Of a stretch of DNA of 64,000 nt, positions 1 through 64,000 are shown in pieces. Numbering within the stretch: the stretch's first letter is position 1; each line of letters opens with the position of its first letter. Source of the DNA: a virus; IMG/VR virus record IMGVR_UViG_3300034200_001443, positions 1 to 64,000 of that record, one strand, 5' to 3'. The translations under genes were made by a program, and so were the position numbers. Under the pieces are notes generated by a model. It did no database searches, was not told the origin of the DNA, and was given only the letters and a program-made list of their open reading frames with translations.

Positions 1-2425
<2,425 letters not shown>

Positions 2426-2449
2426 AACTAGAGGAATAAGGAGGTATAC

Positions 2450-3151
2450 ATGTCAGTATTAGATTTTCCTAGTAGTCCAACTCTTAATCAAGAGTATACA
2501 AACGGTATTCAAACATATCGCTGGAATGGATCTTCTTGGCGTCTAGTTCGTACTAGCGCTGTAGGACCAACAGGACCAACAGGAGCACCTGGTCTTGATT
2601 CAACTGCTATTGGTGCTACTGGTCCAACTGGGCCAATAGGTGTAACAGGACCAACTGGTCCTGAAGGTGCACCTAGTACTGTAACTGGCCCAACTGGTGC
2701 TACGGGTGCTACTGGAGCATTTGCGTTTACTGCTTGGCAAAACTACACACCTAATTTAACTGGTAGCGTTACAAATCCTGTAATTGGAAATGGAACCGTA
2801 AGCGGAAGATATGTAACGTTGGGAGCCACTGTAATTGGAGAAATTAGAGTTATTGCTGGAACTGTAGGTTTTAATAGAGGTTCTGGTATATACACGGTAA
2901 GCTTACCGACAGCTGGAATATACGAAAATTATCAACCAGTTGGTCAAGTTGTTATGCGCGATGAAGGTCCAGGTATTACTTATTTTGGAACTGCAATTTT
3001 TAATAATAATATTAATAACAGATTAGAACTCTACATTCACTCTCAAAGTGCTACTTTCGATGAAGGCGTTGCAATTACTGAAAGTTCACCGTTTTTGTTT
3101 AGCGCTAACGATAAAATTCTTATTCATTTTCAGTACGAGTCGGCAGTATAG
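2450..3151 (+). CDS. Short collagen-like fibre protein with N-terminal DFP module and C-terminal globular domain
   Basis: [10 protein letters not shown]...YRWNGSSW N-terminus, GPT repeats, gagg RBS upstream. Confidence 0.8.
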
Positions 3152-3165
3152 GAAAGGTGAGTTAA

Positions 3166-5052
3166 ATGGCAGCTATAGATTTTCCTAATTCACCTCAAGT
3201 AAACGACACGTTTACTTCTGGCTCTCAAACTTGGATTTGGACTGGTACTTCTTGGAATTTAGTAATTTCACCAGTTATAGGTCCTACAGGTGCCACGGGC
3301 GCTACTGGTGCAGCAAGTAACGTAACAGGTCCAACTGGTGCACAAGGTATTTTTTCAACTGTAGCTGCAACTCCACCAGCTTCACCAGATCTAGGAGATT
3401 CTTGGTTTAATTCAGAAACTGGTCAAATTTTTGTTTATTACGATGATTATTGGGTTGAGTCGGCATCTTCAAATATAGGACCAGCTGGACCAACGGGACC
3501 AACTGGTGCACAAGGAGAAGCCTCTACAGTTTTAGGTCCTACAGGAAATACAGGACCAACAGGAGCAACTGGTCCTCAAGGCAATACTGGCCCAACTGGG
3601 GCTTCAGTTACTGGTGCAACGGGAGCTACTGGAGCGCAAGGACCAACTGGTGTAAGAGGTTTTAAAGGTGATACTGGGGATAGAGGACCCACAGGTCCTG
3701 TAGGTCCAGTAGGACCGACTGGATCTCAAGGTGCGGTTGGAGATACAGGTCCTATAGGTTTACAAGGTTCTTCTGGTCCTACAGGACCAACAGGTCCTAG
3801 AGGTTTCGTTGGTCCTACTGGTGCACCAGGCTCTACTGGTGCTACTGGCCCAGCTATTACAGGTCCAACTGGCGCAACTGGTTCACAAGGACCAGCAGGT
3901 GGTCCAACAGGTCCAACAGGTGCTACTGGTGCACAAGGAATTACTGGTCCACAAGGAGATGTAGGTCTTCGTGGTGCTACTGGACCTACAGGTCAACAAG
4001 GTGCTGCATCTACCGTTCCTGGTCCGCAGGGGCCCACAGGTCCTCAAGGTATTCAAGGTGTTACAGGTCCCGCTTCAACTGTTGCAGGTCCTCAAGGTCC
4101 TCAAGGTCCTCAAGGAATTACTGGACCTATAGGTCCAACTGGAGCTAATTACACAAACACAACTTCATCAACTTCTCGTTTGATGAGTACTGGAAATATT
4201 CTTTTCACAGTTAACGCTGTAAATGCATACATTGTTGGAAACAGAGTTCGCATATTTAACTCTACAGCTCCAACAATTTTTCTTGAAGGTGTAATTATTA
4301 CTATTACAGGAAATGATGTAACTGTAAATATTGATCTTGTAAATGGTAGTGGAACATATAACACATGGCGTTTCTCTCTTGCAGGTGAAAAAGGTCAAAG
4401 AGGAGATACAGGTCCTCAAGGTACTTCAATAACATTTAGAGGATCATCTGCAACTGTAGGACTACTACCTACAGCTGGAAACTTAGTTAATGATGCTCGT
4501 ATTGTTGATTCTGATGGCGATCTTTATGTGTGGGGAGGATCATCTTGGACAAGTGTAGGACAGATTGTTGGCCCTCAAGGTCCGAGAGGCGATACTGGGC
4601 CACAAGGTAACTCTATTGTCGGTCCTGCAGGTCCAACTGGAGCTGATTCATCTGTCCCAGGTCCTCAGGGTCCTCAAGGTTTACAAGGTCCTACTGGTTC
4701 AACTGGAGACACTGGCCCTACAGGTCCAGCATTTTTTAACTTAACTGGTACTCAATATCTAGCTTCTACCACTTTAGGTTCTTCAGATAGAGCTACTTTA
4801 GTAAGAATGAATAGTTCTAGTTTAATGACTTTAACGGTGCCTTTGGATGGAAGTGGTGGATATACTTTTGAAACTGGTACTCAAATAGTTGTTGTACAGC
4901 TAGGAGTAGGTCAAGTTAATATAGTTCCAGCAGCAGGAGTTTCTATTGTAAGTGAAGGATCTAGATTTACAACTAAAGCTAGATATGCACCTGCATCACT
5001 AATTAAGCTAGGAACTAATCAATGGCTTTTAACTGGAAATTTAACGGTGTAA
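3166..5052 (+). CDS. Long collagen-like fibre protein
   Basis: MAAIDFP N-terminal module, long GPT/GPQ runs, C-terminal domain 'TLTVP...F..GTQ...QLG.GQV...L.K...NQW.L.G.L' shared with 18651..20588. Confidence 0.85.
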
Positions 5053-5053
5053 T

Positions 5054-5971
5054 GTGCTTATTTCCCTTCATTCAATTAGTGCTACTCTCTTTTTCCCTTT
5101 TACTCCAGCAGGGTGGCAGCAAGTAGAGTTAACTTCTTTTGGTTTAACTAACATAAATGCAATTCATTACACAGCTTCAGAAAATTTATATTTAGCTGCT
5201 GGAAACTCTGGAAAACTTGCTACATCTTTAGACACCCAAAATTGGACTCAAAGAGAAACTAATTTTAATGAAAGCAGTATATACGCTATTGCTTATGGGA
5301 ACAATCAATATATAATTGGTGGAAGCTCTGGAAAATTAGCAACTTCTCCAGATGGAGTAAATTGGACACAAAGATCTTCTGGTTTTGGAGCAACACCTAT
5401 TCTTGCAATTACATATTCTCCTAGTGCATCTTTATGGGTAGCTGCAGGAGGATCTGGAAAGTTAGCTACATCTGTAGATGGTATTAATTGGATTTTAAGG
5501 GCTTCCTCTTTTGGGACAAGTTTTATAAATGGACTTGCCGCATCAAATAGCTTAATTACAGCGGTAGGTTATGATGGAAAACTTGCAACATCTAGTAATG
5601 GAACTACATGGACTCAAAGAACTTCTAGCTTTGGAACTAGCAGTATTTTTGCTATAACATCTTCTGAAAATGGACTCTTTTTTGCTGGTGGAGAAGTTGG
5701 AAAGTTTGCAACGTCTAGTAATGGAATTACATGGACTCAAACATTTCCCACAAGTAGTTTTGGATCATCTACAGTTAGAGCTGTTTCAGTTTCTGCAGAT
5801 GGTACATATATAGCTGGTGGAGCTAGTGGTAAAGTAGCTACCTCATCTGACGGAGTTTCGTGGATTCAAAGAAATAGCCAGTTTGGAACTTCTATTATTA
5901 ATGGTGTCTTTATTGACAATAACAATGCCCTAGCTGTAGGCGCATCTGGAAAAATTAGTTACTCGGCGTAA
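5054..5971 (+). CDS. Beta-propeller protein with about 42-aa BNR/Asp-box-like repeats, probable adhesin
   Basis: About seven repeats of 'G..GKLATS.DG..WTQR.S.FG.S.I'. Confidence 0.75.
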   Translation: MLISLHSISATLFFPFTPAGWQQVELTSFGLTNINAIHYTASENLYLAAGNSGKLATSLDTQNWTQRETNFNESSIYAIAYGNNQYIIGGSSGKLATSPDGVNWTQRSSGFGATPILAITYSPSASLWVAAGGSGKLATSVDGINWILRASSFGTSFINGLAASNSLITAVGYDGKLATSSNGTTWTQRTSSFGTSSIFAITSSENGLFFAGGEVGKFATSSNGITWTQTFPTSSFGSSTVRAVSVSADGTYIAGGASGKVATSSDGVSWIQRNSQFGTSIINGVFIDNNNALAVGASGKISYSA

Positions 5972-5985
5972 AGGAGAGATAGATA

Positions 5986-6156
5986 ATGTTTTCTTATACA
6001 ATTATTGCTGAAAATGGACCTTTAGTTCAAATTTTTTACAGTGACAACGTAATTGATGAAAGTGGCCCTTGGGAATCTTTAGAGTCAGCAACAAACTGGG
6101 CTTCAGCTTATGTAAATAAGCTTAACTCTGGAGCTGTAGAACCACAACTAGATTAA
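5986..6156 (+). CDS. Small hypothetical protein (56 aa), absent from the ORF track
   Basis: MFSYTIIAENGPLVQIFYSDNVIDESGPWESLESATNWASAYVNKLNSGAVEPQLD*, preceded by aaggagag RBS; fills the gap between two + genes. Confidence 0.75.
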   Translation: MFSYTIIAENGPLVQIFYSDNVIDESGPWESLESATNWASAYVNKLNSGAVEPQLD

Positions 6157-6197
6157 TAATTATAGAAGTACAATAGGAAAAGAAAGGACGGACCTAA

Positions 6198-6848
6198 GTG
6201 GCAGCAATTGATTTTCCCACACCAGCAGTCGTAGGTGAAGAGTATACGGCTAACGGTCAAACCTGGGTCTGGACTGGAGTTTATTGGGAAGCTCTTCGTG
6301 TCACACCTACTGGCCCTACTGGACCGCAAGGTATTCAAGGCCCTACTGGAGCAACTGGAGCTCAAGGTGCAACAGGTGCACAAGGTATTCAAGGCCCTAC
6401 TGGACCAGTTTCAGATGTAGCTGGCCCAACAGGACCTCAAGGTGTACAAGGTGTAATAGGTCTTACTGGACCACAAGGAATACAAGGCGATCCAGGTGAT
6501 ACTGGCCCTACAGGACCTACTGGTGCAGATTCAAGTGTTCCGGGTCCACAAGGACCTACAGGCCCTCGCGGTCAAACAGGAGCTTCTGGACCAACAGGAG
6601 CACAGTCTGAAGTTCCAGGCCCAACTGGACCAACAGGTCCTGTAGGTAAATTTCAAGCAAGCCCTCAACAGCCAAGCTTACTTACAGCAGTTAATGGAGA
6701 TGTTTGGTTTGATACTCAAACTGCAAAAACTTATGTTTTTTTCGAAGGTGTTTTTGTTGAAACTTCTAGCGGATCTCAAGGTGTCACTGGCCCTACAGGT
6801 GGAGCTGGTTCATATAAAATAACTACATCTTGGTGGCTTGGTGTATAA
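6198..6848 (+). CDS. Collagen-like fibre protein with N-terminal DFP module
   Basis: GTG start, MAAIDFPTP...WVWTG N-terminus, GPT/GPQ repeats, GDVWFD module. Confidence 0.85.
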
Positions 6849-6867
6849 TTTAGAAAAGTTACTAAGC

Positions 6868-6881
6868 GTTTTTATAAAAAC
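6868..6881. promoter_or_regulatory. 14-bp perfect palindrome in intergenic gap, possible operator
   Basis: gtttttataaaaac upstream of 6918; AT-rich, so it may be chance. Confidence 0.25.
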
Positions 6882-6917
6882 TATGACTCACTACGTTTTT
6901 GAAAGAGGTACTCGCTA

Positions 6918-9392
6918 ATGCCAGGTTTTCTAGGTGGTAGCTCTGGAGGTAGCTCAACTGGCGGAGAAATTAATTTTCCAAAAGAGTTTATTGACCCAGT
7001 AACTAAACTTCGTGTATCTGAGCCTGAAAACCTCATTGATACCGACTTTGAGTATGGTCTACAGCCTACTAAGTGGGAAACAGTAGAGCTTATTAATAAC
7101 ACCCCATCGTTCTTTTCTAAGAGCGGTGATACCACTATTCCAAATATTTCCTCTATGACAACTATTACAGGTTCTAGAGAGGTTACCGTTAGAACATCTT
7201 TGGACCACGGGCTTGCGGTTGGAACTCCTATAAATGTTAGCGGTTCAAAGGCTATTACCGCCGATGGTTCATATATCATCAACTCAATTCCTAATACTAG
7301 AGCTTTTACATATTTAGCTAGAGAAACTCAGCCTCAAACTCAAAACATTGAAGATCTTTATACAGCAATTATTACTGGTGAATTTTTTCAAGGCTCTCAA
7401 ATTAAAATATCTGACGCTCGTGGTGTAGAAACAGATAATCAAGCTATATCAACATTGACTGTCCAAACAGATAGTCCTCATGGTTTTGGGCCCAATACTC
7501 CTCTTTATTTTCTAAATCTTAACTCTACAATTACACAGGAATTTGATTCAACGAATACTGAAGCAAAATCTTTTGATGCTTCTAATAACGTTACTGCTCG
7601 TACATTTGATGGATCTAATACATCTTCAAGAGTGGTTCAAAATTTTAATAACACATATACAAGTAGTCCTATAACTGTTGCTAGTTCTGTAAGCGGTGTG
7701 GATACAGTAAATAATACAATTACAGTAAGTCATACTACGGAAAACTTTAATGGTAGAAAAATAGGACAGCCTTTAACATATGCAGTAACCGCTGGTGACG
7801 GATATTTTTTAACTAACCCTAGAGGCATTGTCTTTTTAAAAAGCGATACTCAACTAGGAACATCAAGCTCTACTTTTCAAGTCAGTGCCACACCTAATGG
7901 TGCATTTATACCTATTACTTCTAATATTTCAGGAACCTTTCAATTAGCTGATCTTGTAGCAAATTTTGCTGGTAACAACTTAGATACTATAAATCAAACA
8001 AGTATAAATCTTATAAAAGGTACAGAATTTGAGTTTGACGGAGATAATTCTGCAGGATCAACTTTTACAGTTCAACTTATTTCTGGCTTAGGAAATATTC
8101 AGATGACTCAGAACACAAACTGGGCAGCTGGTCAAATGGTTTTATATACTTCAACTGGCTCAGCAGCATCTGGTTTAACTAACAATACAACTTATTGGGT
8201 AGTTGCCTTAAACGCTCAAACTAATATTATTAACATATCTGATTCTCCAGGCGGAGGTGTTCTTTCAGCAATTTCTGGAGGATCTGGAACTCAAACATTT
8301 CAAGCAATTAGCGTTTCTTTAGACAGAGATGTTATTGCAATTCCAGGACACAATTTTGAAGAAGCCGATATGGTTAGATATGAATATCCAGTAGATGGAA
8401 AATTTGGTGTTACTGGAACCGGGTCTACAAATGATTATTTCTTTGTAGAAAGAGTTTATGACTCTACTCATATATCTTTAGGTAGAACAAGAGGTTTCTT
8501 ACTTGACGGAACAACAGAAGCTAGAGCTGCTGCAAGCGCACAAGCAATTAAAACTATAAATCCATCTGCCGCAGACGGTGCTTACTGGATTAAGCCAGCT
8601 GGAACTTCTACAGCATATTTAACATACTGCAATTTCTCTTTGGAGAGTGGTGGATGGACACAAATTATGAAACTTTCCACAACCACACTTCAAACAAACT
8701 CAATTACTTCTGGTTTAGCCCCTCAAAGTGGTGCTGGATTTACTTTTGGCCCTCACTGGAACGGCTGGGCGTGGAATAATGATACAGATTTTACTACCTT
8801 GTTCCCGTTAGTAAATAACTCTAATTTTACTGATATAGATTCTTTTAGTCCATTATTCTACAAACTTCCATTTAATGATGTTATGGTTGTATCTGTAAAT
8901 GCAACAGCTAACAGGCTTGGATGGCGCCACAACTCTACTATTCCAAGTATGCGTACAGTCACTGGAGCTACAAATCTATCTACATTAGGTGACCAATGGT
9001 TATTCCCATCAGTGGCTACATCCGAGTATGCATGGAATAGAAGACTTCAAGTAGTTGCCTCAGTTAATACTGCAACTTTAGTTACTGGAACTCCTCGATT
9101 TGGATTTAAAGTAGTAACAGATTATTCAAATACTTATGCTGCAGGAACTTTAAATACTTACGTTACTGGCGGTTACAGCAACGTTTCTTCAGAAAATAGA
9201 ACTGGTTATGGAATGGCTATGCTAGGTGTTGGTGGAACCAATACTACTGCAACCTCAGCTTTTGGTGGAGGAATTGGATTTGTATATAGCGGAAACTTAA
9301 CTTTTAGAGGTCATGGCGTGTTTAACAACACCTCTACTTCTGGCGGTACAAGCAATAGAACTTTCACTGGTCTAGCGGTTTTCGTTAGATAG
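6918..9392 (+). CDS. Large virion structural protein with His-Gly repeat domains and a C-terminal fibrinogen-like region
   Basis: KLRVSEPENLIDTDFEYG N-terminus; 'HGLAVG..I.VSG...DGSYII...FTY' domain; 'DGAYWIKP...YCNFSLESGGWT' resembles the start of a fibrinogen C-terminal domain. Confidence 0.7.
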   Translation: MPGFLGGSSGGSSTGGEINFPKEFIDPVTKLRVSEPENLIDTDFEYGLQPTKWETVELINNTPSFFSKSGDTTIPNISSMTTITGSREVTVRTSLDHGLAVGTPINVSGSKAITADGSYIINSIPNTRAFTYLARETQPQTQNIEDLYTAIITGEFFQGSQIKISDARGVETDNQAISTLTVQTDSPHGFGPNTPLYFLNLNSTITQEFDSTNTEAKSFDASNNVTARTFDGSNTSSRVVQNFNNTYTSSPITVASSVSGVDTVNNTITVSHTTENFNGRKIGQPLTYAVTAGDGYFLTNPRGIVFLKSDTQLGTSSSTFQVSATPNGAFIPITSNISGTFQLADLVANFAGNNLDTINQTSINLIKGTEFEFDGDNSAGSTFTVQLISGLGNIQMTQNTNWAAGQMVLYTSTGSAASGLTNNTTYWVVALNAQTNIINISDSPGGGVLSAISGGSGTQTFQAISVSLDRDVIAIPGHNFEEADMVRYEYPVDGKFGVTGTGSTNDYFFVERVYDSTHISLGRTRGFLLDGTTEARAAASAQAIKTINPSAADGAYWIKPAGTSTAYLTYCNFSLESGGWTQIMKLSTTTLQTNSITSGLAPQSGAGFTFGPHWNGWAWNNDTDFTTLFPLVNNSNFTDIDSFSPLFYKLPFNDVMVVSVNATANRLGWRHNSTIPSMRTVTGATNLSTLGDQWLFPSVATSEYAWNRRLQVVASVNTATLVTGTPRFGFKVVTDYSNTYAAGTLNTYVTGGYSNVSSENRTGYGMAMLGVGGTNTTATSAFGGGIGFVYSGNLTFRGHGVFNNTSTSGGTSNRTFTGLAVFVR

Positions 9393-9426
9393 TAAAATTA
9401 GATTACTAAAAAGGAGTAGAAACTAG

Positions 9427-12400
9427 ATGCCAATTAATATAACCGCCGTAGGTGGCTCTGGTACCCATACCCTTCAAAAGGTAAATGTAAACCTTGAAGA
9501 AGATTACATTTATTTTGCTAGAAGAGACTCTATTACAGCTTTTCCATCAAATATAACAGACGATAGCGCTTGGGTCTATAGAGATGGATCTGCAGATATA
9601 TCAGGTTTAACTACAAACACTGTTTATTATACTAACACTGACGCATACACAATTGGATTTGCTTCTACTCAAGGTGGATCAAATATAGATCTTACAGAGT
9701 ACACTGTCGGTTCTGTAACTCTTAACTATCCAAATGTTTTTGACAATTCATTTAATATTTCTTCTGTTAAGTACGACAATCAGCAAGCAGTAAGGTATTT
9801 AACAGACTCTACACCTATTACAGGTCTAACTTCTGGATCAGTTTATTATGTAAAAAATCAGTTGACAGGTCTTGGCGGCAGCGCACTTTATGAATTTACT
9901 ACTTTTGATTTTACTTCTGCAGGTGTGACTGGACGATTTGGTCCAACTATAGAACAGCTTAGAACATCTTATAGCTCTGCTGCTTGGAGAAACACATACC
10001 TTTCACAGGGTTCATTCCAAGGCTATCAAGATTGGATAGTTCCAGAAGATGGTGTTTATGAGTTTAACGTAAAAGGCGCTCCAGGTCGCCAAGGTCGTGC
10101 TCTTGGTGGCGGTGGCTCAATTATTCGAGGTCGTGTTCGTTTAATTAAAGGCGAAACAATTACTATTGTAGTTGGACAAAGAGGAGAGCTTCCTGCATCT
10201 GGAAACACTTGGCCAGGATCTTCTGGTGCATCATGGGTTGTCCGTAAAAGTGGAAACATTCCTTTATTTGTAGCTGGTGGAGGTTCTTCATCTGGCAACA
10301 CAACATCAGGACTAAATGCTGTAACTACTTCAAATGGTGGAACCTCAAGCACAGGTCAGCTTGGTGGAACAAACGGTAACGGTGGCCCATCTAATGCAAT
10401 TGGTGGTGCTGGTGGAGGTTTCTTATCAAATGGTGGAAACGGTACTCAAGTAACTGGACCACATGCAGGAGGCGGCGGTATTGGTTTCCCATCTGGTCTA
10501 GCTGGTGGTCTTAGAAGTCAAGACAGTACTGCTTCTGGTAATGGTGGTTTTGGTGGCGGCGGTGGAGGTAATAACTCTACTGGTTCTTCTGGCGGTGCTG
10601 GAGGTTATTCAGGCGGAGCTGCTAATACTAACACTGCTAATACTGTAGGTGGCGGTGGTGGTTCATTTATATTTGCTACTGCTACAAATATTGGTACATC
10701 AAATGGTTTATATAACGGATCTGCAACTATTCTCGGGCAAAGTATTTCAAACTTAGCTCAATTTAATACTGGAGATGTTGAAGGTTCAGTTTCTGTAACT
10801 TTAGTAGAGCGTTCAGTATTCGGTTTTAAAATCTATGCAACACCTTCAAACGCAGAATCAGATACAGATCCAATTGCAATCGCTCCAGCTGGTTCTCAAT
10901 ACCATGCATTAGTACCTTTAAGAGTAGATTTCGAGCTTAATAAAGTAAACACTCTAACCCCTCATGGACTTCTTGAAGGAGAAGCTGTTCAATACTTCTT
11001 TACTGGAACAGCGCTAGGCGGCTTAAATAATACAGATGTTTATTATGTAGATCGTATTGATGACTACAGTTACAAACTAAGTTTAACTCCAGATCCTAAT
11101 TTTACTGAAATAAATTTAACTACTGAAGCTAATGCTACAAATCAAGGTTTAAGTAGAGTTATTGTAAATACTGCAACAAATGTTATTACAATTAATAACC
11201 ACGGTTTTCTTGTAGATCAGCCAGTAAGATATTCTTCTGGTTCTGGAAACACCATTACTCCACTACAAAACAACTCTACTTACTATATTAAAGAAGTATT
11301 AGATGCAAATAGATTTACACTTTCTCAATCTCTGCAAGGACCTGTAATAGATTTTACTTCTGTAGGAACTGGAACTAACCACAGCTTTATTCTTACAGTT
11401 GTTAATGATCTTGAAGACTCTTTATATATTCCTACACATGGATATGTGTCAGGTCAAACAGTTAGATATCAAAAATCAAGAGATTTTGTAATAACAACAA
11501 TTTCTTCTTCTACAACTACTAGAATTATAAACACATCCGAGCCGCACGGAATTCAAGTAGGATCAAGAGTAACTTTAGACGGCTTTGCTCGTCCTAACGC
11601 AACTGCAGTTACTCCTATTACTATTACAAGAACTGCCAGCTCTGGTCAAACTAGATCTTTAACTCTTGCAAGTAATCACAGTTATTCAGCTGGTATGTAT
11701 GTTCAGATTTCAGGATTTACTGGAACTAATGCAACTAGATTTAATGGAATTTATATTCTTACTGTAGCTAGCGGAAACACTCTTTCTTATACTGCAGAAG
11801 AAAGCGTATCTATCACTGATGGAGCAGTTACTGGAAACTTTACTATTGTTCGTCGTCCTGATCTAGAAATGCTTGAGCATACAAGAATACTTAATGTTAG
11901 ATCTATTGCTTCTTCTGGAACAACCAGAACTATTATTACAAACGAACCACACTACTACTCAACAGGTCAGTTTGTTTGGATTCAAGGAATTTCTGGAAAC
12001 GTATCTGGCATTCAAGATGACATTGGTGAGTACTTTAATGGAGTATTTGCTATTAGCGCTACAAGTGGAACAAACCAGTTCTCATATGTAGCTTCTCATG
12101 AAGGAACTCCTTCAAATCTACAGCCAAGCATTACCTTTACAACTATTCCTGTGGGAACTCTTGGGGTTAATGCTTCAGGAACTGTTTATAGAGAACAAAT
12201 TGTTACTTCAGTAAGCTCTACACAGCTTCAATACTCAATGCCGTCATCAAGCTTAACTTTTGGCCCAGAAACAGCTATTGGCCGTGTTTCAAAGATTGGC
12301 GTAAGAATAAATAACAGAAATCTTGGTGTTAGCAGGTTTGGAGAAACTTCTAATATTGCATCAATTACCACAGATGTTAATCATGATTTAGCTGTAGGAG

Positions 12401-15400
12401 ATAGATTTACTGTACAGACATTAGTTGGTGGAACTAACGCTAACCAAGATGTGTTCCATGGAACTTACAGAGCTCTAACTGGTTCAAGTGGAACAACACT
12501 ACTTTATACACCAGAGATTAAAACTGTAAATATTTTAGATAGAAGACTTACAGGAAGTACAAATAATATTATTAATCTAACTACACCGCACGATTTTATT
12601 GCTGGTAATTTTGTGTATCTAGAGAATAACAATAGCGATTCAAATGGATTTAATGCAACTTACTGGAATAATAAAGTAAACATTATTAGTCGTGAAAGTA
12701 CGTCTACAACTAGAACTATTAACACAGACAATCCACACTTTTATTCAGTTGGAGATCGTATAAAGATTTCTAATGTAACAGGAGACAATGCTAGCGATTT
12801 CATAGGAGAGTACACCGTTGCATCTATCCCAACCACTACACAATTCACATACACTGCTGTTAATGCTTTAAATACTGCACTTTTAACTATAACTGGAGTT
12901 TCTGAAAAAGCATTTCCTATAGCTACAGTCCCAGCTTTCTCTGTTTCTAACAGAAGTAGAGTTGGAACCGTTGCAGATATAACAACTTCTGCAAACCACG
13001 ATTTACTTGTTGGAGAAACTGTAAGACTAGATAACGTTACTGTAGGAGGAGTTCTTCAACCAGAATTTATTGGTGATTTTGTTATTACTGGAGTTCCAGC
13101 TGCTAACAGATTTACTTTTACAACTGCTACTACTGGAACAATAACTGCTGCTGTAGCATCTGGAACTATTGTTGCTGTAAATCAGATTCGCTATACAGGT
13201 CCTACATATACAAGAACTTTATCTGCAAGACAGCTAATTTCTAATACAGTTGCTAGCTTTACTACAACTTTTGATCACTATCTATCTCCAGGCACAACTG
13301 TAACTATTTCTTCAATATCTGGAAATCAACAGTCAGTGTTCAACGGAACATGGGTAATTGCATCAACTCCAACAGCTAGAACATTTACTGTAACTAGACC
13401 TCAACAAGCAGGTGTTACAACATTTAGCATTACAACTCGTCAAAGAACTTTAAATGTTGCTCGTATAACTACATCAGCTAGCCACACTTTAAAAGCTGGA
13501 GATATTATTAGCATCAACAGCATTACTGGTGCAGATGCCGATCAATTTAACGGAACTCATACAGTTTCTACTGTAATAAGTGCTACAGTATTTGAGTTCT
13601 TTACTTTAGCTTCTGCAAATATTACTTCCGCTTCAGTTACTGGAAACATGCTTATAGAGCAACTAGTTTCAGAAAACGTATCTGGAACAGTAACTTTAAA
13701 CACTATTCCTAGAGTAAACGCTACAGCAGGAAATCTTAAGCTTAGAGAAGTTCCTGCTTCTGCATTAGTTGGAGAACTTGTAACTGACACTAAGATTAGT
13801 GGCTTAGAGAATCAAAGAATTTATTATATTCAAAGAGTAGATGCAAATACAGTTAGATTATTTAATGACATAACTTTATTAAGCTCTACAAATATTTCTT
13901 CCGTAGGTATTGGTACCCATGCTCTAGTAACCTTCTCAGTTAATTTTAATGACAACACTATAACTATTCCTAACAACGGATTTAGCCTTGGCGAGCTTGT
14001 CGAGTATGACAGCGTAGGTCAAACTGTTATTAGCGGATTAACTAGCGGTACTCCATACTATATTATTCCTGTAAACGGAAACACATTTAAACTTGCAACA
14101 TCATCATCAAATGCTGAAAACAATGTTGCTATAGATCTTGTAGATTCCCCTGCACCAGTTGGAAGACAAAAACTTAAGTCTTTAATTAGAACACCAGACG
14201 GAACTTATGTAATTAGTGATATTGTAGATGCTAATACATTTGAAGTTACTGCAGCTGGAACTGTCCCAGAAATTGTAAAAATATTCAACCCAAGAACATC
14301 TTTAGATATTACACAGAACATTATAAAAGTTGTTTCTCATGGCTTTAATACAGGTACAGAAGTTACTTACTCAAATGGTGGCGGTACAGACATTCAAGGT
14401 CTTGTAGATGACACTCACTATTATGTAATTGTTGTTAATAAAGACTGGATTCGTTTAGCTGAAACAGAAGAAGATGCTAGTTCTGGTGTAGTTTTAACCT
14501 TATCAAGTTTTGGTGCTGGACTTGCTCACACACTTACCAGCGTTCAAATTAATGGACAGATTACTGGAACTGGAACTGTAACTACTACATCTGGTTCAGT
14601 ACTCGTTAACGGTTCTGGAACTTCATTTTCTAAGATTCTTAAGGTGGGAGATAGACTCCGTCTATTCCCAACAGATACAACAACTCCAGCATATTTTGCT
14701 TCTACAGATATAAACACTTCAACTGAAAATATAACTGTTGCTGCCCATCCTTTTGTTACTGGAGATGCCGTTTCATTTAATCCAGGAACTGGCGGACCTA
14801 TTCGTCAAATTTTCCGTATCAGCAAGTCTGGTCAAACAGTGACAATTGTAACTCGTGAACCTCACGGATATTCAACATCAAATACTGCAACTATTTCTGG
14901 TTTAAGTAATGCCAGCGCCGCATCAGAATTTAATGGTACTTACACAATAACTGTGTCTGATACTTTTACATTCACATATACTCATCCAGTATCTATTGCT
15001 AGCGCTATTACAAACGAGTATCAAACTTCTGGAACTGTACAAACAACAGGAGCTGGTGGTGTTGCACCTAACCCTCTAGTCTCTAATTACTACTATTTCG
15101 TAAGATCTATTCCATTTACAACAACTGCAACCGTATCTAACAGAAGAAGATTTACTTTAAATGGTTTTACATATCTTGAGTTTACTACTTCAGCAAACCA
15201 CAACTTAAGAGCTGGTAACACATTCACAGTATCTGGAATTGGCGGAGTTAATCCAGAAGTATTTAATGGAGCTTGGACAGTTCATCAAGTAACTTCAGCT
15301 ACTGTAGTAACTGTAAATGTTCCAGTAGCTGGAGATATTGCTCTTGGAACACCTGTAATAGGTGGAACATTAACTCCTACAACAAGTAACTCACTAACAC

Positions 15401-18117
15401 TCCACGTTCTTAAGAGCGAAGCAGAAGCTGGCAGTAACGCAGTAGATCTAACCACTCAAGGCAGTGGTTCTGCAATGGTTCTAACAAAAACAGTCCCATC
15501 TACTCCTATTATTAGAAGAATTACTGCTATTGGTTCTGATACTCAGATTACAGTAGACCGTCCATACAACACTACTTATGCTGGAGTTAACTTTTCTTAT
15601 CCGACTTTCGTTTATGTTCGTCCACAAGGATACTCATTGCATCGTCCGTTTGACGGCGGCGTTGAGATGTCAACAGGTTTTGGTACTTGGTATGGTTCGA
15701 TTATTCGCCAGACTCGTAAGTATTTCCGTTATCAGTCAGGTAAGGGTATCCAGACATCTGCTGGTATAAACTTTAAGCCTTCGATTGATATCGAAAACAT
15801 GGCAAGAATTGGCTCATCACAAGTTGTGTCTGTAAGAACACGCAGACCTCATGGTCTTATTAGTGGATTATCAGCTCGTATTGATGATGCTGAGACATCA
15901 CAAGGAGTTCTTAGCACCGTTTATAACGGAACATTCCAAGTAACAGTAATTGATTCTTTTAACTTTACATTTATAGCTACAGCTACAATTGTAGAAAATA
16001 CAGCATATGGATTCCCACGTCTACATGTGACTGGATGGGTTAATGGAGCTCTCCGAGCTGGTATGTTTGATGATCAAAACGGTATGTTCTTTGAGTTTGA
16101 TGGTCAAAAACTTTACGCTGTTCGTCGTTCTTCTACTCAACAGATTGCTGGAACATGTGCTGCTCTACAAGGATCAGAATTTTTGTTCGGAACAAATACA
16201 TCGTTTAGTAAGCAATTAACTGTTGGTGATTCTATTGTATTAAGAGGTCAAACCTATAAAGTCGGTTCAATTGACAGTGATACTCGTTTGACTATTAAAC
16301 CAGAATTTAAAGGTAACTCTGGAAACGAAAGAGAGTTCGTTCCAGGAGATGGAAGTACTGGAGTTGTTAGAACAGCTAACGACTCATTCGTAATTTTAAG
16401 TCACGGATTTAGTCAAAATCTTCCACTTCAATATAATGCTATTGACGGAAGCCCAATAGGTGGTCTTATTAATGGTCGTACATATTATGTAAATGTTGTT
16501 GACAACAACACATTTAGACTAAAAGCTTCACCAACTGCAACTCAAAACATAACTATATCTAGCGCAGGAACTGGAACACCGCATTCATTTACTCCAGCCA
16601 AGACTGGTATTATTGCAACTCTTACCGTAGACACTAGAACTCCTCAAGAAGAATGGTCTATCGATGTTTGCGACGGTCAAGGTGTTACTGGGTATAACCT
16701 AGATTTATCTAAAATTCAGATGATTTACATGGACTACTCTTGGTATGGTGCAGGTAAGATTCGTTATGGATTCAAAACTGTAGATGGTCAAGTTCGTTAT
16801 GTACACGAGTATGTACATAATAACCAAAAGTACGAGTCATACTTCCGTTCTGGTAACTTGCCAGCTCGTTACGAAGTAGCTACTTTTGCTGGTCCAACTT
16901 ACATCCCATCACTATTCCACTGGGGCACCTCGGTTATGATGGACGGTAAGTTTGATGATGATCGCGCTTACTTGTTCTCTAAGTCAAGTCCATCGCTAAA
17001 TATTGGTGGAACAACTGCAAAGCAGTTTGGCTCTACCGCGATTAACATTACTCCGTTTGGTTCAACTCCAAACTCATTAAACGATATTATAACTATTCCT
17101 TCCCATGGTTTTGCTACTGGAGACGCAGTTAGCTTCTTAGGAACTGGATCTACTGGCCGTCCACAAACCAACGATCAAAACCCACAAATTCAAACTATTG
17201 TTGGTGTAAACACTAATGCTAATTTAAGAAATGAAACAATTTACTTTATTAGAGTGTTTAATGCTAATAATATAATTTTGTTTTACACTCAAGCAGCAGC
17301 TCAAGCAACTCCTTTAACTATTGCAACTCGTCAAAAAACTAATGGCACTGTAACTATAACAACATCTGCTTCTCACGGTTTTTCTAACAACGATTCTATT
17401 TTTATAAACTTACCTTCTTCAGATACACTAGCCGCTGGCTACAACGGTGTTCACACAATTACAGTAACAGGTGCAACAACATTTACTTACGTTAATGGAT
17501 TCCAAGGCGGTATCTTTACTACAGGTTCACAATCTGCTCCCGCTGGTTCAATAGCTACAAAGAACGCTGTTAACTTTTTAAGTCCAGGAAATTCAACAGC
17601 TACCTACAGCTTAACCCCAGCCGGGTCATTAAACAACACTTCTGGAGCAAATTATCAACCTCTAATCTCTTTACGTCTTAGCCCATCGGTATCTGAAGGT
17701 TTAACTGGTGCTCTTGGTGATCGAGATGTTATTAACCGAATGCAGCTTCGTTTAAATGAAATTGGTATACAAACTAACCAGTTAATTGATGTTAAGGTTC
17801 TTTTAAATGGTCGTTTAAATAACCTAAACTTCCAAGCAATCGACAACCCATCACTCGTTCAAATTATTACCCATACATCTAACGACACTATTTCTGGTGG
17901 AGTTCAGGTATATGCTTTTAGAGCTAACGGTGCAGCTGGAGCCGAGCAAACTACCTTGGTTGACGTAAGCGAGCTATTTGAGCTTTCAAATTCTATTCTT
18001 GGAGGTAACTCAGCCTTCCCAGACGGACCTGATATCCTTACTGTTGCGGTAGCTCGTTTAACAGGTAACGAGACCCTGGCATCTGCAAAACTATCATGGG
18101 CTGAAGCTCAGGCATAA
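9427..18117 (+). CDS. Giant (2896 aa) repeat-rich virion surface protein
   Basis: aaggag RBS; Gly-rich domain (GETITIVVGQRG...GGGGGG); many copies of 'T...H....G....ISG....FNG.Y.V......FTY' and 'HGF..G..V.Y......GL.....YYV' domains; C-terminal RQTRKYFRYQSGK...YSWYGAG region. Confidence 0.75.
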   Translation: MPINITAVGGSGTHTLQKVNVNLEEDYIYFARRDSITAFPSNITDDSAWVYRDGSADISGLTTNTVYYTNTDAYTIGFASTQGGSNIDLTEYTVGSVTLNYPNVFDNSFNISSVKYDNQQAVRYLTDSTPITGLTSGSVYYVKNQLTGLGGSALYEFTTFDFTSAGVTGRFGPTIEQLRTSYSSAAWRNTYLSQGSFQGYQDWIVPEDGVYEFNVKGAPGRQGRALGGGGSIIRGRVRLIKGETITIVVGQRGELPASGNTWPGSSGASWVVRKSGNIPLFVAGGGSSSGNTTSGLNAVTTSNGGTSSTGQLGGTNGNGGPSNAIGGAGGGFLSNGGNGTQVTGPHAGGGGIGFPSGLAGGLRSQDSTASGNGGFGGGGGGNNSTGSSGGAGGYSGGAANTNTANTVGGGGGSFIFATATNIGTSNGLYNGSATILGQSISNLAQFNTGDVEGSVSVTLVERSVFGFKIYATPSNAESDTDPIAIAPAGSQYHALVPLRVDFELNKVNTLTPHGLLEGEAVQYFFTGTALGGLNNTDVYYVDRIDDYSYKLSLTPDPNFTEINLTTEANATNQGLSRVIVNTATNVITINNHGFLVDQPVRYSSGSGNTITPLQNNSTYYIKEVLDANRFTLSQSLQGPVIDFTSVGTGTNHSFILTVVNDLEDSLYIPTHGYVSGQTVRYQKSRDFVITTISSSTTTRIINTSEPHGIQVGSRVTLDGFARPNATAVTPITITRTASSGQTRSLTLASNHSYSAGMYVQISGFTGTNATRFNGIYILTVASGNTLSYTAEESVSITDGAVTGNFTIVRRPDLEMLEHTRILNVRSIASSGTTRTIITNEPHYYSTGQFVWIQGISGNVSGIQDDIGEYFNGVFAISATSGTNQFSYVASHEGTPSNLQPSITFTTIPVGTLGVNASGTVYREQIVTSVSSTQLQYSMPSSSLTFGPETAIGRVSKIGVRINNRNLGVSRFGETSNIASITTDVNHDLAVGDRFTVQTLVGGTNANQDVFHGTYRALTGSSGTTLLYTPEIKTVNILDRRLTGSTNNIINLTTPHDFIAGNFVYLENNNSDSNGFNATYWNNKVNIISRESTSTTRTINTDNPHFYSVGDRIKISNVTGDNASDFIGEYTVASIPTTTQFTYTAVNALNTALLTITGVSEKAFPIATVPAFSVSNRSRVGTVADITTSANHDLLVGETVRLDNVTVGGVLQPEFIGDFVITGVPAANRFTFTTATTGTITAAVASGTIVAVNQIRYTGPTYTRTLSARQLISNTVASFTTTFDHYLSPGTTVTISSISGNQQSVFNGTWVIASTPTARTFTVTRPQQAGVTTFSITTRQRTLNVARITTSASHTLKAGDIISINSITGADADQFNGTHTVSTVISATVFEFFTLASANITSASVTGNMLIEQLVSENVSGTVTLNTIPRVNATAGNLKLREVPASALVGELVTDTKISGLENQRIYYIQRVDANTVRLFNDITLLSSTNISSVGIGTHALVTFSVNFNDNTITIPNNGFSLGELVEYDSVGQTVISGLTSGTPYYIIPVNGNTFKLATSSSNAENNVAIDLVDSPAPVGRQKLKSLIRTPDGTYVISDIVDANTFEVTAAGTVPEIVKIFNPRTSLDITQNIIKVVSHGFNTGTEVTYSNGGGTDIQGLVDDTHYYVIVVNKDWIRLAETEEDASSGVVLTLSSFGAGLAHTLTSVQINGQITGTGTVTTTSGSVLVNGSGTSFSKILKVGDRLRLFPTDTTTPAYFASTDINTSTENITVAAHPFVTGDAVSFNPGTGGPIRQIFRISKSGQTVTIVTREPHGYSTSNTATISGLSNASAASEFNGTYTITVSDTFTFTYTHPVSIASAITNEYQTSGTVQTTGAGGVAPNPLVSNYYYFVRSIPFTTTATVSNRRRFTLNGFTYLEFTTSANHNLRAGNTFTVSGIGGVNPEVFNGAWTVHQVTSATVVTVNVPVAGDIALGTPVIGGTLTPTTSNSLTLHVLKSEAEAGSNAVDLTTQGSGSAMVLTKTVPSTPIIRRITAIGSDTQITVDRPYNTTYAGVNFSYPTFVYVRPQGYSLHRPFDGGVEMSTGFGTWYGSIIRQTRKYFRYQSGKGIQTSAGINFKPSIDIENMARIGSSQVVSVRTRRPHGLISGLSARIDDAETSQGVLSTVYNGTFQVTVIDSFNFTFIATATIVENTAYGFPRLHVTGWVNGALRAGMFDDQNGMFFEFDGQKLYAVRRSSTQQIAGTCAALQGSEFLFGTNTSFSKQLTVGDSIVLRGQTYKVGSIDSDTRLTIKPEFKGNSGNEREFVPGDGSTGVVRTANDSFVILSHGFSQNLPLQYNAIDGSPIGGLINGRTYYVNVVDNNTFRLKASPTATQNITISSAGTGTPHSFTPAKTGIIATLTVDTRTPQEEWSIDVCDGQGVTGYNLDLSKIQMIYMDYSWYGAGKIRYGFKTVDGQVRYVHEYVHNNQKYESYFRSGNLPARYEVATFAGPTYIPSLFHWGTSVMMDGKFDDDRAYLFSKSSPSLNIGGTTAKQFGSTAINITPFGSTPNSLNDIITIPSHGFATGDAVSFLGTGSTGRPQTNDQNPQIQTIVGVNTNANLRNETIYFIRVFNANNIILFYTQAAAQATPLTIATRQKTNGTVTITTSASHGFSNNDSIFINLPSSDTLAAGYNGVHTITVTGATTFTYVNGFQGGIFTTGSQSAPAGSIATKNAVNFLSPGNSTATYSLTPAGSLNNTSGANYQPLISLRLSPSVSEGLTGALGDRDVINRMQLRLNEIGIQTNQLIDVKVLLNGRLNNLNFQAIDNPSLVQIITHTSNDTISGGVQVYAFRANGAAGAEQTTLVDVSELFELSNSILGGNSAFPDGPDILTVAVARLTGNETLASAKLSWAEAQA

Positions 18118-18126
18118 GGGGTCAAT

Positions 18127-18651
18127 ATGGCTATCACTCGGTTGGGGACAGCTAGGCCCAATGCTAACCAAGCTACTGGTATTTATACTTTTTCTGAAAG
18201 TTATTTAATATCGGTAATTGTGGCTAATGTTGCTGCTACCTCCACTCCTATACCAAAATGTGCTATATACGTTGTACCAGCTGGAGCTATAACTGAAACA
18301 TCATATTCTTATATATGCAACAATTTAATTGTTGGTTTTGGTACTTCATTTGAAACATTTAGGTTTGCTGTAAACGCGGGAGATGTTCTAACTGTAAGAC
18401 CTTCTACAGATACTTTAGCTTTTAGCGTATTTGGTATTCTTCAAGATGATGTTGTAGGTCAAGGAGATTTACCTCAAACATTTACCAATAAAGTTATAAG
18501 AGGGGTAAGTAACACTTTATATGTAGACAAAGGTACTAGCGGGCAAAGAAATCCTGCCGCTGAGGTAGGTTATGTTCGTTTTAATATAGAGTACGATACC
18601 CTAGAGGTTAGAACTACTAATGGTTGGAAGAGAGTGACGGTAACCGAATAA
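18127..18651 (+). CDS. Hypothetical virion protein, N-terminal domain paralogous to the next gene
   Basis: Shares 'IY..P.G...[14 protein letters not shown]...GDV' with 18651..20588. Confidence 0.7.
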
Positions 18652-20588
18652 TGGCTGTTAGAAGAGTTGGTATTGTAAATCCATTAGCAAATGTTGCTGG
18701 ATCATTTCCTGCTTCAACACTAAGCGGTGTTGCTTCTATTATAGCAGCTAATACAGGAAATACACCAGCTTTAACTACTATATATATACAACCGTCTGGA
18801 ACGGTATCGTCAACAGATAGAGTATTTCTTTGTTCAAATTTAGAAATTGGAGTGGGTCAATCTTTTGAAACATTTAGATTTGCTCTTTCAGTTGGAGATG
18901 TAGGTTGGGTACAAAGTACAACATCTTCTGTATCTTCTTCTTTGACTTTAGTTTATGAAACTGAAGGAAAAACAAATGTAGTTTATCAAGAAAGCCAACC
19001 AAGCTTTCCTGAAGTAGGTTACATGTGGGTAAAGCCAAGTAATGGAGAAGTTTACTTTTTTGATGGATCTACTTGGGAGCAACTTGCTTATATAGGTCTT
19101 GGACCAACAGGTGCTACAGGTTCTACAGGACCTCAAGGTATTGTTGGCCCCACTGGTCCTCAAGGATCTGGAGTTCAAGTTTTAGGAACATACTCAACTG
19201 TAGAACTTTTAGAAGCTGATAATCCTGTAGGAAATATTGGAGATTCGTATATTGTTCAAAATGATCTTTACATTTGGTCTGATCTAAACCAAGAGTGGTA
19301 CGACGCTGGTCCATTTGTTGGCCCTACAGGAGCTACAGGTGTAGCTGGTGTAACAGGTGCAACAGGGTCTGCAGGAAATACAGGACCGACAGGACCTACT
19401 GGCCCAGAGGGGGGTCCTACTGGCCCTACTGGTGTCTCTGGAGCAGCTGGTGCAACAGGTGCGACAGGTGCGACAGGTGTAACAGGCCCTACTGGTCCTA
19501 GATCAGCTCCTGTATGGAGATTTAGCTCTACAACAACTGACTCAGATCCAGGAAATGGACAATTTAGACTTAATAGTGGAACTATCGGATCTGCTACTCA
19601 GCTGTATGTAAATAAATTAGATTTTGTTTACGGATTTGATTTTTCTAGTTGGATAGAAACATGGGATGATTCAACATCACCTGTCGGTGGAGTTATAACT
19701 CTTTTTACGTCTGCTGGAGCTGTAAGAACTATTCTTTCTGTTACTTCAGATGTTGTTCTGTCTGATAACTACTACAAAATACCTATTTCTTTAATTTCTG
19801 GATCTATTCCATTAGCATCTAGTAATTATAATTTTGAGTTTTCTAGAACTGGAAATGCTGGAGAAACTGGACCAACAGGTCCTGCATCAACTGTAACTGG
19901 ACCTACTGGTGCTGCAGGGGCAACAGGTGCCACAGGAGCTACTGGCGGAACTGGCCCAACGGGGCCAGCTACAACAAATGTTAATCTTTTAGGAAGCGTT
20001 GCCAATACTGGTGCACTCCCAACAGGTGCTACTACAGAAGACACTTACATATCATTGGACACTGGAGATCTTTATTTCTGGGATGGATCTAACTGGGATA
20101 ATTTAGGTCCAATAAATGGACCGAGTGGACCTACAGGTGCTACTGGTGCAACAGGTCCTGCTGGCCCAACAGGTGCTAGTGGACCTACAGGTCCTGCTGG
20201 TGATACAGGTCCTGCTGGCCCAACAGGTGCTGCATCTACTGTTACAGGCCCAACTGGACCACAAGGTGATTGGTCAAGCTCTCAAACTGTTAAGGAAGAA
20301 ACAGATAGCTACACTGTAATTGTTTCCGACGCAGGTAAGTTAATAAAACTTACAAAATCTACTGGTTTAACTTTAACTATACCAACCGAATCCGCACAAT
20401 CTTTTGGTGTAGGTCAGCAAGTAAACATAATTCAGTATGGAGCTGGTCAAGTAACAGTTACTGGTGATACAGGAGTTACTGTAAGATCAACACCTACATC
20501 AAAACTTAGAACTCAATACTCAACTGCTGTCCTTGTAAAAATAGCTACTAATGAGTGGGTTCTTGCTGGAGATTTGGCGCTTAGCTAA
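18651..20588 (+). CDS. Collagen-like fibre protein
   Basis: Start moved to the ATG at 18651 (TAATG overlap, MAVRRVG, parallel to MAITRLG of the previous gene). GPT/GAT runs; C-terminal domain shared with 3166..5052. Confidence 0.85.
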
Positions 20589-21238
20589 TGCCTATTACCG
20601 CTGGAATGATGAGCGCTGCTAGCGGGCTAAAAAACCCAGCTAATGCTGTCGAGCTTGGATATCGTATAAATTTATGCGCTAATCCAAATTTTGAAACATC
20701 AACTTTGTACTGGAATCAAAACGGAGCTGGGGTTTCTATAGAAAAAACTTCAGAAGAATTTTTTTCTGGAACTAGCTCTTTAAAAGTTACCCTAGACACT
20801 GCTTCATTTACTGGAGCTGTTTACGGAGGTTCTAATAGAATCCCCATAACACCAAGTCAGTCTTATAGGTTTAGTCTTTACATAAAAACAGGTCCAGACA
20901 ACGCAGTTGCTAGTTACAGACTAAGAACTAGAACTTTTACCGCAGTAAGTGGGGGCAGCACTATTGCAAACCCAGCATCGACAGCTGTAGAAGTGCAGCC
21001 AGATTCAGAGTGGACTAGACTATCTTTTGCCCCTACACTTACAGATCCAGGCATTGCTGCCGTAACCCTGACAATTGATAGAACCACTACAGCACCATCT
21101 GCAGGAGATATTTTATATATAGACAATGTATTGTTTGAAAAATCTTCTACTTTGAATGATTATTTTGATGGAAACTCCCTAGGAGCCTTTTGGGGAGGAG
21201 AAATAAACGCTAGTATTAGCGGTACGACACCTTACTAG
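20588..21238 (+). CDS. Carbohydrate-binding-module-like (CBM4/9-type jelly roll) virion protein
   Basis: 'NL..NPNFE...W...SG..SLKV...Y.FS.Y.K...W.RL...YIDNV.FE' pattern; TAATG coupling. Confidence 0.65.
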   Translation: MPITAGMMSAASGLKNPANAVELGYRINLCANPNFETSTLYWNQNGAGVSIEKTSEEFFSGTSSLKVTLDTASFTGAVYGGSNRIPITPSQSYRFSLYIKTGPDNAVASYRLRTRTFTAVSGGSTIANPASTAVEVQPDSEWTRLSFAPTLTDPGIAAVTLTIDRTTTAPSAGDILYIDNVLFEKSSTLNDYFDGNSLGAFWGGEINASISGTTPY

Positions 21239-21259
21239 TTATTATATTAGGAGAGACTA

Positions 21260-21838
21260 ATGACGGAAATACCAAATTGGTTTATAAATGATGCAATAAA
21301 AAACTTTTCTTTTTATCTTCCAAGGTTTATCAATAAAGAAACAAAAATTCTTCAAATAGGTGCTTATTCAGGAGATGCTTCAGAGTGGATTAGTAAAAAT
21401 ATAACAAATACCCACGAAAAATCTTTTTTAGTAGATGTAGATACATGGGAAGGATCAGATGAGCCACTACATAAAAGTATGGATTGGAAATCTGTAGAAA
21501 ATATATATGATGAAAAAACTAAAGAATATAAAGAATTAGGTAAAATAAAAAAATTTAAAGGAACTAGCGACGAATTTTTTAAAACTAACGAGGAAGTATT
21601 TGATTTTATCTATATAGACGGTGACCACACTTCTTACGGAGTTTTAAAAGATGCAATAAATTCTTACGAATGCCTGTCTATAAACGGCATTGTGGCTTTT
21701 GATGACTACAGATGGTCAGCTAATTTAGGGCCTTTAAAAGAACCTAAAGCTGCGATAGATAGTTTTTTTCATGTGTATCAAGATAGAATAGATATTATGT
21801 TTAAAGATTACCAAGCTTGGTATAGAAAGGTACGCTAG
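21260..21838 (+). CDS. Class I SAM-dependent methyltransferase (Methyltransf_24-like)
   Basis: LQIGAYSG, VDTWEGS, FDFIYIDGDH and GIVAFDDY motifs. Confidence 0.85.
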   Translation: MTEIPNWFINDAIKNFSFYLPRFINKETKILQIGAYSGDASEWISKNITNTHEKSFLVDVDTWEGSDEPLHKSMDWKSVENIYDEKTKEYKELGKIKKFKGTSDEFFKTNEEVFDFIYIDGDHTSYGVLKDAINSYECLSINGIVAFDDYRWSANLGPLKEPKAAIDSFFHVYQDRIDIMFKDYQAWYRKVR

Positions 21839-21841
21839 GAT

Positions 21842-22939
21842 ATGAGCGACAAAGAGGGGAAAACAATGAAGGTTGCTATCTACACTATAGCTTTAAACGA
21901 ACTTCAGTTTGTAGAAAAATGGTACAACTCTGCTAAAGATGCAGACTACTTACTTATTGCAGACACTGGTTCAACTGATGGGACAATAGAAAAAGCAAAA
22001 GAGCTCGGTATTAATGTTGTAGAGATTAGAGTATCTCCTTGGAGATTTGACGACGCAAGAAATGCTGCTTTAGCTGCACTTCCACTAGATATTGATATGT
22101 GTATTTCTCTTGATATGGATGAAGTAATAACTCCTAACTGGAGAGAGCCTCTTCAAAAAGCATGGGAGCAAGGAATTACTCGTCCTAGATACAAGCATGT
22201 TTGGTCTTGGAATGATGATGGAAGTCCTGGATTAGAGTTTAGTTACGACCATATTCACTCTCGCAAAAACTATCGTTGGAAGCACCCAGTACATGAATGT
22301 TTATATGTTTATGGAAGAGATCAAATAGAAGGATGGATCGATGAAATTGAAACTCATCATCATCCAGATCCAACAAAAAGTAGGTCTCAATATCTGCCTT
22401 TGTTAGCTATGTCTGTTAAAGAAGATCCATATAACGATAGAAATGCTTTTTACTATGGAAGAGAGCTACATTTTTATGGAAAAAATGAAGAAGCAGCAAA
22501 AGAATTAAAAAGATATTTAGACCTTCCTACTGCAACTTGGGCACCAGAAAGAGCGGCAGCCATGAGATTTATTGGAAAATCTCTTCCAAGTGAATCAGAT
22601 ATTTGGTTTAAAAAAGCTGTAGAGCAAGCGCCTGGAAGAAGAGAAGCTTTAGTCGATCTTGCTAAGTATTACTACACAAGGCAAGAGTGGGAAAATTCTT
22701 TATATTATGCTAAAGAAGCTATAGAAATAAAAGAAAAACCTCTAGAGTATCTTTGTGAAGCAGAGGCTTGGGGAGCAGCTCCACATGATTATGCTTCTAT
22801 AGCTTGCTATAGATTAGGTAAATTTAGTGAAGCTTTAGAACACGCTGAAGAAGCTTTTGCTAAAGACCCAAGCAATGAAAGATTAAAAGAAAACTACAAT
22901 TGGTGTGCCAAAGCTGTTGTAGACGAAAAAACTAGTTAG
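21842..22939 (+). CDS. Glycosyltransferase family 2 with C-terminal TPR repeats
   Basis: IALNE...ADTGSTDGT, FDDARNAAL, LDMDE (DxD) and VHE motifs, then helical TPR-like repeats. The start may be the later MKVAIY. Confidence 0.9.
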   Translation: MSDKEGKTMKVAIYTIALNELQFVEKWYNSAKDADYLLIADTGSTDGTIEKAKELGINVVEIRVSPWRFDDARNAALAALPLDIDMCISLDMDEVITPNWREPLQKAWEQGITRPRYKHVWSWNDDGSPGLEFSYDHIHSRKNYRWKHPVHECLYVYGRDQIEGWIDEIETHHHPDPTKSRSQYLPLLAMSVKEDPYNDRNAFYYGRELHFYGKNEEAAKELKRYLDLPTATWAPERAAAMRFIGKSLPSESDIWFKKAVEQAPGRREALVDLAKYYYTRQEWENSLYYAKEAIEIKEKPLEYLCEAEAWGAAPHDYASIACYRLGKFSEALEHAEEAFAKDPSNERLKENYNWCAKAVVDEKTS

Positions 22940-23423
22940 AAGGTTTTTTCTTCTTTTTAGTCTTTTTTATTTCTGACTTTTCTTGTTTGTAAGCTTCTAC
23001 AGCATTTGCGCTAGTACGGCTTCTCCAAGCAAAACCACATTCTGTGCAAGTAACAACCTTTGCTGTTGTCCAACGACCACCATTAGGTAGTTCTTCTATA
23101 GATGTTTCAAGCTTAGATGGCCTAGCTGTGCAATAAGGGCAGTTTGGGAATCTACGGCGTCTTGTCTCTTCTCCGTTATAAGAAACAGATAGTGTTCTGC
23201 GAATATCAACTTCATCTTTTCCACCCCAAATTCCCCAAATTTGCCGATGCTCTAGCGCCCATTGCAAGCACTCTGATCTAACTGGACATGTAAAGCACAT
23301 GTTTTTAGCTGCATATTTTTCTTTAAAGTCTTTAGAAAAGAACCAATCTAAGGCGTACCTATTAGAAGGCTTTGCACAGGTGGCTTCTGACTGCCAATTA
23401 AGATTTTCTGCTGGTTTCCACAT
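22932..23423 (-). CDS. whiB: WhiB-family transcription factor with C-terminal CxxC...CxxC zinc ribbon
   Basis: W...A.C...AK..C..CPV..EC...AL...WGIWGG, then CPYC...CTEC and a Lys-rich tail. Confidence 0.9.
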   Translation of the reverse strand: MWKPAENLNWQSEATCAKPSNRYALDWFFSKDFKEKYAAKNMCFTCPVRSECLQWALEHRQIWGIWGGKDEVDIRRTLSVSYNGEETRRRRFPNCPYCTARPSKLETSIEELPNGGRWTTAKVVTCTECGFAWRSRTSANAVEAYKQEKSEIKKTKKKKKPSN

Positions 23424-23483
23424 ACTACTATATTAGACTATAAACTATAAAAATATCGTCTATAACACTATATTTATTAAAAA

Positions 23484-23819
23484 TTATATTTCTATCCAAG
23501 TTGCAGGAAGGACGGAATCTACAAACTCTCCATACTCTGTTTCACCTAATTCATCACAAACTACATAATCTTCTTCATCTTCTATTATTCCAGTCCAGCC
23601 ATAATTAGGAAAGCATTTATCTATTAAGTTATATCCGTCTCCTAAAGAAATAGCTACCCCATCTCTTTGTAACGCTGAGGCTAAAGCTCTTCTTACTAAA
23701 TCATTTTCTAAATCTATATGATCAAAGGTGTAATAGATAACTGAACAATCTACCTGAGCGTCGTACCCAGAACCTTCCCATTCTTCCCAAAGAAAGTCGC
23801 CTGGTCTAGAGTCTTTCAC
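23484..23819 (-). CDS. Hypothetical acidic protein
   Basis: GTG start with aggag RBS; in the - strand gene run. Confidence 0.7.
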   Translation of the reverse strand: MKDSRPGDFLWEEWEGSGYDAQVDCSVIYYTFDHIDLENDLVRRALASALQRDGVAISLGDGYNLIDKCFPNYGWTGIIEDEEDYVVCDELGETEYGEFVDSVLPATWIEI

Positions 23820-23828
23820 TTATTACTC

Positions 23829-24122
23829 CTAATTAAAGTCTTCATCAGGATTAATATTAACTTCAAAATCAGGATCCCGCTGCTCTGAAAAATACACTTC
23901 ACTGGTTAGTTTTAATTCATAAATTCCAGCTATTGTTATTGAGCCGCACATAGCGCATACCTCTACCGCACCATTGTTGACTTTGTTAGGGACCTCTACG
24001 CCCTTTAGACGCATTAATATGCGTCCACTCTTATCCATACTCTCAGGCTCCCATTTTGCATGCTCACCCATCCAGCAAGCTTCGCAAATAGGAAAAGGAT
24101 TAATAACTGGTTCAGCAGCCAT
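23829..24122 (-). CDS. Hypothetical protein with two CxxC motifs
   Basis: CEAC and CAMC; in the - strand gene run. Confidence 0.7.
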   Translation of the reverse strand: MAAEPVINPFPICEACWMGEHAKWEPESMDKSGRILMRLKGVEVPNKVNNGAVEVCAMCGSITIAGIYELKLTSEVYFSEQRDPDFEVNINPDEDFN

Positions 24123-24160
24123 GTATCCAACTTTCAGTAAGTTAAGACAATATTCTACTC

Positions 24161-24451
24161 TTATGAAGCAAAGGAGATATCTTCTGTAAGTATTATATTT
24201 AGCTTACCTCGCATTTGCTTTCTTTCTTCTGGAGAGTATCCACCCCAAAAACCATGCTTTTCATTCTTTATAGCCCATTCGCCACACTCAGATATGTGGA
24301 CACATTTGGAACAAATTTTCTTGGCTTCTATATATCCATTAAGTCTTTGTCCTACAACTTCTTCATCTTTATCTTCAATATAAAACAGCTCTGCGCCTAT
24401 TTCAGCGCAGAGAGGTTGTTTATACATCCATGGTGGTACAAGCTCTGACAT
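24161..24451 (-). CDS. whiB: Second WhiB-family transcription factor
   Basis: W...PLC...AKKICSKC....EC...A....HGFWGG.SP.ER; ATG at 24451 with ggagggg RBS. Confidence 0.9.
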   Translation of the reverse strand: MSELVPPWMYKQPLCAEIGAELFYIEDKDEEVVGQRLNGYIEAKKICSKCVHISECGEWAIKNEKHGFWGGYSPEERKQMRGKLNIILTEDISFAS

Positions 24452-24467
24452 GTTCCCCTCCAAGAAA

Positions 24468-24818
24468 CTATTTAAGTTTTTCTGACTCTATTTTTCCTAC
24501 TTCATATCCGCATCCTGCGTAGCCAGCAATATCTATCCAAGTGTCTGGTTGGAAGCCAGATCCATGAGCAAAGCGTGCCATCTTTAAACCAACCATCATC
24601 ATTGCAACCTGCTCATTTGTAATCTCTTGTCCAAGAATTACAGACCAGATTTTTGCAGTTCTTGTAAAGTTTTCCTCTGGTCCGCCATAATTAGCGTTTC
24701 TATCCTGTGTAGTAATTCGAGCAGCTTCACGAAGCGCCTCTACTCGATGCGGGGTATCAGAAGTCTGTTTCATATATTCATTAACAGGGGGAACTGTGCT
24801 ATTTATATTGTCAGACAT
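24468..24818 (-). CDS. DUF6378-like phage protein
   Basis: DR...YG.PE.NF.R.A.IWS...VA.MM..LK.AR...D.W.DIAGYA pattern. Confidence 0.75.
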   Translation of the reverse strand: MSDNINSTVPPVNEYMKQTSDTPHRVEALREAARITTQDRNANYGGPEENFTRTAKIWSVILGQEITNEQVAMMMVGLKMARFAHGSGFQPDTWIDIAGYAGCGYEVGKIESEKLK

Positions 24819-25023
24819 TTTTCAACCTCGCAGTCACTAAAGCGGTATATGAGTAGGTACTAGTTGTTTTTGTGTTTGGTTCTATTTCTAATTCATAGCT
24901 AACATACTTGCTAAGCTCTTCAAGATCTACTTCTATAAAATTACATAGTTCTTTTTTAGCTTTTTCTTGTATGTTTTGATAATCACTACCATCAACTCTA
25001 AACTTAAAAACTGCTGAGTTCAC
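24811..25023 (-). CDS. Hypothetical protein
   Basis: Overlaps both neighbours in the same direction. Confidence 0.65.
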   Translation of the reverse strand: MNSAVFKFRVDGSDYQNIQEKAKKELCNFIEVDLEELSKYVSYELEIEPNTKTTSTYSYTALVTARLKNV

Positions 25024-25463
25024 TATGGAACTCGTTTCTCAAGCTGCTGAGGCGTGTAGTGGTAGCCCTCAAGTACAGGCTCTTTGCCATCAGTTGTTTT
25101 TACAATAATGTCTCCGTAGCGAATACTTACTACTTTGCCACGACGTCCATTATGTAGTTTACCCATGTCGCCATCAAATGCATTCCACTTGACTCTGACT
25201 TCATCAGCAACAACGATCTGACCAGATTGCGCTGGCACCCATCGTTCATTTTTGTTTTCTGCAATGATTGCATGCCCTAAAGCTAGTTTGCCAAACAGTT
25301 CAACAATCTGACTTAGGTTTGCTTCATTCTTAACTGGGTCTGGATCCGTGTTTTTTAGATCCTCCCACTTTTCTAGTAGGGCAATAACATGATCGCCAAC
25401 AACCCTTTTAGTGCGGTTGTTGGTCAATTGTTCTTTGACCCACGGCATATTTACTTTTGCCAT
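25023..25463 (-). CDS. Hypothetical protein with C-terminal KOW/SH3-like segment
   Basis: Start moved to MAKVNMPW (aaagga RBS); DEVRVK...NGRRGKVVSIRYGDIIV. Confidence 0.7.
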   Translation of the reverse strand: MAKVNMPWVKEQLTNNRTKRVVGDHVIALLEKWEDLKNTDPDPVKNEANLSQIVELFGKLALGHAIIAENKNERWVPAQSGQIVVADEVRVKWNAFDGDMGKLHNGRRGKVVSIRYGDIIVKTTDGKEPVLEGYHYTPQQLEKRVP

Positions 25464-25489
25464 CTCGCTGTCCTTTCGTACAGTTTTGC

Positions 25490-26518
25490 CTAGACTAACG
25501 ACAACTGGCTCTGGTTGTCCAGAGCTCTCGCTGTTTTTTCCAGAGAGTCCGCGTATGAAGGCACTGCCTCTCTGTAAAAATCTTTCTGTGCTTGAGCCAT
25601 TAGCATTCTTTCCTCTGGACTCATTTCCTCTACTGTCGAAGGTAAATACGCCCATTCTGCTCCTAGCTCGGCGGTATGACGCCATTCAGTAACAACAGGA
25701 ACACCTGCTACAAGTGATTGTGAGATTGCAACAGACCACCAAGGATCTCCACCTTGATAGGTACTTATTAAAGTACCGATAGATCTTTGCATTTTTTCTT
25801 GAACTACATCTTTTTTAGTGTAATTATTGTATCTAATAGATTCAATAGGAACATTTAAATTTGCAGATACTTTTTTAGTCCACGCTGATTTAGGGTTGTC
25901 AGCGCACCAATAAGTTTTATGTACAGGGCTAACTCTGTCTTCAGAAGCATCTATTAGAACTCTATCAAAGCAAAGAGATACTATGTTTTCTTCATCTAAA
26001 TTAGGAATACTATCAACAACTGTTTTCTTAGAAAACCAAGGCATACTAGGCACATATGTTTGATCCCACTTATTATTGTGTAAGTAATCTATAAAAGAAG
26101 AAATTTGCTCTTTATTTTCTGGCTTTACTGCATTGTCGTATTGAAGTCTCTTTGAGTAAAAATCTTTATAAAAATCATCTGTCCCTGTGTAAAAATCTCT
26201 TACAGTTGTTTTAATCTTTTGTGGCTCTGGCATATCTACAATTAAACGAAGCTTCCCAATCTCCTTTGCCTTATTTGCCAAAGCAAAAGCTCCGTGTGCG
26301 TAGTGAGCTGATATGTTTGATGGAGATGCTAGCCCTACAAAAATAGCATCGTATTGATTTAAATGTTCTTTTGTGTATGTAAAGTGTGGCTTTGTAAGAA
26401 CAACTTCATGTCCTAATTCAATAAAAGCATTATGAAGAAGACCAGTAAAGGTCGGATAACGACTTATGGCGTTAAGAGATGACTGAGATGCTGTACATCC
26501 AGTTACTAATATTTTCAT
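25490..26518 (-). CDS. Putative GT-B-fold glycosyltransferase
   Basis: MKILVTG...LGHEV...YDAIFVG N-terminus and 'QSLVAGVPVVTE' C-terminal motif typical of GT-B enzymes; start moved to the ATG at 26518. Confidence 0.55.
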   Translation of the reverse strand: MKILVTGCTASQSSLNAISRYPTFTGLLHNAFIELGHEVVLTKPHFTYTKEHLNQYDAIFVGLASPSNISAHYAHGAFALANKAKEIGKLRLIVDMPEPQKIKTTVRDFYTGTDDFYKDFYSKRLQYDNAVKPENKEQISSFIDYLHNNKWDQTYVPSMPWFSKKTVVDSIPNLDEENIVSLCFDRVLIDASEDRVSPVHKTYWCADNPKSAWTKKVSANLNVPIESIRYNNYTKKDVVQEKMQRSIGTLISTYQGGDPWWSVAISQSLVAGVPVVTEWRHTAELGAEWAYLPSTVEEMSPEERMLMAQAQKDFYREAVPSYADSLEKTARALDNQSQLSLV

Positions 26519-26538
26519 AATTTCCTTATCTTGGATTA

Positions 26539-26579
26539 CTAAATTGCTACCCAACAAAAACCGTTGGGTAGCAACCTAG
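26539..26579 (-). terminator. Stem-loop downstream of the SSB gene
   Basis: Perfect 12-bp inverted repeat ttgctacccaac/gttgggtagcaa, extendable with G-U pairs. Confidence 0.65.
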
Positions 26580-26589
26580 CAAAACCAGC

Positions 26590-27123
26590 TTAGAACGGTG
26601 AGACTGGAGCTGCAGCAGGTGCTGGAGCGGCAGCAGGAGCTGGCGCTGGAGCAGGAGCTGGAGCAGATGCAACAGGTGCTGGAGCGGCTGTCTCGCCATT
26701 CATTGCAGCAACTGTCTGTGCACTTGGATAATAGTTCTTGATTTCGTTCTTCTTAGCGCCGTTATAAAGACGACTACCAATCTGTGCACGGAATCGTCGA
26801 CCTAGAATTGCAGCTTCGATTTGAGCATTTGTTGGGTTGTTGTCGAAGTAGCCACGACCAATTCCCATGGCGTGGAACTTCTTAAACAAGATTCCCAGCG
26901 CTGCTGGAGAATCTGGTGAGACAACTAAGTTGTCCCATACAAGACGCTTGTTATGGGCTCCGCCCTCAACCTGCGCCTTTACTTTGAACATGGTTTTGCC
27001 AGATTGCGATGTTGTCGCAGTGGCTTCCACGACTACGAGATCGTAGTCGCCGTCTGGTAGAGGTTCGTAATTACCCGAATCACCAGCGTCTTTAATGAGG
27101 TCTGCCCAATTGCGTGAACTCAC
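26590..27123 (-). CDS. DUF669-like single-stranded DNA-binding protein
   Basis: PLPDGDY...SGK.M...V..G....R.VWD motif, Pro/Ala-rich tail ending in PF; follows the AAA ATPase. Confidence 0.75.
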   Translation of the reverse strand: MSSRNWADLIKDAGDSGNYEPLPDGDYDLVVVEATATTSQSGKTMFKVKAQVEGGAHNKRLVWDNLVVSPDSPAALGILFKKFHAMGIGRGYFDNNPTNAQIEAAILGRRFRAQIGSRLYNGAKKNEIKNYYPSAQTVAAMNGETAAPAPVASAPAPAPAPAPAAAPAPAAAPVSPF

Positions 27124-27902
27124 TGAGTGCCTTCTTCCTTTGTAGTTGTTTCAGCTGCCGCTGCTTGTTTTGGTCCAAAAACAATGTCTAGCATTTTTTC
27201 AATTGACATGTTTTCTTGTTCTACGACTTTGCCAAGGCGTCCTTGGACACGCTCGCCAGCTTCGTATTGATTAGTGCGTTCAACATACATACGACGAACT
27301 TTGTATGGAAGTTGAGTTGGATCTGGGTTATGACGTTCTTCAACGGTAATCGCTCCCAGAATGTCGTAGAAGTAAGGAGCTTGAATTGCAAGCTGACCTT
27401 GTAGGTATGGACGATAACGACCATCTTTATCAAGACGAGCCATTGCAGTCAATACAACCGCTTCTAACGGATTTGATGGATGCATTGTTAAGTCACGGAG
27501 GTCTCGTAAAAGACCGCCCATATGACGAAGCAACTCTCCCCATTGCTGCTGTGTCATTTGATTAACACCAGCAATGTTTTCCAAGCACTTCACTTGAAGC
27601 TCAGATACAGAGTCAATAATAAGACTCTTGAAATGATGCTTACCAAGTTGAAGCCATTGGTATGTTTTTAGAACAGTATCGTAATCACGAACTGTGACTA
27701 CAACAGTGTCCCATGTTCCATCTGCTAGAGGTGGTTCCTCACGCAGTGGGTCCCAATACTTGACGACGATAGGCAAAAATCTGTGACCGCCTTCTACGTC
27801 AAGCATGAGTCGTGGGTAAGGTGCGGTAACAGCAAGACTTGATTTACCAACCTTGCTCTCTCCATACACCATTACAGTAAGAGAGCGTTGAATTTCGCTC
27901 AT
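27120..27902 (-). CDS. AAA_24 / Sak4-like recombination ATPase
   Basis: YGESKVGKS Walker A, LDVEGG, LIIDSVSE Walker B. Confidence 0.8.
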   Translation of the reverse strand: MSEIQRSLTVMVYGESKVGKSSLAVTAPYPRLMLDVEGGHRFLPIVVKYWDPLREEPPLADGTWDTVVVTVRDYDTVLKTYQWLQLGKHHFKSLIIDSVSELQVKCLENIAGVNQMTQQQWGELLRHMGGLLRDLRDLTMHPSNPLEAVVLTAMARLDKDGRYRPYLQGQLAIQAPYFYDILGAITVEERHNPDPTQLPYKVRRMYVERTNQYEAGERVQGRLGKVVEQENMSIEKMLDIVFGPKQAAAAETTTKEEGTQ

Positions 27903-27904
27903 CG

Positions 27905-28834
27905 TCACTCGCTTCCTTTTTTGTCAGTTGTATCGTAATAAGCATATGGGTCTGCGACCTCATATGCATCGCTAATTGCTTGTTCGGCGGCGCTTCCGTC
28001 GTCAAACATTGGGCAAATAGCGAAGAATTGGCATTTCCATTTGCAATCACGAGTTGGTCGTGGATATGCAACATATGTATGTTCTGCTCCTGTATCAAGA
28101 GCTTTACGAACATTCATAAGATCAGCGATGGTTCCGTGGATTCGATTCCAAAAAGAACGCATTGTAAAAATGTTATGGCGAATTTCTACTTGATCGTAGA
28201 AAGGTGGACGAGCATTTGCTGTGCGCTTTACTTTCTTTAGCATTGTAAAAATGCCACCTTCAGAACGCTCTGCCTCATCAGCCTTAGTTGATTCAAGAAG
28301 CATATATGTCATTACTTGCTCATTCATATGAGCTAAGTTTGCAAAGTCACTAAGAGAGCCACCTACTGTTTTAAAGTCACGAAACATACGAACACCATCG
28401 CCTTTGCGACGAACTCGCATATCAAGCTTTCCCTGTAGCTCAACTTCTCCATTAAACAGTGGAGCAATAATTGTTTCTTCTGTAGAAATCATTTCAAGTT
28501 CTGCATCAATTCCATTTTCTTCAACCCACTGCTCATAGCCTTCAAGCATGATGCGACCCATCTCTGCTTCTTGCTCTAATTGATAAGTGTCTTGAAAATC
28601 AACAAGAAGTAGTTGACGATCTGTCTCAACTAAGTCTGCGTGTGCTTGAATAAGTGGAAGACCTTGAGCGTAGTGAGCATCGAGTGCTGCGTGGATACGA
28701 CTACCAAAAGCTAATGCGCCAGTCATATCTCTGTACTTTGGTTGCAAACGGCGGTAATACGCAAGCCACCATTTACGGCGACAATCTTTAAATGTTTGTA
28801 GTTCAGAATTTGAAAGTCTTACTACATCGCTCAT
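27905..28834 (-). CDS. Cas4/RecB-like PD-(D/E)XK exonuclease
   Basis: LS.S.L.TF..C.RKW, GKLD, DFKT, and C-terminal C...C.F..IC cluster. Confidence 0.85.
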   Translation of the reverse strand: MSDVVRLSNSELQTFKDCRRKWWLAYYRRLQPKYRDMTGALAFGSRIHAALDAHYAQGLPLIQAHADLVETDRQLLLVDFQDTYQLEQEAEMGRIMLEGYEQWVEENGIDAELEMISTEETIIAPLFNGEVELQGKLDMRVRRKGDGVRMFRDFKTVGGSLSDFANLAHMNEQVMTYMLLESTKADEAERSEGGIFTMLKKVKRTANARPPFYDQVEIRHNIFTMRSFWNRIHGTIADLMNVRKALDTGAEHTYVAYPRPTRDCKWKCQFFAICPMFDDGSAAEQAISDAYEVADPYAYYDTTDKKGSE

Positions 28835-30633
28835 AGCGCCCCTGCCTTATCATCCTTGAGCAACTTCATTAGTTGATCTTTGTCTCGAACGATTTGTTCG
28901 AAGTTATCTGATTTTGTCTCTAGTACTTGTAAAACTCTTTCTTCAATTGTTCCTTCTGTTACATAATCCATAATAAATATTGAGTCGTGAATTTCACTTC
29001 CAATACGATGCACACGATCTAGTGCTTGTTTATGGTCAACTAGTGACCAAGGTCGTTGAAGCATAACTAAACGTCGGGCTGCAGTCAAGGTAATACCTAC
29101 TCCACCAGCCTGTGCCGTAAACAGAATCCACTTAATACGACCTTCTTGAAAATCATCTACTGCCTTTTGACGCTCATCTTCATTTTGAGCACCAGTAATA
29201 AGTCCGTGAGGGATTTTTGCCTTTGTCATGGCAGCACTTAAAATTTCAATAAGCTGTCTAGATACGGCGCAAACTGCAACTGAGTCATCTCCAAAGTCCC
29301 CATTGCTGATGTCATCCATCAGTGAATCGACTTTACAGGAAGGTTCTGTCAAAACCGTTTTCAACTCACCACTTGATTCATCAACAACCATATCGGCGTA
29401 AGAACTGGCAAACTGTAGCAATCGAGTTGTTTGAGTTAAAATACTTGGAGCGGTTAGCGCATCACCAGACTCAAGCTCAGCAATCATTGTGTCACGCATC
29501 TGCTCATAAGCTTTTCTTTGCTTAGGAGACATTTCTACATCTCTGCGTTCATTTATAACTGGAGGTAAATGTGGAAGCACAACCTTTTTAAGCATACGAC
29601 GCATAACAGGGTTTACAGATTTATAAAATTCGTCTTGCATCATTGGTTTAACGCCAATAACCATCATTCCACCAAAAGCATTGAGCATTATGTCAATCAT
29701 TCGATCAATCCATTTTGTCTTAGATGGCCAATCTTTAGGTGATAGCCAGTGAAGAATAGACCAAAGGTCTACAACATTGTTAGCAATTGGAGTACCAGTT
29801 AAAGCAAAACGAATTTCAGCATCACCTGTTGCGGACCACAAAGCACGACTTTGTTTTGATTTAGGATCTTTAGATCTATGAATTTCATCGGCAACTACAG
29901 CCTTAAAATCAATTGCATTTAACTCTCTTGGATGCACTTCGCAACGAGTTTCGGTGACAGCCTCATTAAGACCGCCACAAGCTTTGCAGTGAACTAGAGC
30001 AATAGAGCCGTATCCAGAAAGCCTTGAGTGAGAGCGTAAAGATTCCCAATTAATAATATAAACATCTGCATCTGAATCAAATTGTTTTTTACGTTGAGCC
30101 GAGCTTCCCTTAATTACTTGAGTCTTAACTCCTCCGGGCCACCATCTAGCAAACTCTCTAGCCCAGTTCTTTTTAAGAGTGTTAGGGCAAACAATTAGGG
30201 CTGGAAATACGTCTTCTCCAGACTCTTGTAAAGCCTTAAGAGCACGAATGGCTTGAGCGGTTTTTCCTAAGCCCGGCTCATCTGCCAATAGAGCCCTACG
30301 AGCCGTTTTAAGGAACTGAACCCCTGCTCTTTGATGAGGAAATAGATCTTCGTCCCCGTCGGCGCTTTCAAGCTCTCTGAGGGCGTTTGAGGGGGTAATA
30401 CGGGTGTTTAACTCATTAGTAGCCCACTCAGTAAGGTTAGGACCAATAGTCAATCCATCTCTAAATGTAGAGCGTAAAGCAAGACAAGTAGTCCAACTAA
30501 GTGGAGCTCTCCAGACTTGGTCCTTAGGGCTCCAGGAAGCCCCTGGAAGGCTCTTACAGAGCTCTTTATAGCGCCAGTCGGTAGTTAGAAGGATGTGCTT
30601 TTTATCGGCATCCACTTCGGCTATTACAGACAA
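28831..30633 (-). CDS. SNF2-family helicase
   Basis: LLADEPGLGKT, DEIH, LTGTP, GGVGITLT and QALDRVHRIG. Confidence 0.92.
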   Translation of the reverse strand: MSVIAEVDADKKHILLTTDWRYKELCKSLPGASWSPKDQVWRAPLSWTTCLALRSTFRDGLTIGPNLTEWATNELNTRITPSNALRELESADGDEDLFPHQRAGVQFLKTARRALLADEPGLGKTAQAIRALKALQESGEDVFPALIVCPNTLKKNWAREFARWWPGGVKTQVIKGSSAQRKKQFDSDADVYIINWESLRSHSRLSGYGSIALVHCKACGGLNEAVTETRCEVHPRELNAIDFKAVVADEIHRSKDPKSKQSRALWSATGDAEIRFALTGTPIANNVVDLWSILHWLSPKDWPSKTKWIDRMIDIMLNAFGGMMVIGVKPMMQDEFYKSVNPVMRRMLKKVVLPHLPPVINERRDVEMSPKQRKAYEQMRDTMIAELESGDALTAPSILTQTTRLLQFASSYADMVVDESSGELKTVLTEPSCKVDSLMDDISNGDFGDDSVAVCAVSRQLIEILSAAMTKAKIPHGLITGAQNEDERQKAVDDFQEGRIKWILFTAQAGGVGITLTAARRLVMLQRPWSLVDHKQALDRVHRIGSEIHDSIFIMDYVTEGTIEERVLQVLETKSDNFEQIVRDKDQLMKLLKDDKAGAL

Positions 30634-30663
30634 CTTACCCTCTTTTCCCTGTCATTATGTCAC

Positions 30664-30706
30664 ATGCGGTTCTAAAACTTTTTTGAAGATGTTTATCTTA
30701 CCGCAT
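30664..30706 (-). promoter_or_regulatory. Intergenic stem-loop between resolvase and helicase
   Basis: atgcggt ... accgcat inverted repeat starting immediately after the resolvase stop codon. Confidence 0.4.
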
Positions 30707-30707
30707 A

Positions 30708-31172
30708 TTAGTCTAGCAGAACTCTTGGTTTCCAGCCAGTTTTAACCAGCCTAAGTAAAGCGTGTCGTATTGCATCATTTGCATGCCCTTCTCCCCCAAC
30801 GTACCAAGTCCCTACTTTTTTGAGGGCTTCGTTAGGAAACATTGCTTTGGCATCTGCTGGGGACTGCATAGCAATCTTTTCTGGGTTATATCCGTGTTCT
30901 CTACAAATATGTTTTAAAACCCCTATTTGTTCAAGGCTGTAGGGCGCTTGAGAATTACGAACAGTTTGAGCATTGATGGTAAATCTTTCACAGACAACAG
31001 TAAAGTCGTCAAAAAGGTTCCAACCATTCATAAATGTATTTAATGCCAGTCCATACTCTTCAGGCTGAGATTCACTAGAATAAATAATTGTTGGAGTTTC
31101 TTCAGGTCCAGCTAAAGACATAAAAATAATTCCGCTTGCTTTGCCTGGATCTACTGCTAATACATGTTTCAT
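30708..31172 (-). CDS. RuvC-like Holliday junction resolvase
   Basis: LAVDPGKASG, VVCE and HANDAIRH motifs. Confidence 0.75.
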   Translation of the reverse strand: MKHVLAVDPGKASGIIFMSLAGPEETPTIIYSSESQPEEYGLALNTFMNGWNLFDDFTVVCERFTINAQTVRNSQAPYSLEQIGVLKHICREHGYNPEKIAMQSPADAKAMFPNEALKKVGTWYVGGEGHANDAIRHALLRLVKTGWKPRVLLD

Positions 31173-33007
31173 CGGTACTTTTGCCCCCAGTTTTCTAGTG
31201 GACCGTCAACATCTGCTGTTAATGGAACTGCCCATCCTTCAGTTGTAGTCATACATTGACGAACTAAATGCTTAATCTCTTCAGCATCCTTGCGTGGAGC
31301 TTCAAGAACAATTTCATCGTGTACTGGAACAATTAGATGATCTGTTAAATCTGCTTGATCAAGTTTTACAAGATTAGATTTAAAAACTTCTGCTGCTCCA
31401 CCTTGGATTAAATAGTTAACAAGAGTGTAAGTGCGGTCTTCATCGCAAGGAATGCGACGACCAGTCCAAGTATGGACATATCCTTGACCCTCATTGCGAA
31501 GTCTAGTTTGTCCTATGTTATCAATTTGTCTTTGAAAAACTGCCATACCTGGATAATTAGCATCAAATGAATCAGAGACAGAACGCATTTGCGCCTCTGG
31601 AACTCCAGCAGTAAGAGCTTGCTTAGCAACACCTGCTCCATAGAGTCGTCCATAAACAACACCCTTGATTAGGTTACGACGCTTATCTGACTTTTGCATA
31701 TCTGGTTCTTGATAAACCTGACGACCAATTTCAGTAAACGGATCAGAACCAGTTGCATCTGCTTTGTGAAATAGCGAAATAAGATTTTCATCTTCAGATA
31801 AAGATGCAAACATACGAAACTCAACTTGATCTAAGTCAGAGGTAATAATTACATTGCCTTCTTCTCTAGGAATAAAAGCTGTGCGAACAGTGTCATCTCC
31901 TTTAGGAAGAGTCTGTAAGGCTGGATCTGTAATAGACATACGAGATGTGCGAGCGCCTAATGTTTTTACAGAAGGATGAACTATGCCATCAATAGACTTT
32001 TCCATAAAGTTAGAAAAGTAGGTGTTAGCCAGTTTGTCAGCCTTGCGTTGCTTAAGAACATTTTCTGCAAGGTTTTTAACATCGCTGTTGCCATTAATCA
32101 TTAAAAGCTGAAGCTGGTCTTTGCTAGCAGATTTAGCTCCAGATGGAGTTGTTTCTGTAATATCTGCGCCAAGACCTTCAAGTAGACGAACTAGTTGAAT
32201 GTTACTTGTAATGCTTACTCCATTGTATGTACTTGATGCCCAATTTTTTACGGAATCTGAATATTGAATAAGTTCATCAAATTTCTTTTTAGAGTAATTT
32301 AAATCAATGCGAGCACCATTTAGCTCCATACGAGTAACAATTTTGCGTGTTGCCATCTCTAGCTCGTAAGCACGATTGTATGGTCCTTGTGGACCACACT
32401 TCTGGTAGAACTGTTCCCAAAGACGCATTGTCAAAACTGTATCTAGAGCACCGTAGACCCAGTAAGGCTCGTAGTTAGTTGGAACAGTTCCCCAAGTCCA
32501 ACCATTCTCAATTAGTCCTTGGTCAAGACTTTCTTGCATTGCAACAGCCTTTCCATCTACATAAAGAGCAGAGAGAGGCTTTAGCGCACCAGAACCTAAA
32601 GGATTAATAATGTGAGCCATAATCATCGTGTCATGAGCACGCTCCCATGGAATCTTCCATCGAGATTGAATATCAAACCAACGGGCTTCAAATGCAATGT
32701 TGTGACAAACAACAGGTCCATCAAATTTACTCATTGCTTCATAGAAAACACCGCCCCACTCATCCCAAGGAATAGACCAGCCAGTCATACCGTCTCCTAC
32801 TTGAACAAGGCGTAATTTTCCATGCCAAGGAGACAATGCATGCTCTCTTTTACCGCCAGGCAATTCACCTGTTTCAGTGTCAATTGCAATTGCGTTGTGT
32901 GGTCTTTTTTCACTTAACCATGAGATAAATTGCTGCGCTTTTTCTGCAGAATCTACAAGGTGCAGTTTTACGTTTCCCAGTCCGTTCGTCACTTGGTTGT
33001 CGCTCAT
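31169..33007 (-). CDS. polA: Family A DNA polymerase with 3'-5' exonuclease domain
   Basis: IDTET and YGALD exonuclease motifs; TSRMS..P.LQ; DLDQVEFR (motif A), KGVVYGRLYG (motif B), VHDEIV (motif C). Confidence 0.95.
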   Translation of the reverse strand: MSDNQVTNGLGNVKLHLVDSAEKAQQFISWLSEKRPHNAIAIDTETGELPGGKREHALSPWHGKLRLVQVGDGMTGWSIPWDEWGGVFYEAMSKFDGPVVCHNIAFEARWFDIQSRWKIPWERAHDTMIMAHIINPLGSGALKPLSALYVDGKAVAMQESLDQGLIENGWTWGTVPTNYEPYWVYGALDTVLTMRLWEQFYQKCGPQGPYNRAYELEMATRKIVTRMELNGARIDLNYSKKKFDELIQYSDSVKNWASSTYNGVSITSNIQLVRLLEGLGADITETTPSGAKSASKDQLQLLMINGNSDVKNLAENVLKQRKADKLANTYFSNFMEKSIDGIVHPSVKTLGARTSRMSITDPALQTLPKGDDTVRTAFIPREEGNVIITSDLDQVEFRMFASLSEDENLISLFHKADATGSDPFTEIGRQVYQEPDMQKSDKRRNLIKGVVYGRLYGAGVAKQALTAGVPEAQMRSVSDSFDANYPGMAVFQRQIDNIGQTRLRNEGQGYVHTWTGRRIPCDEDRTYTLVNYLIQGGAAEVFKSNLVKLDQADLTDHLIVPVHDEIVLEAPRKDAEEIKHLVRQCMTTTEGWAVPLTADVDGPLENWGQKYR

Positions 33008-33021
33008 TTGTTCCTAACTTC

Positions 33022-33492
33022 TTAAGGGATCATCTCGATTCTATAGATAGAATCTATTTTTTCATCATTCAGGGCTGCTCTTTCAAGCAACCTTTGTGCA
33101 ACGTTAGTAAGGTATCTTGCACCACCAGAGTCGTATTTGTAAAGTGCATCTAATACTGGTTCTGGGTCTTCGCTTACTTGGGCCCAATTTCTATCTGTTT
33201 CTGGAAATATAATAGGCATATCAAAGCTAGGATTGCACTCCTCACAAGGAATAGCATCGTCTCTTAGATCATCAACAATTCCTTCCTTTAAACCATAACG
33301 CTTAACTAAAGAACAGGTGGGTGAATGAAAGACTGTAGAGACACCTATACGAGAAAGAATATAGGACCCATTTTCAGTTTTGTAAAGCTTGAACTCGATC
33401 CAGCGTGTCGAGCCACGGCGCCACGAGGTTGACTCCCCTAGCAAACGCCCGTTAAACTGAAGAGTTCTTGAGCCATCTTTAACCTCATGCAT
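33022..33492 (-). CDS. Hypothetical protein
   Basis: Start moved to MHEVKDG, overlapping the end of the upstream gene; H...C and CEEC motifs. Confidence 0.7.
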   Translation of the reverse strand: MHEVKDGSRTLQFNGRLLGESTSWRRGSTRWIEFKLYKTENGSYILSRIGVSTVFHSPTCSLVKRYGLKEGIVDDLRDDAIPCEECNPSFDMPIIFPETDRNWAQVSEDPEPVLDALYKYDSGGARYLTNVAQRLLERAALNDEKIDSIYRIEMIP

Positions 33493-33907
33493 TAGGGACT
33501 TCTTCCCCTGTTTCAGGATCGTGAGTATGATCTGAATCTTCACCATGGGAATGACCTTCAGATATTTCCATAGTTGCATTTGGTTGTTCATTTTTAAAAT
33601 AAATATAGTTCCACCAAAGATTAATTTCATTGTTTGCCCATAAAAGTTCAAACCAACCGATAGCTGGCCAAGCTTCAGAACCTACAGGTTCATCTAATGC
33701 AATAAGTCTTAATGTTTCAGATTTATCTTGAATATATTGTATGCAATTGTTCATATGTGCATATATTAATTCTGCTGAAACGGCTTCTTTATCTTCGGTG
33801 TTTTCAAAGTTTATGCCCATACTAAATTCTTCACCAGAAGATGCAGTAAAAATTTTTTTAATAGCAGGTCGTGAACCTACTTCATAGCTAGCTTGATAAT
33901 TTATCAT
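33485..33907 (-). CDS. Hypothetical protein with His/acidic C-terminus, downstream of the tail fibres
   Basis: ggag RBS; ends ...GHSHGEDSDHTHD... Confidence 0.65.
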   Translation of the reverse strand: MINYQASYEVGSRPAIKKIFTASSGEEFSMGINFENTEDKEAVSAELIYAHMNNCIQYIQDKSETLRLIALDEPVGSEAWPAIGWFELLWANNEINLWWNYIYFKNEQPNATMEISEGHSHGEDSDHTHDPETGEEVPNA

Positions 33908-35453
33908 ATTTTTCTCTCCGTCTCTTAATCTTTTCTTTGATTAAGCTTATCTCAGTTTGTTGTACCTTGACTAGTTCAAGGACTAAGGTTGATAAAAGAC
34001 CATAATTTAAAGAAGCAGGTTCTCCCTTTTCATTATATCCAACTAATTCTTTGAAACCAAGATCTTCTACCTCTTCAGCAATGTATCCGTACATCCATTC
34101 TCTATGAAGGCTTTCTTGCAAATACCTAACTTGGTTTTTGTATTTATATCTTTTTAATTGTAAATTTAAAAGTTTTTTTATTTCTGGAACTTGATAGTCA
34201 GATATGTCTTTTTTAACTTTTAGTGTGGAGGCGTTTTGTCCACTACTACCTGATATAACTGAATAAAAATGGACGTGACTTCCATTAGCTGAAGTATGCC
34301 CAGTATGAGCAGAAGAATCACCAAACTGCCCATTGCTTAATTGAGTAGGGAAAGCTGGACTACCAAAAGACATAGGGTGAGTGTGCTGAGCAACTCCAGT
34401 AGTACTTATATTTGAGTAACCGCCTTGGCCGTGAACGTGATTACCTGCTGCAGCATTAAAACCTGCAGAACTAACTGATAAACCTAAAGCAACTAAACCA
34501 CTTCCTCCACCCCCAGTAACTAATGTTTTAGTCATAGGAAAGCCAACAGATAATCCACTATTAACAATTCCACCACGAACTGATCGCAATGAGCTTATTT
34601 TGGCGTCAGTAACTGCTCCTGTAGCAAATTTTTCTGTAGATACAGCATTAGTAGATATCTCTGCTTCTGGAAATACAGGCATTCTAGCAACAGCTAAAAC
34701 TCCAGTCGTTAGTTTTTGAGTAGAAAGATTTGGAATACGAGCTGCATCAAAGGTACCAGTTGTAAATGCAGAAGCATCTAAACTTGGAATACGAGCTACA
34801 TCAAAGATACCAGTGGTTATTTTAGAAGCATCTAAATCTGGAATTTTATCAGCTGTAATTGATGGAATTCTTGCAAGATTAAAAACTCCAGAAGTTATTT
34901 TGGAAGTGTTTAAGTTAGGTATATTATCTGTACTTAGGATTCCGCTTACTTTAGATGCAGATAGAGAACTAATTTGGCTATCTTGTACTTGTCCAATTAA
35001 TTTTGAAGAAGACATTCCAGATATTTTAGAATCTTGAATATTTCCTTCAAGTTCACTATTACCTACAGCACCTGCGAGTATAGTACGAGAATCTACTGCA
35101 TTAGTGGCAATTTTGTCATTAGTTACTGAATCATCTCGTAGCTCAGCGGTACCTACCGAACCAGGCGCAAATGAGTCAGCATTAACTGCATTACTAGCAA
35201 TAAGAGCATTTGTTATTGAATCTTGCTCTATTTGTGTAGTACCTATTGCATTTGCTGCAATGGTTCTTCTAACAATTGCATTATCAGCAACTATATCTTC
35301 TTCTACAGATCTTAAAGACAAATTTTTACTTGCTACAGCTTTTGAAGCAAGACGCGAGGCAGATGGTCGTGTTTCTAGATATCTAACTCTTTTTTGAATA
35401 TCTGTAAGATTTCCAGAAATAGTCTTTCTGCGGGATCTACGACGGGTTGCCAT
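33888..35453 (-). CDS. Tail fibre protein B with C-terminal S74-like intramolecular chaperone
   Basis: IP.LDASKIT.G.F..AR repeats, HxH motifs, ST...KKDI...YKY...YGYIAEEV...LNYG plus a coiled coil. Confidence 0.85.
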   Translation of the reverse strand: MATRRRSRRKTISGNLTDIQKRVRYLETRPSASRLASKAVASKNLSLRSVEEDIVADNAIVRRTIAANAIGTTQIEQDSITNALIASNAVNADSFAPGSVGTAELRDDSVTNDKIATNAVDSRTILAGAVGNSELEGNIQDSKISGMSSSKLIGQVQDSQISSLSASKVSGILSTDNIPNLNTSKITSGVFNLARIPSITADKIPDLDASKITTGIFDVARIPSLDASAFTTGTFDAARIPNLSTQKLTTGVLAVARMPVFPEAEISTNAVSTEKFATGAVTDAKISSLRSVRGGIVNSGLSVGFPMTKTLVTGGGGSGLVALGLSVSSAGFNAAAGNHVHGQGGYSNISTTGVAQHTHPMSFGSPAFPTQLSNGQFGDSSAHTGHTSANGSHVHFYSVISGSSGQNASTLKVKKDISDYQVPEIKKLLNLQLKRYKYKNQVRYLQESLHREWMYGYIAEEVEDLGFKELVGYNEKGEPASLNYGLLSTLVLELVKVQQTEISLIKEKIKRRREKYDKLSS

Positions 35454-36510
35454 GCTCAAGCTCTTCTAATTGTCGTAACTCTTCTTTTAAAGAATCTATT
35501 TCTTTTTGCTGCTCTTTAACTAACTCTAAAACAAGAGTTGATAAAAGTCCGTAGTTAAGACTGTTAGGCTCTTTATTTTCATCATATCCAACAATTTCTT
35601 CAATGCCAGTCTCAAGAACCTCTTCAGCTATATAGCCATACATCCATTCCCGATTAATGCTGTCTTGTAAATGTCTTACTTGATTTTTATATTTATATCT
35701 TTTAAGTTTAAGATTTAGTATTTTCTTTACATCTTCAATTTCGTAATTTGAAATTTCTTTTTTTAGTTTTAATGTGGAGCTATTGAATTGGGTAGTTCCT
35801 GAAACTGTAACTGTGTGTGAATGCGCTCCAGTATTACCTCCCGAGTGGCCACTGTGGCCACCACCACCTACGCTAGAAGAAATAGAAACAGGGTGAGTGT
35901 GCTGAGCAACTCCAGTGGCACTAGCATTAGAGTAACCGCCTTGACCATGAACATGGTTACCTATAGCAACTTGAGTTGCGCCAGGTCCAGTATTAACAAA
36001 AACAGTGGCTCCTGTTTTATTTAAAGGAGTATTAACTACTAATCCACTAGAAACAATTGATGCAAAAGCTGAACTAGCTATCTTTGCTGAAGTTATAGAT
36101 CCATCTTGTATTTTAGTATTAGAAATAGCATTTGGTGCTATTTTACTTTCTGGAAGCTGTGGAAGTCTTGCAAGGTCTACAATTCCACTTATAAATTTAG
36201 AAGCATCTAAACCTGGAATACGAGCTGCACCAAAGGTACCACTTATAACTTTAGAAGCATCTAAGTTCGGAATTCTTGCAAGACTAAATATACCAGTTGT
36301 TATTTTAGAAGCATCTAAGCTTGGAACTCTATCAGCTGTAATTGCTGGAATTCTTGCGACATCAAAGACGCCAGAAGTTATTTTGGAAGTATCTAAATTT
36401 GGAATGTTAGCGGTAGAAAGAGTTCCTGAAACTTTAGATGCAGATAGAGAACTAATTTGGCTATCTTGTACTTGTCCAATTAATTTTGAAGAAGACATTC
36501 CAGATATTTT
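34948..36510. repeat. 80-bp exact direct repeat (34948-35027 and 36431-36510)
   Basis: actttagatgcag...cagatatttt is identical in both fibre genes; same 1483-bp offset. Confidence 0.92.
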
Positions 36511-36935
36511 GTCATCTGTTATACCGCCAGCAAGCTCTGAATTACCTACGGCACCTGCAGCTATAGAATCGGCATTTACAGCATCTGTAGCAATTTTTGA
36601 ATTAATTACAGCATTATCTGCAAGAGCTATCGTTTCAACAGCACCAGAGGCAATTGAATCAGCATTTACTGAGTTAGTAGCAAGAAGCGAATTTGTGATG
36701 GAGTCTTGTTCTATTTGTGCAGTACCAACTGCTGAGGCTGCAATAGATCGTCTTACAATGGCATTGTCGGCAACGATATTTTCTTCTACAGCACGAAGAG
36801 CTAAGTTTCGAGTCGATACAGCTTTAGAAGCAAGGCGAGTAGCAGATGGTCGTGTTTCTAGATATCTAACTCTTTTTTGAATATCTGTAAGATTTCCAGA
36901 AATAGTCTTTCTGCGGGATCTACGACGGGTTGCCA
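35359..36935. repeat. 94-bp exact direct repeat (35359-35452 and 36842-36935)
   Basis: gcagatggtcgtg...gggttgcca is identical in the 5' ends of both fibre genes; offset 1483 bp. Confidence 0.92.
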
Positions 36936-36936
36936 C
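35437..36936 (-). CDS. Tail fibre protein A, tandem paralogue of B
   Basis: Same architecture as B, with an identical N-terminus MATRRRSRRKTISGNLTDIQKRVRYLETRPSA. Confidence 0.85.
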   Translation of the reverse strand: MATRRRSRRKTISGNLTDIQKRVRYLETRPSATRLASKAVSTRNLALRAVEENIVADNAIVRRSIAASAVGTAQIEQDSITNSLLATNSVNADSIASGAVETIALADNAVINSKIATDAVNADSIAAGAVGNSELAGGITDDKISGMSSSKLIGQVQDSQISSLSASKVSGTLSTANIPNLDTSKITSGVFDVARIPAITADRVPSLDASKITTGIFSLARIPNLDASKVISGTFGAARIPGLDASKFISGIVDLARLPQLPESKIAPNAISNTKIQDGSITSAKIASSAFASIVSSGLVVNTPLNKTGATVFVNTGPGATQVAIGNHVHGQGGYSNASATGVAQHTHPVSISSSVGGGGHSGHSGGNTGAHSHTVTVSGTTQFNSSTLKLKKEISNYEIEDVKKILNLKLKRYKYKNQVRHLQDSINREWMYGYIAEEVLETGIEEIVGYDENKEPNSLNYGLLSTLVLELVKEQQKEIDSLKEELRQLEELEHGNPS

Positions 36937-36938
36937 AG

Positions 36939-39002
36939 TTAGTCTCCTTCTATATTTCTAGTAAGACCAGCTTCTTCTCCAGCTCTATCTACTTTCCAAT
37001 CTGTAATAAGTTCTAGATCTACAGTCTCTGGAAAAGCAGGATTGTCTGGAACTGAAACTTTATATGCTGCAATCTTTCTAACAATAATGTCATCTCTTGG
37101 TTCTTGATCATCTGCAAGACGAGCTAAAACAAATGGGTCGTCAATGATTAATGAGCACCAATCTCCTGGAGCGTAGCTTCCAATTACAGGAGTTAAAGAT
37201 CCATTCACAGTTAATTTAAACTCTCCAATAGGAGGCTTTGACTCGTAAAGATACTCTTTAGCGTATTCATATAAAACTTCTTCATCCCCTGTGTTATTTA
37301 CTACCTCAACTAAATCTAGTAGAGGCCAGCTTCTACCAAAAGGATTATTAAGTAATGAAATATCAGCAGCAGCAGCGTATGGCTGACTAGCTGCATCGGA
37401 TAAGTCAGAAATATTTCCTTCTACAAAGAAACGAGTTGCAGAATCTTCTGCACTCTCTTCTACTGTAAAAGTAGAAATGCTACCTGGATATTCAAATACA
37501 ACTTGATTAAACCCAAGACGTTCTGCATCTGTTAAATCTCTAGAGGTATCTTCTAAAGGGTTAGGGTTTTCAATATTAAGGAGAACAAAAGTTCTTGTAA
37601 ATGATGCTGTAGTAAAATCATAGTCGCAATCAATTCGGTACTCGAAGCCGTTAATATCATTTGAGTAGTCCTCTAAAATCTCTCCAACGCTCTTAAGTTC
37701 GTAGCCTCGTAGATATTGAGTATCTTGATAAAGATTGCTAGTTTCGTTTGTTCCTACAACTATTCCTATATCAGAGTTAGAAGAATACGGTCCATAAGTC
37801 CCATAGACTAATTTACTTCCTGTGGTCAGCAACCCTCCAGATACTGTAGTAGAGGGTATATTTCTAACGTTAGGTAGATCGTAACTAATAGTGTTAGAAG
37901 TAGTAGCTGTAATAGTAAAGTTTCCATCAAAATTTTCATCTAATCTTTCACTAAAAAAAGAATCTACTCCAGACAAAGTTATTCTTTGACCAATGCCAAC
38001 ACCGTGAGGGATGTGAGTAGTAACTGTTGCTACGTTGTTAGTAAGAGCTTTATTTGTTATGTAAAAACTTCTTACACCCGGCAAGGTAGTTAAAGCTATA
38101 TTTGCGCCTCTGTCCTCAAATACAACCGTTTTAGTGTCTGGAACCTCTACCACCGTGTGATACCCATTAAAGCTGGTATCTACTTCAACAAGCTCAAACT
38201 CTTGTCCAGGAACTAATTCGTGATCTTCTAAAGTTTTTAAAATTACTCTTCCCTCATCTCTTTTCTTAGAGACGACAGAGACTTCTATAGTATTACCAGG
38301 CTCTATTACATCATTAGCAAAAAAACCTGGACGTGCATCGGTAGTAACTGAAATGTCTGTAGCAACTTGAAAAAGAAGGTCTCTAACAAAATCGTAGGTG
38401 TCTATAAGTTTTCTTACAGCACCGCTAGTAATTAAAGTAGACCCAACGTTAGGTGCTGCTACAACATAGGTAAAGCTTGTAGGAGATGGTACAGATACAA
38501 TTTTATGCGTTCCGTCTACGGAAGGGTTTGTAAAAGTTACTTTTACAAAGTTGTTTTGCTTAAATCCGTGAGCTTCTTCTGTAACGATTGTGGCTGTTCC
38601 ATCTGTCACAGAAAAAGAAGAAACTCCAATAAACTCTGACCCATAAACAAGAGTTTGCCAGATGTGTCTATGATAAAAGTAGCTAATAAATTCAGAAGCA
38701 TCAACAGAAAGAGTTTTGCTACTTTCATTATAACTTCTTGCCCAAACTATTCCACCCCATACGCAAACATCATTACGCATAACATATAAGCCTGTACGAC
38801 CAGGCATAGTTGACTCGTAAAGGTTTAATTTACTAGTAGAAGCAATTACAGGAATAGTTCCAGAAAAAGATCCAGCTTTACGAAGCTGTCTTTCGTAGCT
38901 AACACCAGAAAAAGGAACTTCTGCTAAAACCTCATTAGAAACGAGGTCAGTTAAGAAATACCTATAATTTACATCTGTCAGTGTCGTGTCGATTGATGTC
39001 AT
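36939..39002 (-). CDS. Minor tail protein (Tal/baseplate-hub-like) with three inserted repeat domains
   Basis: Second gene after the tape measure; 'L..AGSFSG...R....VWGG' N-terminus and 'Y.PGD' C-terminus. Confidence 0.75.
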   Translation of the reverse strand: MTSIDTTLTDVNYRYFLTDLVSNEVLAEVPFSGVSYERQLRKAGSFSGTIPVIASTSKLNLYESTMPGRTGLYVMRNDVCVWGGIVWARSYNESSKTLSVDASEFISYFYHRHIWQTLVYGSEFIGVSSFSVTDGTATIVTEEAHGFKQNNFVKVTFTNPSVDGTHKIVSVPSPTSFTYVVAAPNVGSTLITSGAVRKLIDTYDFVRDLLFQVATDISVTTDARPGFFANDVIEPGNTIEVSVVSKKRDEGRVILKTLEDHELVPGQEFELVEVDTSFNGYHTVVEVPDTKTVVFEDRGANIALTTLPGVRSFYITNKALTNNVATVTTHIPHGVGIGQRITLSGVDSFFSERLDENFDGNFTITATTSNTISYDLPNVRNIPSTTVSGGLLTTGSKLVYGTYGPYSSNSDIGIVVGTNETSNLYQDTQYLRGYELKSVGEILEDYSNDINGFEYRIDCDYDFTTASFTRTFVLLNIENPNPLEDTSRDLTDAERLGFNQVVFEYPGSISTFTVEESAEDSATRFFVEGNISDLSDAASQPYAAAADISLLNNPFGRSWPLLDLVEVVNNTGDEEVLYEYAKEYLYESKPPIGEFKLTVNGSLTPVIGSYAPGDWCSLIIDDPFVLARLADDQEPRDDIIVRKIAAYKVSVPDNPAFPETVDLELITDWKVDRAGEEAGLTRNIEGD

Positions 39003-39014
39003 TTTTATCCTTTT

Positions 39015-41636
39015 TTAACCTAGCCAACCAGACCTATAAAATACCTTAAGCAGTCCAGTACTTACAGAGTTTTTATCATCGGCAAACTCTATCTCATTAT
39101 CTCCAGGTTGTAGAAAGAAAAAATCAGTAAGTACATCGAGCTTTGCTCTAGCACCTTCATAGTTGCCATTTAAAGCAACATCTCTTGTAAGAGTGTCTAC
39201 CTCTAAAATGTCTGGGCCAAAGTCTACTAGTGCACCACTTAAACCTGGAGTAAAAGGTATATTAGCTTTTTTAACTGCAATGCCAGAAGCCTCTACTTCA
39301 CTTCCATCTCCATTAACAATATTTCCATTAATATTTGCAGTTCCACTAGCATATGCAGCAAACGGAAGTCCCCCACTTACTCTAGCTTCGCCAACATCAT
39401 TAGTGTTTGGAACAGATCTAGAACGTCTTACTAAAGCTCCTGAAATAGATGCAGTGCCACTAGGTGCTGCAGGGTCAATAGTTCCAGAGCTGGGAGTTGT
39501 ATAGGTAAATGTGTTTGCCCCTGTAACTGTTGCAATCCAAATTCCATTTAAAACAGCATCAAGACCATTTACTCTTACATACTGACCATTAACTAAATTA
39601 TGAGAAACAGATGTAGTAATTGTTACAGTGTTTCCAGTCCTAGCCCTAATTGAAATAGGAGGTGTAACTATGCTCGCATCAATTGCAGGTTTTCCTGTGC
39701 CATCAAGACGGATTACGTTAAATTGTGGAGTATCTAAAACAGTATAAGTTCCATTATATGCAGCTCCCAAACCAGAAATTGTAACGCTTTCTCCAACAAT
39801 AAAGCTATGAGTTCCACCAAAAATAATATCAAAAACACCAGCAGCTACTACAGCAGAAAAAGGTCTAATAGAAAGCAAAGTAACTTTTCCAGTTGTAACC
39901 CCAATAGGAGCTTCATTAGCCCCAACAGAAGCAAAAGCATACGTTGTGCTGCTTAAAACCGCAGTAACAGTAAATGTCCCATTGTATGAAGTGTTAGCTA
40001 CATCTTCAATAACTATAGTATCTCCAACGCTAGCTTGAATGCTTTCAGCTACTGTAATAGAAGCTTGATTTGAAGATCTAGAAGTTGTTGTTATAGAAGA
40101 AGAGTAAAGTCTAGGTACATCATAAGTAAAAGATGAAGTAGTTGGAAGAGATTTAATTATAAAAGTTCCATTAAATGGATTTTCAAAGTCAAGGGCAACT
40201 TGATTAGCAGTTCTTTCCATGCCAGATACAGCAACAACTTCGTTAACAGAAAATCCGTGTGTAGAACTCATTGTAATAGTGGCAACATCATTAGCCATTG
40301 AACGTGAAGAAATAGCTCTAGCATCTGTTCTTGTTTTAGAGTAACTAAAAGTCGTGGTTGATGGGATAGATATAATTCTAAAAGCTCCGTTGTAGTTTTG
40401 ATCTAGTCCAGCAATAGTTACCTCTTCACCTTCAACAAATCCATGTGCTTCGCTAGTGGTAAGAGTTGCAATGTTAGAAATTAAAACAGCTCCAGTTACA
40501 GTTCTAGATGTGCTTCTATCTTTTGCAAATGTAAAAGTTGTGGCTGTTGCACTAGTAATTGTGTAGCTACCACTAAAAACAGAATCTATGTCTTTTAAGA
40601 AAACAGTGTTACCGCCAACAAACCCGTGAGCTTCTTTTGTAAACACTGTAGCAACATTATTTACTAACTTTTTTGCTACAACAGTTTTTGTGATAGCTCT
40701 GTTTAAAGGAAAAAGACTGTATTTAAATGTTGTAGATGTAGGAACTTCTGTAATAAAAAATTCGCCATTAAGGTCAGATTCTGCAAGACCGCTAATTTCT
40801 ACTGTATCTCCTTGTAAAAGACCGTGAGCTGTTGTAGTAGTTAAAGTAACAATATCTTCCAAGGTATCTTCATTAAAATCTAACTGTTTATTAACAATTG
40901 AAGAAGTTAAACGTCCTCTAAGTCCTGAAACAATATAAAGCAGCTTGTCTGTAGTTCTGTTGTATATTCGAGCAGGTCCAATAATAGGACCAGAAATTTC
41001 AAAATTAACTGGAACTTCTACATTTCCAATATTAGTAATAGTTTCAATTCCTGTAGCACCAGTAGTTCTATTGACCGCTGGTATTTCAATTCTTTCATAG
41101 CCGTCTGGATCCGAGTCATTCCACGCATACTTAATTGGGTCAGCTGCTTTTAGACCAATTGAAAAATCTGTTCTGCCTCGTGCAGTAGTTGTTTGAATGC
41201 TTGGACCACCACTTAGACGTACAAATGAAGAACGTTTGTTGTCAGATTCAATACCTGTTTTAAGCCAAGCACCACGATATACAAGGTTTGTTGCGTCAAT
41301 GAGACGGTCACGAGCTGCTTCTACTAAAGATGGGTCAGGAGTTAAAAAGCTTCCACTAAGAGTCAAAATTCTTGCTTGGTAGCGACCTTTAATGTCGTAG
41401 GAACCGTCACCAAAACCACGAGGAATATCTGGCATATCTGGCTCTGGATGTTGCCACCATCCATCAATTTCTGTAATTACCCAAACAACACCATACTCAT
41501 CAATAGTGTTAAAAAGAAATTCTCCCAAGGCAATATCGCCTTGTAGCTTCATTCCAGTTAAATGCGGCTGTGGAAGAGGCGTTAAAGAACGATCTACAAT
41601 GCTGTTTTCTTCTCTTTGATTAAATACTTCAGCCAT
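39015..41636 (-). CDS. Distal tail protein (Dit-like) with about seven inserted repeat domains
   Basis: Immediately after the tape measure; GWW...DG...R.LTL.G, L.A.DP.KY, N.GNV...P, and C-terminal L.PG.N...R.GW. Confidence 0.8.
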   Translation of the reverse strand: MAEVFNQREENSIVDRSLTPLPQPHLTGMKLQGDIALGEFLFNTIDEYGVVWVITEIDGWWQHPEPDMPDIPRGFGDGSYDIKGRYQARILTLSGSFLTPDPSLVEAARDRLIDATNLVYRGAWLKTGIESDNKRSSFVRLSGGPSIQTTTARGRTDFSIGLKAADPIKYAWNDSDPDGYERIEIPAVNRTTGATGIETITNIGNVEVPVNFEISGPIIGPARIYNRTTDKLLYIVSGLRGRLTSSIVNKQLDFNEDTLEDIVTLTTTTAHGLLQGDTVEISGLAESDLNGEFFITEVPTSTTFKYSLFPLNRAITKTVVAKKLVNNVATVFTKEAHGFVGGNTVFLKDIDSVFSGSYTITSATATTFTFAKDRSTSRTVTGAVLISNIATLTTSEAHGFVEGEEVTIAGLDQNYNGAFRIISIPSTTTFSYSKTRTDARAISSRSMANDVATITMSSTHGFSVNEVVAVSGMERTANQVALDFENPFNGTFIIKSLPTTSSFTYDVPRLYSSSITTTSRSSNQASITVAESIQASVGDTIVIEDVANTSYNGTFTVTAVLSSTTYAFASVGANEAPIGVTTGKVTLLSIRPFSAVVAAGVFDIIFGGTHSFIVGESVTISGLGAAYNGTYTVLDTPQFNVIRLDGTGKPAIDASIVTPPISIRARTGNTVTITTSVSHNLVNGQYVRVNGLDAVLNGIWIATVTGANTFTYTTPSSGTIDPAAPSGTASISGALVRRSRSVPNTNDVGEARVSGGLPFAAYASGTANINGNIVNGDGSEVEASGIAVKKANIPFTPGLSGALVDFGPDILEVDTLTRDVALNGNYEGARAKLDVLTDFFFLQPGDNEIEFADDKNSVSTGLLKVFYRSGWLG

Positions 41637-44600
41637 TATGCAGCACCTTTACGAAGTTGGAAAGCAAGTTGACGGGAGACAAGAGAAGCAAGTTCACGTT
41701 CATCCATTCCTGGAGATGGATTAACTGTTATTTGAATTCCTCGTGACTCTCCAGCAATCATTTCAATCATTGCCTTATCACGTTTTGATAAACCATCTGG
41801 GTCAAGAGGCTCTACACGCTCTGGACGGCCAGCCTCTCCAATACGAGCAAGCATTCCTCCAGGTGTAGCTGGAACTATTCCACCTTCTGCCAGTGGAGTT
41901 ACATATGGAAGTCTAAGAGTTGGACCTTCAAAAGCAGGAATAACAGTTTTACCAGCAATTTTAAGTCCTTCAAAACTTGGCAGTTTAAATGATAAATTAT
42001 TCCATCTTTCAATTACCCAATTAAGAGCAGATTTAAAACTAGTTTTTATTCCTGCCCAAATATCACCAATTTTTAACTCACCTATTTTACCGAATATTTC
42101 TTTAACTTTATCGTAAAACCCTACTACTTCGTTTTTAAATCCAATTAATCTATCTACCCATCTTTGAATAGTTCCTATAATCCCTAAAATAACGTCTTTA
42201 ACTATGTTAATTGCACCAACAAGAATAAACTCAAGAAGAGGAACCAAAGTTACAGATAAAAAGTCTCCTATTTTTTCAAAGACACCAGAAACTCCACCAA
42301 GTGGCTCTAGAAGTTCATTCAAAGCTTCACTTATTTCGTCCCAAGCTTCTTTTAAAGCCTTTAGAACATTTTCAAACATATCTTTAAGAGCTTCTCTTAG
42401 TTTTTCACTATTCTTATATGCTAAGATAAATACTCCTACAACTGCTGCAATTGCAATTCCTATAAGTACAAATTTTGCACTAAGAAAACCAACACCATAA
42501 GTTAGAAAAGCAACTTCTTGCTTTAATCTTTTAACTCCAGGAATTGCACTAGGTAAAGCCATAATACCGTTCATAATTCCTATCATGGCACCTTTAAGTG
42601 AGTTTGCATAAAAAGTAAAAGCTATTTTAGATATATTTATTGCAGCAGTAAATGCAAGCAAACTACCACTAACCAACAAGAAAGCTTGTCCAAGCTCTGA
42701 CCCAAGAACTGTATTTAAAACTTTTAAAATGCCAGTTAAAGTTTTAAAGAAAATATTTATAGATTCTGATTCTGTAACTATTAAAACAAATTTTGCAATT
42801 TCTTCTAAAAACTTGCCAAAAGATTCAAGTGCCCCACCTGGCTTAGATATTTCAAGACCTACTTCATTAAAAGTTCTAGTTACATTTTTTAAAGATTCAA
42901 TAAAAGATAAATATCCTGGAGAAGCGGCTATTTGTAAAAACCCTAAAGCTATTAATCCAATAACTTCTAACACTCCTTGAGCCCCTATGGTTAAGTTTGT
43001 AAGGAATGGCGCAAGTTTTCCTTCTTCATTTAATGCTTTAGTTGTTTTTTCCCAACTCTCTGTTACATCTATAAACCACTGTAAAAACGTATCTGCTGCT
43101 CCACCTGGAGCAACTGTTGCAGAAATAATAGTTCCAAAAGCGCTAAAAGCATTTCCAAAACCTTCTCCTAGCTTTTTTACTATATCTGTAGCTGTCTTAA
43201 ATATCTCATTAAGCTCGCCAGTTGCATCTTTAAGCTCCACAGTTTTTCTAAAAGCTTCTGCTTTCTTTTCAATAAACTGGGAAAATTCTATTGTGTATGG
43301 GATAAAAGCAGCTTGAAGAGTTACAAAAGCTGAAGCAAGATCAATAAATGCTCCACCCAAAGCATCAAGAATAGGGGTAAAGGAATCAAATAAATCGTTT
43401 ATTTCTTTTTGTTTTCTAGCTGATGTAAATACTTCTGCAAATTCAAGAGATAGCTCTCCAAGTTTTCCTGCAATTCTTACTAAAGCTCCTTCTAAGCTAG
43501 AAGGGGAGTTCGGGTTTAAGTATGTGTCGTAAAGAAGTTTTACTGCTTCTGTAAACTTAGGAAAAAATGCTTCTTGTAGTTTTTTACGAAGCTCTTCAAA
43601 GGCTTCTTTTAAACTAATAATATACTTAACAAAATCTTGAGCAGCTGGGGATAGTTTATCTAGAGCAGCCTTATACTCATCAAAACCAGATCCTTTAGCA
43701 GCCGCAGCTTGAGCCTTAATTGCAGCTTCAACTTCTCTATTAGCAAGCTCTAAAGCACGAAGATTTTGACGATCTACTTCTCCACCAGCTGTTACTGCGT
43801 CTTGTGCTTTTTTAAGATCTTCTAAAGCTTCTCTATAAGAAATAGTTGATCGTGCAGCATCTATTTGAGCATCGCTTTCTGCTTGTTTAGAGTCTGCAAG
43901 TTTTTCTTGTGCAGCAATTACTAATTTATTGCCATCTACACCTTCACGATTTGCTTTAGCTGTTGATTTACGCAAGTCGTTGTTTTTATCAATTGCACGT
44001 CGAAGATTGAGATCTGCTTCAGCAAATGCAAGTTCTGCCTCACGGCGAGCACGAGAATTTGGTGGAAGATCTTGAACACGTTGCAGAGAGTCACGAGCTT
44101 TTTCAAACTCAAGACGTGCTTTCTTTTCAGAAATAACTCCGCCTTCAAGTTCAAAACGAAGTTGCTGGATTGCTTCTTTAGCTTCTTCACGAGCTTCTGT
44201 AACTGCTTCAAGGGCTTTTTCAGTATTTCTAACAGCACCTTGATAAGCTCTTTCAGCTCTTTCTACTGCAATAGCTGCATCTGCAACTGCAATAGATGCA
44301 TCTGATTCTGCTTCTACTGCATCTGCTTTTCTTTTATTGTTTTGACGAATTGTGTCATCTAAATTGTAATATGCATCTGATAATCTTAAATTTGCTTCAG
44401 TAAGTCTGTCTGCGTCTTGGGCAGCATTTGATCCAATTTTAGCTCCAGCACTTATTGCTTCGCCTACTCCACCAAAAGCAGCTCTTAATACTCCAGCTCC
44501 AGCGGCAACAGCTAAAAATGCGCCAGAAAGTCCTAATAAAGCAGGAGTAGCAGCGGCTGTTATTGAAATTAAAACACCTAAACCACCTATTACTGAACCT

Positions 44601-44899
44601 AAAACTCCACCAAGAGCAGTTAAGGCTGTAACTACTATATAACCAGTTCTAGCGAGAGATAAAAATCTTTCTCTAGCCGTAGTAAACCTGTCTACATCAG
44701 CTTGAGATAAAGATTTACCAAATAAATAACCTATATCTCCACTTGATTTACTTCTAAAACCTCTACTAAAACTTGCACCAGCGTCTGCACCAGCACGTTC
44801 TCCAACTCTATCAATACCATCAAATGCACGTTGAATATCGTTTTTTACGCCAGTGGTGACGGCACGAACAATTACGGATGCTTCACCTACAACTGCCAT
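41636..44899 (-). CDS. Tape measure protein
   Basis: MAVVGEASV.V N-terminus, long helical/coiled-coil body with hydrophobic stretches, LAEGG...GEAG.PE C-terminus; follows the chaperone genes. Confidence 0.9.
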   Translation of the reverse strand: MAVVGEASVIVRAVTTGVKNDIQRAFDGIDRVGERAGADAGASFSRGFRSKSSGDIGYLFGKSLSQADVDRFTTARERFLSLARTGYIVVTALTALGGVLGSVIGGLGVLISITAAATPALLGLSGAFLAVAAGAGVLRAAFGGVGEAISAGAKIGSNAAQDADRLTEANLRLSDAYYNLDDTIRQNNKRKADAVEAESDASIAVADAAIAVERAERAYQGAVRNTEKALEAVTEAREEAKEAIQQLRFELEGGVISEKKARLEFEKARDSLQRVQDLPPNSRARREAELAFAEADLNLRRAIDKNNDLRKSTAKANREGVDGNKLVIAAQEKLADSKQAESDAQIDAARSTISYREALEDLKKAQDAVTAGGEVDRQNLRALELANREVEAAIKAQAAAAKGSGFDEYKAALDKLSPAAQDFVKYIISLKEAFEELRKKLQEAFFPKFTEAVKLLYDTYLNPNSPSSLEGALVRIAGKLGELSLEFAEVFTSARKQKEINDLFDSFTPILDALGGAFIDLASAFVTLQAAFIPYTIEFSQFIEKKAEAFRKTVELKDATGELNEIFKTATDIVKKLGEGFGNAFSAFGTIISATVAPGGAADTFLQWFIDVTESWEKTTKALNEEGKLAPFLTNLTIGAQGVLEVIGLIALGFLQIAASPGYLSFIESLKNVTRTFNEVGLEISKPGGALESFGKFLEEIAKFVLIVTESESINIFFKTLTGILKVLNTVLGSELGQAFLLVSGSLLAFTAAINISKIAFTFYANSLKGAMIGIMNGIMALPSAIPGVKRLKQEVAFLTYGVGFLSAKFVLIGIAIAAVVGVFILAYKNSEKLREALKDMFENVLKALKEAWDEISEALNELLEPLGGVSGVFEKIGDFLSVTLVPLLEFILVGAINIVKDVILGIIGTIQRWVDRLIGFKNEVVGFYDKVKEIFGKIGELKIGDIWAGIKTSFKSALNWVIERWNNLSFKLPSFEGLKIAGKTVIPAFEGPTLRLPYVTPLAEGGIVPATPGGMLARIGEAGRPERVEPLDPDGLSKRDKAMIEMIAGESRGIQITVNPSPGMDERELASLVSRQLAFQLRKGAA

Positions 44900-44910
44900 G
44901 CCATCACCTC

Positions 44911-45320
44911 CTAGCTACCTAATGGTGCATCTAATATGTCTCCGAAAGGATTTTCGGAGTCTGGATTGAAGTCCGTCGGTGGGACATAAGACTTCGTTGG
45001 TCCTTTTTCAGGATCAAAAACAGATATATCTTCCTCAAAACCATTTGCTGATGTTTGAGAATAAGTATTACTGTTAGATTTAAATCTATAATCTTTGTTG
45101 TATAGACTTTTATAGATAATGCCTCTAGCTTTATCACGAGCTTCTGCTTGTTCTGCACTCGATGTATTAAAATCGGTTTCCATATAGTAATGAAGGACAT
45201 CTAACATGTCTGACATATCCATACTCTCCAATTTTAATCCGTTAGTTAAGGCTTTACCATTTACATAAGGCCAGAGGTCTACTGCCCACTCTGTGATTGC
45301 TCTGGCCCCGACGTAGGGCG
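44911..45320 (-). CDS. Tail assembly chaperone, frameshifted (GT) extension
   Basis: -1 frame overlapping the end of 45279..45629 (PPYVGARAITEW...), directly before the tape measure. Confidence 0.65.
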
Positions 45321-45629
45321 GCCTGAATACTGTTCTACTAGCCAAGCGGTAATTTCGCCTAGTGTTTCTACAGTTACAATCTTGTCCTTATCATCAATAA
45401 GCTTTTCAAATCTTTCATAGCTTTCTGCTAGAAGAGCTCTTGAAAAGATATCTTTAATGGTATCTGCTGCATCTGTAGCGTTTCCACTACCAGCTTTTGC
45501 AACAAGACTTAAAAGCGCATTACCTTGTAGGTTTTTTACGCACTCGAAGTCTTCACCATGAAGTTTAAATGAGATTGGATCGGTGTTTTGAGCTCCACCA
45601 TCTCCAAAATCTTTAAATCGTGTTGTCAT
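45279..45629 (-). CDS. Tail assembly chaperone (G)
   Basis: Position before the tape measure; ends WLVEQYSGRPT... Confidence 0.75.
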   Translation of the reverse strand: MTTRFKDFGDGGAQNTDPISFKLHGEDFECVKNLQGNALLSLVAKAGSGNATDAADTIKDIFSRALLAESYERFEKLIDDKDKIVTVETLGEITAWLVEQYSGRPTSGPEQSQSGQ

Positions 45630-45658
45630 CAGTTTTTCCTTTTCTGTCGTTGTGTTAA

Positions 45659-46042
45659 TTATATCTTGGCTTTAAGAGCATTACTTAAATAACGATTAGC
45701 TTTAGTTCCTGGATGCTGAACTGAATGTGCATAAACAATCTGTCCTCTTGAAACAAACCTAAGCATTTTTCCGCTTTTTGGGGTTATTACTCTAGGAGCA
45801 GTTCCTTCATGATGTGCTAGTGCGTAATTTAAGGTTGACCCAACCCAGATACGTTGACCTCGTGGATCTCTCATGTGTCTCATATGGATAGAGCTACGAA
45901 GATTTCCAGTTCTTACACCTACCATTGCTCTGGCAGCTGTAATTATTTCTTTTCCTTTATTATTTAGAAACCGACCTACTTCTCCGTTAGGATTGTTAAG
46001 AAAGTTATCTAAAACTGTATCGTAAAACTTAACTCTAGCCAT
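45659..46042 (-). CDS. HK97 gp10-like neck / tail completion protein
   Basis: VRTGNLRSSI...YA..HHEGT...HPGT.ANRYL..AL. Confidence 0.8.
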   Translation of the reverse strand: MARVKFYDTVLDNFLNNPNGEVGRFLNNKGKEIITAARAMVGVRTGNLRSSIHMRHMRDPRGQRIWVGSTLNYALAHHEGTAPRVITPKSGKMLRFVSRGQIVYAHSVQHPGTKANRYLSNALKAKI

Positions 46043-46548
46043 TATGGAACCGCCATAGTTATAGTCATACTTACTGTTTGAAACCCACCCTCAGGAGAGC
46101 TAGTTTCTACTGTTGCAATAACTCCAAGACCAAAGTTTGCTGGATCCCATTGATCCAACAGTCTTGAGCTATCCAACAGAATCCATGCGTCGTATGCAGA
46201 AATTTCTGAACCATCTTGAATTGCATCTCCAGATGGTGCTCTGCCATTTGTTCCTACTGTAGGAACTTCACGAGAAACTTGAACTAAAAGAGTTACTGAG
46301 CGAGGATCATTGCATCTGCGTGGAGAGGTTGCTTCATCTCCTGGAGATCCAATGTACATTTGCAACATAGAAACAACTACCTGCTCGCAATCAACAGCTG
46401 GTGTACCTAATGTCCAATAGCGACGACCAGGAAGTGGCATCGTGTAAGAAGTATATGTATTTATTACAGCATTAAGAACGTTTTGCATAAGAACAGCTAA
46501 ATTCTTAGCATCGTTAGATACTGTAGCTGGGTTCACATCTAGTCCCAT
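46042..46548 (-). CDS. Putative tail terminator / connector
   Basis: Synteny in the connector cluster; P..DC.Q..V and PEGG motifs. Confidence 0.55.
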   Translation of the reverse strand: MGLDVNPATVSNDAKNLAVLMQNVLNAVINTYTSYTMPLPGRRYWTLGTPAVDCEQVVVSMLQMYIGSPGDEATSPRRCNDPRSVTLLVQVSREVPTVGTNGRAPSGDAIQDGSEISAYDAWILLDSSRLLDQWDPANFGLGVIATVETSSPEGGFQTVSMTITMAVP

Positions 46549-46576
46549 ATGTCCTCTTGTCCTTTAGTTTCTTTAG

Positions 46577-47716
46577 TTATACGGTATAAATTGGAATTGT
46601 TCGTTCGCCTAATTGCATAATAATGTTACTAGAAATTAGCGGAACAATCTCGTCGACAGCTGGATTTGCAAGACTTGGGCGAACAGCGTACATATCTAAA
46701 ATTCCTGGGTCACGAGGACCTAGTACATCTAATACATCTTTATAAGTTGTACTAATTCTTATTGTATTTTCTACTCTATCAACTGCAGCTGCGTTAGCAA
46801 TTGTTGTAGTTGTGAGGTTATTAATGTCAGAAAAATCAATTTGTATGGTCCAGTTATTGTCAGAATCTAAGAAGTCTCCATTAATTTCTGAGAAATAATA
46901 AAGATTAGCTGCGCCATCGGCTGTTACATAGAGATCAAATGCGCTAAGTGGATAGAGAGGAGATGCTCCAGTAATACGACGAGCACGAGGTTGATCAGGG
47001 CTAAAGACACGAGCGCGGGCGCGAGCTTTGTCTGGGTTAGCTGTTTTAAGAAAAAGATCAATTGCATATATACCAGTGCGAAGTTCATCAATAAAATCTT
47101 GGCTGTCAAGAAGGGTATATGAAACACCTTGACGAGAGATAGATGTAACTCGTTGTGGAAGAGCACAGGTGTCATCATTTTCATAAAGCTTTACAAGCTC
47201 TGTAGCAAGAACACGGGCAGCAGCACGACCTGCAGTAGGCGCTGGTGTTCCGTAGGTATAAGTAACTTCTACTTGAGATGGTGACCAACCTGCTCCGGGT
47301 ACTCCAAGAATTGTTGAGTGGTCAGATAAATAATATTTGTTTGGCTCGATAATGTTTCCATCAAGATCACGAAGGGTATGCACTTTAATTACCTTGCGAC
47401 CACGAAGACGTACACGAGAGTTTGCAGAGGTTCCATCACCTTGGAAGTCATCATCTGCGTAGCGATTAAATCCGCCAGATGCAATATTTACAATGTTGCC
47501 ATCTACTAAAACTGGAGTGTAGGTAAGGCTTGATCCGCCTGAGCGAAGATAAGGATCGTAAGAAGATACATATCTCTCTGTTACTGTTGTTACACCGCTA
47601 AATTTACGGCCTGACATTCCCCAAAGAAGATAAGAGGCTGTTTTACAAGCTTCGTAGGCGTAATCAGAGTTAGTGTATGTACCTAACTCTTCTGGTGTTA
47701 CCCAAAGATTACTCAC
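46577..47716 (-). CDS. Head-to-tail adaptor with extra C-terminal domain
   Basis: A...LW..SGR.F and C.LP.RVTSI.RQGVS...TGI..IDLF...NP motifs, as in actinophage adaptors. Confidence 0.75.
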   Translation of the reverse strand: MSNLWVTPEELGTYTNSDYAYEACKTASYLLWGMSGRKFSGVTTVTERYVSSYDPYLRSGGSSLTYTPVLVDGNIVNIASGGFNRYADDDFQGDGTSANSRVRLRGRKVIKVHTLRDLDGNIIEPNKYYLSDHSTILGVPGAGWSPSQVEVTYTYGTPAPTAGRAAARVLATELVKLYENDDTCALPQRVTSISRQGVSYTLLDSQDFIDELRTGIYAIDLFLKTANPDKARARARVFSPDQPRARRITGASPLYPLSAFDLYVTADGAANLYYFSEINGDFLDSDNNWTIQIDFSDINNLTTTTIANAAAVDRVENTIRISTTYKDVLDVLGPRDPGILDMYAVRPSLANPAVDEIVPLISSNIIMQLGERTIPIYTV

Positions 47717-47740
47717 ACTCTCACCTCGTCTCTAAGTAAG

Positions 47741-47790
47741 AAGGCGGGCACAAACCGTAGTTTAAAAACCATCGGCTCGATGCCCGCCTT
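47741..47790 (-). terminator. Long GC-rich hairpin after the major tail gene
   Basis: aaggcgggca/tgcccgcctt 10-bp stem extended by cgagccg/cggtttg on the - strand. Confidence 0.65.
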
Positions 47791-47800
47791 TCCTAATGAA

Positions 47801-48847
47801 TTAAGCGGTTGGATCCTCGGTTGACGCAATAATGAAGTCAACTGGTAGATCCGCGTTGTATTCTTCGCTACCTGGAACGTTGAATGAAGATGTTGAGCCT
47901 TGTGAGTCAAAATCTGTCACTGCAAGGTATCCACGGTTACGAAGTACTGAACCAACTGGGCTAACTGCTGTAGATGCAACATCTGATGCAGTCTTTGCAT
48001 AGCGGAAGGTTGTTGTGGTTGGAACTGCTGTGATTGTGTAAGTACCGTTAAATGTTGAATCAACGCCGCTTACAGTCACGCTCTGACCAACTTCAAACCC
48101 ATGTGCAGCACCTGTTGTAAGCGTTGCAATGTTTGATGTTAAAGCTTTGTTTGAAACTGTCTTTGTTGAGTTATTAAACCAGCGGTAGAAGCCTTTTAGA
48201 CCTGTAGGTGAGTATGAAGTACGAGCATATGAGTATGAACGCTCAGTAGCTACTGGATACTCCCAACGGCCATCTAGACCTGAACCAAAGTTAACATTTC
48301 CAAGTCCATAACCTTCAAAGGTTGTGGCAAGCATTCCATTTTCAATTACGCGGTCTCCGCTTTGGCGAAGCTTTGCGTATGGGAATACCCAGTGGAAGTA
48401 TGGGTTAGTTGAAGCACGGCGGCCATCTGCGACAGCAAAAGACCAGCATTCAAGAGCAACACCGTTGCCTGAAGGGTCATCGCCAACGGAAGGTGCGGCC
48501 CAACCGACTGACTTATTCTGTGGTGATGCAAAAGAACCGAAGTTCTTACGAAGCAACAAACCGCCAGAGATTAGTTGTGAAAGTTCTGTATCTGGTTCGC
48601 AAATTGCGAGTTCCATTGTAATTCGCTTAAGTGTGTCAGGGGCTTTGTATGACACGCATACAGTGCCGTCTGCTGACTTCTCAACGATTTCGTCACCCTC
48701 TTCATATTCAGGGGTGAAAGATGTGCGGAGGAACGCCGAGGTTGTGTAGCTGTCTCCTGCTCCATTGAGCAAATTGCCAGCGGCGTCCAGTCTTGTGACT
48801 CGGATCGCCACACCTTGGACGCTAGCCGCATAGTCCTGAGTGGCCAT
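47801..48847 (-). CDS. Major tail protein with an appended repeat domain
   Basis: G..IR.TRLD..G...E.G.EI..K.A.G.VC motif (cluster-B-like); strongly biased codons; C-terminal HGFEVG...FNGTYTIT domain. Confidence 0.85.
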   Translation of the reverse strand: MATQDYAASVQGVAIRVTRLDAAGNLLNGAGDSYTTSAFLRTSFTPEYEEGDEIVEKSADGTVCVSYKAPDTLKRITMELAICEPDTELSQLISGGLLLRKNFGSFASPQNKSVGWAAPSVGDDPSGNGVALECWSFAVADGRRASTNPYFHWVFPYAKLRQSGDRVIENGMLATTFEGYGLGNVNFGSGLDGRWEYPVATERSYSYARTSYSPTGLKGFYRWFNNSTKTVSNKALTSNIATLTTGAAHGFEVGQSVTVSGVDSTFNGTYTITAVPTTTTFRYAKTASDVASTAVSPVGSVLRNRGYLAVTDFDSQGSTSSFNVPGSEEYNADLPVDFIIASTEDPTA

Positions 48848-48875
48848 TCCAGTGTTCTCCTTTGTTTATTTCTTA

Positions 48876-49754
48876 CTAGGTTGTGGGTAGTGCTAGACGA
48901 ATTGTGTAAAAGATACTTGGATCAAAGTATACCGCAGCTGAACGAACCGCTCTGACTGTTAAGTCATTTGTATTCGTACTTACAGTTGCACCTTGACCTA
49001 GGTTCTCATTTACAATTTCAACTTTACTTAGGTGTATATCAACAGGGCCAGTTGCAAACATCCACTTATTTGAAGCAGAAGCAGTGGTGTTGGCATCTTC
49101 TAAACGCCCAGCACCTGTGTAACCAGATCCAATGACAACATCTGTTCCTAAGCGAGTCATTGCTTTACCTGTTTTTCCTCCATCTGCTGGTAGGTAGATG
49201 ATGCGAGATCCTAGGATCGAAGCAACATCGCGGGTCATGTGAATGACTCCGTTTGTTCCTGCTGGCGATGAAGAAATTGCTTGTTCCAACAGCATAAGTG
49301 CTGTTGCTGGAGCTAGAGCACCGCTATTTACTACGGTTGCTACTCCTGTTTCCCTTAAAAAATCATTCCCATTTGTTTCAGCAATTGAAGCTTTGCCTTC
49401 CCAAAACTCAAGCTCTACTGCTTTTTGTGTTGCTGCTTCTAACTGCTTTCTAGCGATTGCAAAACGATCTTCACCATTAATACCAAAATATGAACGAGTA
49501 TCTGTTACTTGAATAAAGAAAGGTTCGTACTCTTTGAATTGTGGAAGAGTTGATGTTCCTACAACTGCACTAGCAGCTGCGTCATTTACTGTAAATATTT
49601 CTACTTCTGGTTGTGAATCAAACTCGTAGCTAAAGCCACGAACCCAACGCTCATCGTAATTTGCGGTGGTATGAGTCATAACCCGAGCGACACTTAGAAG
49701 TCCGCAAGGTGCCTGAACCAAATCTGGTGCTGGATAGATTCCTCTAAACGCCAT
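48876..49754 (-). CDS. Second capsid protein (capsid pentamer-like)
   Basis: P..GLL.VA...RW..G..Y...PF motif and position between major capsid and major tail, as in Rosebush-like actinophages. Confidence 0.65.
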   Translation of the reverse strand: MAFRGIYPAPDLVQAPCGLLSVARVMTHTTANYDERWVRGFSYEFDSQPEVEIFTVNDAAASAVVGTSTLPQFKEYEPFFIQVTDTRSYFGINGEDRFAIARKQLEAATQKAVELEFWEGKASIAETNGNDFLRETGVATVVNSGALAPATALMLLEQAISSSPAGTNGVIHMTRDVASILGSRIIYLPADGGKTGKAMTRLGTDVVIGSGYTGAGRLEDANTTASASNKWMFATGPVDIHLSKVEIVNENLGQGATVSTNTNDLTVRAVRSAAVYFDPSIFYTIRLALPTT

Positions 49755-49825
49755 TTCTAGTTTTCTCCTGTTTCTTTCTAAGTGTCTGCTCGGGTTTTGA
49801 CTTAATTACTTTAGGCTACCGAATT

Positions 49826-51910
49826 TTAGTATTCGATTGCCGCAGCGGTTGCGCCACCTGTTGTGTCACGGAGAGCTGCTGCTACACCGTTCACTGAGAT
49901 GGTTGATGTGACCTTGAGTGACTCAACGCCAACCTTTGCTACACCTTCGAAGGTTTCAACGAACATCTTGTAGTCGTTGGTTCCAACAAGGGTAGAATCA
50001 CGGATAACTCCGAGATCCAATGTACCGCCATCTAGGAACAAGAATGTTCCTTCTGCGAACATGTACCAGACGAATGTGTCTGCGAACTCGTTCATTGCAG
50101 CAGCACCTTGTGCATCGGTGAAATCATCGATGTGGTAGGTGATGTTGATGTTGCGAGATGCGATGTAACCATCGATCTCTGCGGCTGCATTAAGGGTGTT
50201 GTCACCAGGAGCTGCGATAGCAAGATCTGCAACCATTGCATCCTTGATCCAATATGGAGCAATGACGCGAAGTGGAGCATCTGCCTCTAGGCGATGGCGA
50301 CCACGGTAGTTAGCTGCTGCGCGACCTAGTTGTACTAGGAAGTCACGAGCTACACCGATTAGTGATGTTGATGTAACAGCTGTTGACAGTGCTGTCAAGC
50401 GAGTAAGGATTTGTCCTTCTGCTTCACGAGCGTGCTGAATAAGACCAAGCTCATTGTGGCGAGCGATCAATTCAGGATATGCACGAGTCATCAAGTTACC
50501 GAATTGTAGCTGTAGTGTTACAGCATCAGTAGCAACAGTGTTTTCACCAGCAGCAGTTACAGTCAAACTAAGCTTTGCAGCTGGGTTTGGTGTTTCTGCT
50601 GAGTCGTTTGCTGCGGTCCAGATTCCAACAGCGTTAGCGTATGAGCTAAGTACTGGTGGAGTTACGAAGCGGATACCGCCACGGTCAGCCTGGAATTTTG
50701 GAAGTGCATCACGAAGTGGACGAGCAGTGGTACCAAGACCAAAGATGTCGTACTTAACTTCGAATGGTGTTGAATGTCCACCAGATGCAACAAGTGCTTC
50801 AGGACCAGTTACGGCCTGAACCTTTGCCCAGTTTGACTCAGCATCTGTTGTCAGAGTGCGAGCTTCTGGGTATTGAGTAGCGATAGATGCAACGATGTGT
50901 TGCTCTCCATCTCCACCATTTACGCGACGTAGAGCGTGGATACGCTTTTCGAACGCTGAAGCAACATCGATCATGTTGTTCATTGGGCTGCCAGCTGTGT
51001 AGCCAGGAATGTCAGCACCCGCAGTGATTGCCACGGGAGCTACAGATGCCTGTGCAACAGGGCGACGGTCAGCCGGGACCTCGATATTGAGGTTATCTGC
51101 ATTATCAGCAGCGGCGGTCACAGGTGCCTCCATCTTTTCTTGAACCTCTGTAGGTTCTGTTTGTGTTTGGATTGATGCTTCTGCATCTTCTGTAACTTCT
51201 GCAACTGCAGCTTCTGAATCTGCAACAACTGCTGCATCTTCAACAACTACTTCTGCTTCTGTTACAACTGCTTCAACAGCTTCTGCTGCTTCAACAGGTG
51301 CTGCTTCTGCGGCTGGAGCATCTTCTGCACCATCTGCAACAACAGCGGTTGCCTCTACAGCGGCAGCTGCTTCGGTAACAACTTCGTTTGATTCTGTCGA
51401 AAGTTCGACGGTCTTATCTGCATCGATTGACGCTTCGGACATTTTTTCCTCTTCCTTTTTCTTTTCCTCATCCATCACTGGAGTTGGTGCTTCTTCTTCC
51501 ATTGGCATTTCTTCTGCCATAGGAGCTTCGGCTGCAGGAACTTCTTCAGAAGGCATGTCTTCTTCTTTTTTATCTTCAGCCATTGCAGCTTCAGATTCAG
51601 AAGTCATCTCTTCTTTCTTTTCCTCTGAGGAATCGGATTCCATATCCTTTTCTTTGTCTTCGCCGTACACACGAGAGGCTGCTTCTGCTGCCCGCTGTGC
51701 GAGCTCTTGAACCGCGGCCTCGCGTCGCTTGAATTCACCTTGAACGGTGCCAAGCATGTCGGCTAATGACGACATTGCGTCAACTGATTGCGGAGTAAGG
51801 TCATCTTTTTCTACAGACTCAAATTCTTTGATTATCTTGTTCTGTAACTCAGTAACTTGATCGTCAGTGAGTTCAGCTAGTGAATCAAATGATTCTTTAA
51901 TTTGGTCCAT
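49826..51910 (-). CDS. Major capsid (hexamer) protein with N-terminal acidic scaffold-like region
   Basis: Glu/Ala-rich N-terminal region, ALVASGG..P....YD, LP.F...RGGI, LDLG..RDS.L...NDY..F.E.FE; strong codon bias. Confidence 0.9.
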   Translation of the reverse strand: MDQIKESFDSLAELTDDQVTELQNKIIKEFESVEKDDLTPQSVDAMSSLADMLGTVQGEFKRREAAVQELAQRAAEAASRVYGEDKEKDMESDSSEEKKEEMTSESEAAMAEDKKEEDMPSEEVPAAEAPMAEEMPMEEEAPTPVMDEEKKKEEEKMSEASIDADKTVELSTESNEVVTEAAAAVEATAVVADGAEDAPAAEAAPVEAAEAVEAVVTEAEVVVEDAAVVADSEAAVAEVTEDAEASIQTQTEPTEVQEKMEAPVTAAADNADNLNIEVPADRRPVAQASVAPVAITAGADIPGYTAGSPMNNMIDVASAFEKRIHALRRVNGGDGEQHIVASIATQYPEARTLTTDAESNWAKVQAVTGPEALVASGGHSTPFEVKYDIFGLGTTARPLRDALPKFQADRGGIRFVTPPVLSSYANAVGIWTAANDSAETPNPAAKLSLTVTAAGENTVATDAVTLQLQFGNLMTRAYPELIARHNELGLIQHAREAEGQILTRLTALSTAVTSTSLIGVARDFLVQLGRAAANYRGRHRLEADAPLRVIAPYWIKDAMVADLAIAAPGDNTLNAAAEIDGYIASRNINITYHIDDFTDAQGAAAMNEFADTFVWYMFAEGTFLFLDGGTLDLGVIRDSTLVGTNDYKMFVETFEGVAKVGVESLKVTSTISVNGVAAALRDTTGGATAAAIEY

Positions 51911-51935
51911 TACTGTTCCTTTTCCGGGCCAGTTA

Positions 51936-52038
51936 CGACAAGAAGGTGTTAAGGCTTCTCGTCTCGCTTATCAGTCGAGGCCGAGGGACTCACAGACGCA
52001 TTAGATGCGTGGAGGCACTCCACCTGATTTATATAGTA
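51936..52038 (-). promoter_or_regulatory. Putative promoter (-10 TACTAT) and structured 5' leader of the capsid gene
   Basis: - strand TACTAT at 52038-52033, then atcag...ctgat enclosing acgca/tgcgt, then a 9-bp stem gacgagaag/cttcttgtc before the aagga RBS. Confidence 0.55.
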
Positions 52039-52078
52039 CATTATTTTTTATATGGTTATTTGTACGATTATCTTCTAC

Positions 52079-55000
52079 TTAGGTAAGTAAGCGAAGAAGC
52101 TTTGCCATCTGGGAAGATATTTCTGATTGATTATAGAGATCGCTACCTGAAATAAACTTCTTCAAACCCTCTGTTGCTTCGTCAGCATCTTCTTGACCAA
52201 TCTTGTCCTCTACACGAGTAATCATGTCTTTCATGAGGTCTCTAAGAGCTGGAGGAACGTCTGAGAAGCGAATCTTTTCTGCATCTTCACCGAAGGCAAA
52301 AGGTAGGTTAGCAATAACCTTTCCAAGCTCTCCAGCGCTAATTCGAACGTTCTCTAAAGCTTCAGCATTTAGTGCTCCAGAGTCCAATCGGTCAATAATT
52401 CCGAGTAAATCTCCTGCTGCTTTAGCTGCTCCAGCGTAATCGCCAGTGCTATCAAAGTTTTCAGCTTCTGCAATTTTATCTAGGACACGGTCTAAACCAG
52501 ATGTTCCAAGATCCTGCTTGATACGGGCTAATACCTGACGGAACTTGCCTGAGGCATCACGAGGTTGAGTTTCAGGGGTGTATTTAGCACGGCCATCTTC
52601 ATCACGAGAGATACCATCATTTTCTTGATCTTTACGAGCTTTTGCTTCAGTTTTTAATGCTTCAATTTCTTCATCTGTAAGGTCAGCAATCTCTTCTTCT
52701 ATAGGATCTTCAGCAAATTCTTGTGTTGAAAAAACTGCTTCTGAATTCATAGAAGCTGCTGCAAAAGTTGCTCGAGTTTTCATAGTCTCGACAATTTCAT
52801 CTAAATTAGAGGCTGCACCTTTCCAACTTTCTGGAATGATTTCTTCTCTATTAAGACCAATAGCACGTTTCATGATATGACGTTTTACCTTGCCACGGCT
52901 TCCTGGCCTTGAGCGACCATAAGCACGGATAGCATTTTTTAAATCCTGAGGATTGCGGATAGGAAAGGATCCATCTGGAAGTGCTTTTCCTTCTTCAGCA
53001 AGACGCATACGAGTCTTACGAGAGATAACTCCCATTTCATTTTCTGGGTCATCATCGAACATCTCGGTCATATAGTCATAATCGAGATCCGAGTCTACTT
53101 TTATTTTTGAAACTTTTGCAGCAATTAAAGCTTTTTGCTCTGATAATTGTGCATTTTGAAAAGCTTGAATACGAGAACGAGCATCATTTGCTGAAGCAAC
53201 TAAAGCTTCTTTTTGTGGACGCTCTAAAGCTTCAAGACGACCCTTCATTTCTAAAAGTGGATCGCTTTTTAGTTGTGCAAGAACACTTGCTCCAGCAGCA
53301 ACAAGAGCCATAACAGATCCTGATGCAACACGAGCACGAGCAATTGGGAATCCTGGAACATTTACCTGACATACAGCAACTAGTTCTAAAGAATTTTTAA
53401 TTGGGCGCCAGTCACCAGATGGTGCTGATGCACGAAGTGCACGAATTTGTTCTGGTGTAGATCCTGGACGAACTGATCCAGCTACCCAAATACCATAGGC
53501 ATCTTCTCCAGCATGTACATCTGCAATTGCAGACGCTGTGTCGTCGTAGTGACGAACTGCTTCAGAGGCTGATGCTTCTAGTGATGCGTGTCCCCCCGCA
53601 AGAGTTAATTGCCCTACTGGTACATCTGTACCATCATCTGTACGAACTACACCTGTGTGAAAATATGCATACTTGCTACGACTGCGTGGAGGCTTGGTTC
53701 CCATACTCATGCCGATATGATCAACATTCCAAGCTGCGATATGACCGAATACACGACCATCATCATCAACAGTGAGTGGTGTTGCAGTTGTTAATTTTGG
53801 ATCGTTAAACCACTCTTTTGGTGGATTAACTGGAATTGCACCTGCGATCATTCCGCAAGCAACAAGAGCCGAAGCATCGAGAGGGTTTACTCCTTCGACA
53901 TATACGCCGTCAGGGATATTCACTTCTTCCTCTTCTCCGCCGAGCTCATCGGCGAGTTGAATTGAGCATTCTTGGAAAGCTGGCTTCGGCACCAAAGTCA
54001 CAGCCATGACTCGTGCTTTCTTGATCTTTATTTTACCGCTTTCTACCTTGGTGTCAGAAGTTTCTTTAACCTCTTGAACCTCTTCGTCACCCTCAAATTG
54101 ATCGAGATCTGCCGAAACTCCACGAATAAAGCCACCACGAACTAGTCGTTCAGCTTCTTGTCCATATGCGCCTTTATCAAAGTAGCCTTTAGCATTTCCT
54201 ATTCCGCCATCTACTCTTTCCATTACAACAATTTTTCCAACTACAACCGACCCATTATGGCCTTCTCCTGTTTGAATTTGCCATAAAAGAGGCAGTGGAA
54301 GATCTCTTATAGAAAGAGCATCTTTAACAATAACTCTGCCATCTCCAGACTCGACTTCTTCTGGGATAACTAGAGGAATATAGAACTCTGACCCTTGGTC
54401 ATAATCCATGTCGCCACCAGCGGTCATAACTCTAGCTTTAGCATCTGCTGCTCTAGCACGCATAATAAAAGTGCTCAAAAGTTCATCATAATTATGCAAA
54501 GTATCGACACTAAATGATGTCATTTCACGATTCTTTTTATCGCCTGGCCAGTAACCATTTGCTTCTTTATGACGAAGAGCGCAGTAGCCCTTTGCACGAG
54601 GTCCCATGTATTTAGCTAATTGACGATAGCAACGGGTCCAGTCTCCTGGAGTTCTCCAACGAATTTTTGCTGCACCTTTACCGTATAACCAATAACGACG
54701 AAGCTTTTCTGCTTGACCGCGGTTACGATCTAGTCCTCCAGCAGCAGTCATTGACTCGCCTTTGTTGTCTACTTGCTCTAAAACGTCAACAAGAGTTTTG
54801 TCATCTAAGACAACCACTGGTGGAGGTGTTGCACTACGAAGATCATTTAATATCTGGGAATCAAGTATCCATTTACCATCTTTACGAGTGTAGGTAGCTG
54901 GTTCAATTGTTTTATTAGATGCAGGTACAAGAGCAACTAAATCCATAACAGCTTGCGGGTCATCTGGTGAAACTATTGCCATATGAAGAATAGGCACATC

Positions 55001-56851
55001 TGAAGTTTCAGGAGTCATTGCTTTTTCTTCTCCAGCAGAAGCTTTTAGAGGACGACCTTTAGAGTCAAGTTTAGGAGATTTAATTCCTCGTTCTTCAGTA
55101 ATTTTTTTTGTTTTTTCTGGATCTACAAAAGGATTATATTTACGACGAGTATCTGGTCCAGATTCAAGCCAAGGCTTAAGTATAGGAAGGTTGTATGCAT
55201 TTACTTCCTTAGTCCAATTAGTAAACTTTTCTGGGTAATACTTGTATAAAGGATTGTCTTTAGAAACTTCTTTTTCTACGTTTTGAGGTTGTTGAGGAAC
55301 TGCAGTTTGAGGAGTAGCTCTTAAATTAGAACTTGCAGGTGCTTGAGTTGGTTGTGGATCTGGAGACAGTCTTTGATCTGAAACCCATTGAGGATAATTA
55401 GTTAGCATTAAATTTAAATTTTGTGCGTTTAGTGAAGGAAGAGTTCCTGGCATACGGATAGGTGAATCCATAGGAGTACGAGGCTCACCAAGAATTCCAG
55501 ATGTATCTAATTCTCCTTCTGCAACTGAAGTAGGAATAGGAACGTATGACTCTGCTGGTTCCGTCATATTTGCAGCAATACTAATTAAATTTCCGTTATC
55601 AAGTTCTACTTGAGCAGTTTGTGTTTTAGCGTCAAGAGCACGAATGTTTCCTTGATATTCAGGACGGCCACCGATAATTACACGGCCACCCATCTTTGCA
55701 AACTTACCTGTTTTATCCCTTAACTGAGCAGATGCTTTTTGAGAGCGTTCTTCTGGAGTATAAATACCATCACCTTCACCAGAACTTGGAGTCTCTCCTG
55801 CAGCAGTTAAGCTGTCATCAAAGGAGTCCCATGAATCAGACATTTCATCTTGAAAAGCTAGATCATCTAACAAATCCATATCAATATCTGGGTAGGCTTC
55901 TTGATAAATTTTGCTTTCTTCTGGGTATAGCTTTTCTACCTTATGTGCAATAAATGGTTCGTTGTCGATAAGTGCTGCAATAAAAAGTGCAGTTTCTGTA
56001 TCTACTGGAACGTGTCCACAAGGTGTTTTATCGTTAGGGTTATCAAGAATTTTGTCGTACATAGACATATCAGCGTCTGGCATACCCATATCTTCCCAGT
56101 CGCCATCGTCCCACACATAAATGTGCCCTGCTGGTTCAATTCGATATAAGCGATCAATGCCAGATCCGTCTAAGCGAATACGAGCAAAAAACTCAATAAC
56201 ATTGTCTTCAGGCATTGTCTTTGAAACAATAAAAGAATCGTAATTAATTCTTTTTGGCATTTCAAAATCCATAGGATCTAATCCGCCAGCAGTAATTGAA
56301 TTTGATTTAGCCTTTTTATTTTCACGGTTTACAATTGCAGTAGCCCAAGACTTAGCCGCATCCCCACCCCAAAGAGCCCAAGCGATGCGGCCATTTGATG
56401 GGTAATTCTTTTGTCCCGGCTTGTAGCCAGTTCCCTTTTTATCTACTTCATGACGTGGGAAGTATTTGGCAATGTGTCGGACTTTTCTAATTCCGATTTG
56501 GCCACCCCGAGCAAGCGTGCGAGCGGTATTAAGCCCAACTGATGTTCCTCCTCTATCTTCTTCTTTGCGCCACTCAAGGCCGCGCTTTGCCTCAGCAACT
56601 ACTGAGTCAGGAATCGTATACATACGATCATTATTTGAAAAAACTTTAATATCTAAATTTGTAAGAGCTGCTGCTGCAAGTTCTACAGATGCTCCACTTG
56701 GACGGTTATTTTCTGAATCCCAATTAACTGCTGCAATAAGAGGCTCTTTAACGTCTAAAGCAACAACAAGGTTTTTTGACTCGTCTACTACAGCACCAAA
56801 AGTTTCAGATATGAAGAGAAATCTAGAGCCGTTACGACCAACGTAATCCAT
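52079..56851 (-). CDS. Multidomain capsid maturation protease / head polyprotein
   Basis: Start moved to MDYVGR (TAATG overlap). Protease core ESGDGR...LPL.WQ...GH..S.VVG...GVSADLD...PAFQE, then GRVFGHIA.W...SGDWR, a DUF6582-like ALPDGSFPI domain and other small domains. Lies directly upstream of the capsid gene. Confidence 0.8.
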   Translation of the reverse strand: MDYVGRNGSRFLFISETFGAVVDESKNLVVALDVKEPLIAAVNWDSENNRPSGASVELAAAALTNLDIKVFSNNDRMYTIPDSVVAEAKRGLEWRKEEDRGGTSVGLNTARTLARGGQIGIRKVRHIAKYFPRHEVDKKGTGYKPGQKNYPSNGRIAWALWGGDAAKSWATAIVNRENKKAKSNSITAGGLDPMDFEMPKRINYDSFIVSKTMPEDNVIEFFARIRLDGSGIDRLYRIEPAGHIYVWDDGDWEDMGMPDADMSMYDKILDNPNDKTPCGHVPVDTETALFIAALIDNEPFIAHKVEKLYPEESKIYQEAYPDIDMDLLDDLAFQDEMSDSWDSFDDSLTAAGETPSSGEGDGIYTPEERSQKASAQLRDKTGKFAKMGGRVIIGGRPEYQGNIRALDAKTQTAQVELDNGNLISIAANMTEPAESYVPIPTSVAEGELDTSGILGEPRTPMDSPIRMPGTLPSLNAQNLNLMLTNYPQWVSDQRLSPDPQPTQAPASSNLRATPQTAVPQQPQNVEKEVSKDNPLYKYYPEKFTNWTKEVNAYNLPILKPWLESGPDTRRKYNPFVDPEKTKKITEERGIKSPKLDSKGRPLKASAGEEKAMTPETSDVPILHMAIVSPDDPQAVMDLVALVPASNKTIEPATYTRKDGKWILDSQILNDLRSATPPPVVVLDDKTLVDVLEQVDNKGESMTAAGGLDRNRGQAEKLRRYWLYGKGAAKIRWRTPGDWTRCYRQLAKYMGPRAKGYCALRHKEANGYWPGDKKNREMTSFSVDTLHNYDELLSTFIMRARAADAKARVMTAGGDMDYDQGSEFYIPLVIPEEVESGDGRVIVKDALSIRDLPLPLLWQIQTGEGHNGSVVVGKIVVMERVDGGIGNAKGYFDKGAYGQEAERLVRGGFIRGVSADLDQFEGDEEVQEVKETSDTKVESGKIKIKKARVMAVTLVPKPAFQECSIQLADELGGEEEEVNIPDGVYVEGVNPLDASALVACGMIAGAIPVNPPKEWFNDPKLTTATPLTVDDDGRVFGHIAAWNVDHIGMSMGTKPPRSRSKYAYFHTGVVRTDDGTDVPVGQLTLAGGHASLEASASEAVRHYDDTASAIADVHAGEDAYGIWVAGSVRPGSTPEQIRALRASAPSGDWRPIKNSLELVAVCQVNVPGFPIARARVASGSVMALVAAGASVLAQLKSDPLLEMKGRLEALERPQKEALVASANDARSRIQAFQNAQLSEQKALIAAKVSKIKVDSDLDYDYMTEMFDDDPENEMGVISRKTRMRLAEEGKALPDGSFPIRNPQDLKNAIRAYGRSRPGSRGKVKRHIMKRAIGLNREEIIPESWKGAASNLDEIVETMKTRATFAAASMNSEAVFSTQEFAEDPIEEEIADLTDEEIEALKTEAKARKDQENDGISRDEDGRAKYTPETQPRDASGKFRQVLARIKQDLGTSGLDRVLDKIAEAENFDSTGDYAGAAKAAGDLLGIIDRLDSGALNAEALENVRISAGELGKVIANLPFAFGEDAEKIRFSDVPPALRDLMKDMITRVEDKIGQEDADEATEGLKKFISGSDLYNQSEISSQMAKLLRLLT

Positions 56852-57561
56852 TATTTGCTCTCCTCTGTAACTGGTCCACCAGCGACCCATGCACGACATG
56901 TGCGGGATGCAGCGCATTTAAAGTCGAATGCTTCACAATACCCTAAATCTCCAGCTTCGATTGAGCCCCAAGCATCATTTCCTTCTTCATTTCCAAGCCC
57001 AGAAGCAATACAATCCAGCATCCTTGGGGTCTGAATAAACACGGCACAATTGCCGCAAAGTTGTTTCTTTGCAGTCTCTTTATCGACAGACCATTCATCT
57101 GCAATTGCTTCCCAATACTCATCGTTTGGTTCTAGAGGATTAAGGGGTCCATACATAGCGGTGTCAATAGCGTTTTTACGGTTATCAAGATTAATGCCAA
57201 TATCTTGAGTAGCTGGAGGGCATCCTTCAGATGTCTCAACAGCTGCTGTCATCGATCTACCTTCGATAGAATAAGCTACTTCATACTTTTTAACATTGTC
57301 ATATGTTAAAGGAGTTTTAGTAGCACTGGCATTATCAAACATTTCTGTAACTATTTTGTAGTCTTCTGGGAGAATGTCCATAATAGACATATTTTCCAAA
57401 CTCTCATCGTCTTCGGATAGCAGTTCCCATTGATTGTTTATTCGAGTAAAAATTCCGTAATCTTCTGTATAAAAAATTTGTTGAAGAATAATGTTGTCAC
57501 CATTTGAGTAGACTAATGAGACACCCTCTTTAGGGTACTCTTTAGCGGAAGAGATCTTCAT
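56851..57561 (-). CDS. Hypothetical head-module protein with Cys-rich C-terminal domain
   Basis: CPPATQD...N..NR...YGP.NP...CGNC..F...GYC...FKC...RTC.AW. Confidence 0.75.
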   Translation of the reverse strand: MKISSAKEYPKEGVSLVYSNGDNIILQQIFYTEDYGIFTRINNQWELLSEDDESLENMSIMDILPEDYKIVTEMFDNASATKTPLTYDNVKKYEVAYSIEGRSMTAAVETSEGCPPATQDIGINLDNRKNAIDTAMYGPLNPLEPNDEYWEAIADEWSVDKETAKKQLCGNCAVFIQTPRMLDCIASGLGNEEGNDAWGSIEAGDLGYCEAFDFKCAASRTCRAWVAGGPVTEESK

Positions 57562-57686
57562 AGTTCCTCCATTTCGTCTTCATCTGCCTCGACAGCGTTA
57601 GGGTCTGACTCGGCAATATCCATCAACTTTTTATAAGCTGCGGCAACGAGCTCAGCATACTTTTCTTTATCTGACTTAGTAACCAT
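57558..57686 (-). CDS. Small acidic protein (42 aa), absent from the ORF track
   Basis: MVTKSDKEKYAELVAAAYKKLMDIAESDPNAVEADEDEMEEL*; TAATG overlap upstream and ATGA overlap downstream. Confidence 0.7.
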   Translation of the reverse strand: MVTKSDKEKYAELVAAAYKKLMDIAESDPNAVEADEDEMEEL

Positions 57687-60600
57687 TATACAGTCCTTTC
57701 ATCTTTGTTTTCAGGTTCAGCTTTTTTCTCTGCAGCAATCTCTTCTCCAGTTTTACCTTCACTTCCAACTCCGCTGCCAATTGGATTGCCGTCTTCATCG
57801 ACAGGACCTTCTGGCTCTTCTTGCTTTCCAAGCATATGGTCAACTGCTCTTTGAGCTTGTTTTGCTGCTTTAACGATCATCTGTGGATTATTTTTTACAG
57901 CTGGTAGCCAAGACTTGGCATATGCTGCAACGTTTTCGAAGTCAATTTTTACACCAAGACGACCTGCAACAAGTGCAACGGTAATTTCTGCAATAAGCTC
58001 TTCTTCACCACGGCTTTCTAAGTGCTTTCCATAATTGTCCAGAAGTTCTGTTCTATCCAAACGTGACCTATGACCAGTGCTATGCGCTAATTCGTGAACA
58101 AGAGTTTCAAAGAATGATTGCTCAGACTTGAACTGCTCACGTTGTGGAAGCTTAATAATGTCATCTATAGGGCTATAGAAAGCTTGATCTTGAGCTACAA
58201 ATAGAATTTCTGGCTTGTCTTTGTATGCTTCAAGAATTGCTGTTTCGCCTTCTGTAACTGGAATTGGTTCTCCCTTTACAATTGCTGGAAGATCAATATT
58301 CTCAGCTTGCTCTACGTTAAAGACTGTACGAATTGTAGGTGGTCGATAGACACGAACTTTTTCTTTTGTACCGTCTGGCTTTTCAACCTCTTTAAATATT
58401 TGTGGCCAGTGGATAACTTGAGTTCCCTTTTCACCACGACGAATATTTCCGCCAAGTTTTTCTGCTTTATTGTATGTAAGGAATCTGTTGTCTGTCCAGC
58501 CATTCTTTTCCATAGCTGCCCATAAAACAAGGATGTTTGATCCTTCATAAGTTTTACCTGTAGCAACGCTAGTTGGAAGGAATCCTCCACCAGTCCAAGG
58601 CTTTTGCCATGGGACAGTTCCTCTTTCGATTGCTTCAATAATTGCATTAGCAACTTTTTCAACAGCTGGATCAATTTTTTCAGCTGTTTTAACAGTGCTT
58701 TCATTAAACTCATCTTCAGTTACTTTTTCAGTAGGAAGAGCCATTCCCATAGCTGTTTCTACGGCAGTTGGCTTCTTTGGAGACTCGTCTTCATCTTCAG
58801 TGTATTCTTTAATCCAATTAAGTGGACCTGGATCTAACTTTTTCTGTGCACGAGTAAGTGCAACATATGCAAGACGAAGTTCCTCGTCTACTGGCATTTC
58901 AAGTTCGCCAGTTTTTTTGTTTGTACGAGGACCCCAGAAGTCATCAAAAATACGAACGTTGTTCCACTGTAAGCCCTTTGACTTATGTGCAGTGGTTACA
59001 ATTACATCAATTTCATCTTCTTCTTCACCTGCATCAGGTGCAAAACCTCCTACACCTCTGCGTAGGTCATTAATAGCTTTTTGACGATCTAAATCGTCTT
59101 CAACTTCTTTAAACCACTGCTTACCTGTCGCATCCCAACGGAAATTTTGATCTTTAATTTTGTCCTTACCTTTAAATGTTCCATTACCAGAAAGACGAAT
59201 TGCTTTATCTTTAACTTCATAATTAATACCTTCTCCAATAGAACCCTTAGCTCCATCTTCAGCTTGATCTAAAGTAATCTTCTTAAAATCAGATGATGGT
59301 TTTAGGTCTTTCTTTTCAGACTCAGGTGTAGCAACCTTTACTCTGCTAAGAATATCTTTAATAGATCCAATTCCATTTTGTACAACTAAATCGTATAGGG
59401 CTTTTACTTTTCTACCTTCGCCCTTTTCAACAGCTTCTTTTACCTCAGACCAATTTTTAAATTCTGCAAGATCTGGGTGCATTGTTGGCTTTTTAAACTT
59501 TGTCTGGTCTCCTATAAGCCATGAAGCACTAAGAACAAGGCTTTCTAATTCGTCTTTTGTTCCTTTTGTAATTCCAACAACCTTGCCAGCATCAAGAAGT
59601 TCAATCATTGCTCGGAATCCACCAGAGTTAGTACGGGTGATTACAACATCTGGATCTTCCATTCCATCTACTACTTCACCTTTTGACCCAGAACCTTCAA
59701 CGCGGTACTTAGAATCAAGTTGAGTAAGGAAGCGATTTGCCATTCCAGCAATTTCAGGGCCAAAACGGAAAGATTGAGTTAGTGGAAGATCCCATTTAGC
59801 TGTTGTCCTATCTAACTGGTCTTCTGCTCCACGGAATGCATAGATTGCTTGGTTTCCATCGCCAACATAAACTTTTTGAATAGTTTGATCGGCAATAACC
59901 TTTGCAATAACTGGGTTAATGTCTTGAGCTTCATCAAAAAAGATTACATCTGCTGGAGTTTTCATTCCAGAGCCAATAGAACCTAAATCTGGATTGCTTA
60001 ACGCCCAAATTTTTGTAATGTGAGCATTGTTGATACCAAATACTCCTGCAGGACTGTTTAGATCGTCCCAATAAGCATTGGCATACTCTACAAATGAGCG
60101 AGGAACTTCATCAAGCTCTTCTGTAAAATGTTTAGCACCAAGCTCATCGTCTGCGCTAATTGAAAAGTTATTAACTGCTTGCTTAATTATTGCTGGGATT
60201 TCTCGTGAAGAAAGACTTACTTCTACACCCTTAAGTTTTACACCAGTTGGTTTGATTCCAAGCTCGTCTGCAATATCTTCAGCACGAAGCTTCATATTTG
60301 CAGTTTTACCCTTTTGGTTTAAAAATTTTTGACGAATATCGTTGCTTACACCTTGGAAAGCAATTGAATCACCTGTGCGTGATTCAACATTTTTAGGCAT
60401 CTTGCCTTCTGCTTCCATCTGTACTGTTTTGTTAAATGCAATATAAACAATCTTTTTCTTAGGTTGTTCCTCAAGAAGTCGACGAGCAGCAAGTGTGAGT
60501 GTGCTTGTTTTACCTGTACCAGCTAAGGCACGAACAACGACGTTATCACCAGTCATAATTGCTGTAACTACATTTCGTTGCTCGGCTGTAGGAGGGAATT

Positions 60601-63600
60601 TTTCTCCTGCATATTCGTAGTTATCTTCTGGAAGAGCGTTAGGAACAGCTGAACCTTCTTCAGAAAGCGGTGCCATGTCATAAACTTCAGCTCCCATGTC
60701 TGGAAGTGCCATACCCATTGGAGTTTCTGGAGTATCTTCAGGTTTTCTCCAAACCTTTACCTTATCTGTTAAAAGGTAAACGTCGCCGCCGCCTCCTCTA
60801 GAACCTCTAGTTTTTTTGCCAGTATAAACTTTGTCGTCTCTAATCATCATCTTATGAATCGTAGTTTTTCCACTAGGGTCTAGCTTGTCTCCAGGCTTAA
60901 GATCCTTTGCATCAACTATTGATGAAACTAAACCTCTGGTAGTAGGACCTTCTGGAATAGACATTCCCATTCCCATATCTTCCACACCAGAAGAAAGGAT
61001 GTTATCTCCATCATCAAGGTTAAATACTTCTAAGCTGCTAGCACTAACATTTTCTCTTCTCTTAGTGTCATCATATCTGACCTTGAGATAATTTTTGTAT
61101 TTATTTTTTCCGTACTCTTCCCAGAAAACCGACACTGTTCCAGTTCTTCCATTTTTAACGTTTCTAACTCTATCTCCAGCTTTTATGGCTACGTTGTTAG
61201 CGTCTATGTGGAACTTAGAAGAGCCTTCTCGTGCAATAACCTGATCTTTAATTGTTTCGTCAATATTAAGATCCTTAATTGCTTCTTTAACTTTTTTACC
61301 AGACTTAGCTCCAGATGTAATAGTTTCAATAGCATCTGCAACAACTGAAGCCGCTTGAGGGTCTGTAACCTCTTGACCCTTGACTGGCTTTTGTTTTTCT
61401 GAAATTTTTGGAGTAGGGTCGCTTGGTATTGGTTTTGGCAGAATGTCTTTAATATCTTCAGGTTTAATTTTGCCAATAGAAGATCTACGACGAACTACTC
61501 CTCTAAGTACTTTTCCTCTAGCCCAACCAACTCCTGGAGTTGAAGAAGGTTCTACACGTTCTGAAAAAGGTTTTCCATCTCTTAATCTCTTGCGATAAAT
61601 AATAAGTTTGTCAGAGTTTTCTGGGTCAATTTGAATATCTACAACTTCAACTAATCCTGATGTACCTTCAAGAATATCTCCAATTTGTAGTTCGTCAACT
61701 ACAACAGATCCTCCACCATTAACTGCATAGGTATTCTCATCATCAAGTGCCCAAGCTTCGTTAATAATGTCTCCGAATATAGAAACGTGAGCGTAATCTG
61801 TTACTTTATCTGTAGGTCCATCTGAACCAAAGGTTGATGGTGAAACAGCTTCAGGTTGATCTCCTTGGGCTTTAAAGTCAGCTAAATCTTTTTCATATTG
61901 TTCAAGTTTACTTTCATATTCTGCCTTACGCAGTTCTGGCTCAAATTCTCTATTTTCTGGTTTCATTTTCTTAAGAAGATCTTCTAAAACTATTGGAAGA
62001 ACTTCAGAATCTGTCACGGCATTGTGCCACTGCTTATCTTTTGCATCAACTCCAGCCTTCTTTGCAACAGTTACAAGAGAACTACCTCTAGCAACACCTT
62101 TATTAGCAGCATCTATTTCAATAGTGTCAATAACTCCACCGAAAGAATACTCAATTCCAAATTTTTTGGCCCACTTTTCAAAAGTGTTTGTATCAAATTC
62201 TGCGTTATGAGCAACTAAAATTGCGTCTTTTCCAATAAATTCTGCAAATTTACGAAGCTGATCTTCAATGCTTGGTTGAGTAGATAACCACTCGTCATCA
62301 ACTTTTACACCTTTATTGTCAATAACTTTTTCTGGATTTAGAGCTCTATTGCCATTTTCATCAAGGTAAGGCTCTACTATTCTAGTTTTTCCTACATACC
62401 GTTCTTTTGTGTAGTAGTAGTCATCTAGAGGTTGTCCAGGATTCATAAAGAGATCTATTTCGCCAACTTTTTTACCTTTTTCATATAAAGATGCAGCAAG
62501 TTGAATAGGTGCATCTGGATCATCATAATCAAAACGACCAGTGCCTACCGTTTCAAAGTCAAAGTAAACAACTCTTTCGTCTTTAAGAGCTTCCCAAATA
62601 GCAGCGCCATCTTTTAGTTTTGTTAGTTTTTCAGCTGACCCGAAAAATGCTGGTCTGTTTGGACGATCAGGCTTGCTTAAAGCAGGAGATACTGATGGTT
62701 TGTAATCCTTACCTGCTTCTCTGCGGGCTTCTTCAATTTCAGCTCTCTTTTCAAAATATTCTTTGCCCTTTAAAGTTCCATTTGGAATTCTTTCAATTTC
62801 TGGTTTGTCACCAGATTTTGGCATATTAGCTTCAGACTCTCCTCTGATAGCGCTAATTATTGCTCCTTCATTCCAATCATTCTCTTGGATTGTATGTCCA
62901 GGATAGTAACCACGAACAATTGCTTTTATTTCTACTTCGCCATTGTCTGGTCTTACATATTCTCTCGTTTCTTCAAGAACTTCTGTTACAACAAAGAAAC
63001 GTTCTAATTCTTTAGTTTTTTCATTTACGCTAAATGTAATATCTCCTGGTTTAAGGTCCCTAGCTTTAACCGAAACAATAGAAGCTCTAGGAGCTTGAGC
63101 AGTAGATACAGACTCGACGTCTGTTGGAGGAGTCCATGTTGATTTACGACGATCCAACTCTTCATCGTATTTGGCTCTTGCTTCATTGTAGCCTGGGCTA
63201 TCCCCTCTAAAATCTTCACGCTTTGGTTGACGAAGTTCTGGTAAGTCTCCCTTTTCTGGAGGAGTTGCACCACGATAAACATCAAACAATGTGTCATCTG
63301 CCCAAAGCTTGCTTGATTGTTCAACAGATCCTGGGTAGTAGCCGCTAACAATTGATGCTGGTACTTCTACGCCTTTAACTGTCTTCTTATACCCACCTTC
63401 AACATTTGTAATTGTGAAGAAATCATTGACAGTTACATCGCCTGGTTGAAGATCTGCGCCACGAACTGAGGTCTTAATTGGCTTTGAAGCTTCTGGAGTT
63501 ACTTCTTCAGTTGTAGAAGTTTCTTCAGTAGGAACCTCTACTGACTCTGCTGGTCTCTCACCAAGAACAATTTCATCAATTATTCTGGTAACTTCATCTA

Positions 63601-64000
63601 GCTCATCTTTAAGAGCTTTTTTCTGAGCTGGAGTTGTTTCTTCGGAAAGATCTGCTCTATCAATCTTTCTTTGTATTTTGCGACGTCTGTCAACAAGTGC
63701 TTTAAGAACTTCTTTATCTTTAACGGAAAGAGGAGTTGGTTTTTCTTCAGCTACTTTTGGAGTCTCTTCTTCGGTTGAAGTTTCTTCAGGCTTATCTTCA
63801 GATTCTTCGAGAAGTTTGTCTTCACGCTCTTTACGTTTTCTAGCACGAGCATCAGCCAGCTTGCGACTTCTTTCTTTTCGCTCGTTTTGATCAGCAATAA
63901 TGGCATCCATCTCGTCATAATAAAGATTTAACATATCAATCATGTCTTGATCAGAAAGATTTTCTAGTTTTTTCTTATAATCTTTCATAGAAGAGCGAAT
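57686..64000 (-). CDS. Giant polyvalent protein (>2100 aa, 5' end probably outside the window): small barrel repeats, DEDDh exonuclease, UvrD-like SF1 helicase, ArdC ssDNA-binding and MPTase domains
   Basis: Frame is open to the window edge. Exonuclease: FDFET/AHNAEFD/HNAVTD. Helicase: ALAGTGKT/DEAQD/VGD..QAIY.FRGA/T.HKSKGL.W/YVALTRA. ArdC/MPTase: PWQKPW...Y.G.N...GEKG...VFNVEQ and HELAH...EELIAE. Confidence 0.9.
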   Translation of the reverse strand: MRSSMKDYKKKLENLSDQDMIDMLNLYYDEMDAIIADQNERKERSRKLADARARKRKEREDKLLEESEDKPEETSTEEETPKVAEEKPTPLSVKDKEVLKALVDRRRKIQRKIDRADLSEETTPAQKKALKDELDEVTRIIDEIVLGERPAESVEVPTEETSTTEEVTPEASKPIKTSVRGADLQPGDVTVNDFFTITNVEGGYKKTVKGVEVPASIVSGYYPGSVEQSSKLWADDTLFDVYRGATPPEKGDLPELRQPKREDFRGDSPGYNEARAKYDEELDRRKSTWTPPTDVESVSTAQAPRASIVSVKARDLKPGDITFSVNEKTKELERFFVVTEVLEETREYVRPDNGEVEIKAIVRGYYPGHTIQENDWNEGAIISAIRGESEANMPKSGDKPEIERIPNGTLKGKEYFEKRAEIEEARREAGKDYKPSVSPALSKPDRPNRPAFFGSAEKLTKLKDGAAIWEALKDERVVYFDFETVGTGRFDYDDPDAPIQLAASLYEKGKKVGEIDLFMNPGQPLDDYYYTKERYVGKTRIVEPYLDENGNRALNPEKVIDNKGVKVDDEWLSTQPSIEDQLRKFAEFIGKDAILVAHNAEFDTNTFEKWAKKFGIEYSFGGVIDTIEIDAANKGVARGSSLVTVAKKAGVDAKDKQWHNAVTDSEVLPIVLEDLLKKMKPENREFEPELRKAEYESKLEQYEKDLADFKAQGDQPEAVSPSTFGSDGPTDKVTDYAHVSIFGDIINEAWALDDENTYAVNGGGSVVVDELQIGDILEGTSGLVEVVDIQIDPENSDKLIIYRKRLRDGKPFSERVEPSSTPGVGWARGKVLRGVVRRRSSIGKIKPEDIKDILPKPIPSDPTPKISEKQKPVKGQEVTDPQAASVVADAIETITSGAKSGKKVKEAIKDLNIDETIKDQVIAREGSSKFHIDANNVAIKAGDRVRNVKNGRTGTVSVFWEEYGKNKYKNYLKVRYDDTKRRENVSASSLEVFNLDDGDNILSSGVEDMGMGMSIPEGPTTRGLVSSIVDAKDLKPGDKLDPSGKTTIHKMMIRDDKVYTGKKTRGSRGGGGDVYLLTDKVKVWRKPEDTPETPMGMALPDMGAEVYDMAPLSEEGSAVPNALPEDNYEYAGEKFPPTAEQRNVVTAIMTGDNVVVRALAGTGKTSTLTLAARRLLEEQPKKKIVYIAFNKTVQMEAEGKMPKNVESRTGDSIAFQGVSNDIRQKFLNQKGKTANMKLRAEDIADELGIKPTGVKLKGVEVSLSSREIPAIIKQAVNNFSISADDELGAKHFTEELDEVPRSFVEYANAYWDDLNSPAGVFGINNAHITKIWALSNPDLGSIGSGMKTPADVIFFDEAQDINPVIAKVIADQTIQKVYVGDGNQAIYAFRGAEDQLDRTTAKWDLPLTQSFRFGPEIAGMANRFLTQLDSKYRVEGSGSKGEVVDGMEDPDVVITRTNSGGFRAMIELLDAGKVVGITKGTKDELESLVLSASWLIGDQTKFKKPTMHPDLAEFKNWSEVKEAVEKGEGRKVKALYDLVVQNGIGSIKDILSRVKVATPESEKKDLKPSSDFKKITLDQAEDGAKGSIGEGINYEVKDKAIRLSGNGTFKGKDKIKDQNFRWDATGKQWFKEVEDDLDRQKAINDLRRGVGGFAPDAGEEEDEIDVIVTTAHKSKGLQWNNVRIFDDFWGPRTNKKTGELEMPVDEELRLAYVALTRAQKKLDPGPLNWIKEYTEDEDESPKKPTAVETAMGMALPTEKVTEDEFNESTVKTAEKIDPAVEKVANAIIEAIERGTVPWQKPWTGGGFLPTSVATGKTYEGSNILVLWAAMEKNGWTDNRFLTYNKAEKLGGNIRRGEKGTQVIHWPQIFKEVEKPDGTKEKVRVYRPPTIRTVFNVEQAENIDLPAIVKGEPIPVTEGETAILEAYKDKPEILFVAQDQAFYSPIDDIIKLPQREQFKSEQSFFETLVHELAHSTGHRSRLDRTELLDNYGKHLESRGEEELIAEITVALVAGRLGVKIDFENVAAYAKSWLPAVKNNPQMIVKAAKQAQRAVDHMLGKQEEPEGPVDEDGNPIGSGVGSEGKTGEEIAAEKKAEPENKDERTV

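Follow-up and report, generated by a model that had tools for sequence, protein, structure and literature searches.

In an uncultured lake phage, a polyvalent protein whose gene lies among the head genes contains three copies of a short peptide, MGM[AS][LI]P, all located in predicted disordered linkers between folded modules. We tentatively interpret these tags as junction sites of a virion-associated polyprotein that would most likely be cut by its own C-terminal zincin-like metallopeptidase (MPTase).

Domain architecture of the polyvalent protein

The window, that is, the whole stretch of 64,000 nucleotides analyzed here, comes from a contig of 134,380 bp and includes the C-terminal part of the polyvalent gene; the complete ORF (57689..68269 of the contig) encodes 3527 aa. 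The gene is located between the portal gene and the protease, capsid, and tail genes, and the protein is phage-encoded as judged by these neighbors. The capsid protein shares 75% identity with its counterpart in Actinomycetia phage DSL-LC01. Pfam searches yielded matches to RNase_T, UvrD-helicase, UvrD_C, ArdcN, and MPTase-PolyVal on the one polypeptide (Table 1). The exonuclease module lies upstream of all three tags, which delimit a small module of 78 aa, the helicase, and the ArdC-MPTase module. The MPTase contains the HExxH signature and a Glu pair, and the respective residues (H3392, E3393, H3396, E3423, and E3424) are invariant among 18 diverse homologs; judging from these residues, the catalytic motif is intact and the protease looks functional.

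Table 1. Features of the polyvalent gene and of the neighboring 1612-aa head protein gene (window coordinates)
Feature	Residues	Position	Strand	Basis or remark
Polyvalent ORF, C-terminal 2104 codons		57686..64000	-	ORF list and translation; gene continues to contig position 68269, past the window edge
DnaQ/RNase T-like exonuclease module	1896-2109	61943..62584	-	PF00929, E 2.1e-13, and HMM span
Junction tag 1, MGMGMSIP	2432-2439	60953..60976	-	
Small beta module, 78 aa	2440-2517	60719..60952	-	Between tags 1 and 2
Junction tag 2, MGMALP	2518-2523	60701..60718	-	38 residues ahead of helicase
UvrD-like superfamily-1 helicase module	2556-3150	58820..60604	-	PF00580, E 8.1e-16; PF13361, E 2e-10; HMM span
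Junction tag 3, MGMALP	3174-3179	58733..58750	-	24 residues past helicase, 24 before ArdC-N
ArdC-N ssDNA-binding domain	3203-3302	58364..58663	-	PF08401, E 6.5e-31
Zincin-like MPTase domain	3342-3480	57830..58246	-	PF18818, E 9.9e-30; HELAH at 58082-58096
Second tag class example, MTAAG	723 of 1612-aa protein	54737..54751	-	Conserved across related loci
Prohead-protease-like region of 1612-aa head protein		53147..54364	-	PHROG 'head maturation protease', e.g., phrog_18402, E 2.3e-58

Three copies of the tag in disordered linkers

The three peptides reported in the preliminary description were all recovered in the minus-strand frame of the polyvalent ORF, with the synonymous codon differences noted there (GGT/GGA, GCA/GCT, and CCA/CCT). 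The triplet is not a chance occurrence: the expected count of MGM[AS][LI]P in one protein of the same composition is 4.9e-5, and only 1 of 20,000 shuffles of the protein contained even one match. Across the entire contig, 118 non-overlapping ORFs (39,772 aa) contain three matches to the looser pattern GM[AST][LIV]P, all in the polyvalent protein. A fourth 'MGM', at residue 277 of the neighboring 1612-aa protein, is not the same motif; it belongs to a conserved block, YVWDDGxWDDMG, in which the third residue of the MGM is Met in 5 of the 22 rows aligned at this position.

Residues 2400-3527 were modeled with AlphaFold2 (mean pLDDT 70.5; protein numbering is model numbering plus 2399). The model places the three tags within segments with pLDDT below 50, namely, model residues 1-58 (tag 1), 104-159 (tag 2), and 767-800 (tag 3), at exposed positions between folded modules. 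The helicase is a confident fold at model residues 160-766, and the small module shows strands at residues 70-109, with pLDDT of about 45-55. Confidence does not rise at the tags, so no docking into the protease is predicted. The flanks of the tags are visibly rich in Asp and Glu, and tags 2 and 3 bracket the helicase and part it from the ArdC-N domain, as stated in the preliminary description. The broader proposal that the motif marks domain boundaries holds for only three joints, all in the C-terminal third of the chain, and fails for the first 2400 residues, where many linkers contain no tag.

Conservation of the tags at module joints

The search of the rest of the gene and of homologs suggested in the preliminary description showed that the tags are conserved at module joints. 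In close relatives, the tag is kept while the flanking sequence drifts, such that the same short peptide recurs at homologous joints against variable flanks. Among the 12 closest homologs (P0003-P0014), tag 1 was found in 8, with MGM[AS][LI]P at this joint in P0003-P0008 and P0013 and MGMALK in P0010. Tag 2 is present in 11 (P0003-P0013, counting MGMSPP in P0006), with P0014 carrying MGRALP, and tag 3 in 11 as well, as MGMALP in eight and as variants in P0010, P0012, and P0013; it is absent in P0014. Three of these proteins (P0009, P0011, and P0012) lack both the 78-aa module and exactly one copy of the tag. Across 44 homologs aligned at joint 3, the pattern hydrophobic-[GDE]-M-x-hydrophobic is seen in 27, the strict form in 16, and a Met in 43.

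In more distant relatives, the same joints carry as many as four copies of a general form, hydrophobic-x-M-[AST]-[LVIM]-P. Proteins such as L036, P0035, and P0043, with identities of about 33-38% in alignments A1 and A2, have three to four copies each, located before the helicase and before each ArdC-MPTase module; further copies were detected in P0126 and P0123. Copies of the form (L/F)NMA(V/I)P, which belong to the same motif family, occupy the same joints in L031, L032, L036, P0035, and P0043; compared with this form, the window protein has Met in position 1 and Gly in position 2, three copies, and one ArdC-MPTase module. The window tag represents one local version of a broader motif: hydrophobic, G/N/A/D, Met, A/S/T, L/V/I, Pro.

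Distribution of the tag relative to the MPTase domain

The strict form has 53 matches, carried by 20 proteins, in 103 MPTase-bearing homologs (380,738 aa) and none in 84 MPTase-lacking ones (338,152 aa). It is absent from the other 83 of the 103 MPTase-bearing homologs, some of which have only shifted or degenerate versions. A second raw count of MPTase-bearing against MPTase-lacking homologs gave 62/38 versus 4/80. This association of motif and MPTase is not demonstrably independent of descent and finds no support under phylogenetic control. In a helicase tree of 183 proteins, the MPTase state changes only seven times and there are only four supported independent pairs; on average, motif and MPTase agree in direction in 1.3 of these (sign test, p = 1). 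In the related loci, the strict form has 17 matches in polyvalent ORFs (249,668 aa) versus a single one in other ORFs (214,727 aa).

Distinct tags in head proteins and sister lineages

The head proteins of the phage (portal, capsid, 236-aa, and 1612-aa proteins) carry a different tag, hydrophobic-T-A-[AGS], which is conserved across loci, and none of them contains the Met tag. Besides the example in Table 1, copies of this second tag are found at residues 370 and 831 of the 1612-aa protein and in the portal, 236-aa, and capsid proteins. The polyvalent protein has a single T-A-A-type tag, at residue 113. A neighboring 381-aa protein shares a conserved N-terminal region with the polyvalent protein and ends in a head-type M-T-A-A tag. 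For the AlphaFold model of the prohead-protease-like region of the 1612-aa protein (mean pLDDT 51.6), Foldseek ranked herpesvirus assemblins and T4 gp21 highest, all with weak scores (E 8e-3 to 4e-2). The hydrophobic-T-A-[A/G/S] tag probably belongs to the prohead protease. The position of the polyvalent gene and this head-type tag near the N-terminus are the two features that suggest packaging of the protein into the virion and its delivery with the DNA.

Just upstream of the helicase, [LIVM]TA[AS]x is present in 28 of 84 MPTase-lacking homologs versus 0 of 100 MPTase-bearing ones. Homologs with an embedded Peptidase_S78 domain have yet another peptide, hydrophobic-SSG, at the tag joints in place of the Met tag; it has 156 matches in 13 such proteins (5-20 each) compared with 34 in 107 other homologs (0-2 each). 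With the T-A-A tag, the Met tag, and the hydrophobic-SSG of the sister lineages, phages of this group may run at least two parallel "cleavage codes" in one capsid.

Possible functions of the tags

The preliminary description took the motif for a cleavage or capsid-loading signal. The second option lacks support. The tag recurs within the chain (residues 2432, 2518, and 3174 of 3527) rather than forming a single, terminal peptide, and the conserved N-terminal region common to the polyvalent and 381-aa proteins appears to be a better candidate for targeting. The first option is the best-supported candidate, being consistent with the linker disorder, the conserved joints, the wider motif, and the lineage-specific tags at these joints. 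Of the two enzymes that had been named, the HELAH metallopeptidase of the same chain is tentatively favored over the prohead protease.

If the prohead protease of the 1612-aa protein cut the tags during capsid maturation, the polyvalent protein would be processed like other head proteins. The neighborhood of portal and protease/capsid genes fits this explanation, as do the PHROG matches of the prohead-protease-like region, with the weak Foldseek similarity, and the outline of the Met tag itself (hydrophobic, small, A or M, small), which resembles that of the head-protein tag; both recall the herpesvirus assemblin consensus, (V/L/I)-x-A|S. We nevertheless regard it as unlikely. Across loci, the head proteins use hydrophobic-T-A-[AGS] and never the Met tag, and the polyvalent protein divides the two, with one T-A-A at the N-terminal end and Met tags confined to the last third. 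The same partition is seen in the L036 lineage, where the portal is only 71% identical. Phages L016-L020, with portals 89-96% and protease proteins 79-89% identical to those of the window, carry clearly different Met-tag variants. Furthermore, an enzyme with Ala at P1 that accepted Met there would be unusual. Cleavage by a host protease after injection is less probable still. The support for cleavage names no enzyme, and the tag differs between phage lineages that may infect different hosts; against this, all 20 carriers of the strict tag bring their own zincin, and the tag matched no recognized host protease motif.

Alternatively, the tags could remain uncut and serve for docking or as structural linkers, either by binding partners such as the capsid interior, the portal, or a host protein or by spacing the modules, a possibility that deserves consideration even though we doubt it. 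Binding motifs, too, are typically short, conserved, and found in disordered linkers, cleavage products have not been observed for the polyvalent protein or its relatives, and the AlphaFold model shows no tag docked in the protease. In addition, passages of Iyer et al. (PMC5512222) describe MPTase-bearing virion and plasmid proteins, the phage N4 virion RNA polymerase and plasmid ArdC/TraC1, that travel unprocessed. Binding to a partner accounts less well for the location of the tag, which is always at module boundaries, with modules coming and going together with one copy, and for its absence from all other proteins of the phage. Moreover, the corresponding joints of sister lineages carry very different peptides (5-20 copies), a replacement more in keeping with protease codes than with a single conserved partner. 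It is very improbable that the conserved Met residues are internal translation starts giving separate helicase and ArdC-MPTase proteins, even though no other residue of the tag is as well conserved as Met (in nearly all homologs at joint 3) and a small residue follows it, as at many true N-termini. The three ATGs have no Shine-Dalgarno-like sequence upstream, unlike 4 of the 7 annotated gene starts shown for the module, the four residues following Met are conserved as peptide, and Leu takes the place of Met in two copies of P0123 and one of P0043.

The analysis establishes the motif, places it in linkers, and shows that it is conserved and confined to one protein family whose MPTase has an intact catalytic motif; proteolysis at the junctions, with its enzyme, bond, and timing, is what we infer as the best explanation. 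The chain would be cut at the tags in the flexible linkers, and, as in other zincins, the bond cut would probably be the one preceding the conserved Met. The cuts would free a small module of 84 residues, along with the helicase and the ArdC-MPTase module, from the N-terminal body of 2400 residues. The most likely enzyme would be the C-terminal zincin, which is encoded in the same protein and could act in cis or between copies, with the prohead protease apparently using its separate tag. A further, speculative possibility, to which we give only limited credence, is that the ArdC-type MPTase is a sequence-specific self-processing protease recognizing hydrophobic-x-M-[AS]-[LVI]-P, in which case the chain would travel whole and the helicase and ArdC would be freed only after injection. 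Spartan and IrrE, DNA-dependent proteases, structurally resemble ArdC, and by analogy, cutting might be switched on by ssDNA binding. If true, self-processing would provide the first natural substrate for the widespread ArdC-type MPTase domain.

Comparison with known systems

The prohead proteases T4 gp21 and herpesvirus assemblin cut short consensus sites that are repeated in several head proteins during maturation. The candidate code of this phage, hydrophobic-T-A-[AGS] in head proteins, is of this kind, whereas the Met tag is another peptide and is confined to the polyvalent protein. The capsid targeting signals of T4 internal proteins, short peptides that direct cargo into the head, are N-terminal and single. 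The signal of P1 DarB is N-terminal as well, according to the N-terminal truncations described in passages of PMC9024508. The polyvalent tag differs from both in being internal, repeated, and located at module joints.

The last 330 residues of the polyvalent protein are a clear homolog of R388 ArdC, with the same layout of ssDNA-binding and metalloprotease domains, and this region matches the ArdC structures 6i89/6sna (E 8e-44). R388 ArdC, the best-studied relative, differs in being a stand-alone protein of about 300 aa that lacks the upstream linker; the start of such stand-alone proteins lies about 25 aa past the position of tag 3. In the passages of Gonzalez-Montes et al. 2020 (PMC7213743) considered here, no protease substrate of R388 ArdC was found and the E229A mutant still worked, which, by analogy, counts against cutting by the MPTase.

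A close precedent is the polyvalent proteins of phages and conjugative elements (Iyer, Burroughs, Anand, de Souza, and Aravind 2017, PMC5512222), which join at least two unrelated effector or enzymatic domains in one chain. The present protein fits this description, being phage-encoded and combining an exonuclease, a superfamily-1 helicase, and ArdC-N with MPTase-PolyVal. Passages of that paper predict that the MPTase processes polyvalent proteins into separate effectors. Among the passages found by term search, those on processing name no site, and the sole 'cleavage site' match is the title of a cited paper; searches with the motif strings retrieved no relevant paper, in agreement with the earlier remark that the motif was not recognizable as described. 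In contrast to what these passages specify, a defined six-residue tag is present here at exact joints and conserved in a family of lake-phage proteins, which turns the 2017 prediction of zinc-protease processing into an experiment with defined residues.

A Met-containing tag at three joints of the polyvalent protein

The window comprises the first 64 kb of a 134,380-bp phage contig. The polyvalent gene lies on the minus strand (contig 57689..68269, 3527 residues) and is cut by the window edge. A domain search of residues 1-1423 of its product, ahead of the UvrD helicase and of the module that joins ArdC-N to a zincin metallopeptidase (MPTase), gave no matches. The peptide MGM[AS][LI]P, here denoted the Met tag, was found at all three places reported in the preliminary description, with exact coordinates, and the codon differences noted there fall at synonymous positions. 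Given the amino acid composition of the protein, about 5e-5 copies would be expected, and at least one copy appeared in 1 of 20,000 shuffles; the pattern GM[AST][LIV]P occurs three times in 118 non-overlapping ORFs of the contig, all three in the polyvalent protein.

Features carrying the Met tag, the T-A-A tag (hydrophobic-T-A-[A/G/S]) or an embedded Peptidase_S78 domain (P, homologous polyvalent proteins; L, loci)
Feature	Peptide	Location or members	Strand
Met tag site 1	MGMGMSIP	60976-60953	minus
Met tag site 2	MGMALP	60718-60701	minus
Met tag site 3	MGMALP	58750-58733	minus
T-A-A tag span		window 49826-57561 and contig 68273-71154 (L001)	
T-A-A tag in portal	PRxLTAAA		
T-A-A tag in capsid protein	APVTAAA, AITAGAD	ahead of region matching capsid families	
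T-A-A tag in 236-aa protein			
T-A-A tag in 1612-aa protein		three linkers, two at most ~130 residues upstream of protease-like region	
T-A-A tag in polyvalent protein		residue 113	
Peptidase_S78 proteins		P0060-62, P0068, P0071, P0102, P0104-106, P0108, P0114, P0118, P0120	
Peptidase_S78 loci		L041, L064, L066, L072, L078	

AlphaFold2 modeling of residues 2400-3527 from 21 homologous segments (alignment A2; mean pLDDT 70.5) placed all three tags within segments of pLDDT <50, outside folded domains, and the modules that they separate are a small beta module, the helicase and the ArdC-MPTase module. The earlier view of the motif as a mark of domain boundaries holds for these three joints, all within the C-terminal third, and not for its other boundaries, so that it was worded too broadly. 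The model of these residues showed no rise of pLDDT at the tags that could hint at docking into a protease. Right after tag 2 (window 60660-60700), a weaker pairing of Met with a small residue, Y-[D/E/S]-M-[A/S]-P-L, is kept in close relatives. A fourth MGM, in the 1612-aa neighbor, is unrelated and belongs to a conserved block with Met as the third residue in 5 of 22 aligned rows.

Conservation of the tag in homologous proteins

Homologues were collected by a word-indexed search confined to proteins of 1939-6173 residues, with the best 120 of 146 listed. The closest 12 among the matches listed (P0003-P0014) are 67-94% identical to the query. Site 1 is kept in 8 of these 12, site 2 in 11 (counting MGMSPP of P0006; P0014 has MGRALP) and site 3 likewise in 11 (MGMALP in 8, variants in P0010, P0012 and P0013, absent in P0014), and the residues right beside the tags vary. 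The motif search in homologues suggested in the preliminary description finds the peptide conserved at the same joints between variable flanks: the Met tag is a real, conserved junction tag. In P0009, P0011 and P0012, the 78-aa module between tags 1 and 2 (window 60719-60952) and exactly one tag copy are absent together, and module and tag therefore behave as a unit; the module is apparently gained or lost at the tag like a cassette. Similar small modules with DLKPGD recur earlier in the polyvalent protein.

At the helicase/ArdC joint of 44 aligned homologues, Met is present in 43, the core hydrophobic-[G/D/E]-M-x-hydrophobic in 27 and the strict six-residue form, [MLIFV][GNADSQET]M[AST][LVIM]P, in 16; 16 of the 17 rows without the core read A/E-M-[S/N/T], and one (P0025) has no Met. 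In relatives with ~33-38% identity (L031, L032, L036, P0035 and P0043; alignments A1 and A2), hydrophobic-[N/A/G/D]-M-[A/S]-[V/I/L]-P occurs three or four times, ahead of the helicase and of both members of a tandem pair of ArdC-MPTase modules. Residues 3150-3527, used as a profile against the full library, brought in P0126, with two tag copies, and P0123, with Leu in place of Met in two copies, a replacement also seen in one tag copy of P0043. Stand-alone ArdC proteins found in this search start ~25 residues past the tag position.

The head module and its T-A-A tag

Upstream of the polyvalent gene are a weak portal match and a gene for a 381-aa DUF5824 protein; downstream are genes for a 236-aa protein, a 1612-aa protein matching the PHROG "head maturation protease," the major head protein and tail proteins. 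The polyvalent gene is part of the head module. With the listed ATG, the 1612-aa ORF would share 67 bases with the end of the 236-aa gene (window 56851-56917); its true start may instead be Met 23, farther downstream. The capsid protein shares 75% identity with its counterpart in DSL-LC01, a metagenome-assembled Actinomycetia phage, and has more distant relatives among the capsid proteins of numerous cultured actinobacteriophages; from this kinship, the uncultured phage that carries this window is probably a phage of lake Actinobacteria. On the plus strand, collagen triple-helix repeats occur in three large proteins (window 2-5052 and 18624-20588) and a 2896-aa ORF spans window 9427-18117; presumably, these are fibers or decoration proteins.

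The T-A-A tag of the head proteins is conserved across related loci, and 6 of the 8 matches to [ML]TA[AG] in the contig fall in four T-A-A-bearing ORFs comprising 15% of residues. A sequence search of the protease-like region of the 1612-aa protein against solved structures gave no match; its model is poor (mean pLDDT 51.6), and the best Foldseek matches, herpesvirus assemblins and T4 gp21 (E 8e-3 to 4e-2), are weak but consistent. Given the distribution of the T-A-A tag among head proteins and the assemblin/gp21-like region, this tag is a natural candidate for, and probably is, the code of the prohead protease. A stretch of the form DLLPxxHPRST...T/I-A-[AS] is common to the polyvalent protein (residues ~95-120) and the 381-aa protein (~170-190) of L001 (contig 57001-72000), and 18 diverse polyvalent homologues conserve it; the stretch may be a head-targeting or propeptide region.

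The Met and T-A-A tags never swap places, including in a lineage with a portal only 71% identical. Phages with a portal 89-96% and a protease protein 79-89% identical to those of the window carry clearly different Met-tag variants. These observations are the main grounds for proposing that the Met tag is recognized by a second enzyme; the MPTase is the only other protease in sight.

The cultured Arthrobacter phage Mimi (L082, MN234211.2) encodes, as gene 77, a 2709-aa "DNA helicase" between the portal and the capsid maturation protease, the same position as that of the polyvalent gene, and has T-A-S-type tags in the portal, gp79 and the protease. A search of Mimi gp77 for the Met tag found none, and this phage is therefore no direct test bed for it.

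Association with the metallopeptidase

The strict form matches 53 times, in 20 carriers, among 103 MPTase-bearing homologues (380,738 aa; 83 of the 103 are without it), compared with 0 times in 84 MPTase-lacking homologues (338,152 aa). Across 79 related IMG/VR loci, there are 17 matches in polyvalent ORFs (249,668 aa) versus one in the remaining ORFs (214,727 aa). DSL-LC01 has a large head-module protein, which contains neither HExxH nor the Met tag. As a phylogenetic control, a helicase tree of 183 proteins was built with FastTree. It shows only seven changes of MPTase state and only four supported independent pairs; on average, the motif follows the MPTase in 1.3 of these pairs (sign test p = 1), so the 53-to-0 contrast may reflect inheritance. 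The association, strong in raw counts, thereby loses its weight as decisive evidence and is retained as a lead only. HExxH and the downstream Glu pair of the MPTase are invariant in 18 diverse homologues.

Distinct peptides at the same joints in sister lineages

Directly upstream of the helicase, [LIVM]TA[AS]x, often as NCGG[AS]G[IL]TAAVG, is present in 28 of 84 MPTase-lacking homologues, whereas none of 100 MPTase-bearing ones has it. Homologues that embed Peptidase_S78, identified from the Pfam list of the homologue search, carry hydrophobic-SSG, often R-L/F-S-S-G, 5-20 times each (156 matches in 13 proteins), compared with 34 matches in the other 107 (0-2 each), both among the 120 listed of 146. 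The next giant protein encoded in the Peptidase_S78 loci also has this peptide, as does an upstream 685-694-aa protein in two of five loci examined. Other lineages have M-[L/F]-M-A-F or G-F-A-Q before ArdC-N. Protease codes would be expected to take this form, with fixed joints and peptides that differ between lineages.

Possible functions of the Met tag

Of the two roles advanced in the preliminary description, cleavage and capsid loading, the former fits better: the Met tag is predicted to be, and probably is, a proteolytic site for some protease. Capsid loading was rejected because it does not suit the position and number of the tags, which are internal and repeated; the N-terminal region common to the polyvalent and 381-aa proteins is a better candidate for that role. 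Internal translation starts at the tag Met, which would also yield separate products, are unlikely, considering that no ribosome-binding sequence was found upstream of the tag ATGs and that Leu takes the place of this Met in P0123 and P0043. The tag may also be a docking motif that stays uncleaved. The leading candidate for the cutting enzyme is the MPTase of the same protein, and cleavage by it is put forward tentatively, as a somewhat less than even prospect.

Processing of polyvalent proteins by the MPTase was predicted by Iyer et al. (2017; PMC5512222), who, in the sections available, name no site, cite P1 DdrB as processed and describe some MPTase-bearing proteins as traveling unprocessed. 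The portion of PMC9024508 available gives no mapped cleavage site of P1 DdrB. In the available part of PMC7213743, no substrate is identified for R388 ArdC, and a catalytic mutant was still functional. A literature search with the motif strings returned no relevant paper, in line with the earlier failure to recognize the motif, and the titles and abstract openings listed for mass spectrometry of prohead protease sites in actinobacteriophages contained nothing on this group. The Met tag is new within a known class, the polyvalent proteins, and provides exact residues for the field to test.
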